Source of the DNA: Chloroflexota bacterium
GTDB taxonomy: Bacteria; Chloroflexota; Limnocylindria; Limnocylindrales; CSP1-4
Assembly (NCBI GenBank): GCA_040389445.1
Contig: JAZJZX010000014.1
Span: 130,744 to 194,743, forward strand
DNA length: 64,000 bases
Direction of reading: 5' to 3'
Part shown: positions 1-64,000 of the stretch, piece by piece
How the letters are laid out: the number at the start of each line of letters is the position of its first letter
Numbering within the stretch: position 1 is the first letter of the stretch
The notes under the pieces: generated by a model
The model's database searches: none
The model's input: the letters and a program-made list of their open reading frames with translations, nothing else
What the model was told of the DNA's origin: nothing
Made by a program: the position numbers and the translations under genes

Positions 1-882
1 GGCGCATCGTTCTTCCGGGAGTTGCAGGGCGCCGTCCGGGGAGCGTCGGATCGGGTGATCCTCGACGCGTTGTGGGATCTGGTCTGGTCCGGCGAAGTCA
101 CCAACGACACATTCGCGCCGTTGCGCGCCTTGCGCTGGAAGCGGCCGACGCGTTCCACGGCCCGGCCGCGAGCTGCACGGTTGACGGCCCTCGGGCCCCC
201 CGAGGCGGCCGGGCGATGGTCCCAGGTGAGGGTCACGGACGGCGCCGCAACTCCGACGATGCGCCTCCATGCCACGGCGCTGGCGCTGCTCGACCGGCAC
301 GGGGTGCTCGTTCGGGACGCGGTGATGGCCGAGGGTCTGACAGGCGGATTCGCCGGGGTCTACCCGGTGCTGCGTGCCCTGGAGGACGCGGGGCGGATCC
401 GGCGTGGGTACTTCGTGGAAGGGCTCGGCGCGGCCCAGTTCGCGCTGCCGGGCGCGATCGACCGGCTGCGCGCGGTCCGGGATGCCACGGGCGAGGGAGG
501 ACGCCCGATCGTTTTCGTGCTGGCGGCCGCAGACCCGGCCAATCCATACGGGGCCGCGCTGGCCTGGCCACGGCGCGGAGATGACGACCGACGTCCGCTG
601 GCTCGGTCTGCCGGCGCCTACGTGGTCGTCGTGGACGGGCTGGCGACGCTGTACCTGGAACGTGGGGGACGGACCCTCCAGACGCTGGCCCCGTTCGATG
701 CCGAAGCCGTCGCAGCCCTGGCCGTCCCGGCGCTTCGATCCCTCGTCGGCGACGGTCGAGAACGCGAACTCGTCATCACGAAGGTCGACGGACTACCGGT
801 GGCCGATTCGCCCCACCGGGCCGCGCTGCTGGCGGCCGGGTTCGTCGCCGGTTACCGGGGTCTCGTGCTGCGGGTTCGCTGA
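1..882 (+). CDS. C-terminal fragment of an ATP-dependent helicase (Lhr-like, DEAD/DEAH-associated C-terminal region). The 5' end lies upstream of the window.
   Basis: The reading frame is open from base 1 (no stop before the first in-frame start at 22) and stops at 882. The C-terminal sequence (…ILDALWDLVWSGEVTNDTFAPLRALRW…) resembles the C-terminal domain of Lhr-type helicases as I recall it; no search was done. Confidence 0.35.
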   Translation, partial: GASFFRELQGAVRGASDRVILDALWDLVWSGEVTNDTFAPLRALRWKRPTRSTARPRAARLTALGPPEAAGRWSQVRVTDGAATPTMRLHATALALLDRHGVLVRDAVMAEGLTGGFAGVYPVLRALEDAGRIRRGYFVEGLGAAQFALPGAIDRLRAVRDATGEGGRPIVFVLAAADPANPYGAALAWPRRGDDDRRPLARSAGAYVVVVDGLATLYLERGGRTLQTLAPFDAEAVAALAVPALRSLVGDGRERELVITKVDGLPVADSPHRAALLAAGFVAGYRGLVLRVR

Positions 883-920
883 CGGCACGGTTGCTCGCTG
901 TCCGTTTGTGGTGGCACCAC

Positions 921-2126
921 CTATCCCGACGGGATGCCGATCAGTTGCCCGGCCAGCGCCGCCAGCGCGACGACCATGACCAGCGGGATACGTCCCGAGA
1001 AGAGAAGCCCAAGAGCCGCCGCCGCGATGACGACGTCGATCGGAGCGCCGATGGCGCCCGTCCAGATCGGCGTGTAGAGCGCGGCGAGCAGGATGCCCAC
1101 GACCGCGGCATTCGTTCCCGTCAGGGAACGCCGGAAGCCGACGGAGACTCGCAGGACATCCCAGAAGGGCAGTACCCCGAAGATCAGGAGAAATGAGGGC
1201 AGGAAGATCCCGACGAGAGCGATCGTCGCACCTGCCCAACCGGCCGGCGACGCAGCCGACACCGCTCCGAGGTAGGCAGCGAAGGTGAAGAGCGGCCCAG
1301 GGACGGCCTGGGCGGCGCCATAGCCCGCCAGGAACTGGTCGTCGCTCACCCAGCCGGGGCCGACGACCGTCGAGTGGAGGAGCGGGAGCACGACATGGCC
1401 GCCGCCGAAGACGAGCGCACCGGTCCGGTAGAACGCGTCGAACAGGGCGAGGGCCTGCCCACCGGCGACCGCCCGCAGGACCGGCAGGCCGACGAGCAGG
1501 GCGAAGAACCCCCCGAGGGCCACGATCCCGACTCGACGTGACACGGGGCGGGACGCCGGGCTCGCCTCGCTGCCGGTGGGCCTGATCGCCGGTCGAGGCA
1601 GCACGAACCGGCCGACGAGCGCCCCGCCGGCGATGATCGCCACCTGCGCAAAGGGTGTGGTCCAGGCCAGCGCGCCCGCGGACGCGAGGATCGCGACGAC
1701 CCGCCGGGGCCAGTCGGGCGTGAGCGTGCGCGCCATCGCAACGACGGCCTGGGCGACCACCGCCACGGCCGCGATCTTGAGGCCGTGCACCCAGCCCGCG
1801 GTCGAGAGGTCGACGGAGGCCGTCAGCAGGCCGAACAGGACGAGCGCGATCGCCGACGGCAGCGTGAACCCGAGCCACGCGGCGAGGCCGCCTGCCATCC
1901 CCGCTCGGCGCGTGCCGATGGCGATCCCGAGCTGGCTGCTCGCCGGTCCGGGCAGGAACTGGCACAGCGCGACCAGGTCCGCGAATGCCGTATCGTCGAG
2001 CCACCGCCGGCGCTCGACATACTCGCGCCGGAAGTACCCGAGGTGGGCGACCGGTCCACCGAACGAGGTCAGCCCCAGGCGCAGGGAGGAGCGCAGCACC
2101 TCGAGTACGGAACCACGGTCCGTCAT
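921..2126 (-). CDS. chrA: Chromate transporter ChrA (CHR family, two homologous halves)
   Basis: A 677-aa ORF exists, but the CHR-family match begins at the internal ATG at 2126 (MTDRGSVLEVLRSSLRLGLTSFGGPVAHLGYFRREYVERRRWL…) and gives a typical ~400-aa protein. The two halves each carry the GGxxxxLP / FGGG CHR signature, and the protein is hydrophobic throughout. Confidence 0.8.
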   Translation of the reverse strand: MTDRGSVLEVLRSSLRLGLTSFGGPVAHLGYFRREYVERRRWLDDTAFADLVALCQFLPGPASSQLGIAIGTRRAGMAGGLAAWLGFTLPSAIALVLFGLLTASVDLSTAGWVHGLKIAAVAVVAQAVVAMARTLTPDWPRRVVAILASAGALAWTTPFAQVAIIAGGALVGRFVLPRPAIRPTGSEASPASRPVSRRVGIVALGGFFALLVGLPVLRAVAGGQALALFDAFYRTGALVFGGGHVVLPLLHSTVVGPGWVSDDQFLAGYGAAQAVPGPLFTFAAYLGAVSAASPAGWAGATIALVGIFLPSFLLIFGVLPFWDVLRVSVGFRRSLTGTNAAVVGILLAALYTPIWTGAIGAPIDVVIAAAALGLLFSGRIPLVMVVALAALAGQLIGIPSG

Positions 2127-2247
2127 CCGGCAGCGACCGATGCCCCGACGCGCCGGACCGGCGGCGACGTCCTCCTGGTCATCCCGTCGCCCATGGAGCA
2201 AGATGAGCGTGGCTTGCCAGCCATGCCGGAGGGGCCGGCCAAACTGA

Positions 2248-5200
2248 TCAGCCGCGGGGCCGGGGACGCGGAGCCGGGGCGACGAGCGCGTCAACCCGGT
2301 AGCCGGCCCGCTCCACGGCTCGACGAAGCCGGGTCGCGCGAGCGCGGGCCGTGCGAGGCGCAGTCCCGTCAACGATTTGCGCAAGCGCCACCCGCGCCAC
2401 CAGGGCGTCGAGCGCCTGCCCATCGAGCCACTCGACGCCATCCCACCCGTGGACATGCAGGGCGACGCGGATCGTCGGGTCGGCGACCCACGCGGCCAAC
2501 CGGGCCCGATCGCCATTGGGTGCCACGGCCGCCGCGACGAGAACCGCCCCGTCCCAACCGACGTCGCGCGCCGCGTCGGCATCGAGGTGGTGTCGGTCCG
2601 CGAGGGCACGATCAAGCGGCCCGCCCAGTCGCAGCTCCGTGAACACGGTCGGGCCGAAGGCCGACAGCACCGGATCGAGGATCGACCATGCCCCGAGGAC
2701 GGCCGTGCTGCGCGGATCGGGGGCCAGCCGCGCGATCCTGTCCCGGCGATGCAGCGCACGGTCGAGTTCCATGCTTCCCGTGCCGGAACGCGGTTCGGCG
2801 CCGGGCTCGTCGGCTCGGGACAGCGGGTGCGCAGCGCCGACCGCCGCCAGCAACCCGGGCAAGCGGCCTGGATCGGCCACGGCCGCGCGCAACGCGTCGT
2901 GGACGGGCGCGAGTGCCAGGTCACGAAGGGCATCGTCCAGGCTCGGCACGCCACGATCGCCGATCTGGGTTGCCAGGTGACTCCACGGCTGCGCGGGCGT
3001 GTCGCGGAGCTCCCGGAACCCGGTCAGCACGTGGCAGCGATAGGCGTCGAGGGTGAGGCGCAGGCCGCCCTCGCGGAGCCGGGCCGCCGGGAGCAGATAC
3101 TCGAGATCCGCCCGTTCGTCACGGAAGCCGATCAGCAAATCCGGATCCGGCGAGATCCCCAGCCCGTCGGCCAGCGACCGCCGAATCAGGGTCTTCGATC
3201 CCTCGGGCCCCTTCACCGCGAACGGAACCGACTCGCGGATCGTTCCGGTCGTGTCGCCGAATCGGTTGTGGAACACGATCAGGGAGCGGGCCTCGCCGGT
3301 GCCGTTCGAATAGGCGTAGACGTTCTCATCGACCGAACCGTCGTCCCGGACCAGGTCGTAGAGCAGGAAGTCACGAGCGTCCGCAAACATGGCCCGGCGG
3401 TGCACGAGCGGGAACAGGCGCTCCTCGTGGCGGGCAACGAGGCCATCGTCCGGCCGCTCGTCGAGCCGCGGCCGGCGGAACTCCATCCCGTACTTCTCCG
3501 TAAAGCCTTCCACCTGGCCGTGACCGAGCATCGGCAGGCCGGGAAGCGTGACCAGGAGGGTTGCGACGCCGAGATACTTGTCCCCGGAGCCGAACTGCTC
3601 GATCGCCGTCTCCTCGTCCGGGTTGCTCATGAAGTTGACGTAGCGCTTGAGGATGTCGGGGTCGAACTCGAGGGTGTCGCGGATGACCTTGCGGTAGCCG
3701 GCGTTGTCCTCGTCCCGGAGCATGTGCATGAAGGCGCTGTTGTAGACGCGATGCATCCCGAGGGTCCGCACGAAGTAGCCCTCCAGGAGCCAGAACGCCT
3801 CGGCCAGGAGCAGCGTGTCGGGCACCTCGGCCGCGACCCGGTCGACCACCTCGCGCCAGAACTCCGTCGGCATCAACTTGTCGAATGCCGCCTTGCGCAT
3901 CGCGTGTTCGGCTCGCGAGGGGATGCCGTCGCCGGCGCCGGGCAGCGGCCACCACAGGCGCTGGACGTGCTTCCGTGCGAGGACCATGGCGGCATCGAAC
4001 CGGATGACCGGGAACCGACGGGCGACGGCCAGGATCGTCTGGATGACCTGCTCCCGGACCTCGGCCTGGATGAAGTCGAGCTGGGCGGTGTCGTTCCAGG
4101 GGAAGCTGGTCCCGTCGTTGCCGTGGTAGATGTAGCGGCTCGCCCCGGTCGCGTGGTCGCGGTGCTTGAAGACCACGGCGGCGTCCGTTGCGTCCCAGTA
4201 GTGGTCTTCGAGGACGATCGAGACGCGCCCATCGGGGGACAGGTCCGGTCCGTTGAACGTGTAGGCCGGATAGGGCGGCTCGGGCACGGACAGGAACCAC
4301 TCCGGGTGCTCGATCACCCACCGCGAGTCGATGCCCATGTGATTGGGGACCATGTCGCTGGCGAGACGGATGCCGCGCGCCCACGCGCGGTCGCGCAGGT
4401 TCTCGAAGGCAGCCTCGCCCCCGATGTCGTCGGCGATCCGATAGTCGTCGAGGGAGTAGGCAGACGCGACCGCATCGGGATTGCCACGCATCCGCTTGAT
4501 CGTTTCCGACGCCTGGGAGCGTTGCCACAGGCCGATGAGCCAGAGGCCGGTGACGCCCCACCCTCGAAATTCGTCGAGCGCCTCGTCCGGGATGGCGTCG
4601 AGCGTGCGGATGTCGCGGCCGTACCGCCTGGAGAGCTGGTCCAGCCAGACGTAGGTGGCCTTCGCCATGAGGACGAGACGCGGCATCCAGTCCGAATCGG
4701 TGCTGAACCGCTCGACCTCGGCATCGAGTCCGACGAACTCCGGCCCGTCACGCCGCTTGCCGCCCGCGCCGCCGCCGCCAAAGCGGAGGTGGAGTCCGCG
4801 TTCCTCCTCGGCCAGGACGCCGAGGGCGACATCGAGTCGATCCAGCAACCCTCCGAGGTTGTCGCCGAGGAGGGCGGGCCAGTTCTCCCGGATGTAGCGC
4901 AGCTGGCCGGCGAGCGAGGTCGGGGCGTGGCGCGCCGGCGCCCGCAACAGGTCGAGGAGATTATCCGCCGCTCGCCCGCCGTCGCCCGCTCCGCCGACGG
5001 GTCCGGCCGCAATGAGCAGCGCCTCCAGCTCTCCGACAGCGCGGCTGTACTTGGCCGACCGGGCGAGTGGGGCGTCATCGACGAGTTCCCGCAGCGGCCC
5101 GAGTGCCGGGTTCTCGTTCGCCAGGCGGGTCAGGATCAGTTCACCGACGATGCTGGCTGCATCCTCAGGCTCGGCCAGGCGGGCCGGAAAGTTCTTCGCG

Positions 5201-5535
5201 AACCGGTCGAGAACTCGATCGCCGTCGCGACCGAGACTGGCGCGGAGGCCTTCGACGGCGCGTTGGCGCGCCCGCGGAACGTCCGTCTCCTCGAACCGCT
5301 CCACCAGCAGGTGCGCAATCTCGTGCAGGAGGCTGAGCGCGGCCACGTCTCCGGCCTGCACGGAGGCGGCTCCGGGCGCCCGCACCGCGTTCATCTGGGC
5401 TGCGACGGCGCGCGCCGTTGGGCCGTCGGCCAGTCCCACGTCACCACGACGGCCGATGGGTGCGGCCTCCAGTCGATAGCGGGCCTGGGCCGCCCGCGCG
5501 ACGCGCAGGGCGGCGGGGTCCGGACGGGTACTCAT
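2248..5535 (-). CDS. Large GH13 (alpha-amylase family) glycoside hydrolase/transferase of 1095 aa, last gene of the glgX-glgE-pep2 operon
   Basis: All four GH13 conserved regions are present in order: DMVPNH, RFDAA, AEAFW and NFMSNPDE. Long N- and C-terminal extensions are of unknown function. Its start overlaps the pep2 stop by 4 bp (5532-5535). Confidence 0.7.
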   Translation of the reverse strand: MSTRPDPAALRVARAAQARYRLEAAPIGRRGDVGLADGPTARAVAAQMNAVRAPGAASVQAGDVAALSLLHEIAHLLVERFEETDVPRARQRAVEGLRASLGRDGDRVLDRFAKNFPARLAEPEDAASIVGELILTRLANENPALGPLRELVDDAPLARSAKYSRAVGELEALLIAAGPVGGAGDGGRAADNLLDLLRAPARHAPTSLAGQLRYIRENWPALLGDNLGGLLDRLDVALGVLAEEERGLHLRFGGGGAGGKRRDGPEFVGLDAEVERFSTDSDWMPRLVLMAKATYVWLDQLSRRYGRDIRTLDAIPDEALDEFRGWGVTGLWLIGLWQRSQASETIKRMRGNPDAVASAYSLDDYRIADDIGGEAAFENLRDRAWARGIRLASDMVPNHMGIDSRWVIEHPEWFLSVPEPPYPAYTFNGPDLSPDGRVSIVLEDHYWDATDAAVVFKHRDHATGASRYIYHGNDGTSFPWNDTAQLDFIQAEVREQVIQTILAVARRFPVIRFDAAMVLARKHVQRLWWPLPGAGDGIPSRAEHAMRKAAFDKLMPTEFWREVVDRVAAEVPDTLLLAEAFWLLEGYFVRTLGMHRVYNSAFMHMLRDEDNAGYRKVIRDTLEFDPDILKRYVNFMSNPDEETAIEQFGSGDKYLGVATLLVTLPGLPMLGHGQVEGFTEKYGMEFRRPRLDERPDDGLVARHEERLFPLVHRRAMFADARDFLLYDLVRDDGSVDENVYAYSNGTGEARSLIVFHNRFGDTTGTIRESVPFAVKGPEGSKTLIRRSLADGLGISPDPDLLIGFRDERADLEYLLPAARLREGGLRLTLDAYRCHVLTGFRELRDTPAQPWSHLATQIGDRGVPSLDDALRDLALAPVHDALRAAVADPGRLPGLLAAVGAAHPLSRADEPGAEPRSGTGSMELDRALHRRDRIARLAPDPRSTAVLGAWSILDPVLSAFGPTVFTELRLGGPLDRALADRHHLDADAARDVGWDGAVLVAAAVAPNGDRARLAAWVADPTIRVALHVHGWDGVEWLDGQALDALVARVALAQIVDGTAPRTARARATRLRRAVERAGYRVDALVAPAPRPRPRG

Positions 5536-7250
5536 CCCTCGAGCAACTGGAGGATGCCGCGGATGGGGATCAAGGCCCAGCTCGGGCGGTTGTTCAGCTC
5601 GTACACCAGCTCGTAGCAGGCCTTTTCCAGCATGAACGCCCGCAACAGGGTTGCCCGGTCGGCATCATCGGTCGGCAGGAAGGCGGCCCCCTGCGTTGCC
5701 GCCCGATAGCCGGCCAGGAAGCTCGCGCCGACCCACTGGTTCCAGGTCATGACCCAGCCGGCCAGATCCTCGACGTCCTCTGGCCGGATCGTGACGCCCA
5801 TCTCCGGTCGGAGCAGCGAGCCATAGCTCGCGTAGTGGAACGATCGGAGCATGCCGGCCACGTCGCGGAGGGCCGAGCGCTTCAGGCGGCGCTCGGCCAG
5901 GGGCCGCGTCGGCTCGCCCTCGAAGTCGATGATCGCGAGATCGTGACCCGTGTACAGGATCTGCTCGGCGTGGAGATCGCCGTGGGTCCGAATCCGCAGG
6001 CCGCCGAACGCGTGGCTGAGCAGCATCTGGAGGTGGCGGTCGATCCGGGTTCGGTCGGCCAGGATCTGGTCGGCCTCCCGGGCGGCACCCTCCGGCAGGT
6101 CGTCGATGCGGCGGGCAAGCAGGTCCATGGCGCGTCGGGTGGATCCACCGATGGACTGGTACAGCGACCGTTGATACGGCACGCTGAACGCCTCCGGCGC
6201 GAACGACGGGTCATCGGTGACGCCGGCGAGCGTCTGATGCATCTCGCCAGTTCGGATACCGGCAAGATGCGCCGTCTCCAGATAGGGGCCGATCGCCTTG
6301 CGGACGTCGACCGGCGGACGCATGCCGGCCGCCGTCAGGAGGCCCGCGGGATCGAGATCCCCGGCGTGAACCCGTCGGGCCCCCGCCGTCGACCGTTCGA
6401 AGAAGCCCCCCAGTTCCTCGAGGGTGTGCCTGAACAGGTTGCCCTCGTTGGGCACGAAGCCGCTGACCAGGACGGCCGTCATGGCCTGCCCCTCGTCGGG
6501 TCGATACTCCATGGATCCGGCAATGGCCGGGGTCTGCGCGAAGCCGCGTTTCGTCAGCATGCGACCGACCTCGAGGTCCGGATTGATCCCGGGCTGGGTC
6601 ACTCGATAGAGCTTCAGGATCGCGCGGTCGCCGAAGATCGTGGAGCTGTTGCTCTGCTCGCCCCGGATGGGCGTCGGGACGAGGAACCCCAGGTCGCTGC
6701 CGACGACCGCCTGGAACGTCTTCTCGGGACGACCGGCGAGCTCGCCGTGCCGGCCGCGGAACCGGCGTCCTGCCCCGATCGCATCGAGCACCGCCGTCAT
6801 GAACGCGGGGTCGAGCGCCGCATCGACGAGGAGGCGCTCCCGCTTTGGGCCCGTCGCGGAAGCGATCCGGCCGATCGCCGCCTGCGGGCTGGCTTCGAGG
6901 ATGGCTGTCGCGTCGTTCATGCCCAGGATCGCGAGCGGGATCAGATAGAGCTCGGGATCGCCAACCGTGTACGTCATCTCGGCGAGGAGCACGGCGGCCG
7001 ACCTTGCCTCCATCGGGACAGGCACGACATCGCGCACGGTGAGCCCCGCACTGTGGCGGGTCCGGCTTCGGAACCAGCGCCGGTCGCGGATCCAGCGCAT
7101 GAGCACCGGAACCGTCGCGGCGGCCGCCGCGCCCTGGGTCAGGGCCGAGACCGTGTCCGCCGCCGGCAGGATCGGCAGTTGATCGAGTCCGGGGACCGGG
7201 GCCCCACCGGCGGCCGGCGGTTCCGGCGAGCGCCAGGGGATGGCCGCCAT
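5532..7250 (-). CDS. pep2: Maltokinase (maltose 1-phosphate-forming; Pep2/Mak)
   Basis: 572 aa with an aminoglycoside-phosphotransferase-like core (…HGDLHAEQILY…IIDFEGEP…). It sits between glgE and a GH13 gene, as in the GlgE pathway. The stop/start at 7250 is shared with glgE. Confidence 0.8.
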   Translation of the reverse strand: MAAIPWRSPEPPAAGGAPVPGLDQLPILPAADTVSALTQGAAAAATVPVLMRWIRDRRWFRSRTRHSAGLTVRDVVPVPMEARSAAVLLAEMTYTVGDPELYLIPLAILGMNDATAILEASPQAAIGRIASATGPKRERLLVDAALDPAFMTAVLDAIGAGRRFRGRHGELAGRPEKTFQAVVGSDLGFLVPTPIRGEQSNSSTIFGDRAILKLYRVTQPGINPDLEVGRMLTKRGFAQTPAIAGSMEYRPDEGQAMTAVLVSGFVPNEGNLFRHTLEELGGFFERSTAGARRVHAGDLDPAGLLTAAGMRPPVDVRKAIGPYLETAHLAGIRTGEMHQTLAGVTDDPSFAPEAFSVPYQRSLYQSIGGSTRRAMDLLARRIDDLPEGAAREADQILADRTRIDRHLQMLLSHAFGGLRIRTHGDLHAEQILYTGHDLAIIDFEGEPTRPLAERRLKRSALRDVAGMLRSFHYASYGSLLRPEMGVTIRPEDVEDLAGWVMTWNQWVGASFLAGYRAATQGAAFLPTDDADRATLLRAFMLEKACYELVYELNNRPSWALIPIRGILQLLEG

Positions 7251-9265
7251 CAGGCCTGTCCGGGGATGTGCAGGATCCGCGCCGGGCCCACGGCGGGATC
7301 GATCTCGATCGGGATCACATCGCCGGTCCAGTGTTCGACCTGGCCGGTGAGGAGGTCGACGACTTCATACGGCTGCCGACCATCGAGCCACAGATCCGCG
7401 AGATCCAGGTGCAGCATCCCCGTTCGAGCCTCGCTCGGGGCGAGGCTGACAATCGTGAGGATGCGGTCGGACCGATCCTCGGTGCACTTGGCGTAGGCGA
7501 TCAGCTGTTCGTCGTCGATCTCCTGGATCGTGAGGCCGGCGTTGGACTGGAGTGCCGGGTGCTCGCGCCGGATCTCGTTCACCCGGCGGATGAGCGGCGC
7601 AATGGTGTCCGTCCTCCCCAGGTCCCAGGTGCGCTGCTGGTACTTCTCCGAGTGGCGGTACTCCTCGCTGCCCGGTTCGCGGGGCGTGCTCTCACCGAGC
7701 TCGTAGGCCGGGCCGTAGATGCCGATGCTGGAGGATGAGGTGGCGGCGAGGACGTAGCGAGCCATGAACATCGACCGGCCTCCCTCTTGCAGGGTGGCGT
7801 GCAGGATATCCGGCGTGTTCGGCCAGAAATTCGGCCCGAAGAAATCGGACACGGGAGGACGCGACACTTCGCCGAAATACGTTGCCAGCTCGTGCTTGGT
7901 CGTCCGCCACGTGAAGTAGGTGTACGACTGGGTGAAGCCGAGCTTGGCGAGGCGGTACATGACCCGGGGTCGGGTGAACGCCTCGGCCAGGAAGAGCACG
8001 TCGGGGTGGTCGGCCCTGATCCGCGCGATGGCCCACTCCCAGAAGGGGAAGGCCTTGGTATGAGGATTGTCGACCCGGAAGACATGAACACCCTGCGCGA
8101 TCCAGTGGCGGAAGATGCCCTCGAGCCAGGACCACAGGCCGGACCAGTCCTCGGACTCGAAATCGAAGGGGTAGATGTCCTGGTACTTCTTCGGCGGATT
8201 CTCGGCGTACTGCACGGTGCCGTCGGGGCGATGCCGGAACCAATTCGGATGCTCCCTGACGGCGGGATGATCCGGTGAGGCCTGGAAGGCGATGTCGAGG
8301 GCGATCGCGATGCCCTGCCCCCGGGCGGCCTCAACGAGCGCCCGGAAGTCCTGGAGTGTGCCGAGTTCGGGATGGATGGCGTCGTGGCCGCCCTCCGGTG
8401 AGCCGATCGCCCACGGCACGCCGGGATCGTGGGGGCCGGATTCGGTCGCATTGTTCGGACCCTTGCGCAAGGTCGTCCCGATCGGGTGGATGGGCGGGAG
8501 GTAGAGGATGTCGAAGCCGAGGTCGGCGACATAGGGCAGGCGATCGATCACATCCCTGAAGGTGCCGTGCCGCCCGGGATCCGGCGAGGCCGAGCGCGGG
8601 AACAGTTCGTACCAGGTCGAGAAGCGGGCGAGTTTCGGCTCGACGATCAGCTCCAGCACGGGCTCATGGACGGTCTCGTGGGCGCGATCGGGATGGATCC
8701 CCATCAGGCGATCGAGCGCGTCGTCCAGCGCGCGGCCGGCCCGGTGGTCGACGGCGTGCTCAGCCCGCAGTTCGGTGGCCCAGGCCTCGAGTACGCTGGC
8801 GTCAGCCTGGCTGCCGGAGGCCCTTGCCCTGGCGGCGGCACCGTCCACGAGTGCGGCCCCGATCAGGAGATCGACGCCCACATCCTGGCGCGCCTGGATC
8901 CGCGACTGGAGATCCCGCCGCCACGTCGCCCAGGCGTCGGTCCATGCGGCCACGGTGTAGGCGTGCCGGCCCAGGGCGTCGGCACGGAACGCAGCTCTCC
9001 AGCGATCGTTGTCGAGGGCGTCCATCGGGAGCTCGGTCCACCGGGTCTCTCCGGGCGGGCGGTGGCGAAGACGGACGGCCACCACGTCGTGGCCGTCGGC
9101 GAACGCGTCGGCCTCGACGACCACCGTGTCGCCGAGGATCCGCCTGACCGGGAACCGACCGCCGTCCACCTGGGGTGCGATCGCCTCGATGACGGCGCGC
9201 CGGCGACCGTCGGGCGGCAGATTCGCCGGCCCGGCAGGCAACGACTCCGGCGTTGGACCAACCAT
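7250..9265 (-). CDS. glgE: Alpha-1,4-glucan:maltose-1-phosphate maltosyltransferase GlgE
   Basis: 671 aa with characteristic GlgE motifs (VHVFRVDNPHTKAFPFWEWAIARIRADHPDVLFLAEAFTRP) and GH13_3 architecture. Confidence 0.9.
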   Translation of the reverse strand: MVGPTPESLPAGPANLPPDGRRRAVIEAIAPQVDGGRFPVRRILGDTVVVEADAFADGHDVVAVRLRHRPPGETRWTELPMDALDNDRWRAAFRADALGRHAYTVAAWTDAWATWRRDLQSRIQARQDVGVDLLIGAALVDGAAARARASGSQADASVLEAWATELRAEHAVDHRAGRALDDALDRLMGIHPDRAHETVHEPVLELIVEPKLARFSTWYELFPRSASPDPGRHGTFRDVIDRLPYVADLGFDILYLPPIHPIGTTLRKGPNNATESGPHDPGVPWAIGSPEGGHDAIHPELGTLQDFRALVEAARGQGIAIALDIAFQASPDHPAVREHPNWFRHRPDGTVQYAENPPKKYQDIYPFDFESEDWSGLWSWLEGIFRHWIAQGVHVFRVDNPHTKAFPFWEWAIARIRADHPDVLFLAEAFTRPRVMYRLAKLGFTQSYTYFTWRTTKHELATYFGEVSRPPVSDFFGPNFWPNTPDILHATLQEGGRSMFMARYVLAATSSSSIGIYGPAYELGESTPREPGSEEYRHSEKYQQRTWDLGRTDTIAPLIRRVNEIRREHPALQSNAGLTIQEIDDEQLIAYAKCTEDRSDRILTIVSLAPSEARTGMLHLDLADLWLDGRQPYEVVDLLTGQVEHWTGDVIPIEIDPAVGPARILHIPGQA

Positions 9266-9409
9266 GGCCGAGGCGGCGACGACGGGAGCGTTGGTGCGTG
9301 CCTGATCGAGGATGAGGATCTCCCTGGATCAACCTTGGGGCCCGGGACCGAGGTGGTGGAGGACGGGCCCGCCGCGCGTCCTGACCCTAGGCCACGATCG
9401 CGGAGAGTG

Positions 9410-11551
9410 TCAAACGGAACGCGCCGGCCGTCGCGCCGGCGGTCGCGCCGGGCGTCCCTTCAGGACCATCATGCTGTGCCCCGCGACGGTCATGCCACCG
9501 CCGGCGTCGATCCGACGACCCCGCGCCGGAAAGGGTCGGGCAGCGGATGTATCCAGACAGACCTGCCAGACCGCCGATCGGGTCGCCTCCGGAACGACGA
9601 ACCGTCGCTCGTCCGACCTCGGGTTGATTGCGAGAAAGAACGAGTCGTCGTGGATCGGGAGACCATCGACGTCGACCAGGCCCTCGCCTGAGATGCAAAC
9701 CCCGATTCCCTGATCGAGCGGATCGTGCCAGTGCTCATCGCCCATCGGCGTTCCGTCGGGTGCGAGCCATTCGATCTCATGCGCCTCCTCGCCACGAATC
9801 GGGCGGTTCTGAAACCAGCGCCGGCGGCGGAAGGCCGGATGGTCGTGGCGAAACGCGATGAGCCGCCGTACGAAGTCGAGGAGCTCCCGATCAGCGTGCG
9901 CCCAGTCGAACCACGAGGTCTCATTGTCCTGGGCATAGCCGTTGTTGTTGCCGCCCTGGGTGCGTCCGATCTCGTCGCCGCTGAGCAGCATCGGGACCCC
10001 CTGGGACAGGAACAGGGTGGTCAACAGGTTGCGCTGGTCCCGCGATCGGGCGGCCTGGATGGCCGGATCGTGGGTGGGTCCCTCGACTCCGTGATTCGAG
10101 GATCGATTGTGGCGTTCCCCGTCGTGGTTGTCCTCCCCGTTCGCCTCGTTGTGCCTGTTGTCGTAGGCCACGAGGTCGGCCAGCGTGAACCCGTCGTGGG
10201 CGGTCACGAAGTTGACGCTGGCATAGGGTCGGCGACCGTTTGACGCATACAGGTCCGAGCTGCCCGTGAGCCGATAGCCGAAGTCGGCCAGGGGTTCCGG
10301 CGCACCGCGCCAGAGATCCCGGACCGCGTCCCGGTAGCGGCCGTTCCATTCCGACCACTGGGGCGGGAAGTTGCCGACCTGGTAGCCGCCCTCGCCGACA
10401 TCCCAAGGCTCGGCGATGAGCTTGACCTCGTTGATCATGGGGTCCTGGTGAATGAGATCGAAGAAGGCCGAGAGGCGGTCGACCTCGTGGAGCTCGCGGG
10501 CCAGGGCCGCTGCAAGGTCGAACCGGAAGCCGTCGACGTGCATGTCCCGGATCCAGTAGCGCAGGCTGTCCATGATCAACTGCAGGCTGTGCGGGTGCCG
10601 GACGTTGAGGGTATTGCCGGTGCCGGTGTAGTCCACGTAGCGTCGTCGGTCGTGGCCCATGAGGCGGTAGTAGGCGGCGTTGTCGATGCCCTTGAAGGAG
10701 AGCATCGGCCCGAGGTGATCGCCCTCGGCGGTGTGGTTGTAGACGACGTCCAGGATCACCTCGATGTCGGCAGCGTGGAGTGCCTTGACCATCGACTTGA
10801 ATTCCGCCACCTGGCCGGCACCCGCCGATACGCTGGCATAGCCGTTGTGCGGGGCCAGGAAGCCGATGGTGTTGTAGCCCCAGTAGTTCCGCAGCCCTCG
10901 TTCGACGAGGCGAGCGTCATGGACGAACTGATGGACCGGCAGCAGCTCGACGGCCGTGATGCCCAGCGCCTTCAGGTAGCCGATGGCCACCGGATGCGCG
11001 AGCCCGGCGTAGGTCCCGCGCAGTTCGGGCGGGATGTCCGGGTGCCGTGCCGTGAACCCCTTGAGGTGCATCTCGTAGATCACGGTCGCGTTCGGTGGGT
11101 GGCGAGGCAGGCGATCGTCGCCCCAGTCGAAGGCCGGATCGACGACGACGGATCGGGGCATGAACGGCGCGCTGTCCGACGCTGTCGGGAAGCCGTCGGG
11201 ATCGCCGGGCGGGAAGCCGAACACGGCGGGATCCCAGTCGACCTCGCCCTCGAAGGCCTTGGCGTAGGGGTCCATCAGGAGCTTCGCCGGGTTGCACCGA
11301 TGACCGGCCGCCGGATCCCACGGGCCGTGGACGCGATACCCGTAGCGCTGGCCGCCGCCCACCTGCGGCAGGTAGGCGTGCCAGACGAATCCGGTCGATT
11401 CAGGCATCGGGATCCGGGTCTCGACGCCGTCGCCATCGAACAGGCAGAGCTCGACCCCTTCGGCCACCTCGGAGAACAACGAGAAGTTCGTGCCCCGCCC
11501 GTCGTAGGTGGCGCCGAGCGGATAGGGAACGCCGGCCCAGACCGTCGTCAT
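9410..11551 (-). CDS. glgX: Glycogen debranching enzyme GlgX
   Basis: The ORF opens at 11728, but the canonical GlgX N-terminus (MTTVWAGVPYPLGATYDGRGTNF) begins at the ATG at 11551. GH13 regions are present (DVVYNH, GFRFDLA, EPWD, FVTAHD). Confidence 0.85.
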   Translation of the reverse strand: MTTVWAGVPYPLGATYDGRGTNFSLFSEVAEGVELCLFDGDGVETRIPMPESTGFVWHAYLPQVGGGQRYGYRVHGPWDPAAGHRCNPAKLLMDPYAKAFEGEVDWDPAVFGFPPGDPDGFPTASDSAPFMPRSVVVDPAFDWGDDRLPRHPPNATVIYEMHLKGFTARHPDIPPELRGTYAGLAHPVAIGYLKALGITAVELLPVHQFVHDARLVERGLRNYWGYNTIGFLAPHNGYASVSAGAGQVAEFKSMVKALHAADIEVILDVVYNHTAEGDHLGPMLSFKGIDNAAYYRLMGHDRRRYVDYTGTGNTLNVRHPHSLQLIMDSLRYWIRDMHVDGFRFDLAAALARELHEVDRLSAFFDLIHQDPMINEVKLIAEPWDVGEGGYQVGNFPPQWSEWNGRYRDAVRDLWRGAPEPLADFGYRLTGSSDLYASNGRRPYASVNFVTAHDGFTLADLVAYDNRHNEANGEDNHDGERHNRSSNHGVEGPTHDPAIQAARSRDQRNLLTTLFLSQGVPMLLSGDEIGRTQGGNNNGYAQDNETSWFDWAHADRELLDFVRRLIAFRHDHPAFRRRRWFQNRPIRGEEAHEIEWLAPDGTPMGDEHWHDPLDQGIGVCISGEGLVDVDGLPIHDDSFFLAINPRSDERRFVVPEATRSAVWQVCLDTSAARPFPARGRRIDAGGGMTVAGHSMMVLKGRPARPPARRPARSV

Positions 11552-11783
11552 CGAGCCCGTGCCCATCGCATGGCAAATGGCAGGTAGGTATGCGGTGGGT
11601 GCTGGACGGATCGAGGGATGGGAACTCCAGGAGGGCGTGCCGGGTCGCACGACGGGCGCCTGTCCAACCGGGCGCAGGTGCCGCGCCTGACCGTAGGTGA
11701 GGCTCGCCGGGCTGTCAAACGGCCCCACGAGGCGCCCGACCAGGAGCGGCGTGTCACATTTCGGCAGCGTATCATCGGCGCCG

Positions 11784-12497
11784 ATGTGCGAGCACTACGT
11801 CGCCCGTAGCGCGTCCCCGTTCCGGCTCGACGAGCTCTGGGCGTTCACCGACCGCCTCGAGCGCTACGGCATCGCCGGGTTCGGATGGGGTGCCGCCTGG
11901 ATTGACCCATCGGGCCAGATCCGGAGCCATCGGGATGTACGCGCCTTTCGCGACGATCCGGGCCGGGAGGCGGTCGGTCATGTCGAGACCACGGCGGCCC
12001 TCGTCCACCTCCGCCGCCCGTCCCGGATGTCCACGCTCGGCCTGAACGACACCCAGCCATTCGACGACCCGAAGGGCCGCTACAGCTTCAGCCACAACGG
12101 GGATCTCCTGAACTACACGTCGTTGCGTGCTCATTACCGGTCCCAGGGTCGCCTGCTCGGCCGTGCCGACACGGAAGTCGCAGCCCGATGGCTGGAAGAT
12201 GCGTGGCACGAAGGCGAGCCCGTCCCGCACCTGCTCGGGGCGTTGCACGACGCCTTCGGCGGCCAGGCCAACCTCGCCCTGCTCACAGCCGACGGCGGGA
12301 CGCACCACTACGCCGGCAACCGCGAGAACCCGGTCTTCACGTTCCGGCTGGGGTCGATCGGGATCGCCGGCACGGGCATCTACTCGCTGGATCGGTCGGT
12401 GTTCAAGTACGTGGCCCATGGCGCCACGGATCGCCGGCTGGTGAAGGTTCGCACCACGGTTTTCCTCGCGCCGGACGGCCATCCGGCGGCCGCGTAG
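11784..12497 (+). CDS. Class II (Ntn-type) glutamine amidotransferase, YafJ/EgtC-like
   Basis: The internal ATG at 11784 gives an N-terminal Met-Cys (MCEHYVA…), the hallmark nucleophile of class II amidotransferases. The protein would be ~237 aa. Confidence 0.55.
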   Translation: MCEHYVARSASPFRLDELWAFTDRLERYGIAGFGWGAAWIDPSGQIRSHRDVRAFRDDPGREAVGHVETTAALVHLRRPSRMSTLGLNDTQPFDDPKGRYSFSHNGDLLNYTSLRAHYRSQGRLLGRADTEVAARWLEDAWHEGEPVPHLLGALHDAFGGQANLALLTADGGTHHYAGNRENPVFTFRLGSIGIAGTGIYSLDRSVFKYVAHGATDRRLVKVRTTVFLAPDGHPAAA

Positions 12498-12634
12498 GAC
12501 GCTGCAACGACCACCGTGCCGCCGCGCAACGGCCGGGTATCGGACGTCACCCATCGACCACGTGTCGGCCCGCGTAACGGCCGCCCCTTTCCGGCGTCTA
12601 TCGACCAGCCTGGCAACGAGCGGAGAGAGGAGAC

Positions 12635-13966
12635 ATGGACGTGGAGCTGGCGTACACAGCCGCCGATTCCGCCGAGGGTGACCGGCCCAGCGCGGATCTG
12701 CCCACCACGCAGCTGGTCCGACTGTCGCTCTACTGGCTCGGCCTCTCCAGCATCTTCACGGGTCTCACGGCGATCCTTTCCGGCCGGATCCAGTTCGCCG
12801 GGCTCGGTGAACGCGGGTCCGAGGGCACAACCCTCTTTGCCCTGAACTTCGCCGGCGCGCTCATTGCGGCGCTGGTACAGCCGACCGTCGGATCCATCTC
12901 CGACTACACCATCTCAAGGTGGGGCCGTCGCAAGCCCTACGTCTTCATCGGGTCGGTGCTCGATGTCCTGTTCCTGTTCGGGATCGCGACCTCGAACACG
13001 ATCGTGTCGATCGCGGCCTTCATGGTCCTCCTCCAGGTCAGCGCGAACTTCGCGCAGGGTCCGTTCCAGGGCTATGTGCCGGACCTCGTGCCGAAGCGGC
13101 AGGTCGGCACGGCTTCGGCGCTGGTTGGCCTGTTCCAGGTCCTCGGCAACGTCGCCGGGTTCGGGATCGGATCGTGGGCCGTGGCCACCGGCGACTTCTT
13201 CACCGGCACGATGGCCCTCGGGGCATTGGAGCTGGTCACGATGCTGTCGGTCGTCTGGCGCGTCGCGGAAGGTCGGACCGCGCGGCCGCGGGAGGGCAAG
13301 TCCTGGCCGACCATTGCGCGGGAAGCATGGGGCACGGACATCCTGCGCGAGCGGTCGTTCATATGGCTCGTTGGCTCGCGCTGGTTCGTGCTGATGGGCG
13401 CCAACATGCTCGTCAATTTCGCGACCTTCTACCTGGCGCAGACCTTTGCCCTGAGCCAGGCCGACACCGGCGGTTCGAACCTCGTGCTGCTCGCGGGAAC
13501 GGTCCTCGGCAATGTGGTTGCGGTGATACCGGCGGGACGGCTGTCCGACCGGATCGGGCGGAAGCCGGTCATCTACGCCGCATGCGCCGTGGGCGGCACC
13601 GGGATGGCCGTCGTGGCGGTTGCCCCGGTCATGCCCGTGGCGGTGGCCGGGGCGGCCCTGTTCGGTGCCGGCGTGGGGATGTTCCTCGCGGTCGACTGGG
13701 CGCTCATGACGGACATCATTCCGAAGGCCTCGTCCGGACGATACATGGGCATCAGCAACGTGGCCACCGCGACCTCGGGGATCGTGGCGGTGATGTCCGG
13801 CGGCCTCCTCATGGACGCGGTCAACCGCGGACTCGGGTACGGCCAGGGGCCCCGTTTCGCCTTCGGGCTGGCGGTCGTCTACTTCGCCGTCGGCGCCCTG
13901 CTGCTTCGGCCGGTCGTCGAGCCGAGGCACTCCGGGCGCGTCGGGTCTCCGAGCGGCTCGATCTGA
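12635..13966 (+). CDS. MFS transporter
   Basis: 443 aa with about 12 predicted hydrophobic helices. ATG at 12635 is preceded by GGAGAGAGG. Typical MFS loop motifs are present. Confidence 0.75.
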   Translation: MDVELAYTAADSAEGDRPSADLPTTQLVRLSLYWLGLSSIFTGLTAILSGRIQFAGLGERGSEGTTLFALNFAGALIAALVQPTVGSISDYTISRWGRRKPYVFIGSVLDVLFLFGIATSNTIVSIAAFMVLLQVSANFAQGPFQGYVPDLVPKRQVGTASALVGLFQVLGNVAGFGIGSWAVATGDFFTGTMALGALELVTMLSVVWRVAEGRTARPREGKSWPTIAREAWGTDILRERSFIWLVGSRWFVLMGANMLVNFATFYLAQTFALSQADTGGSNLVLLAGTVLGNVVAVIPAGRLSDRIGRKPVIYAACAVGGTGMAVVAVAPVMPVAVAGAALFGAGVGMFLAVDWALMTDIIPKASSGRYMGISNVATATSGIVAVMSGGLLMDAVNRGLGYGQGPRFAFGLAVVYFAVGALLLRPVVEPRHSGRVGSPSGSI

Positions 13967-14091
13967 TTTGACGGGCCGCTCCGTCGCCCATCAGGGCGGG
14001 ATGCAGCGCCTCCACCGGCAGGAGGATCGGACCCGTCTCGCATCGGACCGTCGCCTTCGGCCACGCTCCGCCGGTATACTCCCGCGCAATC

Positions 14092-14931
14092 ATGAGCGAC
14101 GGCACGGTCATCATCATCGGCGGCGCTGAGGACAAGATCCGGGACCGGATCATCCTCAATCGGTTCGTCGCCCTCGCGGGCGGCGACGAGGCGATCGTGG
14201 CCGTCATCTCGACGGCATCGTCGCTGGGTCCGGAGGCCGGCGATCGGTACCGTCAGATCTTCACCGAGCTGGGCGTGAAGACCATTCGCCCGCTCCATGC
14301 GATGACGCGGGCGCAGGCGAACGACGAAACCTTTGGGCGCGCCGTCCGCGATGCCACCGGCATCTACCTCACCGGCGGAAATCAGCTGCGCCTGTCGTCC
14401 ACGATCGGGGGCACCCGCCTGGCGGAGGCCATCCTCGAGCGATTCAAGCACGGGGCAGTCGTGGCCGGGACGTCGGCCGGGGCCTCCGCGATGTCGAGTC
14501 ACATGATCGCCTTCGGCGCCTCGGGCGCCACGCCCAAGCACCGGATGGCGGCGATTGCTGCCGGGCTGGGCGTGTTGCCGGGCGTGATCGTCGATCAACA
14601 TTTCCAGCAGCGAAATCGGCTCGGTCGGCTGCTGAGCCTGATCGCCCAGAACCCGAGCCTGCTCGGGATCGGCGTGGACGAGGATACGGCCGGCGTCGTG
14701 GGGCCGGACCACGTCCTGGAGGTGATCGGTCGCGGCAGCATCACCATCGTCGACGGGGCCGCGGCGGAGACCGACGCCTGGGACGTCCGGGGACATCGTC
14801 CGGTCATGCTGAGCGGGGTCGTCCTGCACTCGCTGCCGGCCGGCTATCGGTTCGATCTCCGACGACGACATCGCATCACCGGACCGGCACTCAAGGCTCT
14901 TCCGGGCGGCGAGGCCGCAGCATCCAGCTAG
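14092..14931 (+). CDS. cphB: Cyanophycinase CphB (peptidase S51)
   Basis: 279 aa with S51 signatures (IIGGAEDK…, TGGNQ, GTSAGA) and the size expected for cyanophycinase. It lies immediately upstream of cphA. Confidence 0.8.
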   Translation: MSDGTVIIIGGAEDKIRDRIILNRFVALAGGDEAIVAVISTASSLGPEAGDRYRQIFTELGVKTIRPLHAMTRAQANDETFGRAVRDATGIYLTGGNQLRLSSTIGGTRLAEAILERFKHGAVVAGTSAGASAMSSHMIAFGASGATPKHRMAAIAAGLGVLPGVIVDQHFQQRNRLGRLLSLIAQNPSLLGIGVDEDTAGVVGPDHVLEVIGRGSITIVDGAAAETDAWDVRGHRPVMLSGVVLHSLPAGYRFDLRRRHRITGPALKALPGGEAAASS

Positions 14932-14965
14932 CGTCGATCAAGCGCCGGTTGCGCCGGCCTGAAGC

Positions 14966-17794
14966 GTGAGGACTGCCATCGTGGCCAAGGCCGCCGGGAA
15001 GACCAGCCGAACCAGGCGCGTCGGCGGCGCCCAGCTCGGCGGCGCCCCGCTCGGCCGTCCCTCGCCCGACCTGCGCGTGCTCGAGACACGCATTCTGCGC
15101 GGCCCCAACTTCTGGTCCCGCTCGCCGGTGGTGCGGATGCTGGTGGACCTCGGTTCACTCGAACAGTTCCCCAGCAACACGATCCCCGGGTTCGTGGAGG
15201 GCCTCGTGGCCTGGATTCCGTCCCTGGAGGATCATGCCTGCTCGCTCAATCGGCGGGGAGGGTTCCTGACCCGCCTCCGTGACGGAACCTGGGCCGGCCA
15301 CGTCTCGGAGCACGTCGCACTCGAGCTCCAGAACCTTGCCGGCACGGATGTCCGCCACGGCAAGACCCGCGGCGCCGGATCGGTCGGCCAGTACAACGTG
15401 GTCTACGAGTTCCGCGAGGAACTGGTCGGCATCGAGGCGGGCAAGTTCGCCGTCCGCATCGTCAACCATCTCGTCGATCCCGCTTCGGATCCCGACCTCG
15501 ACTACCTGACCGAGCTCGAACGCCTCATCCGGCTGGCCGAACGGGCCGCCTTCGGACCCTCGACCCAGGCGATCCTCGACGAGGCGGCATCCCGGGACAT
15601 TCCCTTCATCCGGCTCGATCGCCACTCGCTCGTCCAGCTCGGCCAGGGCGTTCACCAGCAGCGCATCCGGGCCACCATGACCTCGCGCACCTCGGGGATC
15701 GCGGTCGATGTCGCGAGCGACAAGAACCTGACCAATCGGCTGCTCGATTCCGCGGGTCTGCCGGTCCCGAAGGCCGATGTGGTCGAGGACGTCGAGGCGG
15801 CGGTTGCGACTGCCCGCCGACTCGGCTTCCCGTGCGTCCTGAAGCCTCTCGACGGGAACCACGGCCGAGGTGTCCACCTGGACCTCCAGTCGGACGACGA
15901 GGTTCGGGCGGCCTTCGATGGGGCCCTTCGCGAGTCACGATCGGGCGAAGTGGTCGTCGAGACCTACATCCACGGCAACGACTACCGCTGCCTGGTGATC
16001 GGCGGAAAGGTTGCGGCCATCGCCGAACGCGTACCAGCGTCGGTGGTCGGAGATGGATCGGCCACGGTCCACGAGCTGGTCGACCGGACGAATGCCGACC
16101 CGCGGCGCGGCATCGGGCACGAGAAGGTCCTGACCAAGATCAAGCTCGACGACGCGGCGATCGAGCTCGTTCGCGAGCAGGGTTTCGACCTCGACGCCGT
16201 CCCGCCCGCCGGGACGCGGGTGAAGCTCGCCCTGACCGGCAACATGTCCACCGGCGGTACGTCCATCGACCGGACGCTCGAGGCACATCCGGACAACGTG
16301 GAGATCGCCGAGATGGCGGCCCGGGTCGTGGGCCTCGATGTCGCCGGCATCGACTTCATCTGCCCCGACATCACGGTGCCCGTCCGCGAAACCGGGGGCG
16401 CCATCGTCGAGGTCAACGCGGCGCCCGGCTTCCGCATGCATACCCACCCGACGGAGGGCGAGCCGCAGTACGTGGCCCGGCCGGTCATCGACCTCCTCTT
16501 TCCCGCTGGTGCGCCGTCGCGCATCCCGATCATCGGTGTCACCGGTACGAACGGGAAGACCACGACGGTCCGGATGATCGCCCACATCCTCAAGCTCATG
16601 GGTCGGCGTGTCGGGATGACCTCGACCGACGGCATCGTGGTGGATGGCCGGATGATCAAGCGGGGCGACATGTCCGGTCCGAAGTCGGCCCGGATGATCC
16701 TCCAGAACCCCACCGTGGACACGGCGGTCTTCGAGGTTGCCCGGGGCGGGATCCTTCGCGAGGGCCTCGGCTACGACCGGAACGATGTCGCGGTCGTGAC
16801 GAACGTGACCGGCGACCACCTCGGACTCGGCGGGATCGACACCGTGCGGCAACTCGCGGACGTCAAGGCGGTCCTCGTGGAGGCCGTGCCGAGATCCGGG
16901 ACCGCGGTCCTCAACGCGGACGATCCGAACGTCGCGCGGATGGGCCAGCAGTGCGACGGGGCGGTCATCTACTTCTCCATGGAGACCAACAAGGGCGAGC
17001 CCGGATTCGATCGCGTCGACGGCCATTGCGGTCGAGGCGGGGCCGCGTTCATGGTCCGCCACACGCCCGAGGGAGACCAGATCGTCCTCCGCCATGGACC
17101 CCGGGTGATGCCGGTGCTGTACACGCATCTGATTCCGGCGACCTTCGGCGGCAAGGCTCGGATGAACGTCGCGAATGCACTCGCGGCGGCGGCTGCGGCA
17201 TGGGCGTCGGGCGCGCACCTCCACGACATCCGGCAGGGCCTGCGGACCTTCACGACGTCGTTCTTCCAGGCGCCGGGCCGGCTCAATCTCGTCGAAGTCG
17301 GCGGCGTCCGCGTCGTCATCGACTACTGCCACAACGTGGATGGGATGCGGAACCTGTCCGACTTCGTGAACCGGATGATGTCCGACAGCGGTATGCGGTC
17401 GGGCCGCGCCATCGGCGTGATCGGCGTCCCGGGCGACCGCCGCGACGAGGACATGCGCGACTACGGCGGCCTGGCCGCCACGGCGTTCGACGAGATCATC
17501 GTCCGCGAGGATCGCAATCTTCGGGGTCGCGCTCCGGCCGAAACATCGGCACGCGTGCTGGAGGGGATCGGGCAGGCGCGCGCGGCGGGCGCTCGAACGG
17601 AAAAGGCCGAGGAAATTCTCGACGAACTCACGGCGGTGCGGGCAGCCCTTGGTCGGGCCAAGCCGGGCGACCTCCTGGTCATGTGCGTCGATGACGCCAT
17701 CAGTGTCTACCGCGAGACGATGGCCACGGCAGGGCAGGGCCTCGGAACCACGGCCTTCGCCGATCCGGGTGAAATGGAGGCGCCGGAAGGCTGA
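14966..17794 (+). CDS. cphA: Cyanophycin synthetase CphA (N domain, ATP-grasp G domain and Mur-ligase-like M domain)
   Basis: The N-terminus is RILRGPNFWS… The ATP-grasp region reads …CVLKPLDGNHGRGV… and the Mur-ligase P-loop is GVTGTNGKTTT. The first possible start is GTG at 14966. Alternative starts are GTG at 14981 (preceded by GAGGA) and GTG at 15077 (best match to the canonical MKILKTQTLRGPNYW N-terminus). Confidence 0.85.
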   Translation: MRTAIVAKAAGKTSRTRRVGGAQLGGAPLGRPSPDLRVLETRILRGPNFWSRSPVVRMLVDLGSLEQFPSNTIPGFVEGLVAWIPSLEDHACSLNRRGGFLTRLRDGTWAGHVSEHVALELQNLAGTDVRHGKTRGAGSVGQYNVVYEFREELVGIEAGKFAVRIVNHLVDPASDPDLDYLTELERLIRLAERAAFGPSTQAILDEAASRDIPFIRLDRHSLVQLGQGVHQQRIRATMTSRTSGIAVDVASDKNLTNRLLDSAGLPVPKADVVEDVEAAVATARRLGFPCVLKPLDGNHGRGVHLDLQSDDEVRAAFDGALRESRSGEVVVETYIHGNDYRCLVIGGKVAAIAERVPASVVGDGSATVHELVDRTNADPRRGIGHEKVLTKIKLDDAAIELVREQGFDLDAVPPAGTRVKLALTGNMSTGGTSIDRTLEAHPDNVEIAEMAARVVGLDVAGIDFICPDITVPVRETGGAIVEVNAAPGFRMHTHPTEGEPQYVARPVIDLLFPAGAPSRIPIIGVTGTNGKTTTVRMIAHILKLMGRRVGMTSTDGIVVDGRMIKRGDMSGPKSARMILQNPTVDTAVFEVARGGILREGLGYDRNDVAVVTNVTGDHLGLGGIDTVRQLADVKAVLVEAVPRSGTAVLNADDPNVARMGQQCDGAVIYFSMETNKGEPGFDRVDGHCGRGGAAFMVRHTPEGDQIVLRHGPRVMPVLYTHLIPATFGGKARMNVANALAAAAAAWASGAHLHDIRQGLRTFTTSFFQAPGRLNLVEVGGVRVVIDYCHNVDGMRNLSDFVNRMMSDSGMRSGRAIGVIGVPGDRRDEDMRDYGGLAATAFDEIIVREDRNLRGRAPAETSARVLEGIGQARAAGARTEKAEEILDELTAVRAALGRAKPGDLLVMCVDDAISVYRETMATAGQGLGTTAFADPGEMEAPEG

Positions 17795-17845
17795 TCCTCT
17801 CGGCCGGAAGGCTGATCCTCTCGGCCGGAAGGCTGATCCTCTCGA
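17783..17845 (+). repeat. Perfect tandem repeat, 3 x 21 bp (ccggaaggctgatcctctcgg), straddling the cphA stop codon
   Basis: Read directly from sequence: copies at 17783-17803, 17804-17824 and 17825-17845 (last base differs). Each copy carries an in-frame TGA relative to cphA. Confidence 0.9.
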
Positions 17846-17864
17846 GCCGAGTCCGGGCCCCGGG

Positions 17865-17954
17865 TCAGCGCCCCAGATTCAGGTTCGCGCTGACGGCCCT
17901 GACGATGACCCAGATCTCGACGGCCGAGATCACGACGAGCGCGATACCGATTGC
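17865..17954 (-). CDS. Candidate 29-aa hydrophobic small protein (MAIGIALVVISAVEIWVIVRAVSANLNLGR)
   Basis: An ATG-initiated ORF nested in a longer ORF-track entry, with GC-rich third codon positions and a single transmembrane-like helix. GGAG lies immediately upstream. It is 160 bp downstream of the cphA-like gene. Very tentative. Confidence 0.2.
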   Translation of the reverse strand, partial: AIGIALVVISAVEIWVIVRAVSANLNLGR

Positions 17955-18113
17955 CATCTCCACGGGGCAGATCCTCCATCCATTCCGACCGCCGATGAAC
18001 CGGCGCTGGGGTCCATGATGCGGTTCGCGCGTCGGCGCCGCAACGCATTTCCGCAGCCCTCCGTGGCCCGGGGCCCGGGGCCCGTGCTGCGCGCCGCGAT
18101 GCACGGTCCCTCC

Positions 18114-19868
18114 CTACCGTCGTGGGCGATCCTCGAGGCGCGGCGCCAGGCTGATCAGATCGGCCGCCGTCTCGACCGGCCGGAAATGGAGGTCGCGCAG
18201 GAGCGCGAAGACGCCCGTCCGATCCTCGTGGCACAGCAGCACCACGATCCGGGCCGCGTCATGGCGCGATCCGTCCGCTGCTGCCGCCGCGCCGTTGAGC
18301 TCGGCCCTGAGTGCTGCAACTTCGGTCTCATAGATCGGGATGTCCCGGGTCCAGCCGCCCAGGTTCGCTCCCGCCCGCAACTCCCCGACCACCGCTTCAC
18401 GCGAACGGCCCCGCAGGTACCCGAGCGTCTCCTTGAAGGCCAGCCGCTGCGCACGCCGGGCGGCGATCCTGCCCATGCCGCGCAGCGTGTCATCGGGCCG
18501 ATCTCCCGCGGTCCCCACGATCACCGTGATCGGGGTCACGCGGCCGCCTGCTCCACCGGCGATCCCCTCGGCGACGTCGAGGACCGCCTCGAGCCCGGCT
18601 TCGTTGTGCGCGAAGTCCACGATCGCGACGCGTCCGCCGTTGCGAAAGATGTTCATGCGCCCCGGGGATTCCTCCGCGTTCGGGCGGAAATCGAGCAATC
18701 CGCGCCGAACCTCGTCGTGGCTCGCGCCGAGGGCCCGTGCCCCGGCGGCCGCCGCGAGCGCGTTGGCGATGTTGTGCCCGGCGAGGCCGCCCATCGTGAT
18801 CGGAACTTCGCGCACGCCGGCGATCGGCGTCCATCGATCGCCTTCGGCCTCGCCGAGCTCGCCGCGTCGCACCAGGTAGGCGCGGCCACCGGCTGCAAGG
18901 TGGCGGCGCATCGGGGTGGACACAGCACCGCGATGGGAGAACAGGGCCACCCTGGCGCGCACGGTGCGCGCGACCGCGCGCACGAACGGATCGTCGGCGC
19001 TGAGGATGACCCAGCCATCGGGTTTGGTGATCCGGCAGATGGTCGCCTTGACCTCCGCGAGCTCCGGCAGCGTATGAATCCCCTGCACGTCGAGGTGGTC
19101 CGAGCTGACATTCGTCAGGATGCTCGCGTCGTTCGATTCGTAGCCGAGGCCCTTGAGAACCAGGCCGCCGCGCGCGGTTTCGAGGACCGCGACGTCCACG
19201 TCGGAGCGGGCCAGGATCTGGTGCGCGCCGCCCGGCCCGGTCCAGTCGCCGGGATCGACCATGCGCTCATCGACCAGGACGCCATCCGACGTGGTCGTGC
19301 CGACACGGCGCCCGGCCAGCAGGAGGATCCGCGTGATCAGTCGGGTCGTCGTTGACTTGCCGTTGGTCCCGGAGATCGAGATGATCGGAATCCGGCGATC
19401 CGTGTCGCGGATCCATGACGGGGGTGACGCCGACGCTTGTCGAATACGATCCGTCCATTGGGCGAGGAGACGTTCCTGGGATCCCGTCAGGCGCGCCCGC
19501 CGGGCCGGCGTGGCCGCCCGATCCGTGAGTGACGCCGCAGCTTCCGCGACCAGCCGTGCCCGCTCGGCGCCCACCCACGGCCAGGTCAGGATCCAGTGGC
19601 CGGGATCGGACGAACGGTGGGCGCGGATGCCTCCGATGCCCTCGCCGCGGGCGGATCTGAGGCGTCGTGCCCAACCCGCCAGCGTGATCACGGGCTCCGG
19701 CCAGTCCCGTGCCGGGACGCCCGCGCCGAGGCGGACGAGGGCATGCCGTGCCGGAATCCGCTGACCGAACCAGGTTCGGCGCCGCCCGATCGCGACCTCG
19801 ACCTTGACCACCGGCTGAAGCCGGTAGACGCTGGGGCCCTCCAGGAGACGGATTTCGATCAGTCGCAC
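18114..19868 (-). CDS. Cyanophycin-synthetase-like protein: CphA N-domain fused directly to a Mur-ligase (M) domain, with no ATP-grasp domain
   Basis: The N-terminus (VRLIEIRLLEGPSVYRLQPVVKVEVAIG) parallels the CphA N domain. After ~160 aa comes a Mur-ligase domain with an intact P-loop (ISGTNGKSTTT). This domain is clearly homologous to the M domain of the adjacent cphA (…LETARGG…TNVSSDHLD…). The probable start is GTG at 19868; the ORF is open to 20018. Confidence 0.7.
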   Translation of the reverse strand: MRLIEIRLLEGPSVYRLQPVVKVEVAIGRRRTWFGQRIPARHALVRLGAGVPARDWPEPVITLAGWARRLRSARGEGIGGIRAHRSSDPGHWILTWPWVGAERARLVAEAAASLTDRAATPARRARLTGSQERLLAQWTDRIRQASASPPSWIRDTDRRIPIISISGTNGKSTTTRLITRILLLAGRRVGTTTSDGVLVDERMVDPGDWTGPGGAHQILARSDVDVAVLETARGGLVLKGLGYESNDASILTNVSSDHLDVQGIHTLPELAEVKATICRITKPDGWVILSADDPFVRAVARTVRARVALFSHRGAVSTPMRRHLAAGGRAYLVRRGELGEAEGDRWTPIAGVREVPITMGGLAGHNIANALAAAAGARALGASHDEVRRGLLDFRPNAEESPGRMNIFRNGGRVAIVDFAHNEAGLEAVLDVAEGIAGGAGGRVTPITVIVGTAGDRPDDTLRGMGRIAARRAQRLAFKETLGYLRGRSREAVVGELRAGANLGGWTRDIPIYETEVAALRAELNGAAAAADGSRHDAARIVVLLCHEDRTGVFALLRDLHFRPVETAADLISLAPRLEDRPRR

Positions 19869-19937
19869 AGTCCCGGCAGGATAGCAACGCGCCCCCGATC
19901 GAAGTCCGGTCGTCTCGTCACGCCCTACACTCCCGGC

Positions 19938-21254
19938 GTGACTACTTCCACCGCACCCGGGAGCGGCGTCAGCCCGGATGAACTCAGGGCTCTCGAAGCG
20001 ATCGTCACCGTCGGCCATCTTCGATTCCTCGCCGAGCTCGAGCGGCTCTGCAACATCGATTGCGGCAGCTACTCACCCGCAGGCGTCAACGAGGTCGCAG
20101 CGTGGGTCGAGGCTGCGTTCCGCGACCTTGGCGGCGAGGTGGAACGACGGCCGGACCCGTCCGGGCGCTACGGCGATACCGTCATCGGCACGTTCCGAGG
20201 CCGTGCCGGCGCCGGAAGCCGTGCCGGCACCGGGAACCCAGCCGTCGCCGGGAGCCGTGCCGGCACCGGAAGTCCAGCCGGCACCGGACCACGCGTCCTG
20301 CTGATCGGGCACATGGACACGGTCTTCGCCGACGGCACCGTCGCGGAACGTCCGTTCTCGATCGATGGCGACATCGCCCGCGGCGCGGGTGTGACCGACA
20401 TGAAGGGTGGGCTCCTGGCCGGAATCCATGCGCTGGCGGCTCTTCGTCAGCTGGGAGGCGGGGACTGGGCCGAGCTGCCGTTCGAACGGATCACCTACAT
20501 CGCCAATCCGGACGAGGAGATCGGCTCGCCGAGCTCCACGCCGCACATTCGTGATCTCGCCGCCCAGTCGGACCTCTGCCTCGTGCTGGAGTGCGCCCGC
20601 GCCAACGGCGATTTCGTGTCCTCCCGCAAGGGGATCGCGGATCTTCGACTGAGCGTGCACGGCCGCGCCGCCCACGCCGGTGTCGAGCCTGAGGTCGGGA
20701 GGAACGCGATCCTCGCCGGTGCCCGGATGGTCGAGCGGATCCAGGGGCTGAACGGTCGCTGGGCCGGCGTGACCGCCAACGTCGGTGTCTTCCAGTCCGG
20801 ATCCCGACCGAACATCGTGCCGGATCTGGCCAATCTCGAGGTGGACGTTCGAGGCGTCACGCGCGTGGAGCTCGACGAGGCCGTCGCCGCAATCCACGCG
20901 ATTGCCGCCGAACCGGGCGTGCCGGACGTAACCGTCGAGATCACCCAGATGGCCGGCTGGCAGCCGATGGAAAAACTCGAACGGTCCGGCCGGCTGGCCG
21001 ACCACGTGACGGCGATCGCGGGGCGGCTGGGCTTCCCGACCACCGATGTCGGGACCGGCGGCGCCTCCGATGCCAACACCACGTCCGGAATGGGCGTCCC
21101 GTCGATCGACGGCCTCGGTCCCGTCGGTGGTCGCGACCATTCACCGGACGAGTACCTCGAGATCAGCTCCATCGTCCCCCGGACGACGCTGCTCGCCGCG
21201 CTGCTCCTGGCGGCGGGACGGGACCCGGTCGTCGCGGGCTGGCGCGAACGCTGA
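19938..21254 (+). CDS. M20-family metallopeptidase (carboxypeptidase/dipeptidase-type)
   Basis: M20 signatures are present: LLIGHMDTVF, …DGDIARGAGVTDMKGG… and a dimerisation domain. The probable start is the in-frame GTG at 19938 (VTTSTAPGSGVSPDELRALEAIV…). This leaves a 69-bp divergent intergenic region with the cphA-like gene. Confidence 0.75.
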   Translation: MTTSTAPGSGVSPDELRALEAIVTVGHLRFLAELERLCNIDCGSYSPAGVNEVAAWVEAAFRDLGGEVERRPDPSGRYGDTVIGTFRGRAGAGSRAGTGNPAVAGSRAGTGSPAGTGPRVLLIGHMDTVFADGTVAERPFSIDGDIARGAGVTDMKGGLLAGIHALAALRQLGGGDWAELPFERITYIANPDEEIGSPSSTPHIRDLAAQSDLCLVLECARANGDFVSSRKGIADLRLSVHGRAAHAGVEPEVGRNAILAGARMVERIQGLNGRWAGVTANVGVFQSGSRPNIVPDLANLEVDVRGVTRVELDEAVAAIHAIAAEPGVPDVTVEITQMAGWQPMEKLERSGRLADHVTAIAGRLGFPTTDVGTGGASDANTTSGMGVPSIDGLGPVGGRDHSPDEYLEISSIVPRTTLLAALLLAAGRDPVVAGWRER

Positions 21255-21264
21255 GGCTGGGCTC

Positions 21265-21639
21265 GTGCCGCGCCGGCGGGTCAGCTCGGGCAGCCCCTGG
21301 GAGGGTCCCTACGGCTACAGCCGCGCTGTGGTCGTCGGGGACACCTGCTGGGTGGCCGGCACCACGGATCCCGGTTCGGCGCATCCCGATGATGCCGCCG
21401 CCCAGGCACGGGAAGCGCTCGGGATCATCGAACGGGCTCTGGCCGAAGTGGGGTTCAGCCTGGCCGACGTGGTCCGGACCCGGATGTACGTGACCGATCC
21501 CGCCCACGCCGCCTCGGTCGCGGAGGTGCACGGGCAGGTCTTCGGCGCCATCCGCCCCGCCGCGACCCTCGTGGTGGTCGCTGCGCTCATCGAACCCGGG
21601 CTGCTCGTGGAGATCGAGGTCGACGCCGTGCGTGGCTGA
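21265..21639 (+). CDS. ridA: RidA/YjgF family protein
   Basis: The C-terminal 124 aa (…SPWEGPYGYSRAVVVGDTCWVAGTTD…RMYVTDP…) match RidA-family size and motifs. GTG at 21265 starts 11 bp after the M20 stop. Confidence 0.6.
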   Translation: MPRRRVSSGSPWEGPYGYSRAVVVGDTCWVAGTTDPGSAHPDDAAAQAREALGIIERALAEVGFSLADVVRTRMYVTDPAHAASVAEVHGQVFGAIRPAATLVVVAALIEPGLLVEIEVDAVRG

Positions 21640-21667
21640 GCCCGCTCGCGACCCATGGCGCTCCGTC

Positions 21668-22000
21668 TCAGGCGATCCCCGCGGAGCGAGCGACGGCGGC
21701 AATGGCGGCGGCGCCCACGAGCCCGACCAGGAGGCCACGCCGGACCGCCACCAGGACGACGCAAGCTGCGACGGCCAGCCATTCGATCCCCACGTGGAGC
21801 GACGGATTTCGAACGGCATCGATCGAGACCATCACGTTCACGGCCGCCAGCGCCGCGAGAATGGCAGGACCCACCAGCCCCACGTACTCCTTGACGCGGA
21901 GTGGAAGGCGATGGATTCCCGGCGCGAGAAGCGGAGCGGCACGCCACGGATAGGTCACCGCCCCCATGAGCAGCGCGAGCCAGACAAGGTCCGTCTTCAC
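21668..22000 (-). CDS. azlD: Branched-chain amino acid transport protein AzlD
   Basis: 110-aa hydrophobic protein. Its start overlaps the azlC stop by 4 bp. Confidence 0.7.
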   Translation of the reverse strand: MKTDLVWLALLMGAVTYPWRAAPLLAPGIHRLPLRVKEYVGLVGPAILAALAAVNVMVSIDAVRNPSLHVGIEWLAVAACVVLVAVRRGLLVGLVGAAAIAAVARSAGIA

Positions 22001-22824
22001 GAACCTTCGGCTCCGGCTTGTGCGGACGGATCGTCGCTACCGGGAGGGAACAGGCCCTGCGACTCGAGCGCGCGGTCGCGCGGTCCGGGAGGCGTGACCA
22101 TCCCGATCAGGGGACCAATCAGCCCCCCGGCGAGGATTCCCGCGGCGGGATCGGAGGCCAGGCCGACGCCGACGGCGACGACGGCACCGCTCAGGCCCGC
22201 GACGAGCTCGCGACGCCCCGTGATCAGGCCGACTGCCAGGCCTGCCATCGCCGCCGGAAAGACGACATCGAGGCCGTAGCGGGACGGATCCGGGATCTGT
22301 CCGCCCACGATCACGCCCACCAGGGTGGCCAGGTTCCACGGAATGAACACGGTGGCGATGGCTGCCCACCAGTAGCCGCGCTCGTCGCCCCGTCCGATCC
22401 GTCGGAAATGCGCGATCGACAGCGCAAACGCCTCGTCCGTCAGGACGTGGGCCATCACCGCGCGAACGGGCCGTGGACGATCGGCCAGATAGGGGGCGAG
22501 CGCGGCGCCGTACAGGAAGTGACGCGCGTTCAGGAATGCGGTCAGCAGGACGACCCCGAGCCACGAGAAGCCGCCGAGCACATAGCCGATTGCTGCGAAC
22601 TGGGCTGCGCCCGCAAAGACGAGCACGGACATCGCGCTGGCTTCGATGGGGGAGAACCCGGCCGCGCGGGCCGCGAGTCCGTAGACGAGCCCGAAACCGA
22701 GCGCCGTGGCGATGATGCCGAGACCGTCCAGGCGCAGTTTCCGACGGGAGGTGGCGACCTCGGCGTCGGTCGCGGGCCGCGATCGGCCGGGCGGAGGCGT
22801 CAGCGCAGGTAGGTCTTCGCGCAT
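21997..22824 (-). CDS. azlC: AzlC family branched-chain amino acid permease
   Basis: Multi-helix membrane protein with AzlC-type motifs (…MSVLVFAGAAQFAAIG…). The true start may be downstream of 22824. Confidence 0.7.
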   Translation of the reverse strand: MREDLPALTPPPGRSRPATDAEVATSRRKLRLDGLGIIATALGFGLVYGLAARAAGFSPIEASAMSVLVFAGAAQFAAIGYVLGGFSWLGVVLLTAFLNARHFLYGAALAPYLADRPRPVRAVMAHVLTDEAFALSIAHFRRIGRGDERGYWWAAIATVFIPWNLATLVGVIVGGQIPDPSRYGLDVVFPAAMAGLAVGLITGRRELVAGLSGAVVAVGVGLASDPAAGILAGGLIGPLIGMVTPPGPRDRALESQGLFPPGSDDPSAQAGAEGS

Positions 22825-23072
22825 GTCCCGTCGCAGACGACGAAGACCGCGTGGAGATCACGGGCGTAGCCGGCCGCGTGCAGGAAGCCCGGGCACCCGG
22901 CAGTCGGGCATTTCCAGACCCACCAGCGGTCGTTTGGGTCGAGGGGTGTGGTCTCGGCCGCGAGCGTGGCGGCCAGGCCATCCCGTGATCCGACGAGGGC
23001 GTTGAGCACGGCCGTGCGGTCGGCGTCCGACTCGCTCGAGTAGGGGTAGCTCTGGCCGACGTTCGAGGTCAC
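22800..23072 (-). CDS. Small Cys-rich hypothetical protein (…WWVWKCPTAGCPGF…VCDGTCAKTYLR)
   Basis: The only non-overlapping coding-looking segment between ggt and azlC, with the GTG at 23072 as the first start after the ggt stop. It carries a CxxxC…CxxxC pair (possible zinc ribbon). Weak call. Confidence 0.25.
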   Translation of the reverse strand: MTSNVGQSYPYSSESDADRTAVLNALVGSRDGLAATLAAETTPLDPNDRWWVWKCPTAGCPGFLHAAGYARDLHAVFVVCDGTCAKTYLR

Positions 23073-23136
23073 CGGGTCCTCCGGAATGGGTCTGGACGAA
23101 GCGCCGAGTATCGCACAGGAAACGGCCGGCTCGGGG

Positions 23137-24810
23137 TCACCATGCGGCAGGGAGCCCGGCACTGCGAGGGTCGGTGGTCGCGGCCACGGAGCCCTCCGCG
23201 TCGGACGGACCCCCTCGCACCAGCTCGATCGCATGCTGGTGGCCCAGCCAGCCGTCGAAGGGCGCGGTTCGGACGACCGCGTGCCCCATGGCCTCGAGGG
23301 CTTCGAGGACGCCCGGAGCGAACCGCGGTTCGGCACGCACGGCATCGGGCGGTGCGAAATGCTCCGCCGATTCCACGAACCACCGCGGCGCCGCCACGGC
23401 CGACTGGATCCCGAGTCCTCCGTCAACCAGGGCCGTCACCAGCTGGGCATGGACCTGGGGCTGGGCATCGCCACCCATCGCACCGGCCACGACCCACGGT
23501 CGATCCGGGTCGCGGAACAGCATCCCCGGCAGGAGGGTATGCAACGTCCGCTTGCCCGGCGCAAGGACGTTCGCGTGGCCGGGGTCGAGGGAGAAGTAGC
23601 TGCCGCGATTCTGATAGTGGATCCCGGTGTCCGGGTCCACGACCCAGCTCCCGAAGCCCAGGTAGTTCGACTCGATCAGGCTGACCGCGTTGCCCGCGTC
23701 GTCGACCACGCCGAGGTAGGTCGTTCCGCCGCCGCGCCGATTCGTCGAGGGCGCCGGCCGCGTCGCGCGATCGCTCGGAATCCGCGCGGCGAGATCCGCC
23801 GCGTAGGCCTTGTCGAGCAGCCGCGCGACCGGGACGTCGTGCTGTTCGGGATCCGTCAGATGTCGGTCCCGATCCTCGATGGCCAGCTTCGAGGCCTCGA
23901 TGACCCGGTGGATCCAGCGATGGTCGGCCACGCCGGCCGCGGTGAAGGTGGCGGCATCGGCCGGGCCGCCGGCCTCGAGGATATTGAGGATCTCGAGGGC
24001 CACGATCCCCGAGGAATTCGGCGGATGCGTCGTGACCCGGACCCCGTGGTAGGTCGTCTCGATCGGTTCGGTCCACGTGGAGGCATGGCGTGCGAAGTCC
24101 GCGGCGGTATGCGAGCCACCAAGCGCTGCAAGGGCGACGGCCTGGCGCTCGCCCAGGTCGCCCTCGTAGAACGCGTCCAGGCCCTCATGGGCGAGACGCC
24201 CGAGGGTTCGGGCGAGGGCCGGCAGACGAACCCGTTCCCCGGGCTCCCAGGCCCGTCCGAAGGGGCGGTACACCTGTCGCAACCCGGACCCCGCCCCGAC
24301 CGCCTGGTCGGCCAGCAGAACCGTTCGCTCCACCGCGTCGATGAACCCCTGCCACGCCGGAAACCCGCCGGCTGCGAGTTCGATCGCCGGTGTCAGCAGC
24401 GCATCCATCGCCAGGCGACCGAACCGGGCGTGAGCATCGCGCCACGACCGGACCGCGCCGGGGATCGTGACCGACAGCGCCCCTCGGAGCGGGAGGCCAT
24501 CCAGGCCCCGGGCCCGCAGCGCCGCGGCGTCCACCCCGAACGGGGCGCGCCCGGACCCGTTGAGCGCCAGCTGTCGCCTCCCTGCCGCGTCCCAGATCAA
24601 CCAGAACGCATCACCGCCGATGCCGCAGCCATTCGGCATGACGACCGCGAGGACGGCATTCGTCGCGATCGCCGCGTCCACGGCATGGCCGCCCTGACGC
24701 AGGATCGCGAGCCCGGCGGCCGTCGCGAGGTGATGGGGCGCCACGACGGCGCCGCGTGCGCCGCGGGCCAGGGGCACCGGCACCAGCGGTGCAACGCCGG
24801 AGTCGGTCAC
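23137..24810 (-). CDS. ggt: Gamma-glutamyltransferase
   Basis: 557 aa. The GGT N-terminus is …HHLATAAGLAILRQGGHAVDAAIA… and the autoprocessing region is …RGGGTTYLGVVDDAGNAVS…. Confidence 0.85.
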   Translation of the reverse strand: MTDSGVAPLVPVPLARGARGAVVAPHHLATAAGLAILRQGGHAVDAAIATNAVLAVVMPNGCGIGGDAFWLIWDAAGRRQLALNGSGRAPFGVDAAALRARGLDGLPLRGALSVTIPGAVRSWRDAHARFGRLAMDALLTPAIELAAGGFPAWQGFIDAVERTVLLADQAVGAGSGLRQVYRPFGRAWEPGERVRLPALARTLGRLAHEGLDAFYEGDLGERQAVALAALGGSHTAADFARHASTWTEPIETTYHGVRVTTHPPNSSGIVALEILNILEAGGPADAATFTAAGVADHRWIHRVIEASKLAIEDRDRHLTDPEQHDVPVARLLDKAYAADLAARIPSDRATRPAPSTNRRGGGTTYLGVVDDAGNAVSLIESNYLGFGSWVVDPDTGIHYQNRGSYFSLDPGHANVLAPGKRTLHTLLPGMLFRDPDRPWVVAGAMGGDAQPQVHAQLVTALVDGGLGIQSAVAAPRWFVESAEHFAPPDAVRAEPRFAPGVLEALEAMGHAVVRTAPFDGWLGHQHAIELVRGGPSDAEGSVAATTDPRSAGLPAAW

Positions 24811-26189
24811 GAATCGTTACCCAGGACCACCGGCGCGCCGGGACCCAGGTAGTGCTCCATGGCACGGAGCCGGGACAACGGGATCAGCGCCACCGCCAGG
24901 AGGGCACCGGTCGCGAGCAGCAGGCCGTCCATGCCGAGACCGTCGGCCACCACGCCGCCGATGAGGCTGCCACCGATCTGGCCGAGTGCGAGAAAGACCG
25001 AGTACAGGCCCATGATCGCCCCCCGATCCTCGGGAAACCGCTCGCTCACGTCGGCCAGCAGTCCGACCGCAGCAGGAGTGGCACCTGCCAGCAGGAACAG
25101 TCCTGCCGCGAAGGCGAACGCGGCGATCGCGACGGCCCCGGCGACGATGACGGAACCCCCGGCCGCAAATCCCCCGTGATTGACGACGAGGCCGGCGGCG
25201 ACGAGCCCAAGTCCCCCGACCACGCCGAACCCGATGATCGTGGTCCGCCGGAACCGGTTGAAGCGATTGCCCCACCAGAGGATGCCGGCACCGAACACGA
25301 TCGCGATGCAGATCGCACCGAGCGTGATCTGGGTCGCCGAGAAGCCCTGCAGCAGCCACTGGTTCGGAAACGCGGGGTTTCGCTTCGAGAACTGGAAGAG
25401 GGACTGGCTGAACCACAGGCCGATCGCGGCATTCACCGCGATCCAGGTGGGGGCCAGCAGCAGGACGTGGGAATGCCCGATCAGGGCAAGGTAGCGCCCG
25501 AGCCCGCCGGCGTTCGTGGCTCTGGGAACCGGCACGGCATGGGCATCCGCCACACCGAACCGGTAGATCAGGAAGGAGCCGATATAGATCAGCGCATTGA
25601 GCAGGAAGGCATTGGCGCCGAGCGCCTCGAAGAGCAGCGGGGCGACGATGAACCCCGCACCGAGGCCGGCCAGCGTCGCCCCCTCGAATCGGGCGGATGC
25701 CTTGCCGCGAAGCGATTCGTCGCCGGCGGTGGCCAGCGCAATGAAGCCGAGGATCGCGGGGATCGACGCCGCGGACGACGCGCCTTCGAGGATGCGTGTC
25801 CCGCCCAGGATCCCGACATGCGTGGTCAGCGCGGTCAGGACGACGGCTACCGCACCGAAGGCGGGTCCGTACAACATCACGCGACGATGACCCACCCGAT
25901 CGGCGAGGATCCCGAAGACCGGTGACAGCACGAGTTCCGCGAGGTAGAACATCGCCGCCAGCGCGCCGACCACCTTGCCGTCGATGCCGCCCGTTCCCGC
26001 GGCGGCGAGGTCGGCGAGGTAGAACGCAAGCATCGCGCCGGTCAGTCCGGTACTGAAGCGAAGCGTGAAGGTCCCGAACAGGACCGCCCGCAGGGATCGT
26101 TCCATCCCGGAAGGGTAGCGGGTCGCACCTGGGGGAATCGATCTGGCCGTGGACATCAGGCCTTCGGCCACTCCGATTCTTGTATCCAT
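24807..26189 (-). CDS. MFS transporter
   Basis: About 12 transmembrane helices. The stop overlaps the ggt start by 4 bp. The start may instead be the internal M (MERSLRAV…) at 26105. Confidence 0.7.
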   Translation of the reverse strand: MDTRIGVAEGLMSTARSIPPGATRYPSGMERSLRAVLFGTFTLRFSTGLTGAMLAFYLADLAAAGTGGIDGKVVGALAAMFYLAELVLSPVFGILADRVGHRRVMLYGPAFGAVAVVLTALTTHVGILGGTRILEGASSAASIPAILGFIALATAGDESLRGKASARFEGATLAGLGAGFIVAPLLFEALGANAFLLNALIYIGSFLIYRFGVADAHAVPVPRATNAGGLGRYLALIGHSHVLLLAPTWIAVNAAIGLWFSQSLFQFSKRNPAFPNQWLLQGFSATQITLGAICIAIVFGAGILWWGNRFNRFRRTTIIGFGVVGGLGLVAAGLVVNHGGFAAGGSVIVAGAVAIAAFAFAAGLFLLAGATPAAVGLLADVSERFPEDRGAIMGLYSVFLALGQIGGSLIGGVVADGLGMDGLLLATGALLAVALIPLSRLRAMEHYLGPGAPVVLGNDS

Positions 26190-26265
26190 GACGCGGCACG
26201 GCCCGTATCATCCCGGCTACGCAGGGCTGCCGCAGAACAGCGGCAGCGACCCGGAGGGAGACGCA

Positions 26266-27120
26266 GTGAGTCACGTAGCCATCGTCACGGATTCCGCATC
26301 CGATCTCGATCCGGCGCGCGCCGCCTCGCTCGGCATCATCGTCGTCCCGCTCGTCGTGACCTTCGGAACCGAGACCTTCAAGGCCGGCGTCGAGCTTTCC
26401 ACGGCGGACTTCTGGGCCCGGATGACGGCGCCGGACGCACCCTTCCCCACCACCGCCGCATCGGCGCCCGGGGATTTCCTGGCCGCCTACCAGGCGGCGT
26501 TCGATGCCGGCGCCGATGCCATCGTGTCCATCCACGTCGCGGGCACGCTGTCGGGAACCATCAAGAGCGCCGAGATCGCCAAAGGGCTGCTGCCCGGCAA
26601 GGAGATCCACATCGTCGACACCATGGGCGCCTCGATGTGCGAGGCGCTGCTGTCCGAGATCGCTGTCCGGATGGCCGAGGCGGGCAACACTGCGGCAGAC
26701 ATCGCCCGGGCGTGCGAGGACCGACGGTCGGATGTCGCCATGATGGTTGCCCTCGACACGCTCGAATACCTGAAGCGGGGCGGCCGGATCAGCGGCGCCC
26801 AGGCGGCGATCGGTACGCTGCTGTCGCTGAAGCCGATCATCGAGGTCAAGGACGGCAAGGTCGAGACCGTCGACAAGGTGCGAACCCGCGGCAAGGCCCG
26901 GGAACGAGTGATCGAGCTGCTCATCACGCGCCCCATGGAACGACTTTCCGTCCTGCATACCACCAACGCCGATGTCGAGGCATTTCGAGACGAGCTCGTG
27001 GCGCGGGTGCCGGGCGGGATCGACCCATCGATGGTGACCGTCGACCTGGTGGGGCCGTCGGTCGGACCGCATCTCGGACCGGGGTGTGTCGGGGCGGTGG
27101 TCCTCTACCGCCGGGCGTGA
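26266..27120 (+). CDS. DegV family (fatty-acid-binding) protein
   Basis: The N-terminus is VSHVAIVTDSASDL and the protein shows a typical DegV fold. GTG at 26266 is preceded by GGAGGGAG. Confidence 0.75.
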   Translation: MSHVAIVTDSASDLDPARAASLGIIVVPLVVTFGTETFKAGVELSTADFWARMTAPDAPFPTTAASAPGDFLAAYQAAFDAGADAIVSIHVAGTLSGTIKSAEIAKGLLPGKEIHIVDTMGASMCEALLSEIAVRMAEAGNTAADIARACEDRRSDVAMMVALDTLEYLKRGGRISGAQAAIGTLLSLKPIIEVKDGKVETVDKVRTRGKARERVIELLITRPMERLSVLHTTNADVEAFRDELVARVPGGIDPSMVTVDLVGPSVGPHLGPGCVGAVVLYRRA

Positions 27121-27347
27121 CGCGCCGTCGCGGGCCATTCGGCCCGTGCTCCTGAAGGTTGCGGCACGGTTACGAACAGGATTCCGGCAGGTGCCGGCCG
27201 GACGCGTGCCCGGCTATACTCCGGTCGCATTCCGCGCGTGAGGCGTACCGCTGGTCGGGCGCGCGTCGCGCACCGTGGGGTCGTCCGGGAGACGGCTCAC
27301 CATTCGGTCCGGCGATGGTCGGCCCGAGCCGGAGGAACTCCGCACAC

Positions 27348-28613
27348 ATGACCACCGAGCCCGCCATCGCCCCCATCAACCCGTGGGCGGTGGCGCAGCA
27401 GCAGTTCGATCTCGCCGCCGAGCGCCTCGGCCTGGACCCGGGCATGCGGGCCGTCCTGCGCGAGCCTCGTCGCGAGCTGACCGTGCACTTCCCGGTCCAC
27501 ATGGACGATGGATCCGTGCGCGTCTTCACCGGCTATCGCGTCCAGCACAACCTCGGTCGCGGGCCCGCCAAGGGTGGGATCCGATACCACCAGGACGTGT
27601 CCCGCGACGAGGTCAAGGCCCTCGCCATGTGGATGACCTGGAAATGCGCGGTCGTCGGCATCCCGTACGGCGGCGGCAAGGGCGGCGTCATCGTCGACCC
27701 CAAGAAGCTCTCCATGCGGGAAGTCGAGGCGCTGACACGACGCTTCTTCACCGAGATCGAGATCCTCATCGGTCCGGAGAAGGACATCCCCGCTCCGGAT
27801 GTCAACACCAACGCCCAGATCATGGCCTGGATGATGGACACCTATTCGATGCACGCCGGGTATACGGTGCCGGGCGTCGTGACGGGCAAGCCCATCAGCC
27901 TGGGTGGTTCCGAGGGACGCAACGAGGCCACCGCCCGGGGCACGGTCTTCTGCATCGTGGAAGCGGCCCGACACCTCGGGATCGAGCTCGGCAAGGCGCG
28001 CGTCGCCGTGCAGGGCTTCGGCAACGCCGGATCCATCGCGGCCACGCTGATCGCCGCCGAAGGGTCGACCGTGGTCGCCGTGTCGGACTCGACCGGCGGC
28101 ATCCACAACCCGCACGGCCTTGACATTGCGAAGGTCATCGCCTGGAAGCAGGAGCACGGGACCGTCCAGGGATTCCCGGGGGCGACCGATGTCTCCAGTT
28201 CCGCGGTCCTCGAAGTCGATTGCGACATCCTCATCCCGGCGGCGCTCGAGAATCAGATCACGGTGGCCAACGCCGACAACATCAGGGCACGTCTGATCGC
28301 CGAGGCCGCGAACGGACCGACGACGCCCGAGGCGGACCGGATCCTCTGGAAGAAGTCGAAGTTCATGATCCCGGACATCCTGTGCAATGCAGGGGGCGTC
28401 ACGGTCTCGTACTTCGAGTGGGTCCAGGACTTGAATCGCGACCACTGGAGCGAGCAGGTCGTGAACGAGAAGCTCAGGGAGATCATGGTCAAGGCCTTCA
28501 CGTCGGTCCTCGCCATCGCGCGCCGCGAGCAGTGCGACATGCGAACCGCCGCCTACCTCCTCGCGGTCGAGCGAGTGGCGGACGCCATGCAGATGCGCGG
28601 CCTCTACCCGTAG
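27348..28613 (+). CDS. gdhA: Glutamate dehydrogenase (Glu/Leu/Phe/Val dehydrogenase family)
   Basis: Motifs GGGKGG, …GFGNAGS… and a catalytic Lys region are present. ATG at 27348 lies 11 bp after GGAGGA. Confidence 0.85.
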   Translation: MTTEPAIAPINPWAVAQQQFDLAAERLGLDPGMRAVLREPRRELTVHFPVHMDDGSVRVFTGYRVQHNLGRGPAKGGIRYHQDVSRDEVKALAMWMTWKCAVVGIPYGGGKGGVIVDPKKLSMREVEALTRRFFTEIEILIGPEKDIPAPDVNTNAQIMAWMMDTYSMHAGYTVPGVVTGKPISLGGSEGRNEATARGTVFCIVEAARHLGIELGKARVAVQGFGNAGSIAATLIAAEGSTVVAVSDSTGGIHNPHGLDIAKVIAWKQEHGTVQGFPGATDVSSSAVLEVDCDILIPAALENQITVANADNIRARLIAEAANGPTTPEADRILWKKSKFMIPDILCNAGGVTVSYFEWVQDLNRDHWSEQVVNEKLREIMVKAFTSVLAIARREQCDMRTAAYLLAVERVADAMQMRGLYP

Positions 28614-28645
28614 GCCCTTCGAGCCGACAGCGCGTCAGTCCGAGC

Positions 28646-28671
28646 GAGGCCCGGCCCAGCGGCCGGGCCTC
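28646..28671 (+). terminator. Intrinsic terminator-like hairpin after gdh (GAGGCCCGGCC-cagc-GGCCGGGCCTC), followed by a T-containing tract
   Basis: A perfect 11-bp inverted repeat read from the sequence, 33 bp after the gdh stop. Confidence 0.55.
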
Positions 28672-28686
28672 CTGATTCTCGCCAAC

Positions 28687-28743
28687 GGGCGGCGGGCGGC
28701 CGGCCGCCCGCCGCCGGCCGCCCGCCGCCGGCCGCTCGCCGCT
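28687..28743. repeat. GC-rich 28-bp perfect palindrome (ggcggcgggcggcc/ggccgcccgccgcc) whose right arm is repeated three times in tandem (14-bp unit)
   Basis: Read directly: palindrome at 28687-28715; direct copies at 28702-28715, 28716-28729 and 28730-28743 (last copy degenerate). Confidence 0.7.
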
Positions 28744-28876
28744 CGGTACTCCTTCCTGGCATGCGACCGGGGTTGGGCTGGCACCGATGTCCCGCCGCTC
28801 CGCCCGACCCGGGGATGGTGCGCCCACGCCCCGGCAATCGTCGGGCCCAGCGATGCCCGGTGCTACCATCGGGGGC

Positions 28877-29482
28877 ATGCTCGACCATGAAGAGAAGTTC
28901 CTGTTCAAGGAGGAGATCAGCCACCTCGCCAACGCGGTGGCCGAGCCCGGCACCCTCGACAACGTCGAGGATCTCCTGACCGACGTCATCACCAGCCCGC
29001 GCTTCGATTCGGAGGTCTTCACCCTGGAGCGCAGTCTCCAGGTGATGCTGGGCGCACGGGCCGGGACGACGCTCGTTGGTCTCCTCACGGTGGCTCCGGA
29101 GGTCTTCGACGAGGTGGCCGAGGTCCGCATTCCACCCGAAGTCCACGAGCGCCTCGTGGCGTGGCGGGCGCGGTTCGGTCTGGCCATCGACAACGCCCTG
29201 AACTTCCTGAACAACCCGGACGGCATCCAGGGCCACAACTTCGCGACCCAGATCGCCCATGTGGAAGAACGCCGCGTGCTCCAGGGCCGGCTCACCCTGG
29301 TTCGTTACAACAACGAGCCACAGTTCTTCGTTGCCGATGCGGTCGTGTTCCTGAGCCTGGTCGCAGACGTCATGGACCGCCTTGGGCCGTACCTCGAACC
29401 GGACGCGGTGGACGCGGAAACGATGTCCCGGCTTCGGGACGGGGTTCAACTGATCGAGCGCAAGACCGCGGCGCACTCGTAG
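28877..29482 (+). CDS. Hypothetical protein (201 aa)
   Basis: Coding-like composition from the ATG at 28877 (MLDHEEKFLFKEEISHLANAV…). No family recognised. Confidence 0.45.
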   Translation: MLDHEEKFLFKEEISHLANAVAEPGTLDNVEDLLTDVITSPRFDSEVFTLERSLQVMLGARAGTTLVGLLTVAPEVFDEVAEVRIPPEVHERLVAWRARFGLAIDNALNFLNNPDGIQGHNFATQIAHVEERRVLQGRLTLVRYNNEPQFFVADAVVFLSLVADVMDRLGPYLEPDAVDAETMSRLRDGVQLIERKTAAHS

Positions 29483-29528
29483 CCGCGACGCAGACCACCT
29501 CGCTCGCAATCCACGGCCGGGCGAACTG

Positions 29529-30689
29529 ATGCGCCAGCTCTATCTCGCGGCCACCGGCCAGAATCGGGGCAAGACCACCACCTCGCTCGGCCTGCTCAAC
29601 GGCTTCCTGTCGCGTGGGCTGCGCGCCGGATTCATGAAGCCGGTCGGGCAACGGACCGTGATCGATCACGGCGAGCCGGCGGACGAGGACGCGGTCCTGA
29701 TGCACGAGACATTCGGGCTCCTCGAGCCGTACAGCGTCATGAGCCCGGTCCACATCCCGCGCGGATTCACCAAGGCATACATCGCGGGGCAGGTCGTGGA
29801 TGACCTCGGGGCGCGCATCCTGCGCGCACAGGCGCACTACCGCGAGCACGACGTCCTCCTGATCGAGGGGACCGGTCACGCCGGCGTCGGGGCGGTCATC
29901 GGCCTGTCGAACGCGCGGGTCGCAGCGATGCTCGGAGCACCGACCATCATCGTCAGCGAAGGCGGCGTGGGTCGACCGATCGACGAGATCGTGCTGAACG
30001 CCGCGCTCTTCCGTGCCAACGGCGTCCAGGTCGTGGGCGCGATCGTGAACAAGGTGGACGTTGATGCCCAGCCCGGCATTGCCCGGGTCATTGCCGGTGG
30101 TCTGGCGCCCTATGACATCCCCCTGCTCGGCGTCCTGCCGATTCGACCCATCCTCTCCAACCCGACGCTGGAGATGATCCTCGAGGGCGTCCACGGGGAG
30201 GTCCTGCACGAGGGGCCCGACCTCGAGCGCGTGATCGACGGCGTGGCGGTCGGCGCCATGGAGCCTCGGCACATGCTCGAGCGCGTCGGGCCCGGGACGC
30301 TCGTGATCGTCCCGGGCGATCGAGAGGACGTGATCCTGACGCTGACCACCGCGCACCAGCGCGGCATCGCAGGCGGCCGCGATGGCGACGAGCCAGGTTC
30401 GGGTCCCGGAGGCGCCATCGCCGATGACCATGAAGGTGCTGCCATCGGGCTCGTGCTGACCGGCGGTTATCGACCCCGTCCCGCCGTCATCGACGCGATT
30501 CGCCGGGCAGACCTGTGTGCGACGCTGGTCAGCGAGGACACCTATGCGGTGGCGTCGGAGGTCCACGACCTGCTCGTCAAGACGCACCCCGCCGATCTCG
30601 TGAAGATCGAGCTGATCAAGCGGCTGGTGGCCGACAACCTCGACGTGGACCGAATTCTCGGCGTCGCGGGCACGACGCAGATGGCCTGA
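29529..30689 (+). CDS. Phosphotransacetylase-family protein: BioD-like N-terminal nucleotide-binding domain plus DRTGG domain
   Basis: The N-terminus is MRQLYLAATGQNRGKTTTSLGL (BioD/Pta-N-like P-loop). The C-terminal region carries …LVLTGGYRP… (DRTGG). Confidence 0.6.
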   Translation: MRQLYLAATGQNRGKTTTSLGLLNGFLSRGLRAGFMKPVGQRTVIDHGEPADEDAVLMHETFGLLEPYSVMSPVHIPRGFTKAYIAGQVVDDLGARILRAQAHYREHDVLLIEGTGHAGVGAVIGLSNARVAAMLGAPTIIVSEGGVGRPIDEIVLNAALFRANGVQVVGAIVNKVDVDAQPGIARVIAGGLAPYDIPLLGVLPIRPILSNPTLEMILEGVHGEVLHEGPDLERVIDGVAVGAMEPRHMLERVGPGTLVIVPGDREDVILTLTTAHQRGIAGGRDGDEPGSGPGGAIADDHEGAAIGLVLTGGYRPRPAVIDAIRRADLCATLVSEDTYAVASEVHDLLVKTHPADLVKIELIKRLVADNLDVDRILGVAGTTQMA

Positions 30690-30703
30690 GGGCCGCCTGG
30701 CCG

Positions 30704-31543
30704 TCAGCCCAGCGGCTCGTTGTCGATCAGTCGGGTCGCCCCGAGATGGACGGCGAGGGAGAGCACTGCAGGGCCGGTCACCCGGTGCAGTTCCTGGAGC
30801 GACCCGGCGTCGGCACAGGAGACGTACTCGACGCGGGCCAGGGGTTCCTCGGCGAGCACCGACTTCATGATCGACCGGAGCGCCTCGGCCGACCGCTCGC
30901 CACGCTCCCACGCCTCACGCGCGGCGACGAGCGCACGGTGAAGGACCGGTGCCGCGGCCCGCTCGTCCCTGGTGAGGTGGACGTTGCGCGACGACATGGC
31001 GAGTCCGTCTGACTCGCGGACTGTCGGGCAGGCGACGACTTCGGTAGGGATGGCGAGGTCGATGGCCATGCGACGGATGACCGCCACCTGCTGGGCGTCC
31101 TTCTGGCCGAAATAGGCATGCTCCGCCCGGACAAGCCCCAGCAGGATGGCCACGACCGTGGCAACACCCTCGAAATGGCCGGGCCGAGCCTTCCCCTCCA
31201 GCGGCTCGGCGATCTCGCCGACGTGGACCGTGGTATCGAAGCCGGGCGGATAGACCTCGTCAGCCGTCGGTGCGAAGACGATGTCCACGCCCTCAGCCTC
31301 GCAGATCGCGACATCGCGGCGCTCGTTCCGTGGGTACCGGGCCAGATCCGAGGGATCGCCGAACTGGCGCGGGTTGACGAAGATCGATACCACGGTCGTG
31401 CGGTCGTCCGCCCGGGCCCGCTGCATGAGCGCCCGATGGCCGTCGTGAAGCCAGCCCATGGTCGGCACCAGGCCGATGGGATGCGGGCTGTCCGCGAGGA
31501 CCGTGCGCAGGGCTGCACGTGTCCGGACGACCGTCGTGGTCAA
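30704..31543 (-). CDS. panC: Pantoate--beta-alanine ligase PanC
   Basis: Motifs …LVPTMGWLHDGH…, QFGxxEDxxxYPR-like region. The annotated 5' extension to 31672 would overlap panB by 125 bp. TTG at 31543, 4 bp after the panB stop, gives a canonical 279-aa PanC. Confidence 0.8.
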   Translation of the reverse strand: MTTTVVRTRAALRTVLADSPHPIGLVPTMGWLHDGHRALMQRARADDRTTVVSIFVNPRQFGDPSDLARYPRNERRDVAICEAEGVDIVFAPTADEVYPPGFDTTVHVGEIAEPLEGKARPGHFEGVATVVAILLGLVRAEHAYFGQKDAQQVAVIRRMAIDLAIPTEVVACPTVRESDGLAMSSRNVHLTRDERAAAPVLHRALVAAREAWERGERSAEALRSIMKSVLAEEPLARVEYVSCADAGSLQELHRVTGPAVLSLAVHLGATRLIDNEPLG

Positions 31544-31547
31544 CCGG

Positions 31548-32492
31548 TCAGAGGTCTCGATCCAGGGGGATCCCGGCGCCCAGTCCGGTTGTGAAATCGG
31601 CCACCTCGCCGGACGGGTCGGCGGCCCGATCCTGGATCGTCCGACCGAGGACCTCGTCCAGCGTGCTCTCATCCATCCGCACCGTCTCGGCCGGACCGGG
31701 GAACGAACCCGCCCTGACGTCCGTTGCCCAGGCCTCGGCCGCGGCCTTGATGATGCCCTGGAGGTCCGCGTACTTGCGGGCGTGCCGCGGTGAGAAGTCG
31801 CCCAGGCCGAGGACGTCGGTGACGACCTGGACCTGCCCGCTGCAGCCGGCTCCGGCCCCGATGCCGATCGTCGGGATGCGCAACCGCGAGGTGATCGTCG
31901 CAGCGAGCTGCTCCGGGATCAACTCAAGCACCATGGCAAATGCGCCGGCCTCCTGGATGGCGATCGCATCGGCGAGCAACGCCCGGGCAGTTTCGCGGCT
32001 CTTGCCCTGCACGCGCACCTTGCCGCCCATGCCATGCTCCGATTGGGGCGTCCACCCGATGTGACCCATCACGGGGATGCCGGCCCGGACGAGGGCCTCC
32101 ACGATCCGCGTGCTGCGTACGCCGCCCTCGATCTTGACGGCGGTTGCGCCGGCCTCCCTCAGGAAGCGCCCGGCGTTTGCCACCGCCTCGTCCGTGGATG
32201 CGTAGGACAGGAAGGGCATATCTCCGATCACGAGAGCTCGCCGGGAGCCGCGGACCACGGCCGCGGTGTGGTGGAGCATCTCGGTCATCGTCACGCGGAC
32301 CGTGGAGTCATAGCCCAGGAGCACCTGGCCCAGCGAGTCACCGACGAGGAGCATCGGGATCCCCGCCTCGTCGAGGATCCGGGCCGTCGGGTAGTCGTAC
32401 GCGGTCAGCATCGGCAATCGTTCGCCGTCCGCGTGCATCCGCAGGATGTCGGCCACGGTCAGCCGGCGAACTGTCCCGGCGGTGGCGCTCAT
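31548..32492 (-). CDS. panB: 3-methyl-2-oxobutanoate hydroxymethyltransferase PanB
   Basis: Full-length PanB (…MLTAYDYPTA…VGDSLGQV…KIEGG…). Confidence 0.85.
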   Translation of the reverse strand: MSATAGTVRRLTVADILRMHADGERLPMLTAYDYPTARILDEAGIPMLLVGDSLGQVLLGYDSTVRVTMTEMLHHTAAVVRGSRRALVIGDMPFLSYASTDEAVANAGRFLREAGATAVKIEGGVRSTRIVEALVRAGIPVMGHIGWTPQSEHGMGGKVRVQGKSRETARALLADAIAIQEAGAFAMVLELIPEQLAATITSRLRIPTIGIGAGAGCSGQVQVVTDVLGLGDFSPRHARKYADLQGIIKAAAEAWATDVRAGSFPGPAETVRMDESTLDEVLGRTIQDRAADPSGEVADFTTGLGAGIPLDRDL

Positions 32493-33871
32493 CGCGATGG
32501 CTCGTGCATGGCGGCAGTCTGCACCCCGGAGTCTCGTGCGTCCAACAACGCGGCGATGCGGTCCAGGAGGCGATCCGCCACTTCGCGTTTTGGCAGCACC
32601 GGAAGGACGACCTCCGCACCGTCCGCGTCGAGGATGGTGACCCTGTTCGTCTCCGTCCCGAACCCGGAGTCCGGTTCGGTCACGTCGTTTGCAACGACCA
32701 GGTCGACGCCCTTGCGCCGCAGCTTGTCCGGAACCCGGGCAAGCGACCCGGTCTCGGCCGCGAAACCCACGAGGACCGGTCGCGGCTCGATCGGCGCCCG
32801 GCTCGCGGCATCCTCGCTGTCGAGGCCTCGGACAACGCGGGATGCCTCCGCGAGGAGGTCGGGCGTGGGTTCGAGGTCGAGCGTCAGCCCTTCCTCGCGT
32901 CCGATCTTGCCCGCGGCCGGACTGACCGGCGTGAAATCGCTGACCGCCGCGGCCATGACAAGCGCATCGAAGCGAGCCGCCGACGGTGCCCCCTCCCCGC
33001 CGAACAGGGCCGTGAGGAGGGCGCCTCGCAATTGGCCGGCCGTCTCGACGCGCACCACCCGCGCACGATCCCCGGGGAGGGGAACGCTGACGGCCGCGGC
33101 GATCAGGGTGACCGAGGCCCCCCGATCCAGGGCTGCCTCCGCGACGGCGACGCCCATGCGACCACTGGACCGGTTGCCGATGAATCGGACCGGATCGATC
33201 GGCTCTCGGGTACCGCCCGCAGTCACCACGATGTGGCGGCCCGTGAGATCAGCCTCGCGGACGACCCCCTGCTTCTGCGGCGGGCGCGCCGACGAGTCGG
33301 GCTGGCGGACCGGTCGGCCGTTCGTGGCGCGGACGACCGCATCCACGATCGATGGGAGCTCCGCGAGACGCCCGACGCCGGACTGGCCGGACGCGAGCGG
33401 TCCCGATTCGGGTGCCACGACGGTGTACCCGAAATCCGTTCGAAGACGCTCCACGTTGGCCCGCGTCGCGGGGTGCGTCCACATGTCGCCGTCCATCGCC
33501 GGGGCCACGATGACCGGTGCCGAGGTGGCGAGACAGGTCGCCGTCACGACGTCGCCGGCCAGGCCCGCCGCCATCGTCGCCAGCCAATGCGCCGTGGCCG
33601 GGGCCACCACCACGGCGTCCGTGCTGTCGGCGATCACGACGTGTCCGATCCGACCATCAGGGAGGAGTTCCATGAGGTCGGTCTCGACCGGGTGGCGCGA
33701 GAGCGCAGCGAAGGACAGCGGGCCGACGAATCGCACGGCCGAAGGGGACAGCAGCGCCACCACGTCGGCACCCTCGGCCGTCAGCAGCCGGAGCAACTCG
33801 ACTGCCCTGTAGGCGGCAATCGATCCGGTGACGCCGAGCGCGATCAGGCGGCCCTCGAGGCGTCCGCCCAT
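32489..33871 (-). CDS. coaBC: Bifunctional phosphopantothenoylcysteine decarboxylase/phosphopantothenate--cysteine ligase CoaBC
   Basis: The flavoprotein N domain (…LGVTGSIAAYRAVELLR…) and CoaB C domain are present. The start at 33871 (MGGRLEGRLIALG) shares ATGA with the coaX stop. Confidence 0.85.
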   Translation of the reverse strand: MGGRLEGRLIALGVTGSIAAYRAVELLRLLTAEGADVVALLSPSAVRFVGPLSFAALSRHPVETDLMELLPDGRIGHVVIADSTDAVVVAPATAHWLATMAAGLAGDVVTATCLATSAPVIVAPAMDGDMWTHPATRANVERLRTDFGYTVVAPESGPLASGQSGVGRLAELPSIVDAVVRATNGRPVRQPDSSARPPQKQGVVREADLTGRHIVVTAGGTREPIDPVRFIGNRSSGRMGVAVAEAALDRGASVTLIAAAVSVPLPGDRARVVRVETAGQLRGALLTALFGGEGAPSAARFDALVMAAAVSDFTPVSPAAGKIGREEGLTLDLEPTPDLLAEASRVVRGLDSEDAASRAPIEPRPVLVGFAAETGSLARVPDKLRRKGVDLVVANDVTEPDSGFGTETNRVTILDADGAEVVLPVLPKREVADRLLDRIAALLDARDSGVQTAAMHEPSR

Positions 33872-34680
33872 CAGGCCTGATCTCCGCCGGGCGAGCCACT
33901 CGAGACCTCGGCGTGGAGCAGCGCAAGCCCCTTGAGCGTCAGGTCCGGATCGATGACCTCCACGCCGTCGATCGCCGATGCCCATGGTGCGGAGCTCAGC
34001 CCGCCGGTGAGGATGGTGCGCACGGCGCTCGCCGGGATGCCCGCATCCGCGGCGAGTTCGTTTCGAACACGGCCGATCAGGCCACCGGCGAGGGCCTGGT
34101 AACCGAAGACCGTTCCCGACTGCATCGCCGAGACCGTGTCCCGGCCGATCGCCCGAGCGGGAACCACGAGGTCGATCCTCGGCAACTGGGCCGTTCTGGA
34201 GGCCAGTGCCTCGAGTCCGAGGTCGAGGCCGGGAGCGATGGCGCCGCCGACAAAGGCGCCGTCTGCAGCCACGGCGTCGACGGTGGTGGCCGTGCCCATG
34301 TCGGCGACGACCGCGGGCGTCCCGTGAAGGCGTCCTGCCGCAAGCGCATTCACCAGGCGATCGGCACCGACCGCGGCGGGGTTGTCGACTCGAATGGGGA
34401 TCGGCATCGTCGCCGCACTCGCAATCAGGATCGGGCGGTTCAACCGCTCGGCCACGCCCGCCAGGGCGCTCGTGAGGGAGGGGACCACGGACGCAACCAC
34501 GATCGCCTCCATGGCGGCGAGGGTCACGCCATCTCGCGCCAGGAGCTCATCCAGCAGCAGCTCGAGCTCGCGGCTCGTGGCGCCCGGGGCCGTCACCGCC
34601 CGCCGCCGCTGGAGCAGCGTCCGGGCCCGGAACCAGCCGAGCGTGATGTTCGAGTTGCCGATGTCGACTGTGAGGAGCAT
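33871..34680 (-). CDS. coaX: Type III pantothenate kinase CoaX
   Basis: The N-terminus is MLLTVDIGNSNITLGWF. Conserved regions are …GADRLVNA… and DMGTATTVD. Confidence 0.8.
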   Translation of the reverse strand: MLLTVDIGNSNITLGWFRARTLLQRRRAVTAPGATSRELELLLDELLARDGVTLAAMEAIVVASVVPSLTSALAGVAERLNRPILIASAATMPIPIRVDNPAAVGADRLVNALAAGRLHGTPAVVADMGTATTVDAVAADGAFVGGAIAPGLDLGLEALASRTAQLPRIDLVVPARAIGRDTVSAMQSGTVFGYQALAGGLIGRVRNELAADAGIPASAVRTILTGGLSSAPWASAIDGVEVIDPDLTLKGLALLHAEVSSGSPGGDQA

Positions 34681-34828
34681 GGCGGGATCATACCCGTGCC
34701 CCATCGGCCATCGGGATCGGCGCTCCGCGCGATTGCGCTGGCCTCCGGCCGGGCGGTGCGGTACCATCGGCCCCGTTCCGTTCGCGCCGTTCCGTCCGCC
34801 CCCCGTGCCCACCCGGAAGGAGCAGTCC

Positions 34829-35260
34829 GTGTCGAGCGAGCCGCCAGCGAAGTTCTTCGTCAACGATGGCGTGGTCTCCACCCGCGAGGACATGCTCAAC
34901 CTGCTCCGGCCGCTGCTCAAGCAGACAGTGGCCTACCGGTATTTCCGAAGCCGGGAACTGGTCTCGCACGGAACAGGCTGGGTCGAGCGCATCGTTGTCG
35001 ACCAGCCGGAGATCTCCACCCTCTTCACGCCGATCGCGGTGACCCTCAACGTCGATTCGTTCGAACACCTCGAGTTCGCGACCCGCCCGGACCAGCTGCT
35101 CGTCTACACCCTCGTCCAGGGCGACGAGCGAGTGGTGATGGAGTTCGCCCCGGTGGGCGAGGGGATCGGGCGGTCGCCGTTCGAACCCCATCAGCTTGCC
35201 TTCGACACCTCGGGTTTCGTCCAGATGGAACTCCTCGGCCTCGAGACGGCCGACGACTGA
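34829..35260 (+). CDS. Hypothetical protein (143 aa)
   Basis: GTG at 34829 is preceded by GGAAGGAG at 6-nt spacing. The upstream part of the 292-aa ORF is antisense to coaX and was discarded. Confidence 0.45.
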   Translation: MSSEPPAKFFVNDGVVSTREDMLNLLRPLLKQTVAYRYFRSRELVSHGTGWVERIVVDQPEISTLFTPIAVTLNVDSFEHLEFATRPDQLLVYTLVQGDERVVMEFAPVGEGIGRSPFEPHQLAFDTSGFVQMELLGLETADD

Positions 35261-35538
35261 CGGCGCCGCCGCGCGAAGGTTGCCCGGGTTCCTGCGGATT
35301 TGCCTGTTCGCGGGCGATCGGGCGCGTTACCATCGCTCCATTGCTCCCGACGCGGGCGTCCCGGCAACGGTGGCACCGAACCCCCCGGTTCGCGGTGAGT
35401 TCGACGGGTCTCGAGGGCCTGCCACCGGGGGTGCGGAGCCCGCGGGAGGTGCGTCTGGGGTCCGCCGTGGGCTCCAGATGGCGCTGACCGTCCCCAGGTG
35501 GGCCGGTGCGCCGGAAGGGAAGGGAGGGTCCTCGGCGA

Positions 35539-36876
35539 GTGGACGCAATTGCGCGGTATTTCCAGTTTGAGGAGCGAGGCACCAGCCTCGCCACGGAGGC
35601 GAGAGCAGGCCTGACCACGTTCATGGTCATGGCCTACATCATCTTCCTCAATCCGTTCATCCTGACCGCCGGGTTCGGAGACGCGGATCCAGCGTTCAAT
35701 GCGGTCTCCCTGGCGACAGCGACAGCCCTGATCGCCGGCATCATGACCATCGCAATGGGCGTGGTGGGCAAGTATCCGTTCGCCCTGGCCGCAGGCCTCG
35801 GCATCAACGGCATCGTTGCCTTCAGCCTCACGGCACGCGGCCTGAGCCCCGCCGGCGCGATGGGCGTCATCGTGCTCGAGGGCCTCCTGGTCACGGTGCT
35901 GGTGCTCGTCGGCCTCCGGGAGGCCATCATGAACGCCGTGCCGCTCGCCCTGAAGCGAGCCATCGGCGTCGGTATCGGCCTGTTCATCCTGTTCATCGGG
36001 TTCGCCAACGGCGGACTGGTGGTGGCCGGTGCCGGCACCCTTGTGACGATCCATTTTCCGAGCGAGCCGAAGGACTTCGTGTTCATCCTCGGCCTCGTCA
36101 TCACCATCGTCCTGTACGTGATGAAGATCCGCGCCGCACTGATCATCTCGATCCTGGCGACGACGGTCATCGCCATCGCGACCGGAGTGTCAAAGGTCGG
36201 CGAGGGCCTCACCTCGACGCCGGACTTCTCGACGCTCGGCCGGTTCGACGTCACCAATGTCTGGGATCTCGGCATCGTCGTCGCGCTGCTGACGATCTTC
36301 GCGATCATGCTGACCGACTTCTTCGACACGATGGGCACGGTCACCGGCGTCGCCGCCGAAGCCGGGCTCGCCAATGAAGATGGTTCCGTGCCCGGCGTCG
36401 GCCGGGTTCTACTCGTGGACTCCCTCGCTGCCGTCGTCGGCGGTGTGGCGGGGACTTCGTCGAACACGACCTACATCGAGAGCGCGGCCGGCGTGGCCGA
36501 GGGTGGCCGCACCGGCTTCACCTCCGTCGTCACGGGCGTCCTCTTCCTGGCCGCCGTGTTCCTCGCCCCGATCGCGGGCCTGGTGCCGGGCGTGGCGACC
36601 GCCCCGGCGCTCGTGCTCGTGGGCTATCTCATGTTCACGCTGATCAAGGACATCCCGGTTGGGGACATCGAGGAGGGGCTGCCCGCCCTGCTGACCATGA
36701 TCCTCATGCCGTTGACGTACGACATCACCGTGGGCATCGGTGCCGGTTTCATCAGCTGGGTGCTCATTCGGGTCATTCGCGGAAAGATCGCCGACGTCCA
36801 TCCGTTGATGTGGGTGGTGTCGATCGCATTCCTCGTGTACTTCGCCCAGGAGTGGATCGGCAAGCTCGTGGCCTGA
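35539..36876 (+). CDS. NCS2-family permease (AzgA-like purine/xanthine/uracil permease)
   Basis: The N-terminus is …FQFEERGTSLATEARAGLTTFMVMAYIIFLNP… with the typical NCS2 helix pattern. GTG at 35539 follows GGAAGGGAAGGGAGGG. Confidence 0.75.
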   Translation: MDAIARYFQFEERGTSLATEARAGLTTFMVMAYIIFLNPFILTAGFGDADPAFNAVSLATATALIAGIMTIAMGVVGKYPFALAAGLGINGIVAFSLTARGLSPAGAMGVIVLEGLLVTVLVLVGLREAIMNAVPLALKRAIGVGIGLFILFIGFANGGLVVAGAGTLVTIHFPSEPKDFVFILGLVITIVLYVMKIRAALIISILATTVIAIATGVSKVGEGLTSTPDFSTLGRFDVTNVWDLGIVVALLTIFAIMLTDFFDTMGTVTGVAAEAGLANEDGSVPGVGRVLLVDSLAAVVGGVAGTSSNTTYIESAAGVAEGGRTGFTSVVTGVLFLAAVFLAPIAGLVPGVATAPALVLVGYLMFTLIKDIPVGDIEEGLPALLTMILMPLTYDITVGIGAGFISWVLIRVIRGKIADVHPLMWVVSIAFLVYFAQEWIGKLVA

Positions 36877-36978
36877 TCTCGCGTCCGTTCACGGCCGGTG
36901 CCCTTCGGGCGCCGGCCGTTCCGATTCTCTCGACCCGGTTCGTGCCGGCTGGAACGATGAGCGGGTACCATCGGGTGG

Positions 36979-38247
36979 ATGTTTGAACGTACGACACTGG
37001 CCGAGGGGCCGCGGGTCATCACAGCCGCCCTGCCCGGTTCGCGCTCGATCTCGGTCGCCGCGTACGTGCTCGCGGGGTCCCGCAGCGAAACGGAGGGGCA
37101 GGTCGGCGTCGCCCACTTCCTGGAGCACCTGACGTTCAAGGGAACGGCGGCCTACCCATCCACCCGGGCGCTGAGCGAAGGCATCGAGGGTGTGGGCGGC
37201 TCGTTCAATGCCGCCACGGATCGTGAATCGACCGTCTACTGGGCGCGCGTTCCACGGCGTGAGGTAGCCCGCGCGATCGATGTGGTCGGGGAACTGATCT
37301 GCCGACCGGCCCTCGCCGATTCCGACATCGATCGGGAGCGCGATGTCATCGTCGAGGAGATCAGGGGCTACCTGGACGATCCCGCCGAGTACTGCCAGAT
37401 CCTGTTCCAGCAGGCCATGTACGGGATCGGACCCCTGGGTCGGGAGATCTGCGGGGACGAGGCCGACATTCGAAGCCTGCAGCCGGATCGCATCCGCGAG
37501 TTCTGGACGTCTCGCTATCGACCGGCGAACACCGTCATCGCGATCGCCGGAGACATCACCCACGAGGACGCCGTCGGGCTGGTGGATCGATCGTTCGGGC
37601 GCGGCAACGGCGTCGGCCCCGGCTATGGGGAGGCGCCGACCCTGCCGGCGGGGGAGCAGATCCTCGTCGGTCGTCGTGACACCACACAGGCGCAGCTCAC
37701 GGTCGGCGTTCCGGCCCTGCGGCGAGATCACCCCGATGCATGGACGCTGTCCGTGCTCAATGCCGTCCTTGGAGACGGAATGAGCAGCCGGCTCTACCTG
37801 TCCCTCGTGGATCGGGACGGGCTGGCCTACGACGTCAGTTCGGGGCTCGTGGAATACGCGGACGCCGGTGCCCTCGAGGTCAGCGCCGGGGTCGACCCCG
37901 GCCGCCTTCCGGCCGCCCTCGACGCAATGCTGGTGGAGCTTGCCCGCCTCCGCGACACACCGATCCCGGCCGAGGAGCTCGCCAAGACCAAGGCCTATCT
38001 TGCCGGGGGTCTCGAGCTCCGCATGGACGAGACCCGCCACCTTGCGTCGTGGGTCGGCGGCCAGGAGGCGCTCCACGATCGTGTCCTCACGCTGGACGAG
38101 GCGCTGGTAGCGGTGGAGCAGGTGACCGCGGATGACATCAATCGCCTCGCGACCGAGCTGTTCCATGACGACCGGCTCCGCCTGGCCGTCGTCGCGCCGG
38201 CACGACATCTTCGGGGCCTCAAGCCCAGACTGCGGCTCCCGGCATGA
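36979..38247 (+). CDS. M16-family (pitrilysin/insulinase-like) zinc peptidase
   Basis: The inverted zinc motif HFLEHLTFKGT (HxxEH) lies near the N-terminus, and the length (422 aa) fits M16. Confidence 0.8.
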   Translation: MFERTTLAEGPRVITAALPGSRSISVAAYVLAGSRSETEGQVGVAHFLEHLTFKGTAAYPSTRALSEGIEGVGGSFNAATDRESTVYWARVPRREVARAIDVVGELICRPALADSDIDRERDVIVEEIRGYLDDPAEYCQILFQQAMYGIGPLGREICGDEADIRSLQPDRIREFWTSRYRPANTVIAIAGDITHEDAVGLVDRSFGRGNGVGPGYGEAPTLPAGEQILVGRRDTTQAQLTVGVPALRRDHPDAWTLSVLNAVLGDGMSSRLYLSLVDRDGLAYDVSSGLVEYADAGALEVSAGVDPGRLPAALDAMLVELARLRDTPIPAEELAKTKAYLAGGLELRMDETRHLASWVGGQEALHDRVLTLDEALVAVEQVTADDINRLATELFHDDRLRLAVVAPARHLRGLKPRLRLPA

Positions 38248-39044
38248 GCGACCGGGCAAGGCGACCCGAGCGCCTGGAGGCGGAGGAACGCCTGGCCGGG
38301 CTGCACCTGCGCGCCGGTGCGCTCCTGCTGGCCCGGGCCGAACTCGAATCGCTGGCCGCACGAGGCGAGATCGCCGTCGACGCCCTGGCCGATCTCGCTG
38401 AGGCGCGCTGGCGAACCGGGGAGCTCGAGAAGGCCGGATCCGCGGCCGAGGCGCACATCGCGGTCGGCGGCGACCGGCCGATCGCCCATCTGATCCTGGC
38501 GGAGGCCGTCACGGCCGCCGGCCGACCCGATGCGGCCGGAGACCACATGGCGCACCTGCGTGCCCTGGGCGCAGCCGAACTCACGGCGCTGTTCGCCGGC
38601 ATGCCGCACCGCGCCAACTGGTCGTCGCTCCCGGCCGGGGGCATCGAGCCCCGCGGACCGAAAGCGCAGCTCGGGAGACCGCCGGCAGCGGGCCCGGCGC
38701 CGGACGCGGTGACGGGCGACGCGCGCCCTGATGGACAGGTGGCCAAGCGTCCGGCCGGCGCCACGTTCCCCGAGGGCGAGGCGTTGCTGACCCAGGCCGT
38801 CGACGACATGCGGAGTCGCGATCCCGAGCGGATGGCTGCGGCCTTCGATCGCCTTGCCCTCGCCCTTCGTCTCGACCCGGCGCTGGCGCTTCGCGTCGTG
38901 GATCTCATCATTCGCCGGCAGGAGCCGGCGGCGCTCCTGGTCCGAGGCGACGCCCTGCGGATCCTGGGCCGCACCCTGGACGCCGAGGCAGCGTACGCCG
39001 GTGCCGCCGCGGCGCTGGATCGACCGACCCGTCACCGGCCCTGA
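38244..39044 (+). CDS. Ala/Arg-rich hypothetical protein, possibly TPR-like
   Basis: The start overlaps the M16 stop (ATGA), consistent with translational coupling. No family recognised. Confidence 0.4.
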   Translation: MSDRARRPERLEAEERLAGLHLRAGALLLARAELESLAARGEIAVDALADLAEARWRTGELEKAGSAAEAHIAVGGDRPIAHLILAEAVTAAGRPDAAGDHMAHLRALGAAELTALFAGMPHRANWSSLPAGGIEPRGPKAQLGRPPAAGPAPDAVTGDARPDGQVAKRPAGATFPEGEALLTQAVDDMRSRDPERMAAAFDRLALALRLDPALALRVVDLIIRRQEPAALLVRGDALRILGRTLDAEAAYAGAAAALDRPTRHRP

Positions 39045-39162
39045 ACCCACCGCTCCAGCCGCGCGCTCCCGGTCCCGCCATGCGACCCGGCTCGGCCGTC
39101 GTCGCAGGCCCTGCTATCGTTCGGCTCGCTCAACCCGACACACACACGATAGGACGCCCTCT

Positions 39163-39624
39163 GTGACCGAACGAACTCTTGTCCTCGTCAAGCCCGACGG
39201 CGTCCAGCGCCTCCTCGCCGGCCGCATTCTCGCCCGCTACGAAGAGCGCGGACTGCGCCTTGTCGGACTCAAGCTGATGACCGTCTCCCGCGAGCTCGCA
39301 GAGCGTCACTACGCGGTGCACGCGGAGCGCCCGTTCTTTCGCGGTCTCGTGGACTTCATCACGAGCGGCCCGCTCGTGGCCGCGGTGCTCGAAGGGCCGA
39401 ACGCGATCGCGGTGGTGCGCGCGATGAACGGGGCCACCCGCCCGCACGAAGCGGCACCGGGCACGATCCGGGGTGATCTTGCGCTCGAGACGGCACAGAA
39501 CCTTGTCCATGCGTCGGATGGTGCGGACACGGCAGCCGCAGAGATTTCCCTCTGGTTCAGCGCCGCGGAACTCCTCGAGTACGGACGCGACATCGATCGC
39601 TGGGTCCTGGCCCCGGCCGACTGA
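39163..39624 (+). CDS. ndk: Nucleoside diphosphate kinase
   Basis: VTERTLVLVKPDGVQR…, NxxHASD. GTG at 39163 starts a 153-aa protein of typical Ndk size. Confidence 0.85.
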   Translation: MTERTLVLVKPDGVQRLLAGRILARYEERGLRLVGLKLMTVSRELAERHYAVHAERPFFRGLVDFITSGPLVAAVLEGPNAIAVVRAMNGATRPHEAAPGTIRGDLALETAQNLVHASDGADTAAAEISLWFSAAELLEYGRDIDRWVLAPAD

Positions 39625-39704
39625 CGAATCAGCCCGGGGTCAAGCCCCCGGCCGGCACGAGGTCGCCTCGATCTCGACGAGATAACCGGGCCGTCGACGA
39701 CCGG

Positions 39705-41219
39705 TCACGGAGCGCCGACCGACGACGATGGTGTCGGCGCCGCGTCGCCCCCGGCAGGCCCCTCGTTCGGCGTCGTCGATCCCAGACCGCCGATCGCGAC
39801 AGACAGGCCGACGGTCGCGGCAAGGACGGCAGCCGCGGCGGCCAGCGCGAGCCTGTTTGCCCGGATGACCGCGGGCAGCATGCGGACCGGCGTCCGATCA
39901 CCCGCCCAGGCACCCGCGCTGCCGCGCCCGACGAGGGAAGCCCCGGTCGAGGCGCGCACGAGCGGCGACATCGCGCCCACGCCATCGACCAGCAGGCGGC
40001 CGAGGAAGATCGCGGGAGCGAACGCCGCGATCAGGACAAGCGTCGAGACGGGGCCCGGGAGCGCGAGACGGAGCAGGGTGGCCCGCGCCTCGTAGCCCGC
40101 GAAGGTCGGCAGCCCGATCGCGCCGATGATGACGATGGCAAACGCGACGCCCAGGATCGGCGCCCGCCGTGCCCACCCGCGCAGGTCCGGGCGTCGGTTC
40201 GTTCCGTAGGTCGATCGTGTCACGTGCACCCACGCGGCCAGGCCGGCCTTCACGGCGACGGCTGTCAGGATCCAGTCTCGCCCGGCAGCCGTGGCCGTCG
40301 GGCCGGTCGTGGCAAAGGCGAGCAGCACGATCCCGGCATCCTGGACGATCGCGTAGGCGAGGACGTGCTCGATGTCGTCGTGGAGAACGGCGGCGATGCC
40401 GCCGAGCACGATGCCGGCAGCAGCGATGACGGCAACCACGGCGCGTTCCGCACCGAGCGGCGCTGCCGTCGGGGCGATGGTGACCTCCACCCACCCCAGG
40501 GCAACGAGACCGAACGCAGCCGCGCCCCATCCGAGCAGGGGAGGCACTGCCGAAGCGGGCATCGCCTCCGTGTACCTGGCGACCCATGCGTGTGCGGGAA
40601 TGGCTCCCAGGCGAAGGACCACGGCCGCGACGAGTGCGACCAGCGCCAGACCCATGGCGACGTCGAGCGACGGGTCGGTTTCCCCGAGCGGGCCCACCGC
40701 CGTGAGCGGCCCGGCCGGCGACGCGGCCCAGGCCACGACGAACAGGCTGAGGAGGGTCGAGGCGATCAGCGGCCGGACGACCGCGGTCCCGAGGCGGGCG
40801 CCGGAGGTTCCCAGCGCGTGGATGCGGACCATCGGCACCACGGATGTCAGCAGGGCTCCGGCGCCAAGGAGGGCAAAGCCGACTCCAGGATCGGGGACGG
40901 CCAGTCCCAGCGCGCCGAACGCAAACCCAACGAGCGAGGGGCCCAGGATCCCCGGGCTCACGCCAACCAGCGCGTCGATGACGCCGAAGAGCAGAATCGA
41001 CGCTGCCCAGGCCACGCCGAGCGTCCGCAGGCCGTCCGACCCACCGATCAGCGAGCCGGCAACAGGCACCACGTCCGCGGCGTCGATCGAGGCCGCCGCC
41101 ACGAGGCATGCCACCGCCGTGGCCAGGCCCACCGCGAATGCCAGCGACCGGCGTCGCACAAGCAGCGTCGTGGCGAGACCGCCCGGGAGCGCCAGCAGGA
41201 CGAGAAGCAGGACGCTCAT
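39705..41219 (-). CDS. Proton-conducting membrane transporter subunit (NuoN/NuoM/MnhD family), orphan
   Basis: 504 aa, about 14 transmembrane helices, with the family motif …HVLAYAIVQDAGIVLLAF… No other complex I or Mrp subunits are nearby. Confidence 0.55.
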   Translation of the reverse strand: MSVLLLVLLALPGGLATTLLVRRRSLAFAVGLATAVACLVAAASIDAADVVPVAGSLIGGSDGLRTLGVAWAASILLFGVIDALVGVSPGILGPSLVGFAFGALGLAVPDPGVGFALLGAGALLTSVVPMVRIHALGTSGARLGTAVVRPLIASTLLSLFVVAWAASPAGPLTAVGPLGETDPSLDVAMGLALVALVAAVVLRLGAIPAHAWVARYTEAMPASAVPPLLGWGAAAFGLVALGWVEVTIAPTAAPLGAERAVVAVIAAAGIVLGGIAAVLHDDIEHVLAYAIVQDAGIVLLAFATTGPTATAAGRDWILTAVAVKAGLAAWVHVTRSTYGTNRRPDLRGWARRAPILGVAFAIVIIGAIGLPTFAGYEARATLLRLALPGPVSTLVLIAAFAPAIFLGRLLVDGVGAMSPLVRASTGASLVGRGSAGAWAGDRTPVRMLPAVIRANRLALAAAAAVLAATVGLSVAIGGLGSTTPNEGPAGGDAAPTPSSSVGAP

Positions 41220-41935
41220 GCGGGTTCGGCCGGTGCGCCGTCGCCTGTCGAACGCTGAGGCGTCAGCTGCGCCTGGTCGTCGGGGTCGTCGTCATGGCCT
41301 GCCTCGAGCGCGATCAGGATGGACCCGGTGATCGCTGCCGCGACGGCCAGCGCGACGCCGGTGAGTTGTTCGAGGTCGCCGGGCGCGCCGGCGACACCAG
41401 TGCGAAGCAGCATGATCCCCATGATGAGGACCAACAGGCCGACGGCCGTTCGGAAGCCATCCCGCGCCCGCACCGCAGGCACGATCGCGATCACGATGGC
41501 GGCGAGTCCGGCTCCTGCTGCCGCCGAGGCCGCACTCCAGGCCCCGAGCGCGTCGCCCGACGTAATCCCGGGACCCGCCGGGTTCAGGGCCTCGAGATGG
41601 ATCGAGATGCTGAGGCCGACGATCCATGCCGCAAGGGCCAGCAGGGTCTCGGCAGGCCAGCCGGTCCGCGACCCGCCGTGGCCGATACGGGGTCGCGCTG
41701 TGCCGGCCGGAGCCTCAGCCGAAGCGACGGCCGCCCGAAGGAGGTAAGCGGCGAGCGCCGCTCCGACGACCCTCGTGGCGAGGACCGTCAGCGGTGGCAG
41801 CGGATCGGCAAGGAATGGTGCAGCAGCCATCGCGACGGCGAGACCGACGAGGGCGACGCGCGCCTCGCGAGCCGACACGGCGACCACCGCGCCCGCGGTC
41901 ACCGCGAACGCGACTCCCACGAGGATCGGGCTCAC
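41216..41935 (-). CDS. Hypothetical integral membrane protein, translationally coupled to the NuoN-like gene
   Basis: 239 aa with 6-7 hydrophobic segments. There is a 4-bp overlap with the downstream gene. Confidence 0.4.
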   Translation of the reverse strand: MSPILVGVAFAVTAGAVVAVSAREARVALVGLAVAMAAAPFLADPLPPLTVLATRVVGAALAAYLLRAAVASAEAPAGTARPRIGHGGSRTGWPAETLLALAAWIVGLSISIHLEALNPAGPGITSGDALGAWSAASAAAGAGLAAIVIAIVPAVRARDGFRTAVGLLVLIMGIMLLRTGVAGAPGDLEQLTGVALAVAAAITGSILIALEAGHDDDPDDQAQLTPQRSTGDGAPAEPA

Positions 41936-41959
41936 GCGGCCGGGCTCACGTGGCCGGGA

Positions 41960-42559
41960 TCACGGCGAGGACGGCGTCAACTCCGGGTGCTCCGGCACCG
42001 GGAGGAACCCGATCTTGTCGAACGGCCAGTAGCGGACCCAGGCTCGCCCGACGACCTTGGCTATCTCGACGGGCCCGAAGTTGCGCGAGTCGGCCGAATT
42101 CTCGCGGTGGTCGCCCATCAGGAACAGCTCGCCGACCGGGACAACCCAGCGCGTGGCCCCGCCGGGGGAGGGGTAGGTCTGCTGCTGGACCCCATTCGCA
42201 TCCGCGAAGATGTACGGCTCAACGAGCGCGATGCCGTTGACACGAACCTCGCCGTTCTGCAGCTCGATCACGTCGCCGGGCAGGCCGATGACGCGCTTGA
42301 TGAAGGGGACGTCCGAGCCCTGGTCCCAGCTCTGGGGTGGGTGGAAGACCACGATGTCGCCATACGAGTACGCGTCCCACCGCGGCGACAGCTTGTCCAC
42401 GAGGACGTACTGCTCGGGGAGCAGGGTGTTCTCCATCGAGCCCTGCTGGACCTTGTACGGCTGGGCGACAAACGCCTGGATACCAAAGAAGATAACGACC
42501 GTGAGGACGAGGGTTTCAAGGACCTCGAAAAGACAGCCGATGGCGGGTCGATGACTCAC
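41960..42559 (-). CDS. lepB: Signal peptidase I
   Basis: The N-terminal transmembrane helix is followed by …QGSMENTL… (Ser box) and …GDHRENSADSR… (Lys/Asp box region). Confidence 0.85.
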   Translation of the reverse strand: MSHRPAIGCLFEVLETLVLTVVIFFGIQAFVAQPYKVQQGSMENTLLPEQYVLVDKLSPRWDAYSYGDIVVFHPPQSWDQGSDVPFIKRVIGLPGDVIELQNGEVRVNGIALVEPYIFADANGVQQQTYPSPGGATRWVVPVGELFLMGDHRENSADSRNFGPVEIAKVVGRAWVRYWPFDKIGFLPVPEHPELTPSSP

Positions 42560-42627
42560 AGGACCGGGAGTATAGGGGCTGTGCTATCGTCCCGCCCCGT
42601 GACCCGAAGTCCGGGTGAGAGGTGGCG

Positions 42628-44688
42628 ATGCGCCGGCTCATCTCGCTGGTAAGTGCGATCGTGGCGCTCGTGGGCCTCGGCTTCGTCCTCGTCAATGCGA
42701 CGACCGTCGATCGACGTCCCCCGAGCGTGAAGACGATCTCCCTGAGCGCGCCCGCAGGCGACGCGCGTCTTGCCCAGACGCTGACCGCCATCGACATCGA
42801 GTTCAGTGAGCCGGTCAGGGCGTCCAGCGCAGAATCCCGCTTCCGGATCGATCCCGTCATCGACGGGGCCTTCACGTGGGACGGATCAACGGCCATCTTC
42901 ACGCCGTCCCGGACACTGCCGCAGGACACGACGTTCACGATTTCCATCGCCCCCGGAGTCGAGGACCTTGGAGGCAACGTCGACTCCGTCGGTCTCGAGG
43001 CCTGGACCTTCGCGACCGTCGGCTCGCCGGTGGTTCTCAATGTGAGGCCGGTGGATGGCGCTTCGGGTGTACCGCTCGATGGGACCATCGACCTGGTGTT
43101 CGACCGGCTCATGGACACGACCTCTGTCGAGGCTGCGATCAGTGTCACGCCGGCTGCCAGGGTGACAGCCGCGTGGAGCGGCTCCGTGGTGACGCTGACC
43201 CTGGGGCCCGGCCTCAGCCCGGGGACCCGCTACACGCTGACGGTCGATGCCTCTGCCGCCGACACCGGCGGCGGACGGCTCGGCGCACCGTTCCGAACGA
43301 CCTTCACCACCGCCGGCGCGGGCCTCGAAATCCTGTCCCTCATTCCAGGTGACGGGGTGGCGGGGATCGGTGTCGGCACACCGATCGCCATTCGGTTCGA
43401 TGGGCCCATCGAACCCGATTCGGCACGATCCGCGATTCGCATCACGCCCAGCGTCGACGGATCGGCGCACGTTCTCACGCTCGGTGGCGACGGCAGCGGC
43501 CTCGACGCCGCCGAGTCCCCGGAGGGCGGCGATACCCTCGTGTTCGTCCCGTCCACGTTGCTGGCGCCGCACACCACCTACACGGTCACCCTCGAGCCGA
43601 TCGTGGCCCGTCTCGGCGATCCGGCTGCCGTCACGCTCGGCAGAACCTGGTCGTTCACGACCGGCGCCCCCACGAAATCCGGCCAGAACCAGATCGCGTT
43701 CCTCGGCGCCCGGGGTGGGGTCCGGAATGTCTGGGTCATGAACCCCGACGGCACCAACCAGCGCCAGCTCACCGTCGAGTTGCTACCCGTCACCAGCTAT
43801 GACGCGACGGCCGATGGTGCGCGGCTCGTCTACGCGGCCGGGGGCCTGGTGAAGATCATGTCCATCGACGGATCCGGCCTTCGCCGGGTCACCGCCGACG
43901 ACGGGCGCCTCGAATACGGCGCCGTCCTCGTCCCGGGAGATTCACAGGTCGTCCTGGCCCGCCGCGATTCGAGCGGGGCGGACCTTGGGTACTGGCTCGT
44001 GCCGCTGCCGGGGACTTCGGGTCAGGAGCGGCAGCTGCTCGGTTCGGGCGCGCCAGCCCCGGACTCGGCATCGCTCGGCGGCGACGGGATCGGCGCCACG
44101 GACCGCACCCCGCCATGGGTCCCGCGGATCGCATTCGACCCGAGTGGTCGCACCGCCCTGATCGTCACCTCGGAGGGCGAGGTCCAGGTGGTCGATCTGC
44201 GTGACCCGGGCGCCATCGGGGGAGACGTGGCACCGCCCATTCGCGTAGCCCTCGTCGGTCAGGCCGCCCCGATCTGGGTGCCGGCGCGCGATGCCTTCGT
44301 GCTGGCCGCCACCCGCTCGTCCGGCGGCGCTCCGACCCTGGTGTCCGTCGATGTCCGCGGACGCATCGGAACCGTCGCCGACAGCGTCGGCGCCGGCGGG
44401 CCGGTCGCCCTCTCGGCGGATGGATCGCTGGCGTTCGTGGTCCGCCAGGCTGACGGCCGCGCGGTGCTCCGACGCATCTCGATCTCCGGCGTGGTCCAGG
44501 ATATCGCCGGACTCCCCGGGCGTGACGATCGGTGGCCGGCGTTCGCTCCGGACGGGCGCACGCTGATGGTGGCCAGATCGCTGATCACGCAGCCGACGGT
44601 ATCGGACGGGATCTGGCGGATCGACCTTGCCACCGGCGAGGCGCGTCGGCTGACCGTGGACGGTGCCTACGGGCGCTGGATTCCGTAG
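42628..44688 (+). CDS. Secreted or membrane-anchored protein with repeated Ig-like (SbsA/Big-type) domains and a C-terminal TolB-like beta-propeller
   Basis: N-terminal signal/anchor (LISLVSAIVALVGLGFVLV). Repeated …F/TPS..L.P.T.YT.T.. units are present. The C-terminus has …PDG…L… repeats like WD40/TolB. Confidence 0.55.
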   Translation: MRRLISLVSAIVALVGLGFVLVNATTVDRRPPSVKTISLSAPAGDARLAQTLTAIDIEFSEPVRASSAESRFRIDPVIDGAFTWDGSTAIFTPSRTLPQDTTFTISIAPGVEDLGGNVDSVGLEAWTFATVGSPVVLNVRPVDGASGVPLDGTIDLVFDRLMDTTSVEAAISVTPAARVTAAWSGSVVTLTLGPGLSPGTRYTLTVDASAADTGGGRLGAPFRTTFTTAGAGLEILSLIPGDGVAGIGVGTPIAIRFDGPIEPDSARSAIRITPSVDGSAHVLTLGGDGSGLDAAESPEGGDTLVFVPSTLLAPHTTYTVTLEPIVARLGDPAAVTLGRTWSFTTGAPTKSGQNQIAFLGARGGVRNVWVMNPDGTNQRQLTVELLPVTSYDATADGARLVYAAGGLVKIMSIDGSGLRRVTADDGRLEYGAVLVPGDSQVVLARRDSSGADLGYWLVPLPGTSGQERQLLGSGAPAPDSASLGGDGIGATDRTPPWVPRIAFDPSGRTALIVTSEGEVQVVDLRDPGAIGGDVAPPIRVALVGQAAPIWVPARDAFVLAATRSSGGAPTLVSVDVRGRIGTVADSVGAGGPVALSADGSLAFVVRQADGRAVLRRISISGVVQDIAGLPGRDDRWPAFAPDGRTLMVARSLITQPTVSDGIWRIDLATGEARRLTVDGAYGRWIP

Positions 44689-44830
44689 AGAGCCTCGCCC
44701 GGTGCGCCCATCCTTCGCGGCGCCGCGCGCGGATGCCCAACGCCACGATCCCTTGGCAGCGCTCCCGGCCCGCGCTCGAGCGGCCCCCGTGACCACGGAG
44801 GCGTCACGCCGCAATGAACAAACGCGTGAG

Positions 44831-44860
44831 TTGACCCGTTCGAACAGCGGTTGATACACT
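44831..44860 (+). promoter_or_regulatory. Candidate sigma70-type promoter upstream of hppA (TTGACC-18-TACACT, with TG at -14)
   Basis: Hexamers read from the sequence. The leader to the start codon would be ~155 nt. Confidence 0.25.
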
Positions 44861-45017
44861 CGCCGCCACCCTCAAGTGGCTCGCCCGTGATGCGTCCTGA
44901 GTTCCCGCACGCGGTTCCGAGTCAATGTCTGCTGCTCCGAGTTGCGCCCATTCGGGCGGCGCGTGTCCATCGGCGGGCCGCGTACACGTCTGCACCATGG
45001 AGGATCCGCACACCCCG

Positions 45018-47225
<2,208 letters not shown>

Positions 47226-47277
47226 GTCCCGTCACAACTCGGCGGTCGGGCCCGGCCCGGCCGCCCCAAGGAGCCGG

Positions 47278-48114
47278 ATGGACCCGATCATCCAGGGCGT
47301 TGTCATGGGGCTGGTGCAGGGCCTCACCGAGTTCCTGCCCGTCTCCAGTTCCGGCCACCTGATCGTCGTCCCGGCCCTCCTGGGCTGGGACGATCCGTTC
47401 ATCGAGAGTCTGGTCTTCAGTGTCCTGCTCCATCTCGCCACGCTCCTGGCGCTGCTGATCTATTTCCGGGCGGACTGGCTCCGTTTGATTCCTGCCTGGT
47501 TCGCCTCGCTCCGGGACCGATCCATCAACGGAGATCCCGACCGGCGGCTCGCCTGGCTGCTCTTCGTGTCGACGATTCCGGCCGTCATCGCCGGATTGCT
47601 CCTCAACGACTTGATCGAGGGAGCGTTCCGGTCGGCAAACCTGGTCGCCATCACGCTCGTGATCGGGGCCGCGATCCTGTGGCTCGCCGAGCGGGTGGGA
47701 ACCCGGGACCGCTCCATGGGAGCCCTCGGGATCGGCGGTGCGATCGGGATCGGTGCGGCGCAGGCGCTCGCGCTGGTGCCGGGCATCAGCCGCTCCGGCA
47801 TCTCGATCTCGGCCGGGCTGTTCGCCGGGCTTGATCGCGAGTCGGCCGCACGGTTCAGCTTTCTCATGGCCACGCCCATCACCGCTGGCGCCGGCCTGTT
47901 CGAGGTCCGCAAGGTGCTCGACGGTCAGGCCGGCGTGGACCTCGCGGCAGGTCCCCTGATCGCCGGCATGATCGCGGCGCTCGTGGCCGGGCTGGTTGCG
48001 ATTTCGTTCCTGCTGCGATTCCTGCGCTCGAATCCAACTACCGTCTTCATCGTCTATCGGTTGGTCCTGGCGGCCGTGGTGGTCGTGGCCTGGCTCGGCC
48101 TGTGGGATCGCTAG
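47278..48114 (+). CDS. uppP: Undecaprenyl-diphosphate phosphatase
   Basis: …GLTEFLPVSSSGHL… and …PGISRSG… (BacA motifs). 278 aa. Confidence 0.85.
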   Translation: MDPIIQGVVMGLVQGLTEFLPVSSSGHLIVVPALLGWDDPFIESLVFSVLLHLATLLALLIYFRADWLRLIPAWFASLRDRSINGDPDRRLAWLLFVSTIPAVIAGLLLNDLIEGAFRSANLVAITLVIGAAILWLAERVGTRDRSMGALGIGGAIGIGAAQALALVPGISRSGISISAGLFAGLDRESAARFSFLMATPITAGAGLFEVRKVLDGQAGVDLAAGPLIAGMIAALVAGLVAISFLLRFLRSNPTTVFIVYRLVLAAVVVVAWLGLWDR

Positions 48115-48136
48115 GGAGGGACGGGGCATCGAAGTC

Positions 48137-48598
48137 ATGAAGCAGCTCCGCCAGCGGGCGATCCGGGACCTGGTGGACCAGCGCCCGATCCGGACCCAGC
48201 AGGAGCTGGCGGCAGCCCTCCGCGAGCGCGGCTTCCGGACGACGCAGGCGACGATCAGCCGCGACGTCGCCGAGCTCGGTCTGGTCAAGGCCACCCGCAG
48301 CGGGACCCACGCGTATGCCCTCCCTCCGCGACTCGTGGAGGCCGAGACCTCGGGGGAGGATCGCCTCCGCCGGCTCCTTCGCGATCTGCCCGCCGAGATC
48401 CGTGAATCCGGCCTCATCCTCGTCGTCCGGACGCTTCCCGGATCGGCCCATCCCATCGCCGCCGCGCTGGACCGGGCGCGCTGGCCGGAGGTGGCCGGGT
48501 CCATCGCGGGCGACGACACGGTGTTCGTCGCGGTCACGGACCGGGCGGCGCTGAAGCGCGTGCGGCAGCGCCTCGTTCAGCTCGTCGAGGCCGATTGA
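48137..48598 (+). CDS. argR: Arginine repressor ArgR
   Basis: MKQLRQRAIRDLVDQRPIRTQQELAAALRERGFRTTQATISRDVAELGLVK (winged-helix DNA-binding domain), followed by the oligomerisation/arginine-binding domain. GGGAGGG lies upstream. Confidence 0.8.
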   Translation: MKQLRQRAIRDLVDQRPIRTQQELAAALRERGFRTTQATISRDVAELGLVKATRSGTHAYALPPRLVEAETSGEDRLRRLLRDLPAEIRESGLILVVRTLPGSAHPIAAALDRARWPEVAGSIAGDDTVFVAVTDRAALKRVRQRLVQLVEAD

Positions 48599-48631
48599 TC
48601 GACGCTTCCGGTCGTTGCGCAGCGCGTGCCT

Positions 48632-48660
48632 TTGACACCCTTCGGGGGTCGCGCTAGGCT
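48632..48660 (+). promoter_or_regulatory. Candidate promoter of greA: TTGACA-17 nt-TAGGCT
   Basis: Consensus -35 at 48632-48637 and an actinobacterial-style -10 (TAGGCT) at 48655-48660, ~130 nt upstream of the greA start. Confidence 0.35.
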
Positions 48661-48693
48661 ACGCCGCCAGCCTCGAACTCCAGCTCGCGGGAC

Positions 48694-48724
48694 AACCCCG
48701 GAACTGCTGGGGTTCTTCATTATT
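48694..48724 (+). promoter_or_regulatory. Terminator-like hairpin plus U-rich tract inside the greA leader (possible attenuator, or GraL-like leader RNA 3' end)
   Basis: Stem aaccccgg/ctggggtt with loop aactg, followed by cttcattatt, between the candidate promoter and the greA start. Confidence 0.3.
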
Positions 48725-48787
48725 CGAGCCCTCGTCGCTCCGCCATCCGCCATCAGCGGTGACCCGGGGCCCCATTCGGGAGCCCAA

Positions 48788-49252
48788 GTGAACAACAAGC
48801 CGACGTACATCTCCAGGGAAGGCCTCGAGAAGCTCCGCCAGGAGCTGGAAGAGACCGTGTCCGTGCGTCGCCCCGAGGTCGCGAGTCGGATCCACGACGC
48901 GAAGGAGCACGGGGATCTCAGTGAGAACGCCGAGTACGAGGACGCCAAGAACGAGCAGGCATTCGTCGAAGGCCGGATCCAGACCCTCGAAGCGCTCATC
49001 AAGAATGCGACCCTGATCGACGAACACCATTCCAAGGATCTCGTTCAGATCGGATCGACCGTGACCGTCAGGGGTCCCGACGGCGAGGAGTCGTTCACGA
49101 TCGTCGGGTCGACCGAGGCACGCCCGACGGAAGGCCGGATCTCCAACGAGAGCCCGGTCGGTCGCGCCCTCCTGGGCCGCAGAAAGGGGGACAAGATCAC
49201 CGTCCGCGTCCCCGCGGGCGACATCTCGTACGCGGTCGTGGGAATCGCCTAG
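48788..49252 (+). CDS. greA: Transcription elongation factor GreA
   Basis: …YISREGLEKLRQELE… is the N-terminal coiled-coil finger. …GDLSENAEY… and the C-terminal FKBP-like domain are present. GTG at 48788 follows GGGAG. Confidence 0.8.
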   Translation: MNNKPTYISREGLEKLRQELEETVSVRRPEVASRIHDAKEHGDLSENAEYEDAKNEQAFVEGRIQTLEALIKNATLIDEHHSKDLVQIGSTVTVRGPDGEESFTIVGSTEARPTEGRISNESPVGRALLGRRKGDKITVRVPAGDISYAVVGIA

Positions 49253-49347
49253 CCTTCGAGGTCGGCGGCGGCGGTCCATCCGCCGGAGGTACGGCGGATC
49301 TGGTCCGATCGACGCCTCCCAGCCACCATCAAGGAGCAGAGCCAGGC

Positions 49348-51078
49348 ATGGATTGGGCGGACGAGCTGGCCGCGCGCGTCACCGGACCGCAGGTCATCAA
49401 TGATTCGAAGACCCCATCCGGCACCGTCCATGTCGGCAGCCTCCGCGGACCCGTGATCCTGGATGTGATCACGCGTGCCCTGCGCGCAGCCGGTCATGAC
49501 ACGACCCTTCTGTATGGGGTCGACGACCTCGACGCCATGGACGCCCAGGCACTCCTGACCCCGGACGCGGTCGACCGCTACATGGGCGTGCCGCTCGCGC
49601 ACATCCCGGATCAGGCAGGGGACGGCCATGACTCGTATGCCCGGCATCACGCCCAGACGTTCATCGACCTGTTCGCGAATCTCGGGATCCACCCCGACCG
49701 CTACTACTGGATGAGCGACATCTACCCGACGGGGGCGATGGACGGGTTCATCCGGACGGCCCTCGATCGCGCCGCCGTGGTCAGGGACCTCTACCGGCGG
49801 GTATCCAACGTCCAACACCCCGATACCTGGCATCCCGTCCTGGTGATCTGCGAACAGTGCGGCAAGGTCGGCACCACCATCGTCACGCGATGGGACGGGG
49901 AGCGGGTGTTCTACGAATGTCGCGCGAATCTGGTCACATGGGCGCACGGGTGCGGCCACTCGGGCTGGGTGGCACCGTTCGGTGGGCGCGCCAAGCTGCC
50001 CTGGAACCTCGAATGGGCGGCCCAGTGGAGCCTGTTCGGCGTGACAATCGAGCCGTGCGGCAAGGACCTCGCGACGGCGGGTGGCTCCCGGGACCGGTCC
50101 GACGCCATCGCGCGCGAGGTGTTCGAGCGCGAGCCGCCGATCAACGTGGCCTACGAATTCCTGAACATCGCCGGCCGAAAGATGTCCACCTCAAAGGGTC
50201 GGGGCGCCGCTGCGCATCGAATCGTCGAGGTGATCCCGCCCGAGCAGCTCCGAACGCTCTTCATCCGGCCCCGCCCGAACCATGCCATCGAGTTCGATCC
50301 CGAAGGAACGGACGCGATCCCGCGCCTGTTCGACGAGTTCGACAAACTGGCCGACGCAACGGCAGGCCGCCCGGTGAAGGGTGAGATGGCCCCGGGATAC
50401 GAGTCCGTCTTCCGCCATGCCCTGCGGGACGCCGACGCCGACGTTGCCGCAGAGGCCGCGGCCTTTCGGCCGAACTTTGCGCATCTCGCGTTCCTCGCCC
50501 AGGTCCCGGGCGTCGACATCGTGGCGCGCATGACCGACGAGAAGGGTTCGGCGCTGAGCGATCGCGAGCGGGCCATCCTCGACGAGCGTGTGGCGGCGGC
50601 GCGGGCGTGGCTTGCGTCCTACGCTCCGGACCGCGCCCGGATGACGGTTCGCGACGTGGTCCCGGAGGAAGCATCGGCCCTGGATGACGCCCAGAGGGCG
50701 TTCCTCGGAGCGCTGGCCGATGCGGTGACGTTCCCCGGCGCCGGCGAGCCGCTGGCGGCTGGCGGCGACGAGCCGCTGGCGGGTGGCGACGACGAGCCCG
50801 TGGCGGGCAGGGTTGCCGCGGCCGGAACGGCTGCGGGTGCCGTGGGCCGACCCGCGGGTGGTGATGCGTGGCAAGCGGCGATCTTCGCCACGGCCGCAGA
50901 CCTCGGGCTCCCGCCCGGCCGAGCGTTCGCGGCGCTCTATCTGGCGTTCCTCGGGCGTCCCAGCGGTCCCCGTGCCGGATGGCTGCTGGCCGGGCTCCCC
51001 CCGGCCTTCGTCGCGCAGCGACTGCGCCAGGTTGGTGCCGGCCGTGGGACGATGAGCACGGCAGGAGGTGCGGGATGA
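49348..51078 (+). CDS. lysK: Class I lysyl-tRNA synthetase (archaeal-type LysRS)
   Basis: Class I HIGH-like motif …TPSGTVHVGSLRG…, KMSKS motif (KMSTSKGRG), and a zinc-binding CxxC…CxxC segment. ATG at 49348 follows AAGGAG. Confidence 0.8.
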   Translation: MDWADELAARVTGPQVINDSKTPSGTVHVGSLRGPVILDVITRALRAAGHDTTLLYGVDDLDAMDAQALLTPDAVDRYMGVPLAHIPDQAGDGHDSYARHHAQTFIDLFANLGIHPDRYYWMSDIYPTGAMDGFIRTALDRAAVVRDLYRRVSNVQHPDTWHPVLVICEQCGKVGTTIVTRWDGERVFYECRANLVTWAHGCGHSGWVAPFGGRAKLPWNLEWAAQWSLFGVTIEPCGKDLATAGGSRDRSDAIAREVFEREPPINVAYEFLNIAGRKMSTSKGRGAAAHRIVEVIPPEQLRTLFIRPRPNHAIEFDPEGTDAIPRLFDEFDKLADATAGRPVKGEMAPGYESVFRHALRDADADVAAEAAAFRPNFAHLAFLAQVPGVDIVARMTDEKGSALSDRERAILDERVAAARAWLASYAPDRARMTVRDVVPEEASALDDAQRAFLGALADAVTFPGAGEPLAAGGDEPLAGGDDEPVAGRVAAAGTAAGAVGRPAGGDAWQAAIFATAADLGLPPGRAFAALYLAFLGRPSGPRAGWLLAGLPPAFVAQRLRQVGAGRGTMSTAGGAG

Positions 51079-52424
51079 GCGTGGGTATCGCCAGGCTTCG
51101 CGACGAGCCGGATGCGATCCGGAAGGGGGCAATCGACAAGGGCGAGGATCCGTCCATCGTCGAAGCCGCCCTCGAGGCGGACGCTCGCCGGCGCGCGCTC
51201 CAGGGAGAGGGCGACGTGCTGCGGGCCGAGCGCAATACTGCTTCGAAGGCGATCGGCGAGGCGATCAAGGGCGGCGCGCGGCCCGACGGGTCCGAGGTGG
51301 CCGCGCTGCGCGCCCGCTCCACGGAGATCGGCGAGCGACTCGCCACCATCGACACCGAGCTGGCTGAGGTCGAGGCGACGTTCGAGGACCTCCTGCTCCG
51401 CATCCCCAACCCCGCCGAGACGGACGTTCCGGTCGGTGGGGAGGACGCCAATGTCACCCTCCGGACGTGGGGCGAGCAGCTCCCGCATGACCAGCCGCTC
51501 GAGGGCGAGATCGGCGCGGATGCACCGGCCGGCGGCACCACGTGGCAGCGCCGGCCGCACTGGGAAATCGCCGAACACCTCGGGATGATCGACCTCGCCC
51601 GCGGGGCCAAGATCGCCGGCTCCGGCTTCCCGGTCTACAAGGGCACGGGTTCGGCGCTCCAGCGCGCCCTGATCATGTGGTTCCTCGACGTGCATACCCG
51701 CGAGAACGGGTTCACCGAGGTGTGGCCTCCGATCGTGGTCAACCAGGCTTCAGCACGGGGCACCGGCCAGATTCCCGACAAGGAAGACCAGATGTACGTG
51801 GTCTCGCGCGACGACCTGTACTTGGTCCCGACCGCGGAGGTGCCCGTCACGAACCTTCATCGAGACGAGATCCTCGAGGCGACCGAGCTGCCGATCCGCT
51901 ACGCCGCGTATACACCCTGCTTCCGGCGGGAGGCGGGCGCCGCCGGAAAGGACACGCGCGGCATCCTGCGGGTCCACCAGTTCGACAAGGTCGAGATGGT
52001 CCTGTTCGAGCGGCCGGAGGCCTCAACCGAGGCGCTCGAGTGGATGACGGGCGTGGCGGAGGACCTCCTCCGCCGGCTTGGGCTGGCCTATCGCGTCCTG
52101 CTCATGGCGACGCGCGAGATGGGCTTCACGCAGGCACGCAAGTACGACATCGAGGTCTGGTCTCCCGGTGTCGAGCGCTGGCTGGAAGTGAGCTCCTGCT
52201 CCAATTTCAAGGACTTCCAGGCGCGCCGCATGGCGGTGCGGTACCGGCCCGAGCCCGGTGCGAAGCCGGAGCTGGTCCATACGCTCAACGGCTCGGGCCT
52301 TGCCCTTGCGCGGATCGTCGCGGCGATCCTGGAGACGTATCAGCGTCCCGACGGGTCAGTCGATATTCCGGCCCCGCTCCGGCCGTACATGGGGATCGAC
52401 TGGATCCCGGCCCCGCCGGCCTGA
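51075..52424 (+). CDS. serS: Seryl-tRNA synthetase
   Basis: The N-terminal coiled-coil arm is MSVGIARLRDEP… Class II motifs are …FRREAGAAGKDTRGILRVHQFDKVE… The start shares ATGA with the lysK stop. Confidence 0.9.
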   Translation: MSVGIARLRDEPDAIRKGAIDKGEDPSIVEAALEADARRRALQGEGDVLRAERNTASKAIGEAIKGGARPDGSEVAALRARSTEIGERLATIDTELAEVEATFEDLLLRIPNPAETDVPVGGEDANVTLRTWGEQLPHDQPLEGEIGADAPAGGTTWQRRPHWEIAEHLGMIDLARGAKIAGSGFPVYKGTGSALQRALIMWFLDVHTRENGFTEVWPPIVVNQASARGTGQIPDKEDQMYVVSRDDLYLVPTAEVPVTNLHRDEILEATELPIRYAAYTPCFRREAGAAGKDTRGILRVHQFDKVEMVLFERPEASTEALEWMTGVAEDLLRRLGLAYRVLLMATREMGFTQARKYDIEVWSPGVERWLEVSSCSNFKDFQARRMAVRYRPEPGAKPELVHTLNGSGLALARIVAAILETYQRPDGSVDIPAPLRPYMGIDWIPAPPA

Positions 52425-52500
52425 CCGCCCATCGGCATCGCCGCTCGCCCGCCGGACCGCCCATCGGCATCACCGCCCGGACCGCTGCTATTCTCGTGTC

Positions 52501-52587
<87 letters not shown>

Positions 52588-52863
52588 CGTTGCCATCGAC
52601 ACGAGGCGAGTGGCGCCCGGGAGCGAGCCACGATGGTCAAAGCGACAGAAGACCTGCGACCTTGACCCAGGCCCGCTCGTATGCCTCCCAGCGCGCCATA
52701 TGGCGGCACGGGCGTTCGGTAAGTGGAAACCGTCACTAACCGGCGCGTATTGACGTCCCTCCATATTGGCGCCGACCCTGACGGAGGCGCCAAGGCCGAG
52801 AAATTCGAGAAGACCCAGCCACGCCACAATGGCGAGAGGCGTCGGCGTCCGTGGAGAGTCGAC

Positions 52864-53526
52864 ATGAAGCACTCTGCGATTCGAGCCCTCGTCGCGATGC
52901 TTCTAGCTGCCTTTTTGCCTTCGGGCCGAGTTCCGATCGCGAGCGCATATCACGATGCCGCGACGACCAAATACTTCGGTTCCTCTTAGAGCCATATCTG
53001 CGACACCACACCACTGAGCCAGTGCGTCGCCAACGATGCGGCGCATCGCTACACGAGAGGCGCCGGGCTCGACGACCTTCGCTGGGCCGCTACCGAGCGC
53101 GGCTTCATCATTTGGGGCGGGAACAGTAACATCAATGTCAGCACGCTTGGGCCTCAGTGGGACGTTTTCGTGTACGAAGTCAACAGTCCCCTTGTGAATG
53201 CGTTTGCATGGGGTCAATGTGTCCCCGAAGGACCCTACGGCGGGCAGTTTGGAAGCTCGGATGCGGCCCACACTCGATGGTGCTCCCCCTCCATCATCTA
53301 CTGGAACACGTGGTCAGCGGCAGCGAACAAGGTCAGTACGGTGCAGAAGCGAAACTACATCGGGTGTCATGAATCCGGGCACACGGTGGGACTCAGGCAT
53401 CGCACCGTGGCCCACACGACGTGCATGACGACTCCTGCGAGCGGCCCATCGGATCCGAACTCGGTTGTCCCGAGTGTCGAGAATCCCTCGTCCGATGACT
53501 ACACCCGGATCAATCTGCACGATTAG
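52864..53526 (+). pseudogene. Secreted metzincin-type zinc metalloprotease (snapalysin-like; HESGHTVGLRH = HExxHxxGxxH) interrupted by a single in-frame TAG at 52987-52989
   Basis: ATG at 52864 (GGAGAG upstream) starts a classic signal peptide MKHSAIRALVAMLLAAFLPSGRVPIASA. The same frame continues through the amber codon into the catalytic domain (the ORF-track entry at 53170 is in the same frame as 52723). Confidence 0.6.
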
Positions 53527-53539
53527 GCGGAGGAAGACC

Positions 53540-54301
53540 ATGGCCAATCCCTTCGGGTCGCTACTGAGTCCAGCCAGCATCGCTCGCGCACGCATCTTGT
53601 TCGTGGTCGTCTCGGTTGCAGTTTCGGCGTGCTACGGTCCAGCCGCGGTCGCGCCCAATTCGTCGGACCAGCCGCCAGAAGCCTCGGACCAGCCGCCAGA
53701 AGCCTCGGACCAGGCGATCCGGTACCCCGCGGATAAGATGTGGGCGTTTCTGGCCTCGACGCCCGACCTTCAGCGCGGCTTTGATTCGCTCGACAAAGCT
53801 GTCATCGGATCTGACGCGGTTGTCGTCGGCCGCTTCGTCGGTCTTGAGCGAGGTCAGTCGTACTCGGTTCCCGGCGCGGCGTTTTCGTCGTGGAATGCCA
53901 TTGCTCTCATCCAACCCGATGAGGTGATCGGCGGCAAGGCCAATCTCGATGCCCGCGGATTGCTCCGGATCGAATTCGTTCTTGTCGTGGGGGGCAAGGA
54001 GTATCCAGACGTGGAGTTCGCCAACCTCTCGGCCTCGATCCCTGGGGGACCCGCCCTCCTCTTCCTCGTAACGATGGCAACCTACTTCGATCGCGCTGGA
54101 GGCGATATCCCGGAAGGTTTCGAAGCGTTGTATTCAACAGACATCTACCGCACCGTCGGCGGAGATGGCGCCATCCGCATCGAAAACGGCGTCTTGGAAC
54201 CGCCCTCGTACATCGATGGATGGCCCCTTGCCTTGGATGGGATCGCGATATCAGACGTGGAGAAAACCATCCGCGCCGTGAAGAGGAACGTAGCGCCGTA
54301 G
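53540..54301 (+). CDS. Putative lipoprotein / secreted protein with a tandem DQPPEAS repeat
   Basis: ATG at 53540 lies 6 nt after GGAGGA. The signal peptide ends in a lipobox-like AVSAC. A perfect 21-bp DNA repeat (tcggaccagccgccagaagcc x2 plus a partial copy) at 53663-53712 encodes SDQPPEASDQPPEASDQ. Confidence 0.5.
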   Translation: MANPFGSLLSPASIARARILFVVVSVAVSACYGPAAVAPNSSDQPPEASDQPPEASDQAIRYPADKMWAFLASTPDLQRGFDSLDKAVIGSDAVVVGRFVGLERGQSYSVPGAAFSSWNAIALIQPDEVIGGKANLDARGLLRIEFVLVVGGKEYPDVEFANLSASIPGGPALLFLVTMATYFDRAGGDIPEGFEALYSTDIYRTVGGDGAIRIENGVLEPPSYIDGWPLALDGIAISDVEKTIRAVKRNVAP

Positions 54302-54558
54302 CAGGTCGAATCACCCGCGCCAACCTCGCTCGACCATACGAATAGTTGTCGATCAGCGAAGTCGTCGGGAAGGGGATGGCGGACGAGCACGGCTCAGCGT
54401 GGCAAGGGATCGGGAGCGAGGGACGCCCGTCGGCCAGGCCGGCACTTGTCGCGGCGAGATGCCACCGAATCGAGGGTGACTATCACTGACGTCTCGCGAT
54501 CCGGGCGCATTTATGCGAACCTGTCGCGAGGAGCCGGGTGGGCACACGCAGGGCTGGC

Positions 54559-54617
54559 CCTGTCTTGAAAACAGGCGGGCGAAAGCCCCGTGGGTTCGAA
54601 TCTCACCCTCTCCGCCA
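54559..54617 (+). repeat. Partial copy of tRNA-Ser (anticodon stem through CCA). An attR-like direct repeat, not a functional tRNA.
   Basis: 57/59 nt identical to 52528-52586. The 5' half of a tRNA (acceptor 5' strand, D-arm) is absent upstream. Confidence 0.7.
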
Positions 54618-54655
54618 GGACCAGCGCCCGGTTCCACGAACGGAAGGACACTCCG

Positions 54656-54946
54656 ATGCCGCTCTGTGAGCATTTCGAAACGGGCATCGAAGTCGACGAG
54701 CCGAGCAACGTGTGCCAGACCTGCGTGGACATGGGCTCGACCTGGGTCCATCTGCGGCAGTGCCTCAATTGCGGGAAGACGAGCTGCTGCGACAACAGCC
54801 CGAACCGGCATGCCACCGCGCACTTCCGCGCCGACGGCCACCCGATGATCCGTTCTGCTCAGCCCGGCGAAGGCTGGCGCTGGTGCTACACCGACGACCT
54901 GATCTTCGTTCCGGGCCTGGACGGCTACGAGGTTGCTGAGGACTGA
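54656..54946 (+). CDS. UBP-type zinc-finger (zf-UBP) domain protein, 96 aa
   Basis: MPLCEHF…C..C…W.HLRQCLNCGKTSCCDNSPNRHATAHF…HP… is the Cys/His spacing of a zf-UBP domain. ATG at 54656 follows GGAAGGA. Confidence 0.6.
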   Translation: MPLCEHFETGIEVDEPSNVCQTCVDMGSTWVHLRQCLNCGKTSCCDNSPNRHATAHFRADGHPMIRSAQPGEGWRWCYTDDLIFVPGLDGYEVAED

Positions 54947-55015
54947 AATCCCGGGTCGCCGCCGTCGCGCCCGAACGGGACTTCGATCCCGCGCAGGCCA
55001 CCGCGGTCGGCCGGA

Positions 55016-55978
55016 TCAACTCGGGCGGAACTCGGCGAGGATGGCGGCAGACCGCACTGGATCGGGGAACGAGGCCTGGGTTCCCGGGCGCGTGACGCTG
55101 TCCGAGGCGCACGCGAGGCCGAGCCGCACGGCATCCAGCTCGTTCAGCCCGAGGGCGAGGCCCACGGCGAATGCCCCGACGAACGCATCGCCGGCACCGG
55201 ATGTGTCGACCGCCGCGACGACACGCGCCGGGAGACGCGTCACCGCGCCGTCCACCCCCACGAGGGCCGCGCCGCGAGACCCGAGCGTGACGATCAGCCG
55301 CGTCGCGACCCGGTCGGCGAATGCGAGCATCGCGGCCTCGGTCACCTCGCCGGCCGCGCCGGACAGGATCCCGAACTCCACTTCATTTGGGACCAGCCAG
55401 CCCGTGAAGCCCAGGAGCTCCGGCGAGATCGGCGCGGCCGGCGCCGGATTGAGGATCGTGATCGCACCGCGTCCGCGGGCCGCCGCAAATCCTGCGGCCG
55501 TCACGGCTTGCGGGATCTCCAACTGCCCGACGCAGACATCAACCCGCGGCACCGCGTGCACCGCGCCGTCCGCGTGCTGCGGCGTGACCAGATCGTTGGC
55601 GCCGGGGACCACGATGATGCGGTTCGTGCCGTCCGCCTCGACCCAGATCGGGGCCACGCCACTGGATCCGGCCACCCGCATCACGCCGGAGGCGTCGATC
55701 CCGAGGCGCTCGAAGTTCTCGACCGTCATCGCAGCGTAGGCGTCGTCCCCGAGGGCACCGATGAATGAGACCTCGGCACCGAGGAGCCGCGCCATGACGG
55801 CCTGGTTGGCCCCCTTGCCGCCAAAGCCCGACTGGAATCGGTCGCCGATCACGGTCTCGCCCGGGCCGGGTGCGCGTCGCGCATAGGCGATCAGGTCGAT
55901 GTTCATGCTTCCGACCACCGCCACTGCAGCGGGTCGAGCCTGCGATCCTCCCACGCATCCCTCCGAGTGCCTCGCCAT
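55016..55978 (-). CDS. PfkB-family carbohydrate kinase, ribokinase-like
   Basis: …VVGSMNIDL…GGKGANQAV…, and a C-terminal …DTSGAGDAFVGAF… (ATP-binding DTxGAGD) motif. The start was chosen at the ATG at 55978; the ORF is open to 56026. Confidence 0.75.
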   Translation of the reverse strand: MARHSEGCVGGSQARPAAVAVVGSMNIDLIAYARRAPGPGETVIGDRFQSGFGGKGANQAVMARLLGAEVSFIGALGDDAYAAMTVENFERLGIDASGVMRVAGSSGVAPIWVEADGTNRIIVVPGANDLVTPQHADGAVHAVPRVDVCVGQLEIPQAVTAAGFAAARGRGAITILNPAPAAPISPELLGFTGWLVPNEVEFGILSGAAGEVTEAAMLAFADRVATRLIVTLGSRGAALVGVDGAVTRLPARVVAAVDTSGAGDAFVGAFAVGLALGLNELDAVRLGLACASDSVTRPGTQASFPDPVRSAAILAEFRPS

Positions 55979-56070
55979 GCCCGCCGACCGGGCGCCGTGC
56001 GAAAAACCTTGACGGCATTGTGTCATCTGGGCTACGGTTTCTGCAATCGTTGTCAGTAACCGTTGCCGCG

Positions 56071-57129
56071 TTGGGAGGGACTCCGCTGGCCGCGCCCCGC
56101 CGTACGACCACGATCACCGATGTCGCAGACCGCGCAGGTGTCTCGGCATCCACCGTCAGCCGCCATCTCCGCGGCGACACGGTCCGCAACGCGGTGACCA
56201 TCGACGATGCCATCCAGACCTTGGGATTCCGCCCGAGTCGGGCGGCCCAGGCGCTGAAGTCGGGCCGCACGGGTGCCATCGCCCTGGTCGTGCCGGACAT
56301 CACCAATCCGTTCTTTGCCGCGGTCGTGCGGGGTGCCGATTCCCTCTCGTCGGCCGAGGGCTACACCGTCTTCCTCTCGAACACCGACGAGAGTCCGGAG
56401 CGCGAGGCCGACGTGCTGGAGGACCTCCTCGGGCGGGTGGACGGAATCATTCTCGGTCCGGCTTCGGAGGACGATCAGAACCCGCTCGTCGTTCATCGAG
56501 CCGGCGTACCGCTTGTGTTCATCGATCGCGAGATCCGCGGATCGGGCGTCGACTTCGACACCGTTCTGGTCGACAACCAGGGCGGCGCACGCCAGGCCGT
56601 CGAGCACCTGGTGGGTCTCGGGCATCGAAGGATCGCGATCGTCAGCGGCCAGCTGGAATCGACGCCCGGTCGCGAGCGCTACGAAGGATTCTCCGCTGCC
56701 ATCGAGGCAGCCGGACTCGACCTTCCGGACGCCTATGTCCAGTTCGGTGCCTTTCGCGAGCGCGAGGCCTATCAGTCGATGCTGCGCCTCCTCGCCTTGC
56801 CCGAACCACCGACCGCGGTCTTCGTCGGCAACAACCTGATGACCATCGGCGCACTCCATGCCGTTCGCGACATGGCGATCCGCGTTCCAGACGACCTGTC
56901 GATCGTCGGCTTCGACGACCACGCCTTTGCCGACCTCCTGGCCCCGCCCCTGACCGTGGTGGCCCGACCGATGGAAGAGCAGGGTGTCCTGGCGATGCGC
57001 CTCCTCCTCAACCGCATCGATGGCCGCGGTGATGCGTCGCCTCGCCGGATCGTCCTCGACACGACGCTCACCGTTCGCGGCTCCACCTCGGCACCCGCCG
57101 TCCCGCAGCCCCGGACCCGGCGTCGATGA
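56071..57129 (+). CDS. LacI-family transcriptional regulator
   Basis: HTH …TITDVADRAGVSASTVSRHLRG… followed by a periplasmic-binding-protein-like sugar-binding domain. The start is uncertain (TTG at 56071 chosen; the ORF is open from 55870). Confidence 0.7.
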   Translation: MGGTPLAAPRRTTTITDVADRAGVSASTVSRHLRGDTVRNAVTIDDAIQTLGFRPSRAAQALKSGRTGAIALVVPDITNPFFAAVVRGADSLSSAEGYTVFLSNTDESPEREADVLEDLLGRVDGIILGPASEDDQNPLVVHRAGVPLVFIDREIRGSGVDFDTVLVDNQGGARQAVEHLVGLGHRRIAIVSGQLESTPGRERYEGFSAAIEAAGLDLPDAYVQFGAFREREAYQSMLRLLALPEPPTAVFVGNNLMTIGALHAVRDMAIRVPDDLSIVGFDDHAFADLLAPPLTVVARPMEEQGVLAMRLLLNRIDGRGDASPRRIVLDTTLTVRGSTSAPAVPQPRTRRR

Positions 57130-57177
57130 GCGCCCGGACGGCCATCACGCAGCAGCCCGAATCCTGGAGTCACCGCG

Positions 57178-58173
57178 ATGCATGAATCAGCGTTCTGGAC
57201 GACCCCGGTTCTGGCCTCGGTGCGGCCGGTGGTCGAGCATGCCCGGCATGTCACGACCCATCCGGAAGCGGTCCGATCCGTCGCCGGCTGGATGGCCTAC
57301 GAGGAGTTCGGGCTTCCCGATGGGATGCTTCAGTTCGACCTCGGTTCGGATCTCGACCTGCTCACCGACACGATCATGTTCGTCTCCCTGCTGAACTTCG
57401 CCTTCACGGACTTCACGACGCGCGTGAAGTACGAAGTGGACTACTTCGGAAAGCGCTGGACCGACAGCGAGGGGATGTTCGCGAACATCCATGAGGCGAT
57501 CGTCACGGGCGTCCCGATCCTGGACGGCGCATGGATGGCGAAGGTCGATCGTGCCGGTCTGGAGCGCCTCTTCCGCGGCACCATCGAGATGCCGATGCTC
57601 GACGAGCGCGTGCAGGTTCTCAATGACGCCGGCGCGGTCCTCCTCGCTCGCTACGGGGGCCGCTTCCACAACTGGGTGCAGGCCTGTGCGCCGGCGATGT
57701 ACGCCGGGGGCGACGGCCTGCTCGAACGTCTCGTCACGGAATTCCCGCGCTTCAATGACGTGTCGACGTACGACGGACATCAGGTCAGGTTGTTCAAGCT
57801 GGCCCAGCTCAGCCTCTGGTCGCTCCACGCCATCCACAGCCGGTTGGGTGGAATCGCGATCCGCGACCTGTCGAACATGACGGCCTTCGCCGATTACATC
57901 GTCCCGGTCGGCCTGCGCGTGATGGGGATCACGTCCTACACCCCCGAGCTCGAGGCACGCATCAATCGCGGCGACATCATCCACCGCGACTCGGCCGAGG
58001 AGATCGAGATTCGGGCCCACACCCTCTACGCGACGGCGCTCCTCACCGAGGAGATCAACAAGCTCCGGCCGTCCGACATGCAGCTCGTCATCCCGCAGGT
58101 CGACTACCGGTTCTGGAAGACCTATCACGCCACCTTCTGGCCGCACCACCTGACCCGGACGGTCATGTATTGA
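57178..58173 (+). CDS. Queuosine-salvage family protein (DUF2419 / Qng1-like, queuosine 5'-phosphate N-glycosylase/hydrolase family)
   Basis: 331 aa. Segments …LLTDTIMFVSLLNFAFTDF… and …KYEVDYFGKRWTDSEGMFANIHEAIVTGVPILD… match the conserved DUF2419 blocks as I recall them (…DTLNFSFW…, …Y.G..YSGYW.L…A…G.PI…). No search was done. Confidence 0.6.
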   Translation: MHESAFWTTPVLASVRPVVEHARHVTTHPEAVRSVAGWMAYEEFGLPDGMLQFDLGSDLDLLTDTIMFVSLLNFAFTDFTTRVKYEVDYFGKRWTDSEGMFANIHEAIVTGVPILDGAWMAKVDRAGLERLFRGTIEMPMLDERVQVLNDAGAVLLARYGGRFHNWVQACAPAMYAGGDGLLERLVTEFPRFNDVSTYDGHQVRLFKLAQLSLWSLHAIHSRLGGIAIRDLSNMTAFADYIVPVGLRVMGITSYTPELEARINRGDIIHRDSAEEIEIRAHTLYATALLTEEINKLRPSDMQLVIPQVDYRFWKTYHATFWPHHLTRTVMY

Positions 58174-58279
58174 GCGGCCCGTCAACCGGCTGTCGACCGA
58201 TGTCGGCGGCCGGAGCCCAGGTCACGAGAGGAGGGAATAGCTGAGAGTCTTGAGGGGGGCTTTGTTCGATTGATCAAGC

Positions 58280-58311
58280 GCCACGCGCGCCGAATGTGTG
58301 CGCAGCGTGGC
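58280..58311 (+). promoter_or_regulatory. Stable GC-rich hairpin in the 165-nt leader of the ECF S-component gene (gccacgcgcgc…gcgcagcgtggc), ending 6 nt before the SD. Candidate riboswitch or attenuator element.
   Basis: An 11-12-bp stem with a 9-nt loop, read from the sequence. GGGAGGG is at 58317-58323 and the ATG at 58338. Confidence 0.3.
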
Positions 58312-58337
58312 CAGAGTGGGAGGGTTCGGAAACAACC

Positions 58338-59039
58338 ATGACTGCTGCGGCAACCACCAGGGGATCCGCGAGTTCGCGGATCCCGCTCACGCTGGTCGTC
58401 ACCCTCATTCCGGTGGCGGCAGCCCTGAACATCGTTGGCGGAACGATCAACACGGCGCTCAAGCTCCCGACGTTCCTGGACATGATCGGCACCGCCGTCG
58501 CCGCCATCGTCCTCGGCCCGTGGTGGGGAGCTCTCGTCGGTGTCATCACGAACGTCGGTGGCTCGCTCATCAACGGGCCGATCGGGATCCCGTTCGCGCT
58601 CGCGAATGTCGCCGGCGCCCTCGTCTGGGGCTACGGCGTCCGCTCGTGGGGCCTCGGTGGCTCCTCGATCAAGTACTTCGGTCTGAACGTGCTCGTCGCG
58701 CTGGCGGTCTCCGCCGTGGCTGCGCCGATCGTGATCTTCGTCTTCGGCGGGGCAACCGGCCACTCGTCCGACGCGATCACGGCAGCATTTGCGCAGGCCG
58801 GCCAGGATCTGATCACGGCCGTCTTCGCGTCGAACGTCATCGTCTCGCTGGCCGACAAGATCATTGCCGGCTACGTCGCGCTGGCGATCATCCAGGCGCT
58901 CCCGACGCACCTCACGTCGTCGCTCGTGCTGCCTCGCCAGGAAGGCATGGGCCGCATCCTCGTGGCCGTCGTCGGCGTCGTGATCGGCGTCGCCTTCCTC
59001 CTCGTCTACACCCTGATCCTGGCCCCCAAGCCGGCCTGA
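58338..59039 (+). CDS. ECF transporter substrate-specific (S) component
   Basis: 233 aa with 6 transmembrane helices and small, Gly/Ala-rich helices typical of ECF S components. It lies immediately upstream of EcfA-A'-T. Confidence 0.7.
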   Translation: MTAAATTRGSASSRIPLTLVVTLIPVAAALNIVGGTINTALKLPTFLDMIGTAVAAIVLGPWWGALVGVITNVGGSLINGPIGIPFALANVAGALVWGYGVRSWGLGGSSIKYFGLNVLVALAVSAVAAPIVIFVFGGATGHSSDAITAAFAQAGQDLITAVFASNVIVSLADKIIAGYVALAIIQALPTHLTSSLVLPRQEGMGRILVAVVGVVIGVAFLLVYTLILAPKPA

Positions 59040-59072
59040 TCGAACGCGTCTTGAATGGAGATTGAAACCATC

Positions 59073-59291
59073 ATGGAAGAGCATTCAGGTCGGACTGTCG
59101 GGCCTCGCGAGGGCCTCGGCGCCGGGATCATTGCGCTCGGCATCCTCTCGGCGGTGCTGCCCAGCGTCGTCGATCAACTTCCCTCGGTGACGAACGGCGG
59201 GAGCGCCGCGTTCGTGCTGTACGGCATGAGCGTGCTCATCGGCATCTTCGTCATCATCGCCGGGATCATGTCCTTCATCGTCAAGGACTGA
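59073..59291 (+). CDS. Small (72 aa) two-helix membrane protein of unknown function
   Basis: A hydrophobic ORF between the S and A components. The alternative ATG at 59055 would add 6 aa. Confidence 0.35.
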   Translation: MEEHSGRTVGPREGLGAGIIALGILSAVLPSVVDQLPSVTNGGSAAFVLYGMSVLIGIFVIIAGIMSFIVKD

Positions 59292-59384
59292 CCGGACCCG
59301 CGCTCGTCAACGCAGGCGTCGGTCCCCGTCGGGCAGGGAGTCCCGGCGGGGACCGGTGCCGTTCGTCGTGCAACTGAGGACCCC

Positions 59385-60290
59385 GTGGCAACTGAACCGT
59401 ATATCGCGATCGCAGATCTTGGCTTTTCGTACGCACAGGGCACCCGTCCGGCGCTGACCGGGATCACCCTCACTGTCGAGCAGGGCGAATACGTCGGGGT
59501 GATCGGCCTCAACGGCGCCGGCAAGACCACCCTGGGCCTGTGTCTCAACGGCATCATCCCGCACATGTTGATGGGCGAGCAGACGGGAACGATTGCTGTG
59601 GCCGGCAAGGACCCCGGCGTCGTTCCCGTGCGCGAAATGGCACGCATCGTCGGGATGGTCTTTGACAACCCCGAATTTCAGATGAGCCAGGTCACGGCCG
59701 CCGAGGAGGTGGCCCTGGGCCTCGAAAATCTCGGTGTTCCCTACGCGGACATGGTCGTTCGGGTTGCCGAAGCTCTCGCGATCGTGGGCCTGACTGGTTA
59801 CGACGAGCGGTCGCCGATGGGCCTCTCGGGCGGCCAGCAACAGCGGCTCGCCATTGCCTCAACCCTGGCCATGAAACCATCGATCCTGTTCATGGACGAG
59901 CCGACATCGAATCTCGACCCGATCGGCAAGGAGGAGGTCTTCGAGATCGCCCGCCGACTGAACCGGGATGAGGGCATGACGATCATCGTCGCGGAGCACG
60001 AGGTCGAGGTCCTCGCCGAGTACGCGGATCGCATCATCGTCCTCCACGAGGGGCGGATTGCCCTTCAGGGCACGCCGACCGAGGTCTTCTCCCAGGTGGA
60101 CACGATGGCGGCGCTCGGACTCCGGGTGCCCCAGGTGACCGAGTTCGCGTATCGCATCGCCGGGTTGGGCGCTGGCCCGGTCGCCGATCCCGGCGCGCGC
60201 GCCGGAACTGCCCCGGGCCTGACGAGCCCAGTCGCCCAGCTGCCGGTGAAGCTGTCCACAGCGATCGAGTGGGTCGGGGCGCGGGGATGA
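59385..60290 (+). CDS. ecfA1: ECF transporter ATPase component EcfA (ABC ATP-binding protein)
   Basis: Walker A GLNGAGKTT, signature LSGGQQQR, Walker B ILFMDEP. GTG at 59385 follows GAGGA. Confidence 0.8.
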   Translation: MATEPYIAIADLGFSYAQGTRPALTGITLTVEQGEYVGVIGLNGAGKTTLGLCLNGIIPHMLMGEQTGTIAVAGKDPGVVPVREMARIVGMVFDNPEFQMSQVTAAEEVALGLENLGVPYADMVVRVAEALAIVGLTGYDERSPMGLSGGQQQRLAIASTLAMKPSILFMDEPTSNLDPIGKEEVFEIARRLNRDEGMTIIVAEHEVEVLAEYADRIIVLHEGRIALQGTPTEVFSQVDTMAALGLRVPQVTEFAYRIAGLGAGPVADPGARAGTAPGLTSPVAQLPVKLSTAIEWVGARG

Positions 60291-61168
60291 CCGAGACGCA
60301 GAACGGCCTGCCTGGATCCCCAGGCGCCGGCCCAATTCTCTCCGTCCGCAACGCACGCTACGTCTACCCTCGCGGCGACGTGGTGGCGCTCGAGGAGATC
60401 TCCGTCGATGTCCCCGTCGGCCAGAGCCTCGGGATCGTCGGCCAGAACGGATCCGGCAAGACGACGCTCACCAAGCTCATGAACGGGCTCCTGCGGCCGA
60501 CCTCCGGCAGCGTGATCGTCGACGATCTGGACACGGCAAGGCACCCCGTCCAGGTACTTGCCGCGCATGTCGGATACGTCTTCCAGAATCCCAACCACCA
60601 GCTCTTCGCGCCGACCGTTGCGGACGAACTGGCCTTCGGCCCGCGCAACATCGGCGTTCCCGAAGCGGAGATCGCGGAGCGCGTGGCCGAGGCAACCGAG
60701 TTCTTCCGCCTGGGCGACATCCTGACGCTCCACCCGTATCGAATCAGCTTCCCGTTGCGGAAACTGGTCGGGATCGCGTCGATTTTCACGATGCGGCCCA
60801 AGGTCTTCATCCTCGACGAGCCGACGACGGGTCAGGATCACCGCACGACGAACACCATCAACCGGCTCATCCACGAGCTCGTGGATCGAGGGTCCACGGT
60901 GATCTGCGTGGCCCACGACATGCCGCTGCTCGCGGATGTTTCCGAGCGACTCATCGTCATGTGGAACGCACGCCTGATCGCCGATGGGACGCCTCGCGAA
61001 GTCTTCGCCGATCGAGCGGTCATGGAGCGGACGCATCTGGCTCCACCCCAGATCACCCAGTTCTCGATGCAGCTGCCGGGCCGTGAAGGTCGCGCTCCGG
61101 CGCTCTCGCTTGATGAGCTGGTGGCCGAATATCGCACTCCCGGCCGGCTCGCCGGAAAGGAGGCCTAG
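60287..61168 (+). CDS. ecfA2: ECF transporter ATPase component EcfA' (second ABC ATPase)
   Basis: Walker A GQNGSGKTT, Walker B ILDEPT. The start shares ATGA with the ecfA1 stop. Confidence 0.8.
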   Translation: MTETQNGLPGSPGAGPILSVRNARYVYPRGDVVALEEISVDVPVGQSLGIVGQNGSGKTTLTKLMNGLLRPTSGSVIVDDLDTARHPVQVLAAHVGYVFQNPNHQLFAPTVADELAFGPRNIGVPEAEIAERVAEATEFFRLGDILTLHPYRISFPLRKLVGIASIFTMRPKVFILDEPTTGQDHRTTNTINRLIHELVDRGSTVICVAHDMPLLADVSERLIVMWNARLIADGTPREVFADRAVMERTHLAPPQITQFSMQLPGREGRAPALSLDELVAEYRTPGRLAGKEA

Positions 61169-61171
61169 GCC

Positions 61172-62065
61172 ATGCAGGGGATGAACGTCTCGGTCACCCA
61201 CGTCCGCGGGACCTCGTGGCTCCATCGCATGAGCCCGATCGCCAAGCTCAGCTGGCTCCTGGCGATCATGGCCTTCGCCTTTGCCTCGTACAACCCGTGG
61301 CCGCTTTTCGCGATCGCGCTTGCCGGCATCGGCATGGCCGCGACCGCCGGCATCCTCAAGCCGATCCTTCGCATCCTCCTCGTGTTCGCACCCGTGACGG
61401 CCTCGATGATCGTCATCCAGGCCATCGCCCCGGCGATCTGCCAGAACACCTGCACGCCCGCGACGACGCTCGGACCGCTGACCCTCTACCAGGAGGGGAT
61501 CTCGCACGGGCTGTCGCTGAGCGCGCGGGTCCTGTCCATGGAGATCATTGCGATTGTCGCTCTCGTGACGACGAACCCGTCCGACCTTTTTTCAGCCTTC
61601 GCACGGTTGCGGGTTCCGTACATCCTGAACTTCATGGTGTCGATGACCCTCCAGCTCATCCCGGTCCTGACCCGTGAGGTTCAGATCGTCCTGTCCGCGC
61701 AGCGTTCGAGAGGCATGAAGAGCACGGGCTTCGGATCGGTGATCCCGTCGTTCGTGCCGGTCTTCGCCGGAGCGTTCGAGCGGGTCCAGCAGCTCTCGAT
61801 CAGCCTGGAATCGCGTGCCTTTGGATCCACCGGCAAGAAGACTTCGTACCGTCAGATCGAGTTCGGAACGCTCGACAGGATCATCGCGGTCGCGGGCCTG
61901 GTGGTCGGCTTGGTCGGGACCGTGGTCGGCCTCGTCTTCTGGAGTGCCGGTCAGACACCGGTGATCATCCTTCCGGTCTGGCTGACCGTGACCGTCTTCC
62001 TCATCGCTGCGGTGATGTTCGTCGGGGTCGTCATCGCGGCCCTGGTCGCAATCGCTCGGTCCTAG
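61172..62065 (+). CDS. ecfT: ECF transporter transmembrane (T) component EcfT (CbiQ family)
   Basis: 297 aa with ~5-6 transmembrane helices. The conserved …SAQRSRG… (coupling-helix Arg motif) is present. GGAAAGGAGG lies upstream of the ATG. Confidence 0.8.
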   Translation: MQGMNVSVTHVRGTSWLHRMSPIAKLSWLLAIMAFAFASYNPWPLFAIALAGIGMAATAGILKPILRILLVFAPVTASMIVIQAIAPAICQNTCTPATTLGPLTLYQEGISHGLSLSARVLSMEIIAIVALVTTNPSDLFSAFARLRVPYILNFMVSMTLQLIPVLTREVQIVLSAQRSRGMKSTGFGSVIPSFVPVFAGAFERVQQLSISLESRAFGSTGKKTSYRQIEFGTLDRIIAVAGLVVGLVGTVVGLVFWSAGQTPVIILPVWLTVTVFLIAAVMFVGVVIAALVAIARS

Positions 62066-62074
62066 GAGAGTTCG

Positions 62075-62923
62075 ATGGCAGTGTTCGAGGCGGACGGCCG
62101 CCTGCATCACATCGCGATCAGATCCGGCGACGTCGGTCGCTACGTCCTGCTGCCGGGCGATCCCGGTCGCGTGGAACGGATCGCCCGGCGGTTCGACGAC
62201 GCGCATTTCGTGGCCTCGCACCGCGAGTACGTCACGTGGACCGGAACGCTGGACGGGGTGAAGGTCTCGTGCACCTCGACCGGCATCGGCTGTCCCTCCA
62301 CGGCCATCGCCGTCGAGGAGCTGGCTGCCGCTGGCGCGGATACGTTCATTCGCGTCGGCACGGCCGGTGCCATGCAGCCCGAGATCCGGACGGGGGACAT
62401 CGGTGTCATCAGCGGGGCGATCCGTGACGAGGGGACGAGCCGTCACTATCTCCCGCTGGAGTTCCCCGCGGTCGCCGACATCGACGTCACGGTCGCGCTG
62501 CGCGAAGGGGCGCGGAACGCCGGTCACCGGTTCCGGGTCGGCATCGCCCAGTCGAAGGATTCGTTCTACGGCCAGCACGAACCCGAACGCATGCCGATCG
62601 CGGCGGAACTCGGTCGACGCTGGGACGCCTGGACGGCGGGTGGTGCGATCTGCTCGGAGATGGAGGCCGCGACACTCTTAATCGTGGCGTCGGCCCTGCG
62701 TGTCCGCGCCGGTGGCGTGATGCTGATCTACCAGAACATGGACCATCGTCAGCCCACTGCTGAGGAGCGTGCCGCGGGCAACGTCGAGCACGTCATCGAC
62801 GCAGCGATCTCCGGCCTCCGCCAGCTCATCGCGGATGACCGGGCGCGGGCCGACGCCGCCCTTGCCGGCGCTGCCGGCGCTGCCGACGCTGCCGGCGCTG
62901 CCGGCGCTGCCGACGCGTCGTAG
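62075..62923 (+). CDS. PNP/UDP family-1 nucleoside phosphorylase (uridine/purine nucleoside phosphorylase-like), copy 1, with an Ala/Gly/Asp-rich C-terminal tail
   Basis: …CTSTGIGCPSTAIAVEEL…FIRVGTAGA… and …ICSEMEAA… are the phosphate/ribose-binding motifs of hexameric nucleoside phosphorylases. The tail AGAAGAADAAGAAGAADAS is encoded by an 18-bp tandem repeat at ~62860-62920. Confidence 0.75.
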   Translation: MAVFEADGRLHHIAIRSGDVGRYVLLPGDPGRVERIARRFDDAHFVASHREYVTWTGTLDGVKVSCTSTGIGCPSTAIAVEELAAAGADTFIRVGTAGAMQPEIRTGDIGVISGAIRDEGTSRHYLPLEFPAVADIDVTVALREGARNAGHRFRVGIAQSKDSFYGQHEPERMPIAAELGRRWDAWTAGGAICSEMEAATLLIVASALRVRAGGVMLIYQNMDHRQPTAEERAAGNVEHVIDAAISGLRQLIADDRARADAALAGAAGAADAAGAAGAADAS

Positions 62924-62934
62924 GTCATCAGCAC

Positions 62935-63735
62935 GTGGCCGACGACGTTCAGCACCACGTTGCGCTGCGCCCCGGCGATGTCGGGCGCTACGTCCTGCTT
63001 CCCGGCGACCCGGGGCGCTGCGAGCGCATGGCCCGCCGTTTCGACGACCCCCGCCTCGTGGCAAGGAACCGCGAGTACGAGACCTGGACCGGAACGCTCA
63101 ACGGCGTGCCGGTATCGGTGACCTCCACCGGGATCGGCTGCCCATCGGCGGCGATTGCCGTCGAGGAGCTGGTCCGCTGCGGGGCCGATACGTTCATTCG
63201 GGTCGGCACGGCCGGAGGCATGCAGCCCGGGATGCAGACCGGTGAGCTGGCGATCGTGACGGCGGCGATCCGCGACGAAGGGACCACCAGCCACTACCTT
63301 CCGATGGAGTTCCCTGCCCTTGCGGACCTGGACGTGGTGCTCGCGCTCCGCGAGGCCGCCCGCCGGACCGGGGCGCGAGCGCGCGAGGGTGTCAGCCAGT
63401 CCAAGGACTCGTTCTACGGCGAGCTCGAGCCCGGGCGGATGCCCATCGCTCCGAATCTCCACGAGCGTTGGGGCGCGTTCATCGCCGGCGGGGCCATCTG
63501 CTCGGAGATGGAGGCTGCCGCGATCTTCATCATCGCCTCGATCCTGCGGGTCAGGGCGAGCGGCATCATGGCCTGCGTGGGCAATCCGGCGATGTCCGAG
63601 GCCGAGGCGACGGCCTCGATGGCGACCTTCTCGCTGGACCCCGTGATCGACACCGCCGTCGAGGCCCTCCGTGTCCTCATCGAGCGAGATCGCGGCTCGG
63701 ACGCACCGGAGGCCGGCGCGCCCGCTCGGGCATGA
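62935..63735 (+). CDS. PNP/UDP family-1 nucleoside phosphorylase, copy 2 (tandem paralogue)
   Basis: About 60% identical to copy 1 over the core (…GDVGRYVLLPGDPGR…TSTGIGCPS.AIAVEEL…FIRVGTAGGMQP…ICSEMEAAA…). GTG start at 62935. Confidence 0.75.
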   Translation: MADDVQHHVALRPGDVGRYVLLPGDPGRCERMARRFDDPRLVARNREYETWTGTLNGVPVSVTSTGIGCPSAAIAVEELVRCGADTFIRVGTAGGMQPGMQTGELAIVTAAIRDEGTTSHYLPMEFPALADLDVVLALREAARRTGARAREGVSQSKDSFYGELEPGRMPIAPNLHERWGAFIAGGAICSEMEAAAIFIIASILRVRASGIMACVGNPAMSEAEATASMATFSLDPVIDTAVEALRVLIERDRGSDAPEAGAPARA

Positions 63736-63811
63736 GGGCGGTGTCTGACCGCCGGGTCAACGCTCCCGGCAGCGCGAACGCGCCGGGTCGCGCCGACGGC
63801 TGGCGCACCCA

Positions 63812-64000
63812 ATGAGTTACGGGGAAGTCCTTCGAGCGCCAGGTGCCCGCCTCCTGATCCTCTTCGGGTTGATCGGCCGGGCGCCGTCAGCGATGATTCC
63901 GCTCGCCCTGGTGCTGGCGATCGTGGCCCTGTCCGGTTCCTATGGGATCGGCGGGCTGGCGGCGGCGGCCTACACGCTGGCCGGTGCCGCGGCCGGCCCG
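63812..64000 (+). CDS. Probable MFS transporter, N-terminal fragment (continues beyond window)
   Basis: ATG at 63812. The frame is open to the window end (MSYGEVLRAPGARLLILFGLIGRAPSAMIPLALVLAIVALSGSYGIGG…), typical of MFS helix 1-2. Confidence 0.4.
   Translation, partial: MSYGEVLRAPGARLLILFGLIGRAPSAMIPLALVLAIVALSGSYGIGGLAAAAYTLAGAAAGP

Follow-up and report, generated by a model that had tools for sequence, protein, structure and literature searches.

The window, a 64,000-nucleotide stretch of a Limnocylindria (Chloroflexota) contig, contains a cyanophycin locus in which a second, unusual cphA-like gene lies next to a canonical cphB-cphA pair. The canonical pair, already recognised in an earlier note on this DNA, consists of the cyanophycinase gene cphB (14092-14931, plus strand; Peptidase_S51; TIGR02069, 258 bits) and of cphA1 (14966-17794, plus strand; TIGR02068, 1142 bits), which encodes the N, G (ATP-grasp) and M domains and whose start codon probably lies a few codons past 14966. 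This CphA1 contains the Cx19HxxEH motif, and the catalytic residues of its M domain are intact. Convergent with it is a cphA paralogue without the ATP-grasp domain (18114-19868, minus strand, stop codon included), referred to below as N+M; a conserved 30-residue hydrophobic ORF (17865-17957, minus strand) lies directly downstream of N+M on the same strand. On its other side, a 69 bp intergenic region (19869-19937) separates N+M from a divergent M20 metallopeptidase gene running from a GTG at 19938 to 21254 on the plus strand, as previously described. A RidA-family gene follows (21250-21639, plus strand; start uncertain), and upstream of cphB are two lineage-specific neighbours: an MFS transporter (12635-13966, plus strand) and a stand-alone class-II (Ntn, Met-Cys start) glutamine-amidotransferase-like protein (GATase; 11781-12497, plus strand). 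No CphA2 is present, and Rfam yields no match in 11000-23000.

The M20 protein has the Peptidase_M20 and M20_dimer domains with their metal-binding and catalytic motifs conserved (HMDTV, TDMKGG, PDEEIGS and DHSPDEY), together with a 24-residue repeat insertion that is specific to the window. Its closest match is carboxypeptidase G2 (M20A; 1CG2, E 3e-43), with which it shares the catalytic and dimerisation domains and the conserved motifs. It scores 271 bits against the glutamate carboxypeptidase model PRK06133, below the cut-off of 349, which is too low for a substrate class to be assigned.

The odd architecture of N+M is the sole point in favour of a truncated cphA pseudogene or a mis-assembly, the two artefacts against which the earlier note had cautioned, and we give this explanation practically no weight. 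The ORF at 18114-20018 on the minus strand is unbroken; since the homologues begin with MRLIEIR, the start is placed at the GTG at 19868, which gives a product of 584 residues. More than 100 full-length, colinear homologues of about 584 residues (68-85% identity) are found in independent Chloroflexota assemblies, and their mean column identity of 77% is counted as a sign of selection. Among the matches listed, N+M genes also occur on Mb-scale contigs and, for cultured Kribbella and Terrabacter, in complete genomes. In addition, a six-frame tblastn of the neighbouring CphA1 G domain against positions 17800-21300 returns a best E value of only 0.06, so no frameshifted ATP-grasp segment lies between N and M or elsewhere at the N+M locus. 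The continuous reading frame, the colinear homologues, the complete genomes and the lack of any G-domain remnant together rule out a pseudogene or an assembly artefact.

The N+M protein combines a CphA-type N domain (residues 1-145; 19434-19868, minus strand) with a complete Mur-ligase-type M domain (18114-19394, minus strand) made up of Mcore (residues ~159-375), Mlid (residues ~403-525) and a C-terminal tail. Pfam detects Mur_ligase_M (PF08245, 70 bits, residues 165-375) and Mur_ligase_C (PF02875, 33 bits, residues 403-525), each over its cut-off, and no ATP-grasp family in the protein. The cyanophycin synthetase model TIGR02068 gives 355.5 bits, below its equivalog cut-off of 850 bits, and aligns only over model positions 474-838, that is, the M domain; the phmmer match in the PDB is likewise confined to CphA1 residues 484-809 (7txv/7lg5, E 5e-69). 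Together with the six-frame search, these results confirm the earlier proposal that the ATP-grasp domain is missing entirely. The M domain is 37% identical to that of the adjacent CphA1 over 411 residues by BLASTP and 40% identical over 339 residues by tblastn, so the previous estimate of ~45% was too high.

On profile-profile evidence, the N region is a true, divergent CphA-type N domain (hhalign 97.9%, E 4e-13, 139 columns), and its earlier assignment as such holds even though PF18921 gives no match to it at E<=10. Pairwise similarity to CphA1 is limited to the first ~40 residues (E 3e-4), and identity to the CphA1 N domain in the alignment is only ~15%. The Cx19HxxEH metallopeptidase (zinc) motif that the adjacent CphA1 has is missing; retained is the GP(N/S)-hydrophobic loop, the best-conserved N-domain motif of the family (L9, G11, P12, N13). 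In CphA1, the chain end (beta-Asp-Arg)n-Asp sits in a groove between N and Mcore. PMC9262961 describes the CphA1 N domain as a polymer-binding module whose GPN-Y14-I17 loop touches the M domain, and the Cx19HxxEH site as primer-generating. Foldseek with the AF2 model of N+M (medium confidence, pLDDT 76; low at residues 30-47 and 195-267) places CphA1 chains at the top (7lgj_A, E 9.5e-32 over 607 columns; 7wae_A, rmsd 3.2 Å over 410 columns).

The P-loop GTNGKST (residues 167-173; 19350-19370, minus strand) is intact, as the earlier note had it, and within it K171 is the counterpart of the catalytic K499 of TeCphA1. K171, S172, S194 and E230 correspond to the ATP/Mg binders K499, T500, T522 and E558 of TeCphA1, and D257/H258, K274, R404/N406, D418/H421/N422, GDR455-457 and RGR486-488 are common to N+M and CphA1. 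The Mur-ligase residues are therefore not degenerate: all catalytic residues are present, and the ATP, Mg and catalytic positions are invariant or nearly so in more than 50 members of the family. The features of the Mur ligase superfamily are all found in N+M, namely both domains, the P-loop GxxGK[ST], the Mg-binding Glu and the DH motif. N+M proteins differ from CphA1 at four positions that hardly vary in the latter (numbering of the window CphA1): S574 to G; R826 to T, P or S; D829, which is variable; and F841 to A, P or S. R826 and D829 both lie within the GDRRDxD loop, and the equivalent loop of E. coli MurE (1E8C) contributes to the amino-acid substrate site.

N+M is neither CphA1 nor CphA2, as had been claimed for it, since it has a full, intact M domain and no G domain. 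It resembles CphA1 (TIGR02068; 7LG5, 7LGJ and 7WAE) in its homologous N domain, its complete and intact M domain (37-43% identity) and its association with cphB, but differs in having no G domain and no Cx19HxxEH motif, in the four replaced residues and in falling into a separate clade. CphA2, like N+M, is a reduced CphA member that keeps the N domain and one catalytic activity. The two are mirror images, however: in CphA2 the G domain is active and the M domain is truncated and inactive, according to PMC10273328, whereas N+M keeps a full, active-looking M domain with Mlid. MurE and other Mur ligases (MurC-F, Mpl, FolC, MurT and PgsB/CapB) share with N+M the Mur_ligase_M/C domains, the P-loop and the acyl-phosphate residues, but have a UDP-binding domain where N+M has a CphA-type N-terminus. 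The best NCBIfam MurE models reach 94-102 bits against cut-offs of 257-476, compared with 355 bits for the CphA1 model, and in Foldseek MurE trails at 1e-16, compared with 1e-31 for CphA1. The model of the uncharacterised DUF4938 (PF16292; gathering score 32 bits) spans the N region and the start of the ligase in some N+M relatives. It matches 3 of 14 relatives from the second branch described below at E<=0.01 and does not match the window protein at that threshold; one relative (P0210) scores 102 bits over residues 4-273 and another (P0187) 30.9 bits, below the gathering score. Barring such partial matches in a few relatives, no NCBIfam or Pfam model for the family was found.

The N+M family can be defined as proteins of ~530-600 residues in which a CphA-like N region of ~150-185 residues directly precedes a CphA-like M domain; the window protein belongs to it, including by its grouping with N+M rather than CphA1 in the M-domain tree. 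Genome contigs were scanned with the shared P-loop as the pattern, and the loci are a sample among the matches listed rather than a census. In a crude M-domain tree (neighbour joining, midpoint root), all N+M proteins group together in one clade that excludes every CphA1 M domain; their identity to these M domains is only ~35-40%. This suggests that the family is an old paralogue of cphA, and it speaks against a recent event in which cphA was duplicated locally and the copy then lost G. CphA1s with an N+M neighbour fall into adjacent clades of the same tree.

The link to cyanophycin genes that the earlier note had drawn is real. Among the matches listed, 12 N+M-centred loci, from Chloroflexota and Actinomycetota, have enough flank, and in 10 of them cphA1/cphB lies 1-9 kb away from N+M. 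Both cphA1 and cphB are found at this distance in the window and in L002, L003, L005, L008, L009, L010, L011, L013, L015, L032, L082 and L083. In a second branch (group 2) from Lysobacterales, Steroidobacteraceae and Myxococcota, N+M lies directly downstream of cphA (L041, L069 and L072 by alignment; L063 by the M-domain tree). The gene is convergent with cphA in group 1 and co-directional in group 2. Among the matches listed, the clade lies near cphA1/cphB in four phyla. One locus, L085, encodes a naturally fused protein, free of ATP-grasp, in which a CphA1-type M domain is joined to N'+M'; its gene lies beside cphB and an IaaA-like gene. N+M also occurs away from cphA: there is none within 8-10 kb in the Limnocylindria loci L001 and L084, and in L007 (Sphaerobacteraceae) a solitary N+M gene lies among ParB, Ogt, a sigma factor, MreBC and MurT. 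The adjacency of N+M and cphA may partly stem from common descent from a cphA duplication. In the two clades with N+M-linked enzymes, all 17 CphA1s, most of which have an N+M neighbour, keep the ATP/Mg and catalytic residues, the only departures at the 24 checked positions being one substitution each at S574, F841 and G854, spread over three loci. N+M as a stand-in for a dead M domain of its neighbour is thereby ruled out.

The remaining neighbours have a narrower distribution. Among the loci examined, tblastn finds M20, RidA, AzlCD, GGT, MFS and GATase in Limnocylindria loci only, and M20 is not found by tblastn in the N+M loci of Actinomycetota, Proteobacteria and Myxococcota. All six Limnocylindria loci with full coverage carry the divergent M20-N+M pair; two of them, L001 and L084, have no adjacent cphBA. 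M20 as a universal partner of N+M is therefore rejected, the pairing being lineage-specific. Of the proposed module, the M20 pairing and the GATase and MFS genes are thus confined to Limnocylindria among the loci examined, and a link of these neighbours to N+M is conjectural. We know of no M20 enzyme tied to cyanophycin; the known dipeptidases are, according to PMC9974463, IadA, IaaA and the M14-type CphZ. Since a block of about 10 genes is syntenic across Limnocylindria anyway, and the M20-N+M pair occurs without cphBA, the suggestion that M20 hydrolyses beta-Asp-X stays a guess.

On the strength of its domain architecture and intact catalytic residues, and of the family's age, spread and linkage to cphA1/cphB, we favour, tentatively and with slightly less than even confidence, a competent stand-alone side-chain ligase that would add an amino acid to a free Asp carboxylate, either of cyanophycin itself or of fragments of it. 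The substrate is inferred from homology and gene neighbourhood, and the added amino acid and action in trans are likewise inferences. The N domain, without a zinc-peptidase site, would pack on the full M domain and bind a cyanophycin chain or fragment from the neighbouring CphA1; N+M would then activate a free Asp carboxylate by ATP-dependent phosphorylation and ligate the amino acid to it in trans. Without an ATP-grasp domain, it would be unable to extend the backbone. As the amino-acid/acceptor pocket is unlike that of CphA1, the reaction is probably not a plain copy of its Arg addition; another side-chain residue, capping and repair of bare Asp are possibilities, and the second amino acid or re-arginylation suggested by the earlier note is compatible with the data. 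The M domain of the partner CphA1 is fully intact, which leaves the need for a second side-chain ligase unexplained and counts against a side-chain ligase acting in trans, as do the N+M genes without a nearby cphA in L001, L084 and L007. That N+M performs a distinct, undescribed step on cyanophycin (addition of a non-Arg residue, chain-end capping or repair, or formation of backbone or primer) seems to us unlikely.

Unlikely too is a ligase of free amino acids that would make small molecules or dipeptides, such as beta-Asp-Arg from Asp and Arg, or another isopeptide or N-acyl amino acid. Its product could be primers or a soluble nitrogen compound, and the Limnocylindria M20 would cut the same bond in a pair of synthesis and hydrolysis. 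The constancy of the M20-N+M pair, two cases of it without adjacent cphBA, agrees with this, as does the incoming-amino-acid loop, which is unlike that of CphA1. Carboxypeptidase G2, the nearest relative of M20, takes a C-terminal amino acid off an acyl group. Such a ligase would also be the conceptual complement of CphA2, which polymerises dipeptides (PMC10273328). However, the retained polymer-anchoring N domain and docking loop are awkward if the substrate is small, the loci examined from the other three phyla have no M20, no CphA2 is present, and external primers should be needless because the adjacent CphA1 has its own Cx19HxxEH site. Rather improbable is an ancient cphA duplicate, left in a relic neighbourhood, that acts on a non-cyanophycin carboxylate of the cell envelope or another peptide. 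The solitary gene in L007, the lack of cphA near N+M in L001 and L084, and the age of the clade, with ~35-40% identity to CphA1 M domains, are in keeping with it. It fits poorly with a linkage to cphA1/cphB kept in four phyla and two gene orientations among the matches listed, since a relic arrangement is unlikely to last at such depth, and with the L085 fusion beside cphB and an iaaA-like gene. A non-catalytic scaffold, regulator or granule protein that binds cyanophycin or CphA1 is very improbable: CphA2 illustrates that domains of this family can turn purely structural (PMC10273328) and the N domain is a polymer-binding module (PMC9262961), but near-invariant active-site residues in more than 50 members are unexpected for an inactive scaffold.

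In the accessible cyanophycin literature through 2024-2026, we found no description of an N+M-only enzyme, although a passing mention is possible. The architecture is not specific to the window; the family is broad and automatically annotated. Its members are labelled 'cyanophycin synthetase' by JGI, a role of which they are incapable, so that this label is wrong, and 'Mur ligase family protein' by NCBI. In the current picture, the enzymes required for cyanophycin metabolism are of just four kinds, namely CphA1 or CphA2, cyanophycinase and isoaspartyl dipeptidase. That a conserved, intact, side-chain-only ligase accompanies cphA1/cphB in at least four phyla suggests that this metabolism probably has an undescribed extra enzymatic step, for which polymer modification, repair, capping and priming are candidates. 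If N+M adds a different amino acid, this would explain the natural heterogeneity of cyanophycin and provide a tool for tailored cyanophycins, a stated biotechnological aim. Since the family is present in cultured strains of Kribbella and Terrabacter, the question is directly testable. Should N+M add a non-Arg residue, cap or repair, many bacteria would make modified or length-controlled cyanophycin; more radically, if it had taken over the formation of backbone or primer, a CphA1-type M domain joined to N'+M', the arrangement of the L085 fusion, would amount to a complete cyanophycin synthetase built from Mur ligases only.

The window, with a G+C content of about 70% and an exact protein match to a Chloroflexota MAG that has close relatives labelled Candidatus Limnocylindrales, carries cphB (cyanophycinase; 14092-14931, + strand) and cphA1 (the canonical N+G+M cyanophycin synthetase; 14966-17794, +), both of which are canonical (258 bits against TIGR02069 and 1142 bits against TIGR02068, each above cut-off). 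They are preceded by genes for an isoamylase (9410-11728, -), an Ntn-type class-II amidotransferase-like protein (11781-12497, +) and an MFS transporter (12635-13966, +). Convergent with cphA1 is a gene of 584 codons (18114-19868, -) for a CphA relative that has the N domain and the Mur-ligase M domain and lacks the ATP-grasp G domain, hereafter the N+M protein. It is followed by genes for an M20 peptidase (19938-21254, +), RidA (~21250-21639, +), AzlD (21668-22000, -), AzlC (21997-22824, -), gamma-glutamyltranspeptidase (GGT; 23137-24810, -), a second MFS protein (24807-26189, -), DegV (26149-27120, +) and glutamate dehydrogenase (GDH; 27159-28613, +). A 21-bp tandem repeat (17782-17849; 3.2 copies, 97% matches) covers the end of the cphA1 coding sequence, stop codon included, so that the 3' end of this gene is reiterated downstream. 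The N+M gene and cphA1 end on either side of a small open reading frame (17865-17957, -) of 30 codons with a GGAGGA ribosome-binding site; its hydrophobic product, MAIGIALVVISAVEIWVIVRAVSANLNLGR, is kept in three loci from other genomes (L002, L082 and L083), where the changes are of synonymous type, and is annotated in two of the three. The frame probably encodes a genuine small membrane protein and is transcribed together with the N+M gene.

The N+M gene is a genuine, intact gene under selection. Its open frame spans 18114-20018 and every homologue starts with MRLIEIR, which places the start at the GTG at 19868 and gives 584 aa. The absence of ATP-grasp claimed in the earlier note holds: Pfam finds Mur_ligase_M (aa 165-375), Mur_ligase_C (aa 403-525) and nothing else, with no ATP-grasp family in the protein, and the equivalog model TIGR02068 aligns through M-domain positions 474-838 only (355 bits against a cut-off of 850). 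A PDB sequence search likewise aligns the protein with CphA1 residues 484-809 (E 5e-69), and in BLASTP the M domain is 37% identical to that of the adjacent CphA1 over 411 aa, with a further, weak match at the extreme N terminus (33% over 39 aa, E 3e-4). The G domain of the adjacent CphA1, used as a tblastn query against 17800-21300 in six frames, found no match, and a frameshifted ATP-grasp segment is therefore not concealed there. That the gene is an artefact, a mis-assembled or truncated cphA, is scarcely conceivable, since more than 100 full-length homologues of about 584 aa (68-85% identity) come from independent assemblies and a 24-sequence alignment is colinear with a mean column identity of 77%. 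The in-frame translation upstream of the start (19869-19900) reads CYPAGTV, similar to the annotated N-terminal extensions of two homologues, P0054 (CYPRGIV) and P0087 (CYPARTV). The nucleotide sequence of the 69-bp divergent spacer is thus conserved in part, and may hold promoter or ribosome-binding elements.

The N region has no match to Pfam PF18921 even at E<=10, though its proposed CphA-type identity is confirmed by profile comparison: a profile of 26 family N regions aligns with one of 16 CphA1 N domains over 139 columns (hhalign probability 97.9%, E 4e-13). An AF2 model (pLDDT 76, pTM 0.68), in which the N region is beta-beta-alpha-beta-beta-alpha-alpha, has CphA1 chains as its top PDB matches, among them 7lgj_A (E 9.5e-32; rmsd 19.7 Å over 607 columns, the extent being by column count only) and, for the M domain only, 7wae_A (about 410 columns, rmsd 3.2 Å); MurE comes next (1e-16). 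The best-conserved N motif of the family (L9, G11, P12, N13) coincides with the GPN-Y14-I17 loop of SuCphA1, which touches the M domain (PMC9262961). The CphA1 N domain binds the polymer, and a Cx19HxxEH zinc-peptidase motif confers primer independence (PMC9262961). This motif is absent from the N+M protein and present in the adjacent CphA1 (C...HVSEH in translation).

Degeneracy of the Mur-ligase catalytic residues, which would have counted against the earlier note's reading, is not seen across the family. In a HMMER alignment to SuCphA1, K171, S172, S194 and E230 of the N+M protein correspond to K499, T500, T522 and E558, which in TeCphA1 bind ATP and Mg (PMC9427784). Between 56 N+M proteins and 74 CphA1 M domains, the P-loop, E230, N253, D257/H258, K274, R404/N406, D418/H421/N422, GDR455-457 and RGR486-488 are shared and conserved. 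The N+M proteins depart from CphA1-invariant residues at four positions only (window CphA1 numbering): S574 is G, R826 is T/P/S/A, D829 is variable and F841 is A/P/S. R826 and D829 sit within the GDRRDxD loop, and the equivalent loop of Escherichia coli MurE, GGDRDKGKR, contributes to the amino-acid substrate site, so that the N+M family may plausibly ligate something other than CphA1 does. The M domains of the partner CphA1s are all intact, so the N+M protein does not stand in for a defective one.

Two sets of relatives emerge from an exhaustive HMMER search of 1.84 billion cluster representatives. Group 1, to which the window protein belongs, comprises many proteins of 530-590 aa that align end to end at 35-45% identity. 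Group 2 proteins (~560-580 aa) carry the shared xRxLxGPN start at the N terminus and are aligned from the P-loop on, and the N regions of the two groups are homologous (hhalign 97%, E 1e-10). The group-2 branch has the N terminus MRLxDSRRLTGPN and a length of about 570 aa. One family member, P0174 (745 aa), carries a C-terminal TPR domain (TPR_5), which is a hint that some members may interact with other proteins. A scan of GTDB species genomes, which is a sample of loci and no census, finds full-length group-1 genes among the matches listed in Chloroflexota (L002, L007, L011) and Actinomycetota (L003-L006, L008-L010, L013, L015, L032), the latter including complete genomes of cultured strains, Kribbella sp. 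NBC_00889 (NZ_CP108783, gene around 3.62-3.64 Mb) and Terrabacter sp. BE26. With group 2, the survey for N+M-only homologues that the earlier note suggested extends to Lysobacterales, Steroidobacteraceae and Plesiocystis pacifica. In a crude neighbour-joining tree of 132 M domains (midpoint root), the N+M proteins all group in one clade, every full-length CphA1 M domain falls outside it, and the CphA1s with an N+M neighbour fall in two adjacent clades. This topology does not point to repeated recent deletions and indicates, as far as such a tree allows, that an old paralogue has been inherited along with some of the cphA1 genes.

The window proteins were mapped onto all loci, and three further Limnocylindria contigs were examined. 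A cphA1 gene lies 1-9 kb from the convergent N+M gene in L002, L003, L005, L008-L011, L013, L015, L032, L082 and L083, and cphB lies within the same distance in all of these except L008. Among the matches listed, this amounts to 10 of the 12 N+M-centred, sufficiently flanked loci, in addition to L082 and L083. The G domain of the neighbouring cphA1 is about 70% identical to that of the window in Actinomycetota loci and 82-92% in L011 and L002. The Actinomycetota flanks are otherwise housekeeping genes (fabG/inhA-type SDRs, moaA, SURF1, DUF3099, serB), which leaves cphA1/cphB as the sole functionally suggestive conserved neighbour. Group-2 genes lie directly 3' of cphA on the same strand in L041 (Lysobacterales, 11342-13048), L069 (Steroidobacteraceae, 11353-13065), L072 (Plesiocystis pacifica SIR-1, 11413-13188) and L063 (Luteimonas, around 11323, placed by tree). 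In ten beta-proteobacterial loci (L046, L052, L056, L057, L064, L067, L074-L076, L081) two full-length cphA genes stand in tandem, with N-domain and G-domain matches about 2.6 kb apart; this matches the cphA/cphA' arrangement reported for beta-proteobacteria, and it is a different solution from an N+M partner.

A Rosetta-stone argument for the link with cyanophycin comes from a natural fusion. P0141 (972 aa, two database records; 8001-10919 of L085, GCA_947446595.1, a proteobacterial MAG of 34% G+C) joins a CphA1-type M domain, 52-55% identical to Lysobacterales/Myxococcota CphA1 M domains, to a group-2 N'+M', with both P-loops intact. Its gene is followed directly by cphB and an Asparaginase_2 (IaaA-type) gene, and no ATP-grasp was found in 17 kb of this locus. 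Such a cluster may be either a cyanophycin cluster that lacks G domains altogether or one in decay.

The earlier note had proposed an extended module that includes the M20 peptidase, the amidotransferase and the MFS transporter; the conserved linkage bears out its core, the N+M gene with cphBA. The divergent M20 protein is carboxypeptidase-G2-like (1cg2, E 3e-43), with glutamate carboxypeptidase PRK06133 as its best NCBIfam match, under cut-off, and orthologues keep its metal and catalytic motifs without change. An in-frame 18/36-bp tandem repeat (20200-20288) gives the window's copy a 24-aa Gly/Ala/Ser/Thr/Pro-rich insertion, SRAGTGNPAVAGSRAGTGSPAGTG, that is missing from the orthologues of L001, L082 and L083. 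The M20/N+M pair followed by RidA, AzlD, AzlC, GGT, MFS, DegV and GDH recurs in the window, L001, L082, L083 and L084; L002 has the M20-RidA-AzlD-AzlC part and the MFS gene and no GGT match. None of these genes stands beside an N+M gene outside Limnocylindria among the loci mapped. Since this block of about ten genes is syntenic within the lineage anyway, the M20/N+M pairing is weak evidence of a functional link, and the same applies to the amidotransferase-like and MFS genes upstream of cphB (window, L002, L082, L083). The former encodes a stand-alone Ntn class-II protein with a Met-Cys start and no NCBIfam match; the two might have a role in the handling of dipeptides or amides.

The CphA1-like N/M module, the intact catalytic residues, the altered loop and the conserved cphA1/cphB linkage together suggest, tentatively, an ATP-dependent amino-acid ligase that acts in trans on cyanophycin or its fragments. 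Such a protein would bind these in the same groove as CphA1 and would attach an amino acid to a free Asp carboxylate, probably with a donor or acceptor specificity that differs from that of CphA1. A ligase that uses dipeptides or free amino acids, perhaps as the counterpart of the M20 peptidase, is a rather unlikely alternative. In its favour, two M20/N+M loci have no adjacent cphBA; against it, the pairing itself is confined to Limnocylindria among the loci mapped. Less likely again is a ligase now disconnected from cyanophycin; L001, L084 and L007 have no adjoining cphA1/cphB, and against it stand the linkage in four phyla and the P0141 fusion. A non-catalytic partner is very improbable given the conserved ligase site. 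Other genes occupy the surroundings in the three unlinked loci. In L001 (9912-17148) and L084 (10781-19752) an ABC transporter (SBP_bac_8/TOBE_2 type) stands where cphBA otherwise adjoins, with an Amidohydro_3/Amidohydro_1 protein and an arginase; these genes belong to the catabolism of arginine and amino acids. The Sphaerobacteraceae gene of L007 (3482-5116) is solitary, with no cphA within 10 kb, among genes for ParB, a CAAX protease, Ogt, a sigma factor, an MR/MLE enzyme, MreB/MreC and MurT.

With no G domain and a sub-cut-off TIGR02068 score, the N+M protein falls outside the definition of CphA1. It also falls outside that of CphA2, since it has a full M domain and no G domain; CphA2 is the converse reduction, with an active G and a truncated, inactive M (PMC10273328). 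It belongs to the Mur-ligase superfamily, much nearer CphA1 than MurE. No model of NCBIfam release 20 covers any N+M branch (the window protein, Kribbella L005, Plesiocystis L072 and P0141 have sub-threshold CphA matches only), and Pfam DUF4938 matches just a few group-2 members. In the cyanophycin literature covered, which includes the relevant Schmeing-laboratory and Miyakawa papers, an N+M-only enzyme is not described. The N+M protein represents a third architecture within the cyanophycin synthetase family, uncharacterised so far yet widespread and not confined to the window, and its function is directly testable in cultured actinomycetes.

Follow-up and report, generated by a model that had tools for sequence, protein, structure and literature searches.

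A conserved LacI-linked gene cluster of a Chloroflexota bacterium, combining a divergent Qng1-like protein, an ECF importer and paired Udp phosphorylases, points to nucleoside uptake and breakdown

The window analysed here is a 64-kb stretch of a Chloroflexota MAG, of which positions 55016-63735 carry ten genes. Their coordinates, and the identities proposed for them in a first-pass annotation (PfkB kinase, LacI regulator, DUF2419 protein, full ECF set and two phosphorylases), were confirmed by Pfam and NCBIfam profile searches, with gene starts taken from gene calls on the source contig (Table 1). They are followed by an MFS_1 gene that begins near 63812 and is cut off by the end of the window, encoding 413 aa on the source contig, with homologues of 30-38% identity over the full length in the related clusters of Acidimicrobiia and Nanopelagicales.

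Table 1. Genes and control element at the 3' end of the window, with the matches on which each assignment is based.
Position	Strand	Feature	Basis
55016..55978	-	Ribokinase-like PfkB kinase	PfkB, E 7e-55 (Pfam)
56042..56055	.	LacI-family operator (predicted), TGCAATCGTTGTCA	Divergent kinase/lacI control region
56050..57129	+	LacI-family repressor (RbsR/CytR/PurR/UriR-like)	LacI HTH and Peripla_BP_1/3/4 (Pfam)
57178..58173	+	Qng1-like HhH-fold N-glycosidase, divergent subfamily (predicted)	PF10343 Q_salvage, E 2e-53
58338..59039	+	ECF S component, uncharacterised family related to 'CD3073 family'	NF045596, 112.7 bits
59073..59291	+	72-aa membrane protein, two predicted helices	Putative extra subunit conserved in ECF module
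59385..60290	+	ECF ATPase EcfA	ABC_tran (Pfam)
60287..61168	+	ECF ATPase EcfA'	ABC_tran (Pfam); start from gene call
61172..62065	+	ECF T component	CbiQ PF02361, E 1e-25
62075..62923	+	UdpA, uridine phosphorylase, S. pyogenes (UP2) type	TIGR01718, 290.6 bits, above cut-off 280.3
62935..63735	+	UdpB, Udp paralogue with altered base site	TIGR01718, 267.2 bits, under cut-off 280.3
63812..64000	+	MFS_1 transporter gene, 5' end	Gene call and Pfam on locus L081

The kinase open reading frame reaches 56026, and the start assigned by the gene caller (55906) probably truncates the protein; starting from the ATG at 55978 would retain the first beta-strand. Ribokinase is the only strong family match of this protein: its best NCBIfam match is the ribokinase model TIGR02152 (270 bits, under the cut-off of 299.65), and ribokinases account for all 14 of its PDB matches at E<=1e-20. 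The window protein keeps all of the ribose contacts of E. coli RbsK, with N14, D16, G41, G42, K43 and N46 present as well as A98, I100, I110, E143 and D255, the ribose and lid residues of the 1RKD structure. Orthologues of the kinase (50-63% identical), which adjoin the DUF2419 gene in most loci, all score just under the same equivalog cut-off (267-284 bits), and 40 of 48 have Met at the N14 position.

The regulator contains a LacI HTH and a Peripla_BP_3 domain (E 1e-38, Pfam), and its best NCBIfam matches (RbsR, CytR, PurR, CcpA and UriR, the last at 184 bits) all fall under their equivalog cut-offs. The predicted operator lies within a 38-bp inverted repeat and is the single match to the motif TGNAANCGNTNNCA in the 64 kb. 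Orthologues of the regulator (45-63% identical) hold the same position in Actinomycetota loci, and the motif is found at the equivalent position in loci of Nanopelagicales (TGCAATCGTTACCA and similar) and of Acidimicrobiia (TGAAACCGTTTTCA); the regulator and its predicted cre/RbsR-like operator are kept across phyla. The leader of the S gene had been flagged for a riboswitch search, and an Rfam scan of the whole window at gathering thresholds returned tRNA-Ser only and no riboswitch, while a scan of 55800-59500 at E<=5 gave just two sub-threshold chance matches.

The DUF2419 protein belongs to the PF10343 fold family (182 bits, cut-off 25). Characterised members are the queuosine-5'-phosphate N-glycosylases/hydrolases StQng1 of Sphaerobacter thermophilus (PDB 7U07/7UK3) and human QNG1 (C9orf64), to which the window protein is about 32% identical; it matches StQng1 (7U07) at E 8e-42, and its AF2 model (pLDDT 90.3) has Qng1 crystal structures as top Foldseek matches (TM 0.85, 32% identity). 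Residue equivalences were drawn from the sequence alignment and this model rather than from a ligand-bound structure. The catalytic core is retained, comprising the HhH Lys and Asp (K207, D239), Y240, the guanine-edge Asp and stacking Trp (D309, W313), and the C-terminal Tyr (Y331), which extends its carboxylate into the active site and has E275 and H324 as partners. The ribose-stacking Phe and Tyr are shared as well. Across the subfamily, the catalytic positions (K, D, Y, E, D, W, H and the C-terminal Y) are invariant. In crystallised Qng1, the cyclopentenediol side chain is held in a pocket (W48, H53, Y93, W94, W299), a proton from queuosine's amine is relayed (D69, D207), and the 5'-phosphate is bound via K233, with Q306 as a further phosphate residue (PMC9881137). 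By contrast, the window protein is changed in the pocket (W48G, H53D, Y93S, W94E, W299Y), the relay (D69S, D207S) and the phosphate Lys (K233I), as well as at R200L and R317L, and the pocket, relay and phosphate positions now hold G49, D54, S70, S97, E98, W214, S215, I241 and H317. All of these changes, R200L and R317L included, are fixed in 116 subfamily members, Q306 is replaced here and throughout the subfamily, and D96, W214, H317, R191 and R270 are new invariant residues. The protein is probably not an isofunctional queuosine-5'-phosphate hydrolase.

The S component has the 'CD3073 family' model as its only NCBIfam match, under the cut-off of 180 bits, and matches PF12822 weakly (23.6 bits, cut-off 30.7). 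Its AF2 model is of moderate quality (pLDDT 65.8), and the top 23 Foldseek PDB matches of this model are all ECF S components at 12-23% identity, including FolT, RibU, ThiT, PanT and BioY. Membership of the RibU, ThiT or BioY families, a possibility raised earlier, was checked and none of these applies; comparison with other S-component models, including QueT and QrtT, gave no match at E<=0.01. The S component lies outside every characterised family. The 72-aa membrane protein has no Pfam match, and wherever a complete copy of the module was seen (L001, L007, L013, L016, L085, L086 and L087), the S and EcfA genes are separated by a gene for a 66-81 aa protein (33-80% identity). The best NCBIfam matches of the two ATPases fall under their cut-offs (EcfA, TIGR04520 ECF_ATPase_1, 250 bits against 315; EcfA', TIGR04521 ECF_ATPase_2, 223 bits against 330). 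Copies of the same module that lack a DUF2419 gene are also seen: in L085 and L086 the orthologous kinase gene comes immediately after the module, and in L087 UdpA, UdpB and MFS genes come after it.

UdpA and UdpB are both PNP_UDP_1 proteins with TIGR01718 as best match. UdpA matches S. pyogenes uridine phosphorylase (3QPB, UP2) at E 2e-80 and bears the SKDSFYGQHEPERMP motif with the Lys, Gln, His signature of that enzyme (K162, Gln, H169). UdpB retains K162 and all of the phosphate- and ribose-binding residues, but differs at the base site (motif GE[VIL]EP): in all 23 type-B sequences, Glu stands in place of the uracil-binding Gln, and Val, Ile or Leu in place of H169. The Gln-to-Glu change is conserved, and we know of no characterised enzyme with this pattern. 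In tandem pairs, a type-A gene always adjoins the type-B gene.

A neighbourhood survey of 80 loci from four phyla, in which many Nanopelagicales-like loci are truncated, placed the Qng1-like subfamily (55-76% identical) in Chloroflexota, Acidimicrobiia, Nanopelagicales and Acidobacteriota, almost always within nucleoside-catabolic clusters; three validated-type Qng1 orthologues, by contrast, stand alone, with no nucleoside genes around them. Recurrent neighbours are the ribokinase-like kinase, LacI, a Bmp/PnrA ABC or ECF importer, IUNH nucleoside hydrolases, Udp pairs, DeoC and aldehyde dehydrogenase. An orthologue of the kinase is present in 14/15 Chloroflexota, 22/26 Acidimicrobiia-type and 7/21 Nanopelagicales-like loci (the last group including many truncated ones), IUNH genes occur in 13/26 Acidimicrobiia-type, 14/21 Nanopelagicales-like and 15/18 Acidobacteriota loci, and Udp genes in 11/15 Chloroflexota and 14/21 Nanopelagicales-like loci. 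DeoC and aldehyde dehydrogenase genes are each found in 13 loci, nearly all Nanopelagicales-like, and a nucleoside deoxyribosyltransferase-like gene in 17 Nanopelagicales-like loci. Actinomycetota loci have a Bmp/PnrA-type ABC importer (Pfam Bmp, E 2e-51 and 8e-57) instead of the ECF system. This importer is of the Bmp/PnrA-NupABC nucleoside type, and its filling the transporter slot in Acidimicrobiia and Nanopelagicales suggests, by analogy, that the window ECF system may carry the same substrate class, although the architecture differs and a Bmp protein is absent from the window. Each of the 18 Acidobacteriota orthologues has a twin-arginine (Tat) signal, and these enzymes must therefore act without an ATP-dependent step in the periplasm; 14-15 of the 18 adjoin an IUNH gene, a TonB-type outer-membrane protein and a ureide-permease/RbsU-like carrier, and IUNHs with N-terminal extensions were seen in L047.

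The reading that we favour, with slightly better than even confidence, is ribonucleoside scavenging by a LacI-controlled operon, with a guanine-type nucleoside as the substrate of the Qng1-like enzyme and the ribose captured by the kinase. The dedicated ECF importer, including its small extra membrane subunit, would take up one or more ribonucleosides; UdpA would phosphorolyse uridine, and UdpB, active-looking with Glu for the base-contacting Gln, would act on another nucleoside. The Qng1-like glycosidase would hydrolyse a guanine-type nucleoside that the phosphorylases do not accept, a 5'-nucleotide being the less likely substrate, and the kinase would convert the released ribose to ribose-5-phosphate, a sugar-recycling role that the first-pass annotation had offered as one alternative and that we judge correct. 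The MFS protein may transport a base or nucleoside. A precedent is the uriR-rbsK1-uriT-uriH operon for uridine/ribonucleoside utilisation in Corynebacterium glutamicum, which likewise places a LacI-type repressor and a ribokinase in one regulated unit with a nucleoside importer and an enzyme that cleaves nucleosides; the IUNH of the Planktophila cluster matches the UriH model at 335 bits, under the equivalog cut-off (NCBIfam). The C. glutamicum importer is an MFS protein, rather than an ECF or (Actinomycetota) Bmp-ABC system, and cleavage there is by an IUNH hydrolase rather than by a Qng1-like glycosidase and two Udp paralogues. The purpose would be bulk-nutrient rather than micronutrient supply, against which counts the fact that ECF systems usually import micronutrients.

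Co-location of ordinary unrelated genes, with the DUF2419 gene functionally unlinked to its neighbours, is very improbable. It could draw on the 164 bp intergenic gap before the S gene and on the lack of a recognisable sigma-70 promoter or terminator, which make the operon structure putative, but it is contradicted by the synteny data: because DUF2419 orthologues in 80 genomes of four phyla have the same flanking families, with varied gene order and transporter swaps, the grouping is not due to chance. In addition, the operator is conserved, and the ECF, Udp and kinase sub-modules recombine always with one another. The earlier proposal of a single coherent module, controlled by a LacI repressor, that takes up and cleaves ribosides is correct; the specific queuosine/queuine reading of the first-pass annotation is not supported. 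In broader form, as dedicated salvage of queuosine or another 7-deazaguanine nucleoside (preQ1/preQ0 riboside), with ECF import, a kinase that makes the 5'-phosphate or recycles ribose, and a Qng1-like enzyme that frees the base for tRNA-guanine transglycosylase, that proposal is rather unlikely. In its favour, D309 and W313, the guanine-edge readers of 7-deazaguanine in StQng1, are kept with the PF10343 catalytic core, so that a 7-deazaguanine nucleoside would still fit, and the acidic D96 and E98, located where StQng1 contacts the 7-aminomethyl group (PMC9881137), are possible partners for the cationic amine of preQ1 or Q. Q precursors are carried by some ECF S components (QueT, QrtT), and a literature search gave no paper on a queuosine kinase. 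In E. coli, a ureide permease encoded next to an Acidobacteriota Q_salvage gene transported preQ0 and preQ1, but not Q (PMC11130926). Against it, neither the cyclopentenediol pocket nor the D69/D207 relay, both described as strictly conserved in Qng1/QNG1, is present, and the S component is neither QueT nor QrtT. No TGT/Que gene was recognised among 31 gene-like ORFs in the rest of the window (Pfam). A tgt/que gene was found neither in the window nor, across 80 genomes, within about 10 kb, and a Tgt/QueA/QueF motif was found in none of about 88 related loci. The regulator is of a sugar/nucleoside LacI type, orthologous clusters have bulk-catabolic neighbours (multiple IUNH, Udp, DeoC, aldehyde dehydrogenase, Bmp ABC), the Acidobacteriota copies are periplasmic, and the context of validated-type Qng1 genes is different. 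As in known Q-precursor salvage systems (QueT/QrtT, QPTR/YhhQ, QueK, QueL; Yuan et al. 2019; Quaiyum et al. 2024, PMC11130926), a dedicated ECF-type importer lies by a gene for a nucleoside-cleaving enzyme of a Q-linked family, but QueK (IUNH), QueL, a preQ1 riboswitch (Rfam) and tgt linkage are all lacking from the window, in agreement with the earlier remark that this is not a textbook YhhQ/QueK/QueL arrangement; a published survey of gene neighbourhoods grouped PF12822 with QueK alone and not with Qng1.

Another improbable reading follows the logic of PsuK/PsuG (YeiC/YeiN), in which a PfkB-family kinase gene also adjoins a glycosidase gene: a nucleoside 5'-kinase would act before a Qng1-like 5'-phosphate N-glycosidase, yielding base and ribose-5-phosphate from a non-Q purine nucleotide. 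The likeness would hold if the Qng1-like enzyme requires a 5'-phosphate, and the 5'-monophosphate is preferred by both StQng1 and human QNG1. In the cytoplasmic loci, no two genes are more tightly paired than those for the kinase and the glycosidase, K84 and H317 could still serve in phosphate binding, and the consistently sub-cut-off scores of the kinase orthologues, with Met at N14 in most, make a nucleoside 5'-kinase feeding a nucleotide glycosidase possible; L085 and L086, where only the kinase comes after the ECF module and no glycosidase is present, are counted on this side. However, the subfamily has aliphatic residues where the St-type has K233, R200 and R317, the Acidobacteriota enzymes are located in the periplasm and lack an accompanying kinase orthologue, IUNH-bearing clusters need a ribokinase anyway, and the RbsK-like ribose and lid residues of the window kinase would leave little space for a base. 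The glycosidases of the two systems are unrelated in fold and family, and the window kinase scores 32 bits as a pseudouridine kinase, against 270 as a ribokinase.

The genes at 55016-63735 make up a conserved unit, which the evidence casts as a probable operon for general nucleoside uptake and breakdown around an uncharacterised relative of the queuosine-salvage enzyme Qng1, rather than as a demonstrated queuosine salvage route.

All ten genes that the first-pass annotation had listed for the locus at 55016-63735 are present at their assigned positions (see the table), on a contig of a Chloroflexota metagenome-assembled genome of high GC content (0.65-0.72). The LacI-family regulator has an N-terminal LacI HTH and a periplasmic-binding-protein-like effector domain, and its own control region contains a palindromic operator of the TGNAANCGNTNNCA type, the sole match to this motif within the 64 kb, which is kept at the equivalent place in Nanopelagicales and Acidimicrobiia loci. 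Across the locus no match to an Rfam family reached threshold, and relaxing the limit to E≤5 brought up nothing of substance. A riboswitch in the leader at 58174-58337 was rejected on the same evidence, with no match at the gathering score or at E≤5, and no alignment was obtained among the leaders 5' of orthologous S genes. A promoter and terminator consensus scan gave nothing usable. The inverted repeat upstream of ecfA could be an intra-operon stabilizer or may be meaningless, the segment that holds it (59292-59384) being predicted to fold stably (MFE -49 kcal/mol) but with a z-score of just -1.9 for DNA this rich in GC.

Features of the window and of related loci (L numbers denote the loci compared with the window)
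Feature	Sequence	Positions	Remarks
Two large adjacent ORFs, 1095 aa and 572 aa	window	2248-7250	- strand; good coding statistics
GlgE/branching-enzyme glycogen block	window	7250-11728	
Cyanophycinase (Peptidase_S51)	window	14092-14931	
Cyanophycin synthetase	window	14966-17794	
Second Mur-ligase-like gene	window	18114-20018	strand opposite to cyanophycin genes
32-nt tandem duplication	window	52414-52477	serS-tRNA gap; 88% identity
tRNA-Ser(tga)	window	52501-52586	just after serS
3' 63 nt of tRNA-Ser, two copies	window	52525-52587; 54556-54618	95% identity
HExxH-motif ORF	window	53170-53526	between tRNA-Ser repeats
278-aa ORF	window	53465-54301	between tRNA-Ser repeats
21-nt tandem repeat	window	53652-53693	in 278-aa ORF; encodes repeated PEASDQ peptide
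PfkB kinase	window	55016-55978	- strand; ORF up to 56026
LacI-family operator TGCAATCGTTGTCA	window	56042-56055	divergent kinase/lacI control region
LacI-family regulator	window	56050-57129	
PF10343 (DUF2419) protein	window	57178-58173	E 2e-53
ECF S component	window	58338-59039	
72-aa protein	window	59073-59291	two predicted helices; small membrane protein
GC-rich inverted repeat, 19-nt arms	window	59315-59360	between small-protein gene and ecfA; no T-run
EcfA, EcfA' and EcfT	window	59385-62065	
First PNP_UDP_1 phosphorylase (UdpA)	window	62075-62923	
Second PNP_UDP_1 phosphorylase (UdpB)	window	62935-63735	
MFS_1 gene	source contig	start ~63812	downstream of second phosphorylase
Small membrane protein copies	L085; L086; L087	10702-10902; 10699-10905; 10723-10968	
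ECF unit and kinase	L085; L086	10001-14446; 10001-15693	
Qng1-like protein with twin-arginine signal	L047	9839-10975	example from L030-L072
Cytochrome P450	L049; L086	17816-18991; 14065-14763	besides L049, in 17 other Nanopelagicales/Chloroflexota loci
UdpB present	window; L001, L005, L007, L013, L016, L022, L035-L049, L065, L073, L076, L079, L080, L087		

Directly upstream of the locus, the 3' part of the tRNA-Ser gene recurs as a repeat, and the two copies bracket ~2 kb of lower GC (0.636), in which no integrase ORF was recognized; the repeats look like attL and attR, left by an islet that integrated at the tRNA and has since decayed. Farther away, the 1095-aa and 572-aa ORFs gave no Pfam match at E≤1e-8.

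The DUF2419 protein is firmly placed in PF10343, as the first-pass annotation had proposed. It scores 182 bits against the HMM (cut-off 25), matches the crystal structure of Sphaerobacter thermophilus Qng1 (StQng1, PDB 7U07) with an E-value of 8e-42, and is 28-33% identical to StQng1 in alignments. Its AF2 model (pLDDT 90.3) has a TM score of 0.85 and 32% identity against Qng1 crystal structures (7UK3), with HhH DNA glycosylases ranking far below. Residue roles in catalysis and recognition were taken from Hung et al. 2023 (PMC9881137) and mapped onto the window protein. In StQng1, these residues comprise the catalytic Asp and Lys of the HhH fold (D231 and K199), the carboxylate of the C-terminal Tyr together with E267 and H316, the base-edge D298 and stacking W302, the 5'-phosphate contacts R80, K233 and Q306, a specificity pocket for the cyclopentenediol or 7-substituent (W48, H53, Y93, W94 and W299), and a proton relay, D69-N72-D207, which uses the secondary amine of the substrate and was called 'strictly conserved' (PMC9881137). 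The catalytic core is intact in the window protein, with K207, D239 and Y240 matching StQng1 K199, D231 and Y232, and E275, H324 and the last residue, Y331, matching E267, H316 and the C-terminal Y323. StQng1 loses its activity when tagged at the C-terminus. The guanine-edge Asp and stacking Trp are likewise kept (D309 and W313 for D298 and W302), and D239, K207, Y331, E275, H324, D309 and W313 are invariant across the subfamily of close homologues.

The cyclopentenediol pocket is replaced, with G49, D54, S97, E98 and Y310 in the places of W48, H53, Y93, W94 and W299, and close homologues are alike in this. The relay is replaced as well (D69 by S70 and D207 by S215, N72 being kept as N73), with varied, non-acidic residues at the D69 and D207 positions across the subfamily. 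The phosphate contacts show a conservative change of R80 to K84, a loss of charge at K233 (I241, an Ile invariant in the subfamily), and replacement of Q306 by an equally invariant H317. Loss of the pocket, relay and phosphate-Lys residues is fixed across 116 close homologues, and new subfamily invariants are D96, W214 and H317, together with L208 and L325 replacing Arg. An acidic pair now occupies the spot where StQng1 contacts base position 7; it could act as proton donor to N7 of a true purine, in parallel with MutY, where a general-acid Glu protonates N7 of the purine, or could just as well pair with a positively charged 7-substituent. Of 91 diverse PF10343 representatives, 19 have D69, 26 have D207 and 28 have K233, and a second alignment has D69 and D207 together in just 16 of 92; PF10343 is therefore heterogeneous, the characterized Q enzymes being a minority type. 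Judged from its sequence, the window protein is a Qng1 relative not of the characterized kind.

The adjoining transporter genes have the features of a dedicated (group I) ECF system, with genes for S, T (CbiQ family) and two ABC ATPases of the ECF type side by side. In a Foldseek search with the AF2 model of the S component, which is of moderate confidence only, the top 23 matches were all S components. By sequence, solved structures gave weak FolT-like matches alone (E 2e-4), the CD3073 family scored 112.7 bits (cut-off 180), and generic PF12822 was sub-threshold. An S component of the queuosine-precursor type had been considered, and no QueT or QrtT model is among its Pfam or NCBIfam matches at E≤0.01. 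The protein has the S-component fold without a close solved or named relative. The S, small protein, A, A' and T genes form a conserved unit, which is also found without the DUF2419 gene, followed in L087 by UdpA, UdpB and MFS genes, and in L085 and L086 directly by the orthologous kinase gene. With the latter arrangement, the compound taken up by the ECF system may conceivably be the one that the kinase phosphorylates. The kinase orthologue in these two loci (58% identical) has no glycosidase or phosphorylase nearby, and the ECF unit lies just 3' of split NAD synthetase genes (CN_hydrolase and NAD_synthase). Between its S and A genes, the ECF module consistently encodes the small membrane protein (66-81 aa), which matches no family and whose position resembles that of the CbiN/NikL-type small auxiliary subunits of metal ECF systems.

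The first of the tandem phosphorylases, UdpA, scores 290.6 bits against TIGR01718 (cut-off 280.3), matches S. pyogenes UP (3QPB) with an E-value of 2e-80, and carries the Lys162/Gln/His169 uracil-binding signature (motif SKDSFYGQHEPERMP). The roles of K162 and H169 in uridine phosphorylase were reportedly described by Tran et al. in 2011. UdpB scores 267 bits, below the same cut-off, and lacks the UP2 signature, Gln being replaced by Glu and His by Leu. All 23 type B sequences have Glu in place of the uracil-binding Gln and an aliphatic residue in place of the His, giving the motif GE[VIL]EP instead of GQHEP, and every phosphate- and ribose-binding residue is intact. In tandem pairs type B is always beside an ordinary S. 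pyogenes-type Udp, and single-Udp loci have type A. UdpB may have a new base specificity. The literature search found no paper on a Glu-type Udp paralogue, nor on a natural cytidine phosphorylase of the Glu type.

For the kinase, strong family and PDB matches are to ribokinases only, with 270 bits against TIGR02152 (cut-off 299.65) and 267-284 bits for its orthologues, each just below the cut-off. In the window kinase, every residue of E. coli RbsK (reference sequence confirmed against 1RKD) that contacts ribose or belongs to the lid is retained. The position of RbsK N14 (N-x-D motif) is Met in 40 of 48 orthologues (GSTMID), and Asn14 is kept in the window kinase and seven others (GSMNID). A ribokinase is the best guess for this enzyme, and a nucleoside kinase is also conceivable. 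Neither 'queuosine kinase' nor CD3073 was found in any paper in the literature search.

A scan of one genome per species yielded 284 relatives of the DUF2419 protein, and loci were compared for the best 80 (55-66% identical), which come from Chloroflexota, Acidimicrobiia (including sponge symbionts), Nanopelagicales-like Actinomycetota and Acidobacteriota; neighbour counts are lower bounds because many loci are incomplete. The 15 Chloroflexota loci contain the ribokinase-like orthologue in at least 14, Udp in at least 11 and the ECF S gene in at least six. Acidimicrobiia-type loci (26) contain the kinase (at least 22), LacI (at least 12), a Bmp/PnrA binding protein (at least 13), permeases (at least 14), an IUNH hydrolase (at least 13) and MFS (at least 13). 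Nanopelagicales-like loci (21) have permeases (at least 20), Udp (at least 14), IUNH (at least 14) and a nucleoside-deoxyribosyltransferase-like gene (at least 17), and account for nearly all of the DeoC and aldehyde dehydrogenase genes, each found in at least 13 loci. The Bmp identification held up in each of the two actinobacterial groups (E 2e-51 and 8e-57). Near the nucleoside clusters, 18 of the 80 loci have a cytochrome P450 gene.

In the 18 Acidobacteriota loci, a TonB-type outer-membrane protein (at least 14), IUNH (at least 15), another PfkB kinase (at least 13) and a ureide-permease/RbsU-like carrier (at least 14) are found, with IUNH, the TonB-type protein and the carrier flanking the Qng1-like gene in 14-15 of 18. 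The Qng1-like protein has a twin-arginine signal (RRxFLxGL) in 18 of 18, and these loci look like a periplasmic nucleoside-hydrolysis system. In L047, the IUNHs also have N-terminal extensions. Three orthologues of the validated StQng1 type (from Nitrolancea, Thermomicrobiaceae and a Chloroflexota MAG) have only unrelated genes around them. A motif search for tgt, queA and queF, a crude test, gave only spurious matches in the window and ~88 loci, and Pfam analysis of 31 other window ORFs found housekeeping genes only, with no Que or TGT family.

The simplest account, and a reasonably probable one on this genomic evidence, is that the locus is a LacI-controlled ribonucleoside scavenging operon. 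One importer slot would have three fillers (ECF, Bmp-ABC, or an outer-membrane receptor with periplasmic enzymes), several enzymes cleaving glycosidic bonds would operate side by side with complementary specificities, and the sugar would be captured by the ribokinase-like kinase. Chance co-location of the genes is contradicted by the synteny and is excluded. A variant in which the kinase acts before the Qng1-like protein, which would then be a nucleotide glycosidase, is unlikely. The existence of periplasmic versions argues that the Qng1-like enzyme needs no kinase step, and so does the disappearance of three basic residues around the site for the phosphate. The first-pass annotation had interpreted the locus as a candidate for queuosine or queuine (or modified-nucleoside) salvage; its observation of the gene set stands and its interpretation is borne out in part, but the specific queuosine reading is weakened by the loss of the Q-pocket and relay residues and by the lack of a QueT/QrtT match. 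A queuosine/7-deazaguanine substrate appears improbable, although the guanine-edge residues are intact and a carrier beside a Q_salvage gene in a similar Acidobacteriota cluster moved preQ0 and preQ1, not Q, in E. coli (PMC11130926). That cluster (PMC11130926) includes DeoC, IUNH, a ureide permease and a 369-aa Q_salvage protein, a composition as in the Acidobacteriota loci here.

The scavenging account can be extended, tentatively and with the parts taken jointly at somewhat less than even confidence, to a wider reading. PF10343 would not be one single 'queuosine salvage' family but would include a large uncharacterized subfamily, exemplified by the window protein, of HhH-fold enzymes that hydrolyse a ribonucleoside (or nucleotide) of guanine type other than queuosine. 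These enzymes would serve nucleoside feeding, in the cytoplasm or periplasm, in abundant environmental bacteria (acI/Nanopelagicales, Limnocylindria and other Chloroflexota, sponge-associated Acidimicrobiia and soil Acidobacteriota), accompanied by a nucleoside-importing ECF system with an extra small subunit, and by a Gln-to-Glu Udp paralogue that may have a new base specificity, e.g. for cytidine. By comparative inference, the locus would combine a divergent glycosidase of the Qng1 family with an uncharacterized ECF importer in one module for nucleoside catabolism.

No paper separating the window-type subfamily within PF10343, or describing an ECF system adjoining a Qng1 homologue, was found in the literature search. 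Databases call all PF10343 proteins 'queuosine salvage protein' or 'queuosine 5'-phosphate N-glycosylase', the NCBI entry 100% identical to the window protein being named 'MAG: queuosine salvage family protein [Chloroflexota bacterium]'. All IPR019438 proteins were counted as Qng1 by Quaiyum et al. 2024 (PMC11130926), who reported clustering of PF02608 (PnrA-like) with Qng1 and QueK, and of PF12822 with QueK only, and whose transporter hunt gave an 'unexpected' preQ0/preQ1 result for the carrier beside an Acidobacteriota copy. Should the queuosine/7-deazaguanine reading be true, the adjacent kinase would be a candidate queuosine kinase. If instead the substrate of the subfamily differs, thousands of annotations would be misleading, as would reconstructions of Q pathways that rely on finding 'Qng1', the search for transporters by gene neighbourhood (PMC11130926) being an example. 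The subfamily would then constitute a new enzyme class in the nucleoside catabolism of several of the most abundant freshwater, soil and sponge-associated bacteria, with the ECF S family and UdpB as two more candidate novelties.
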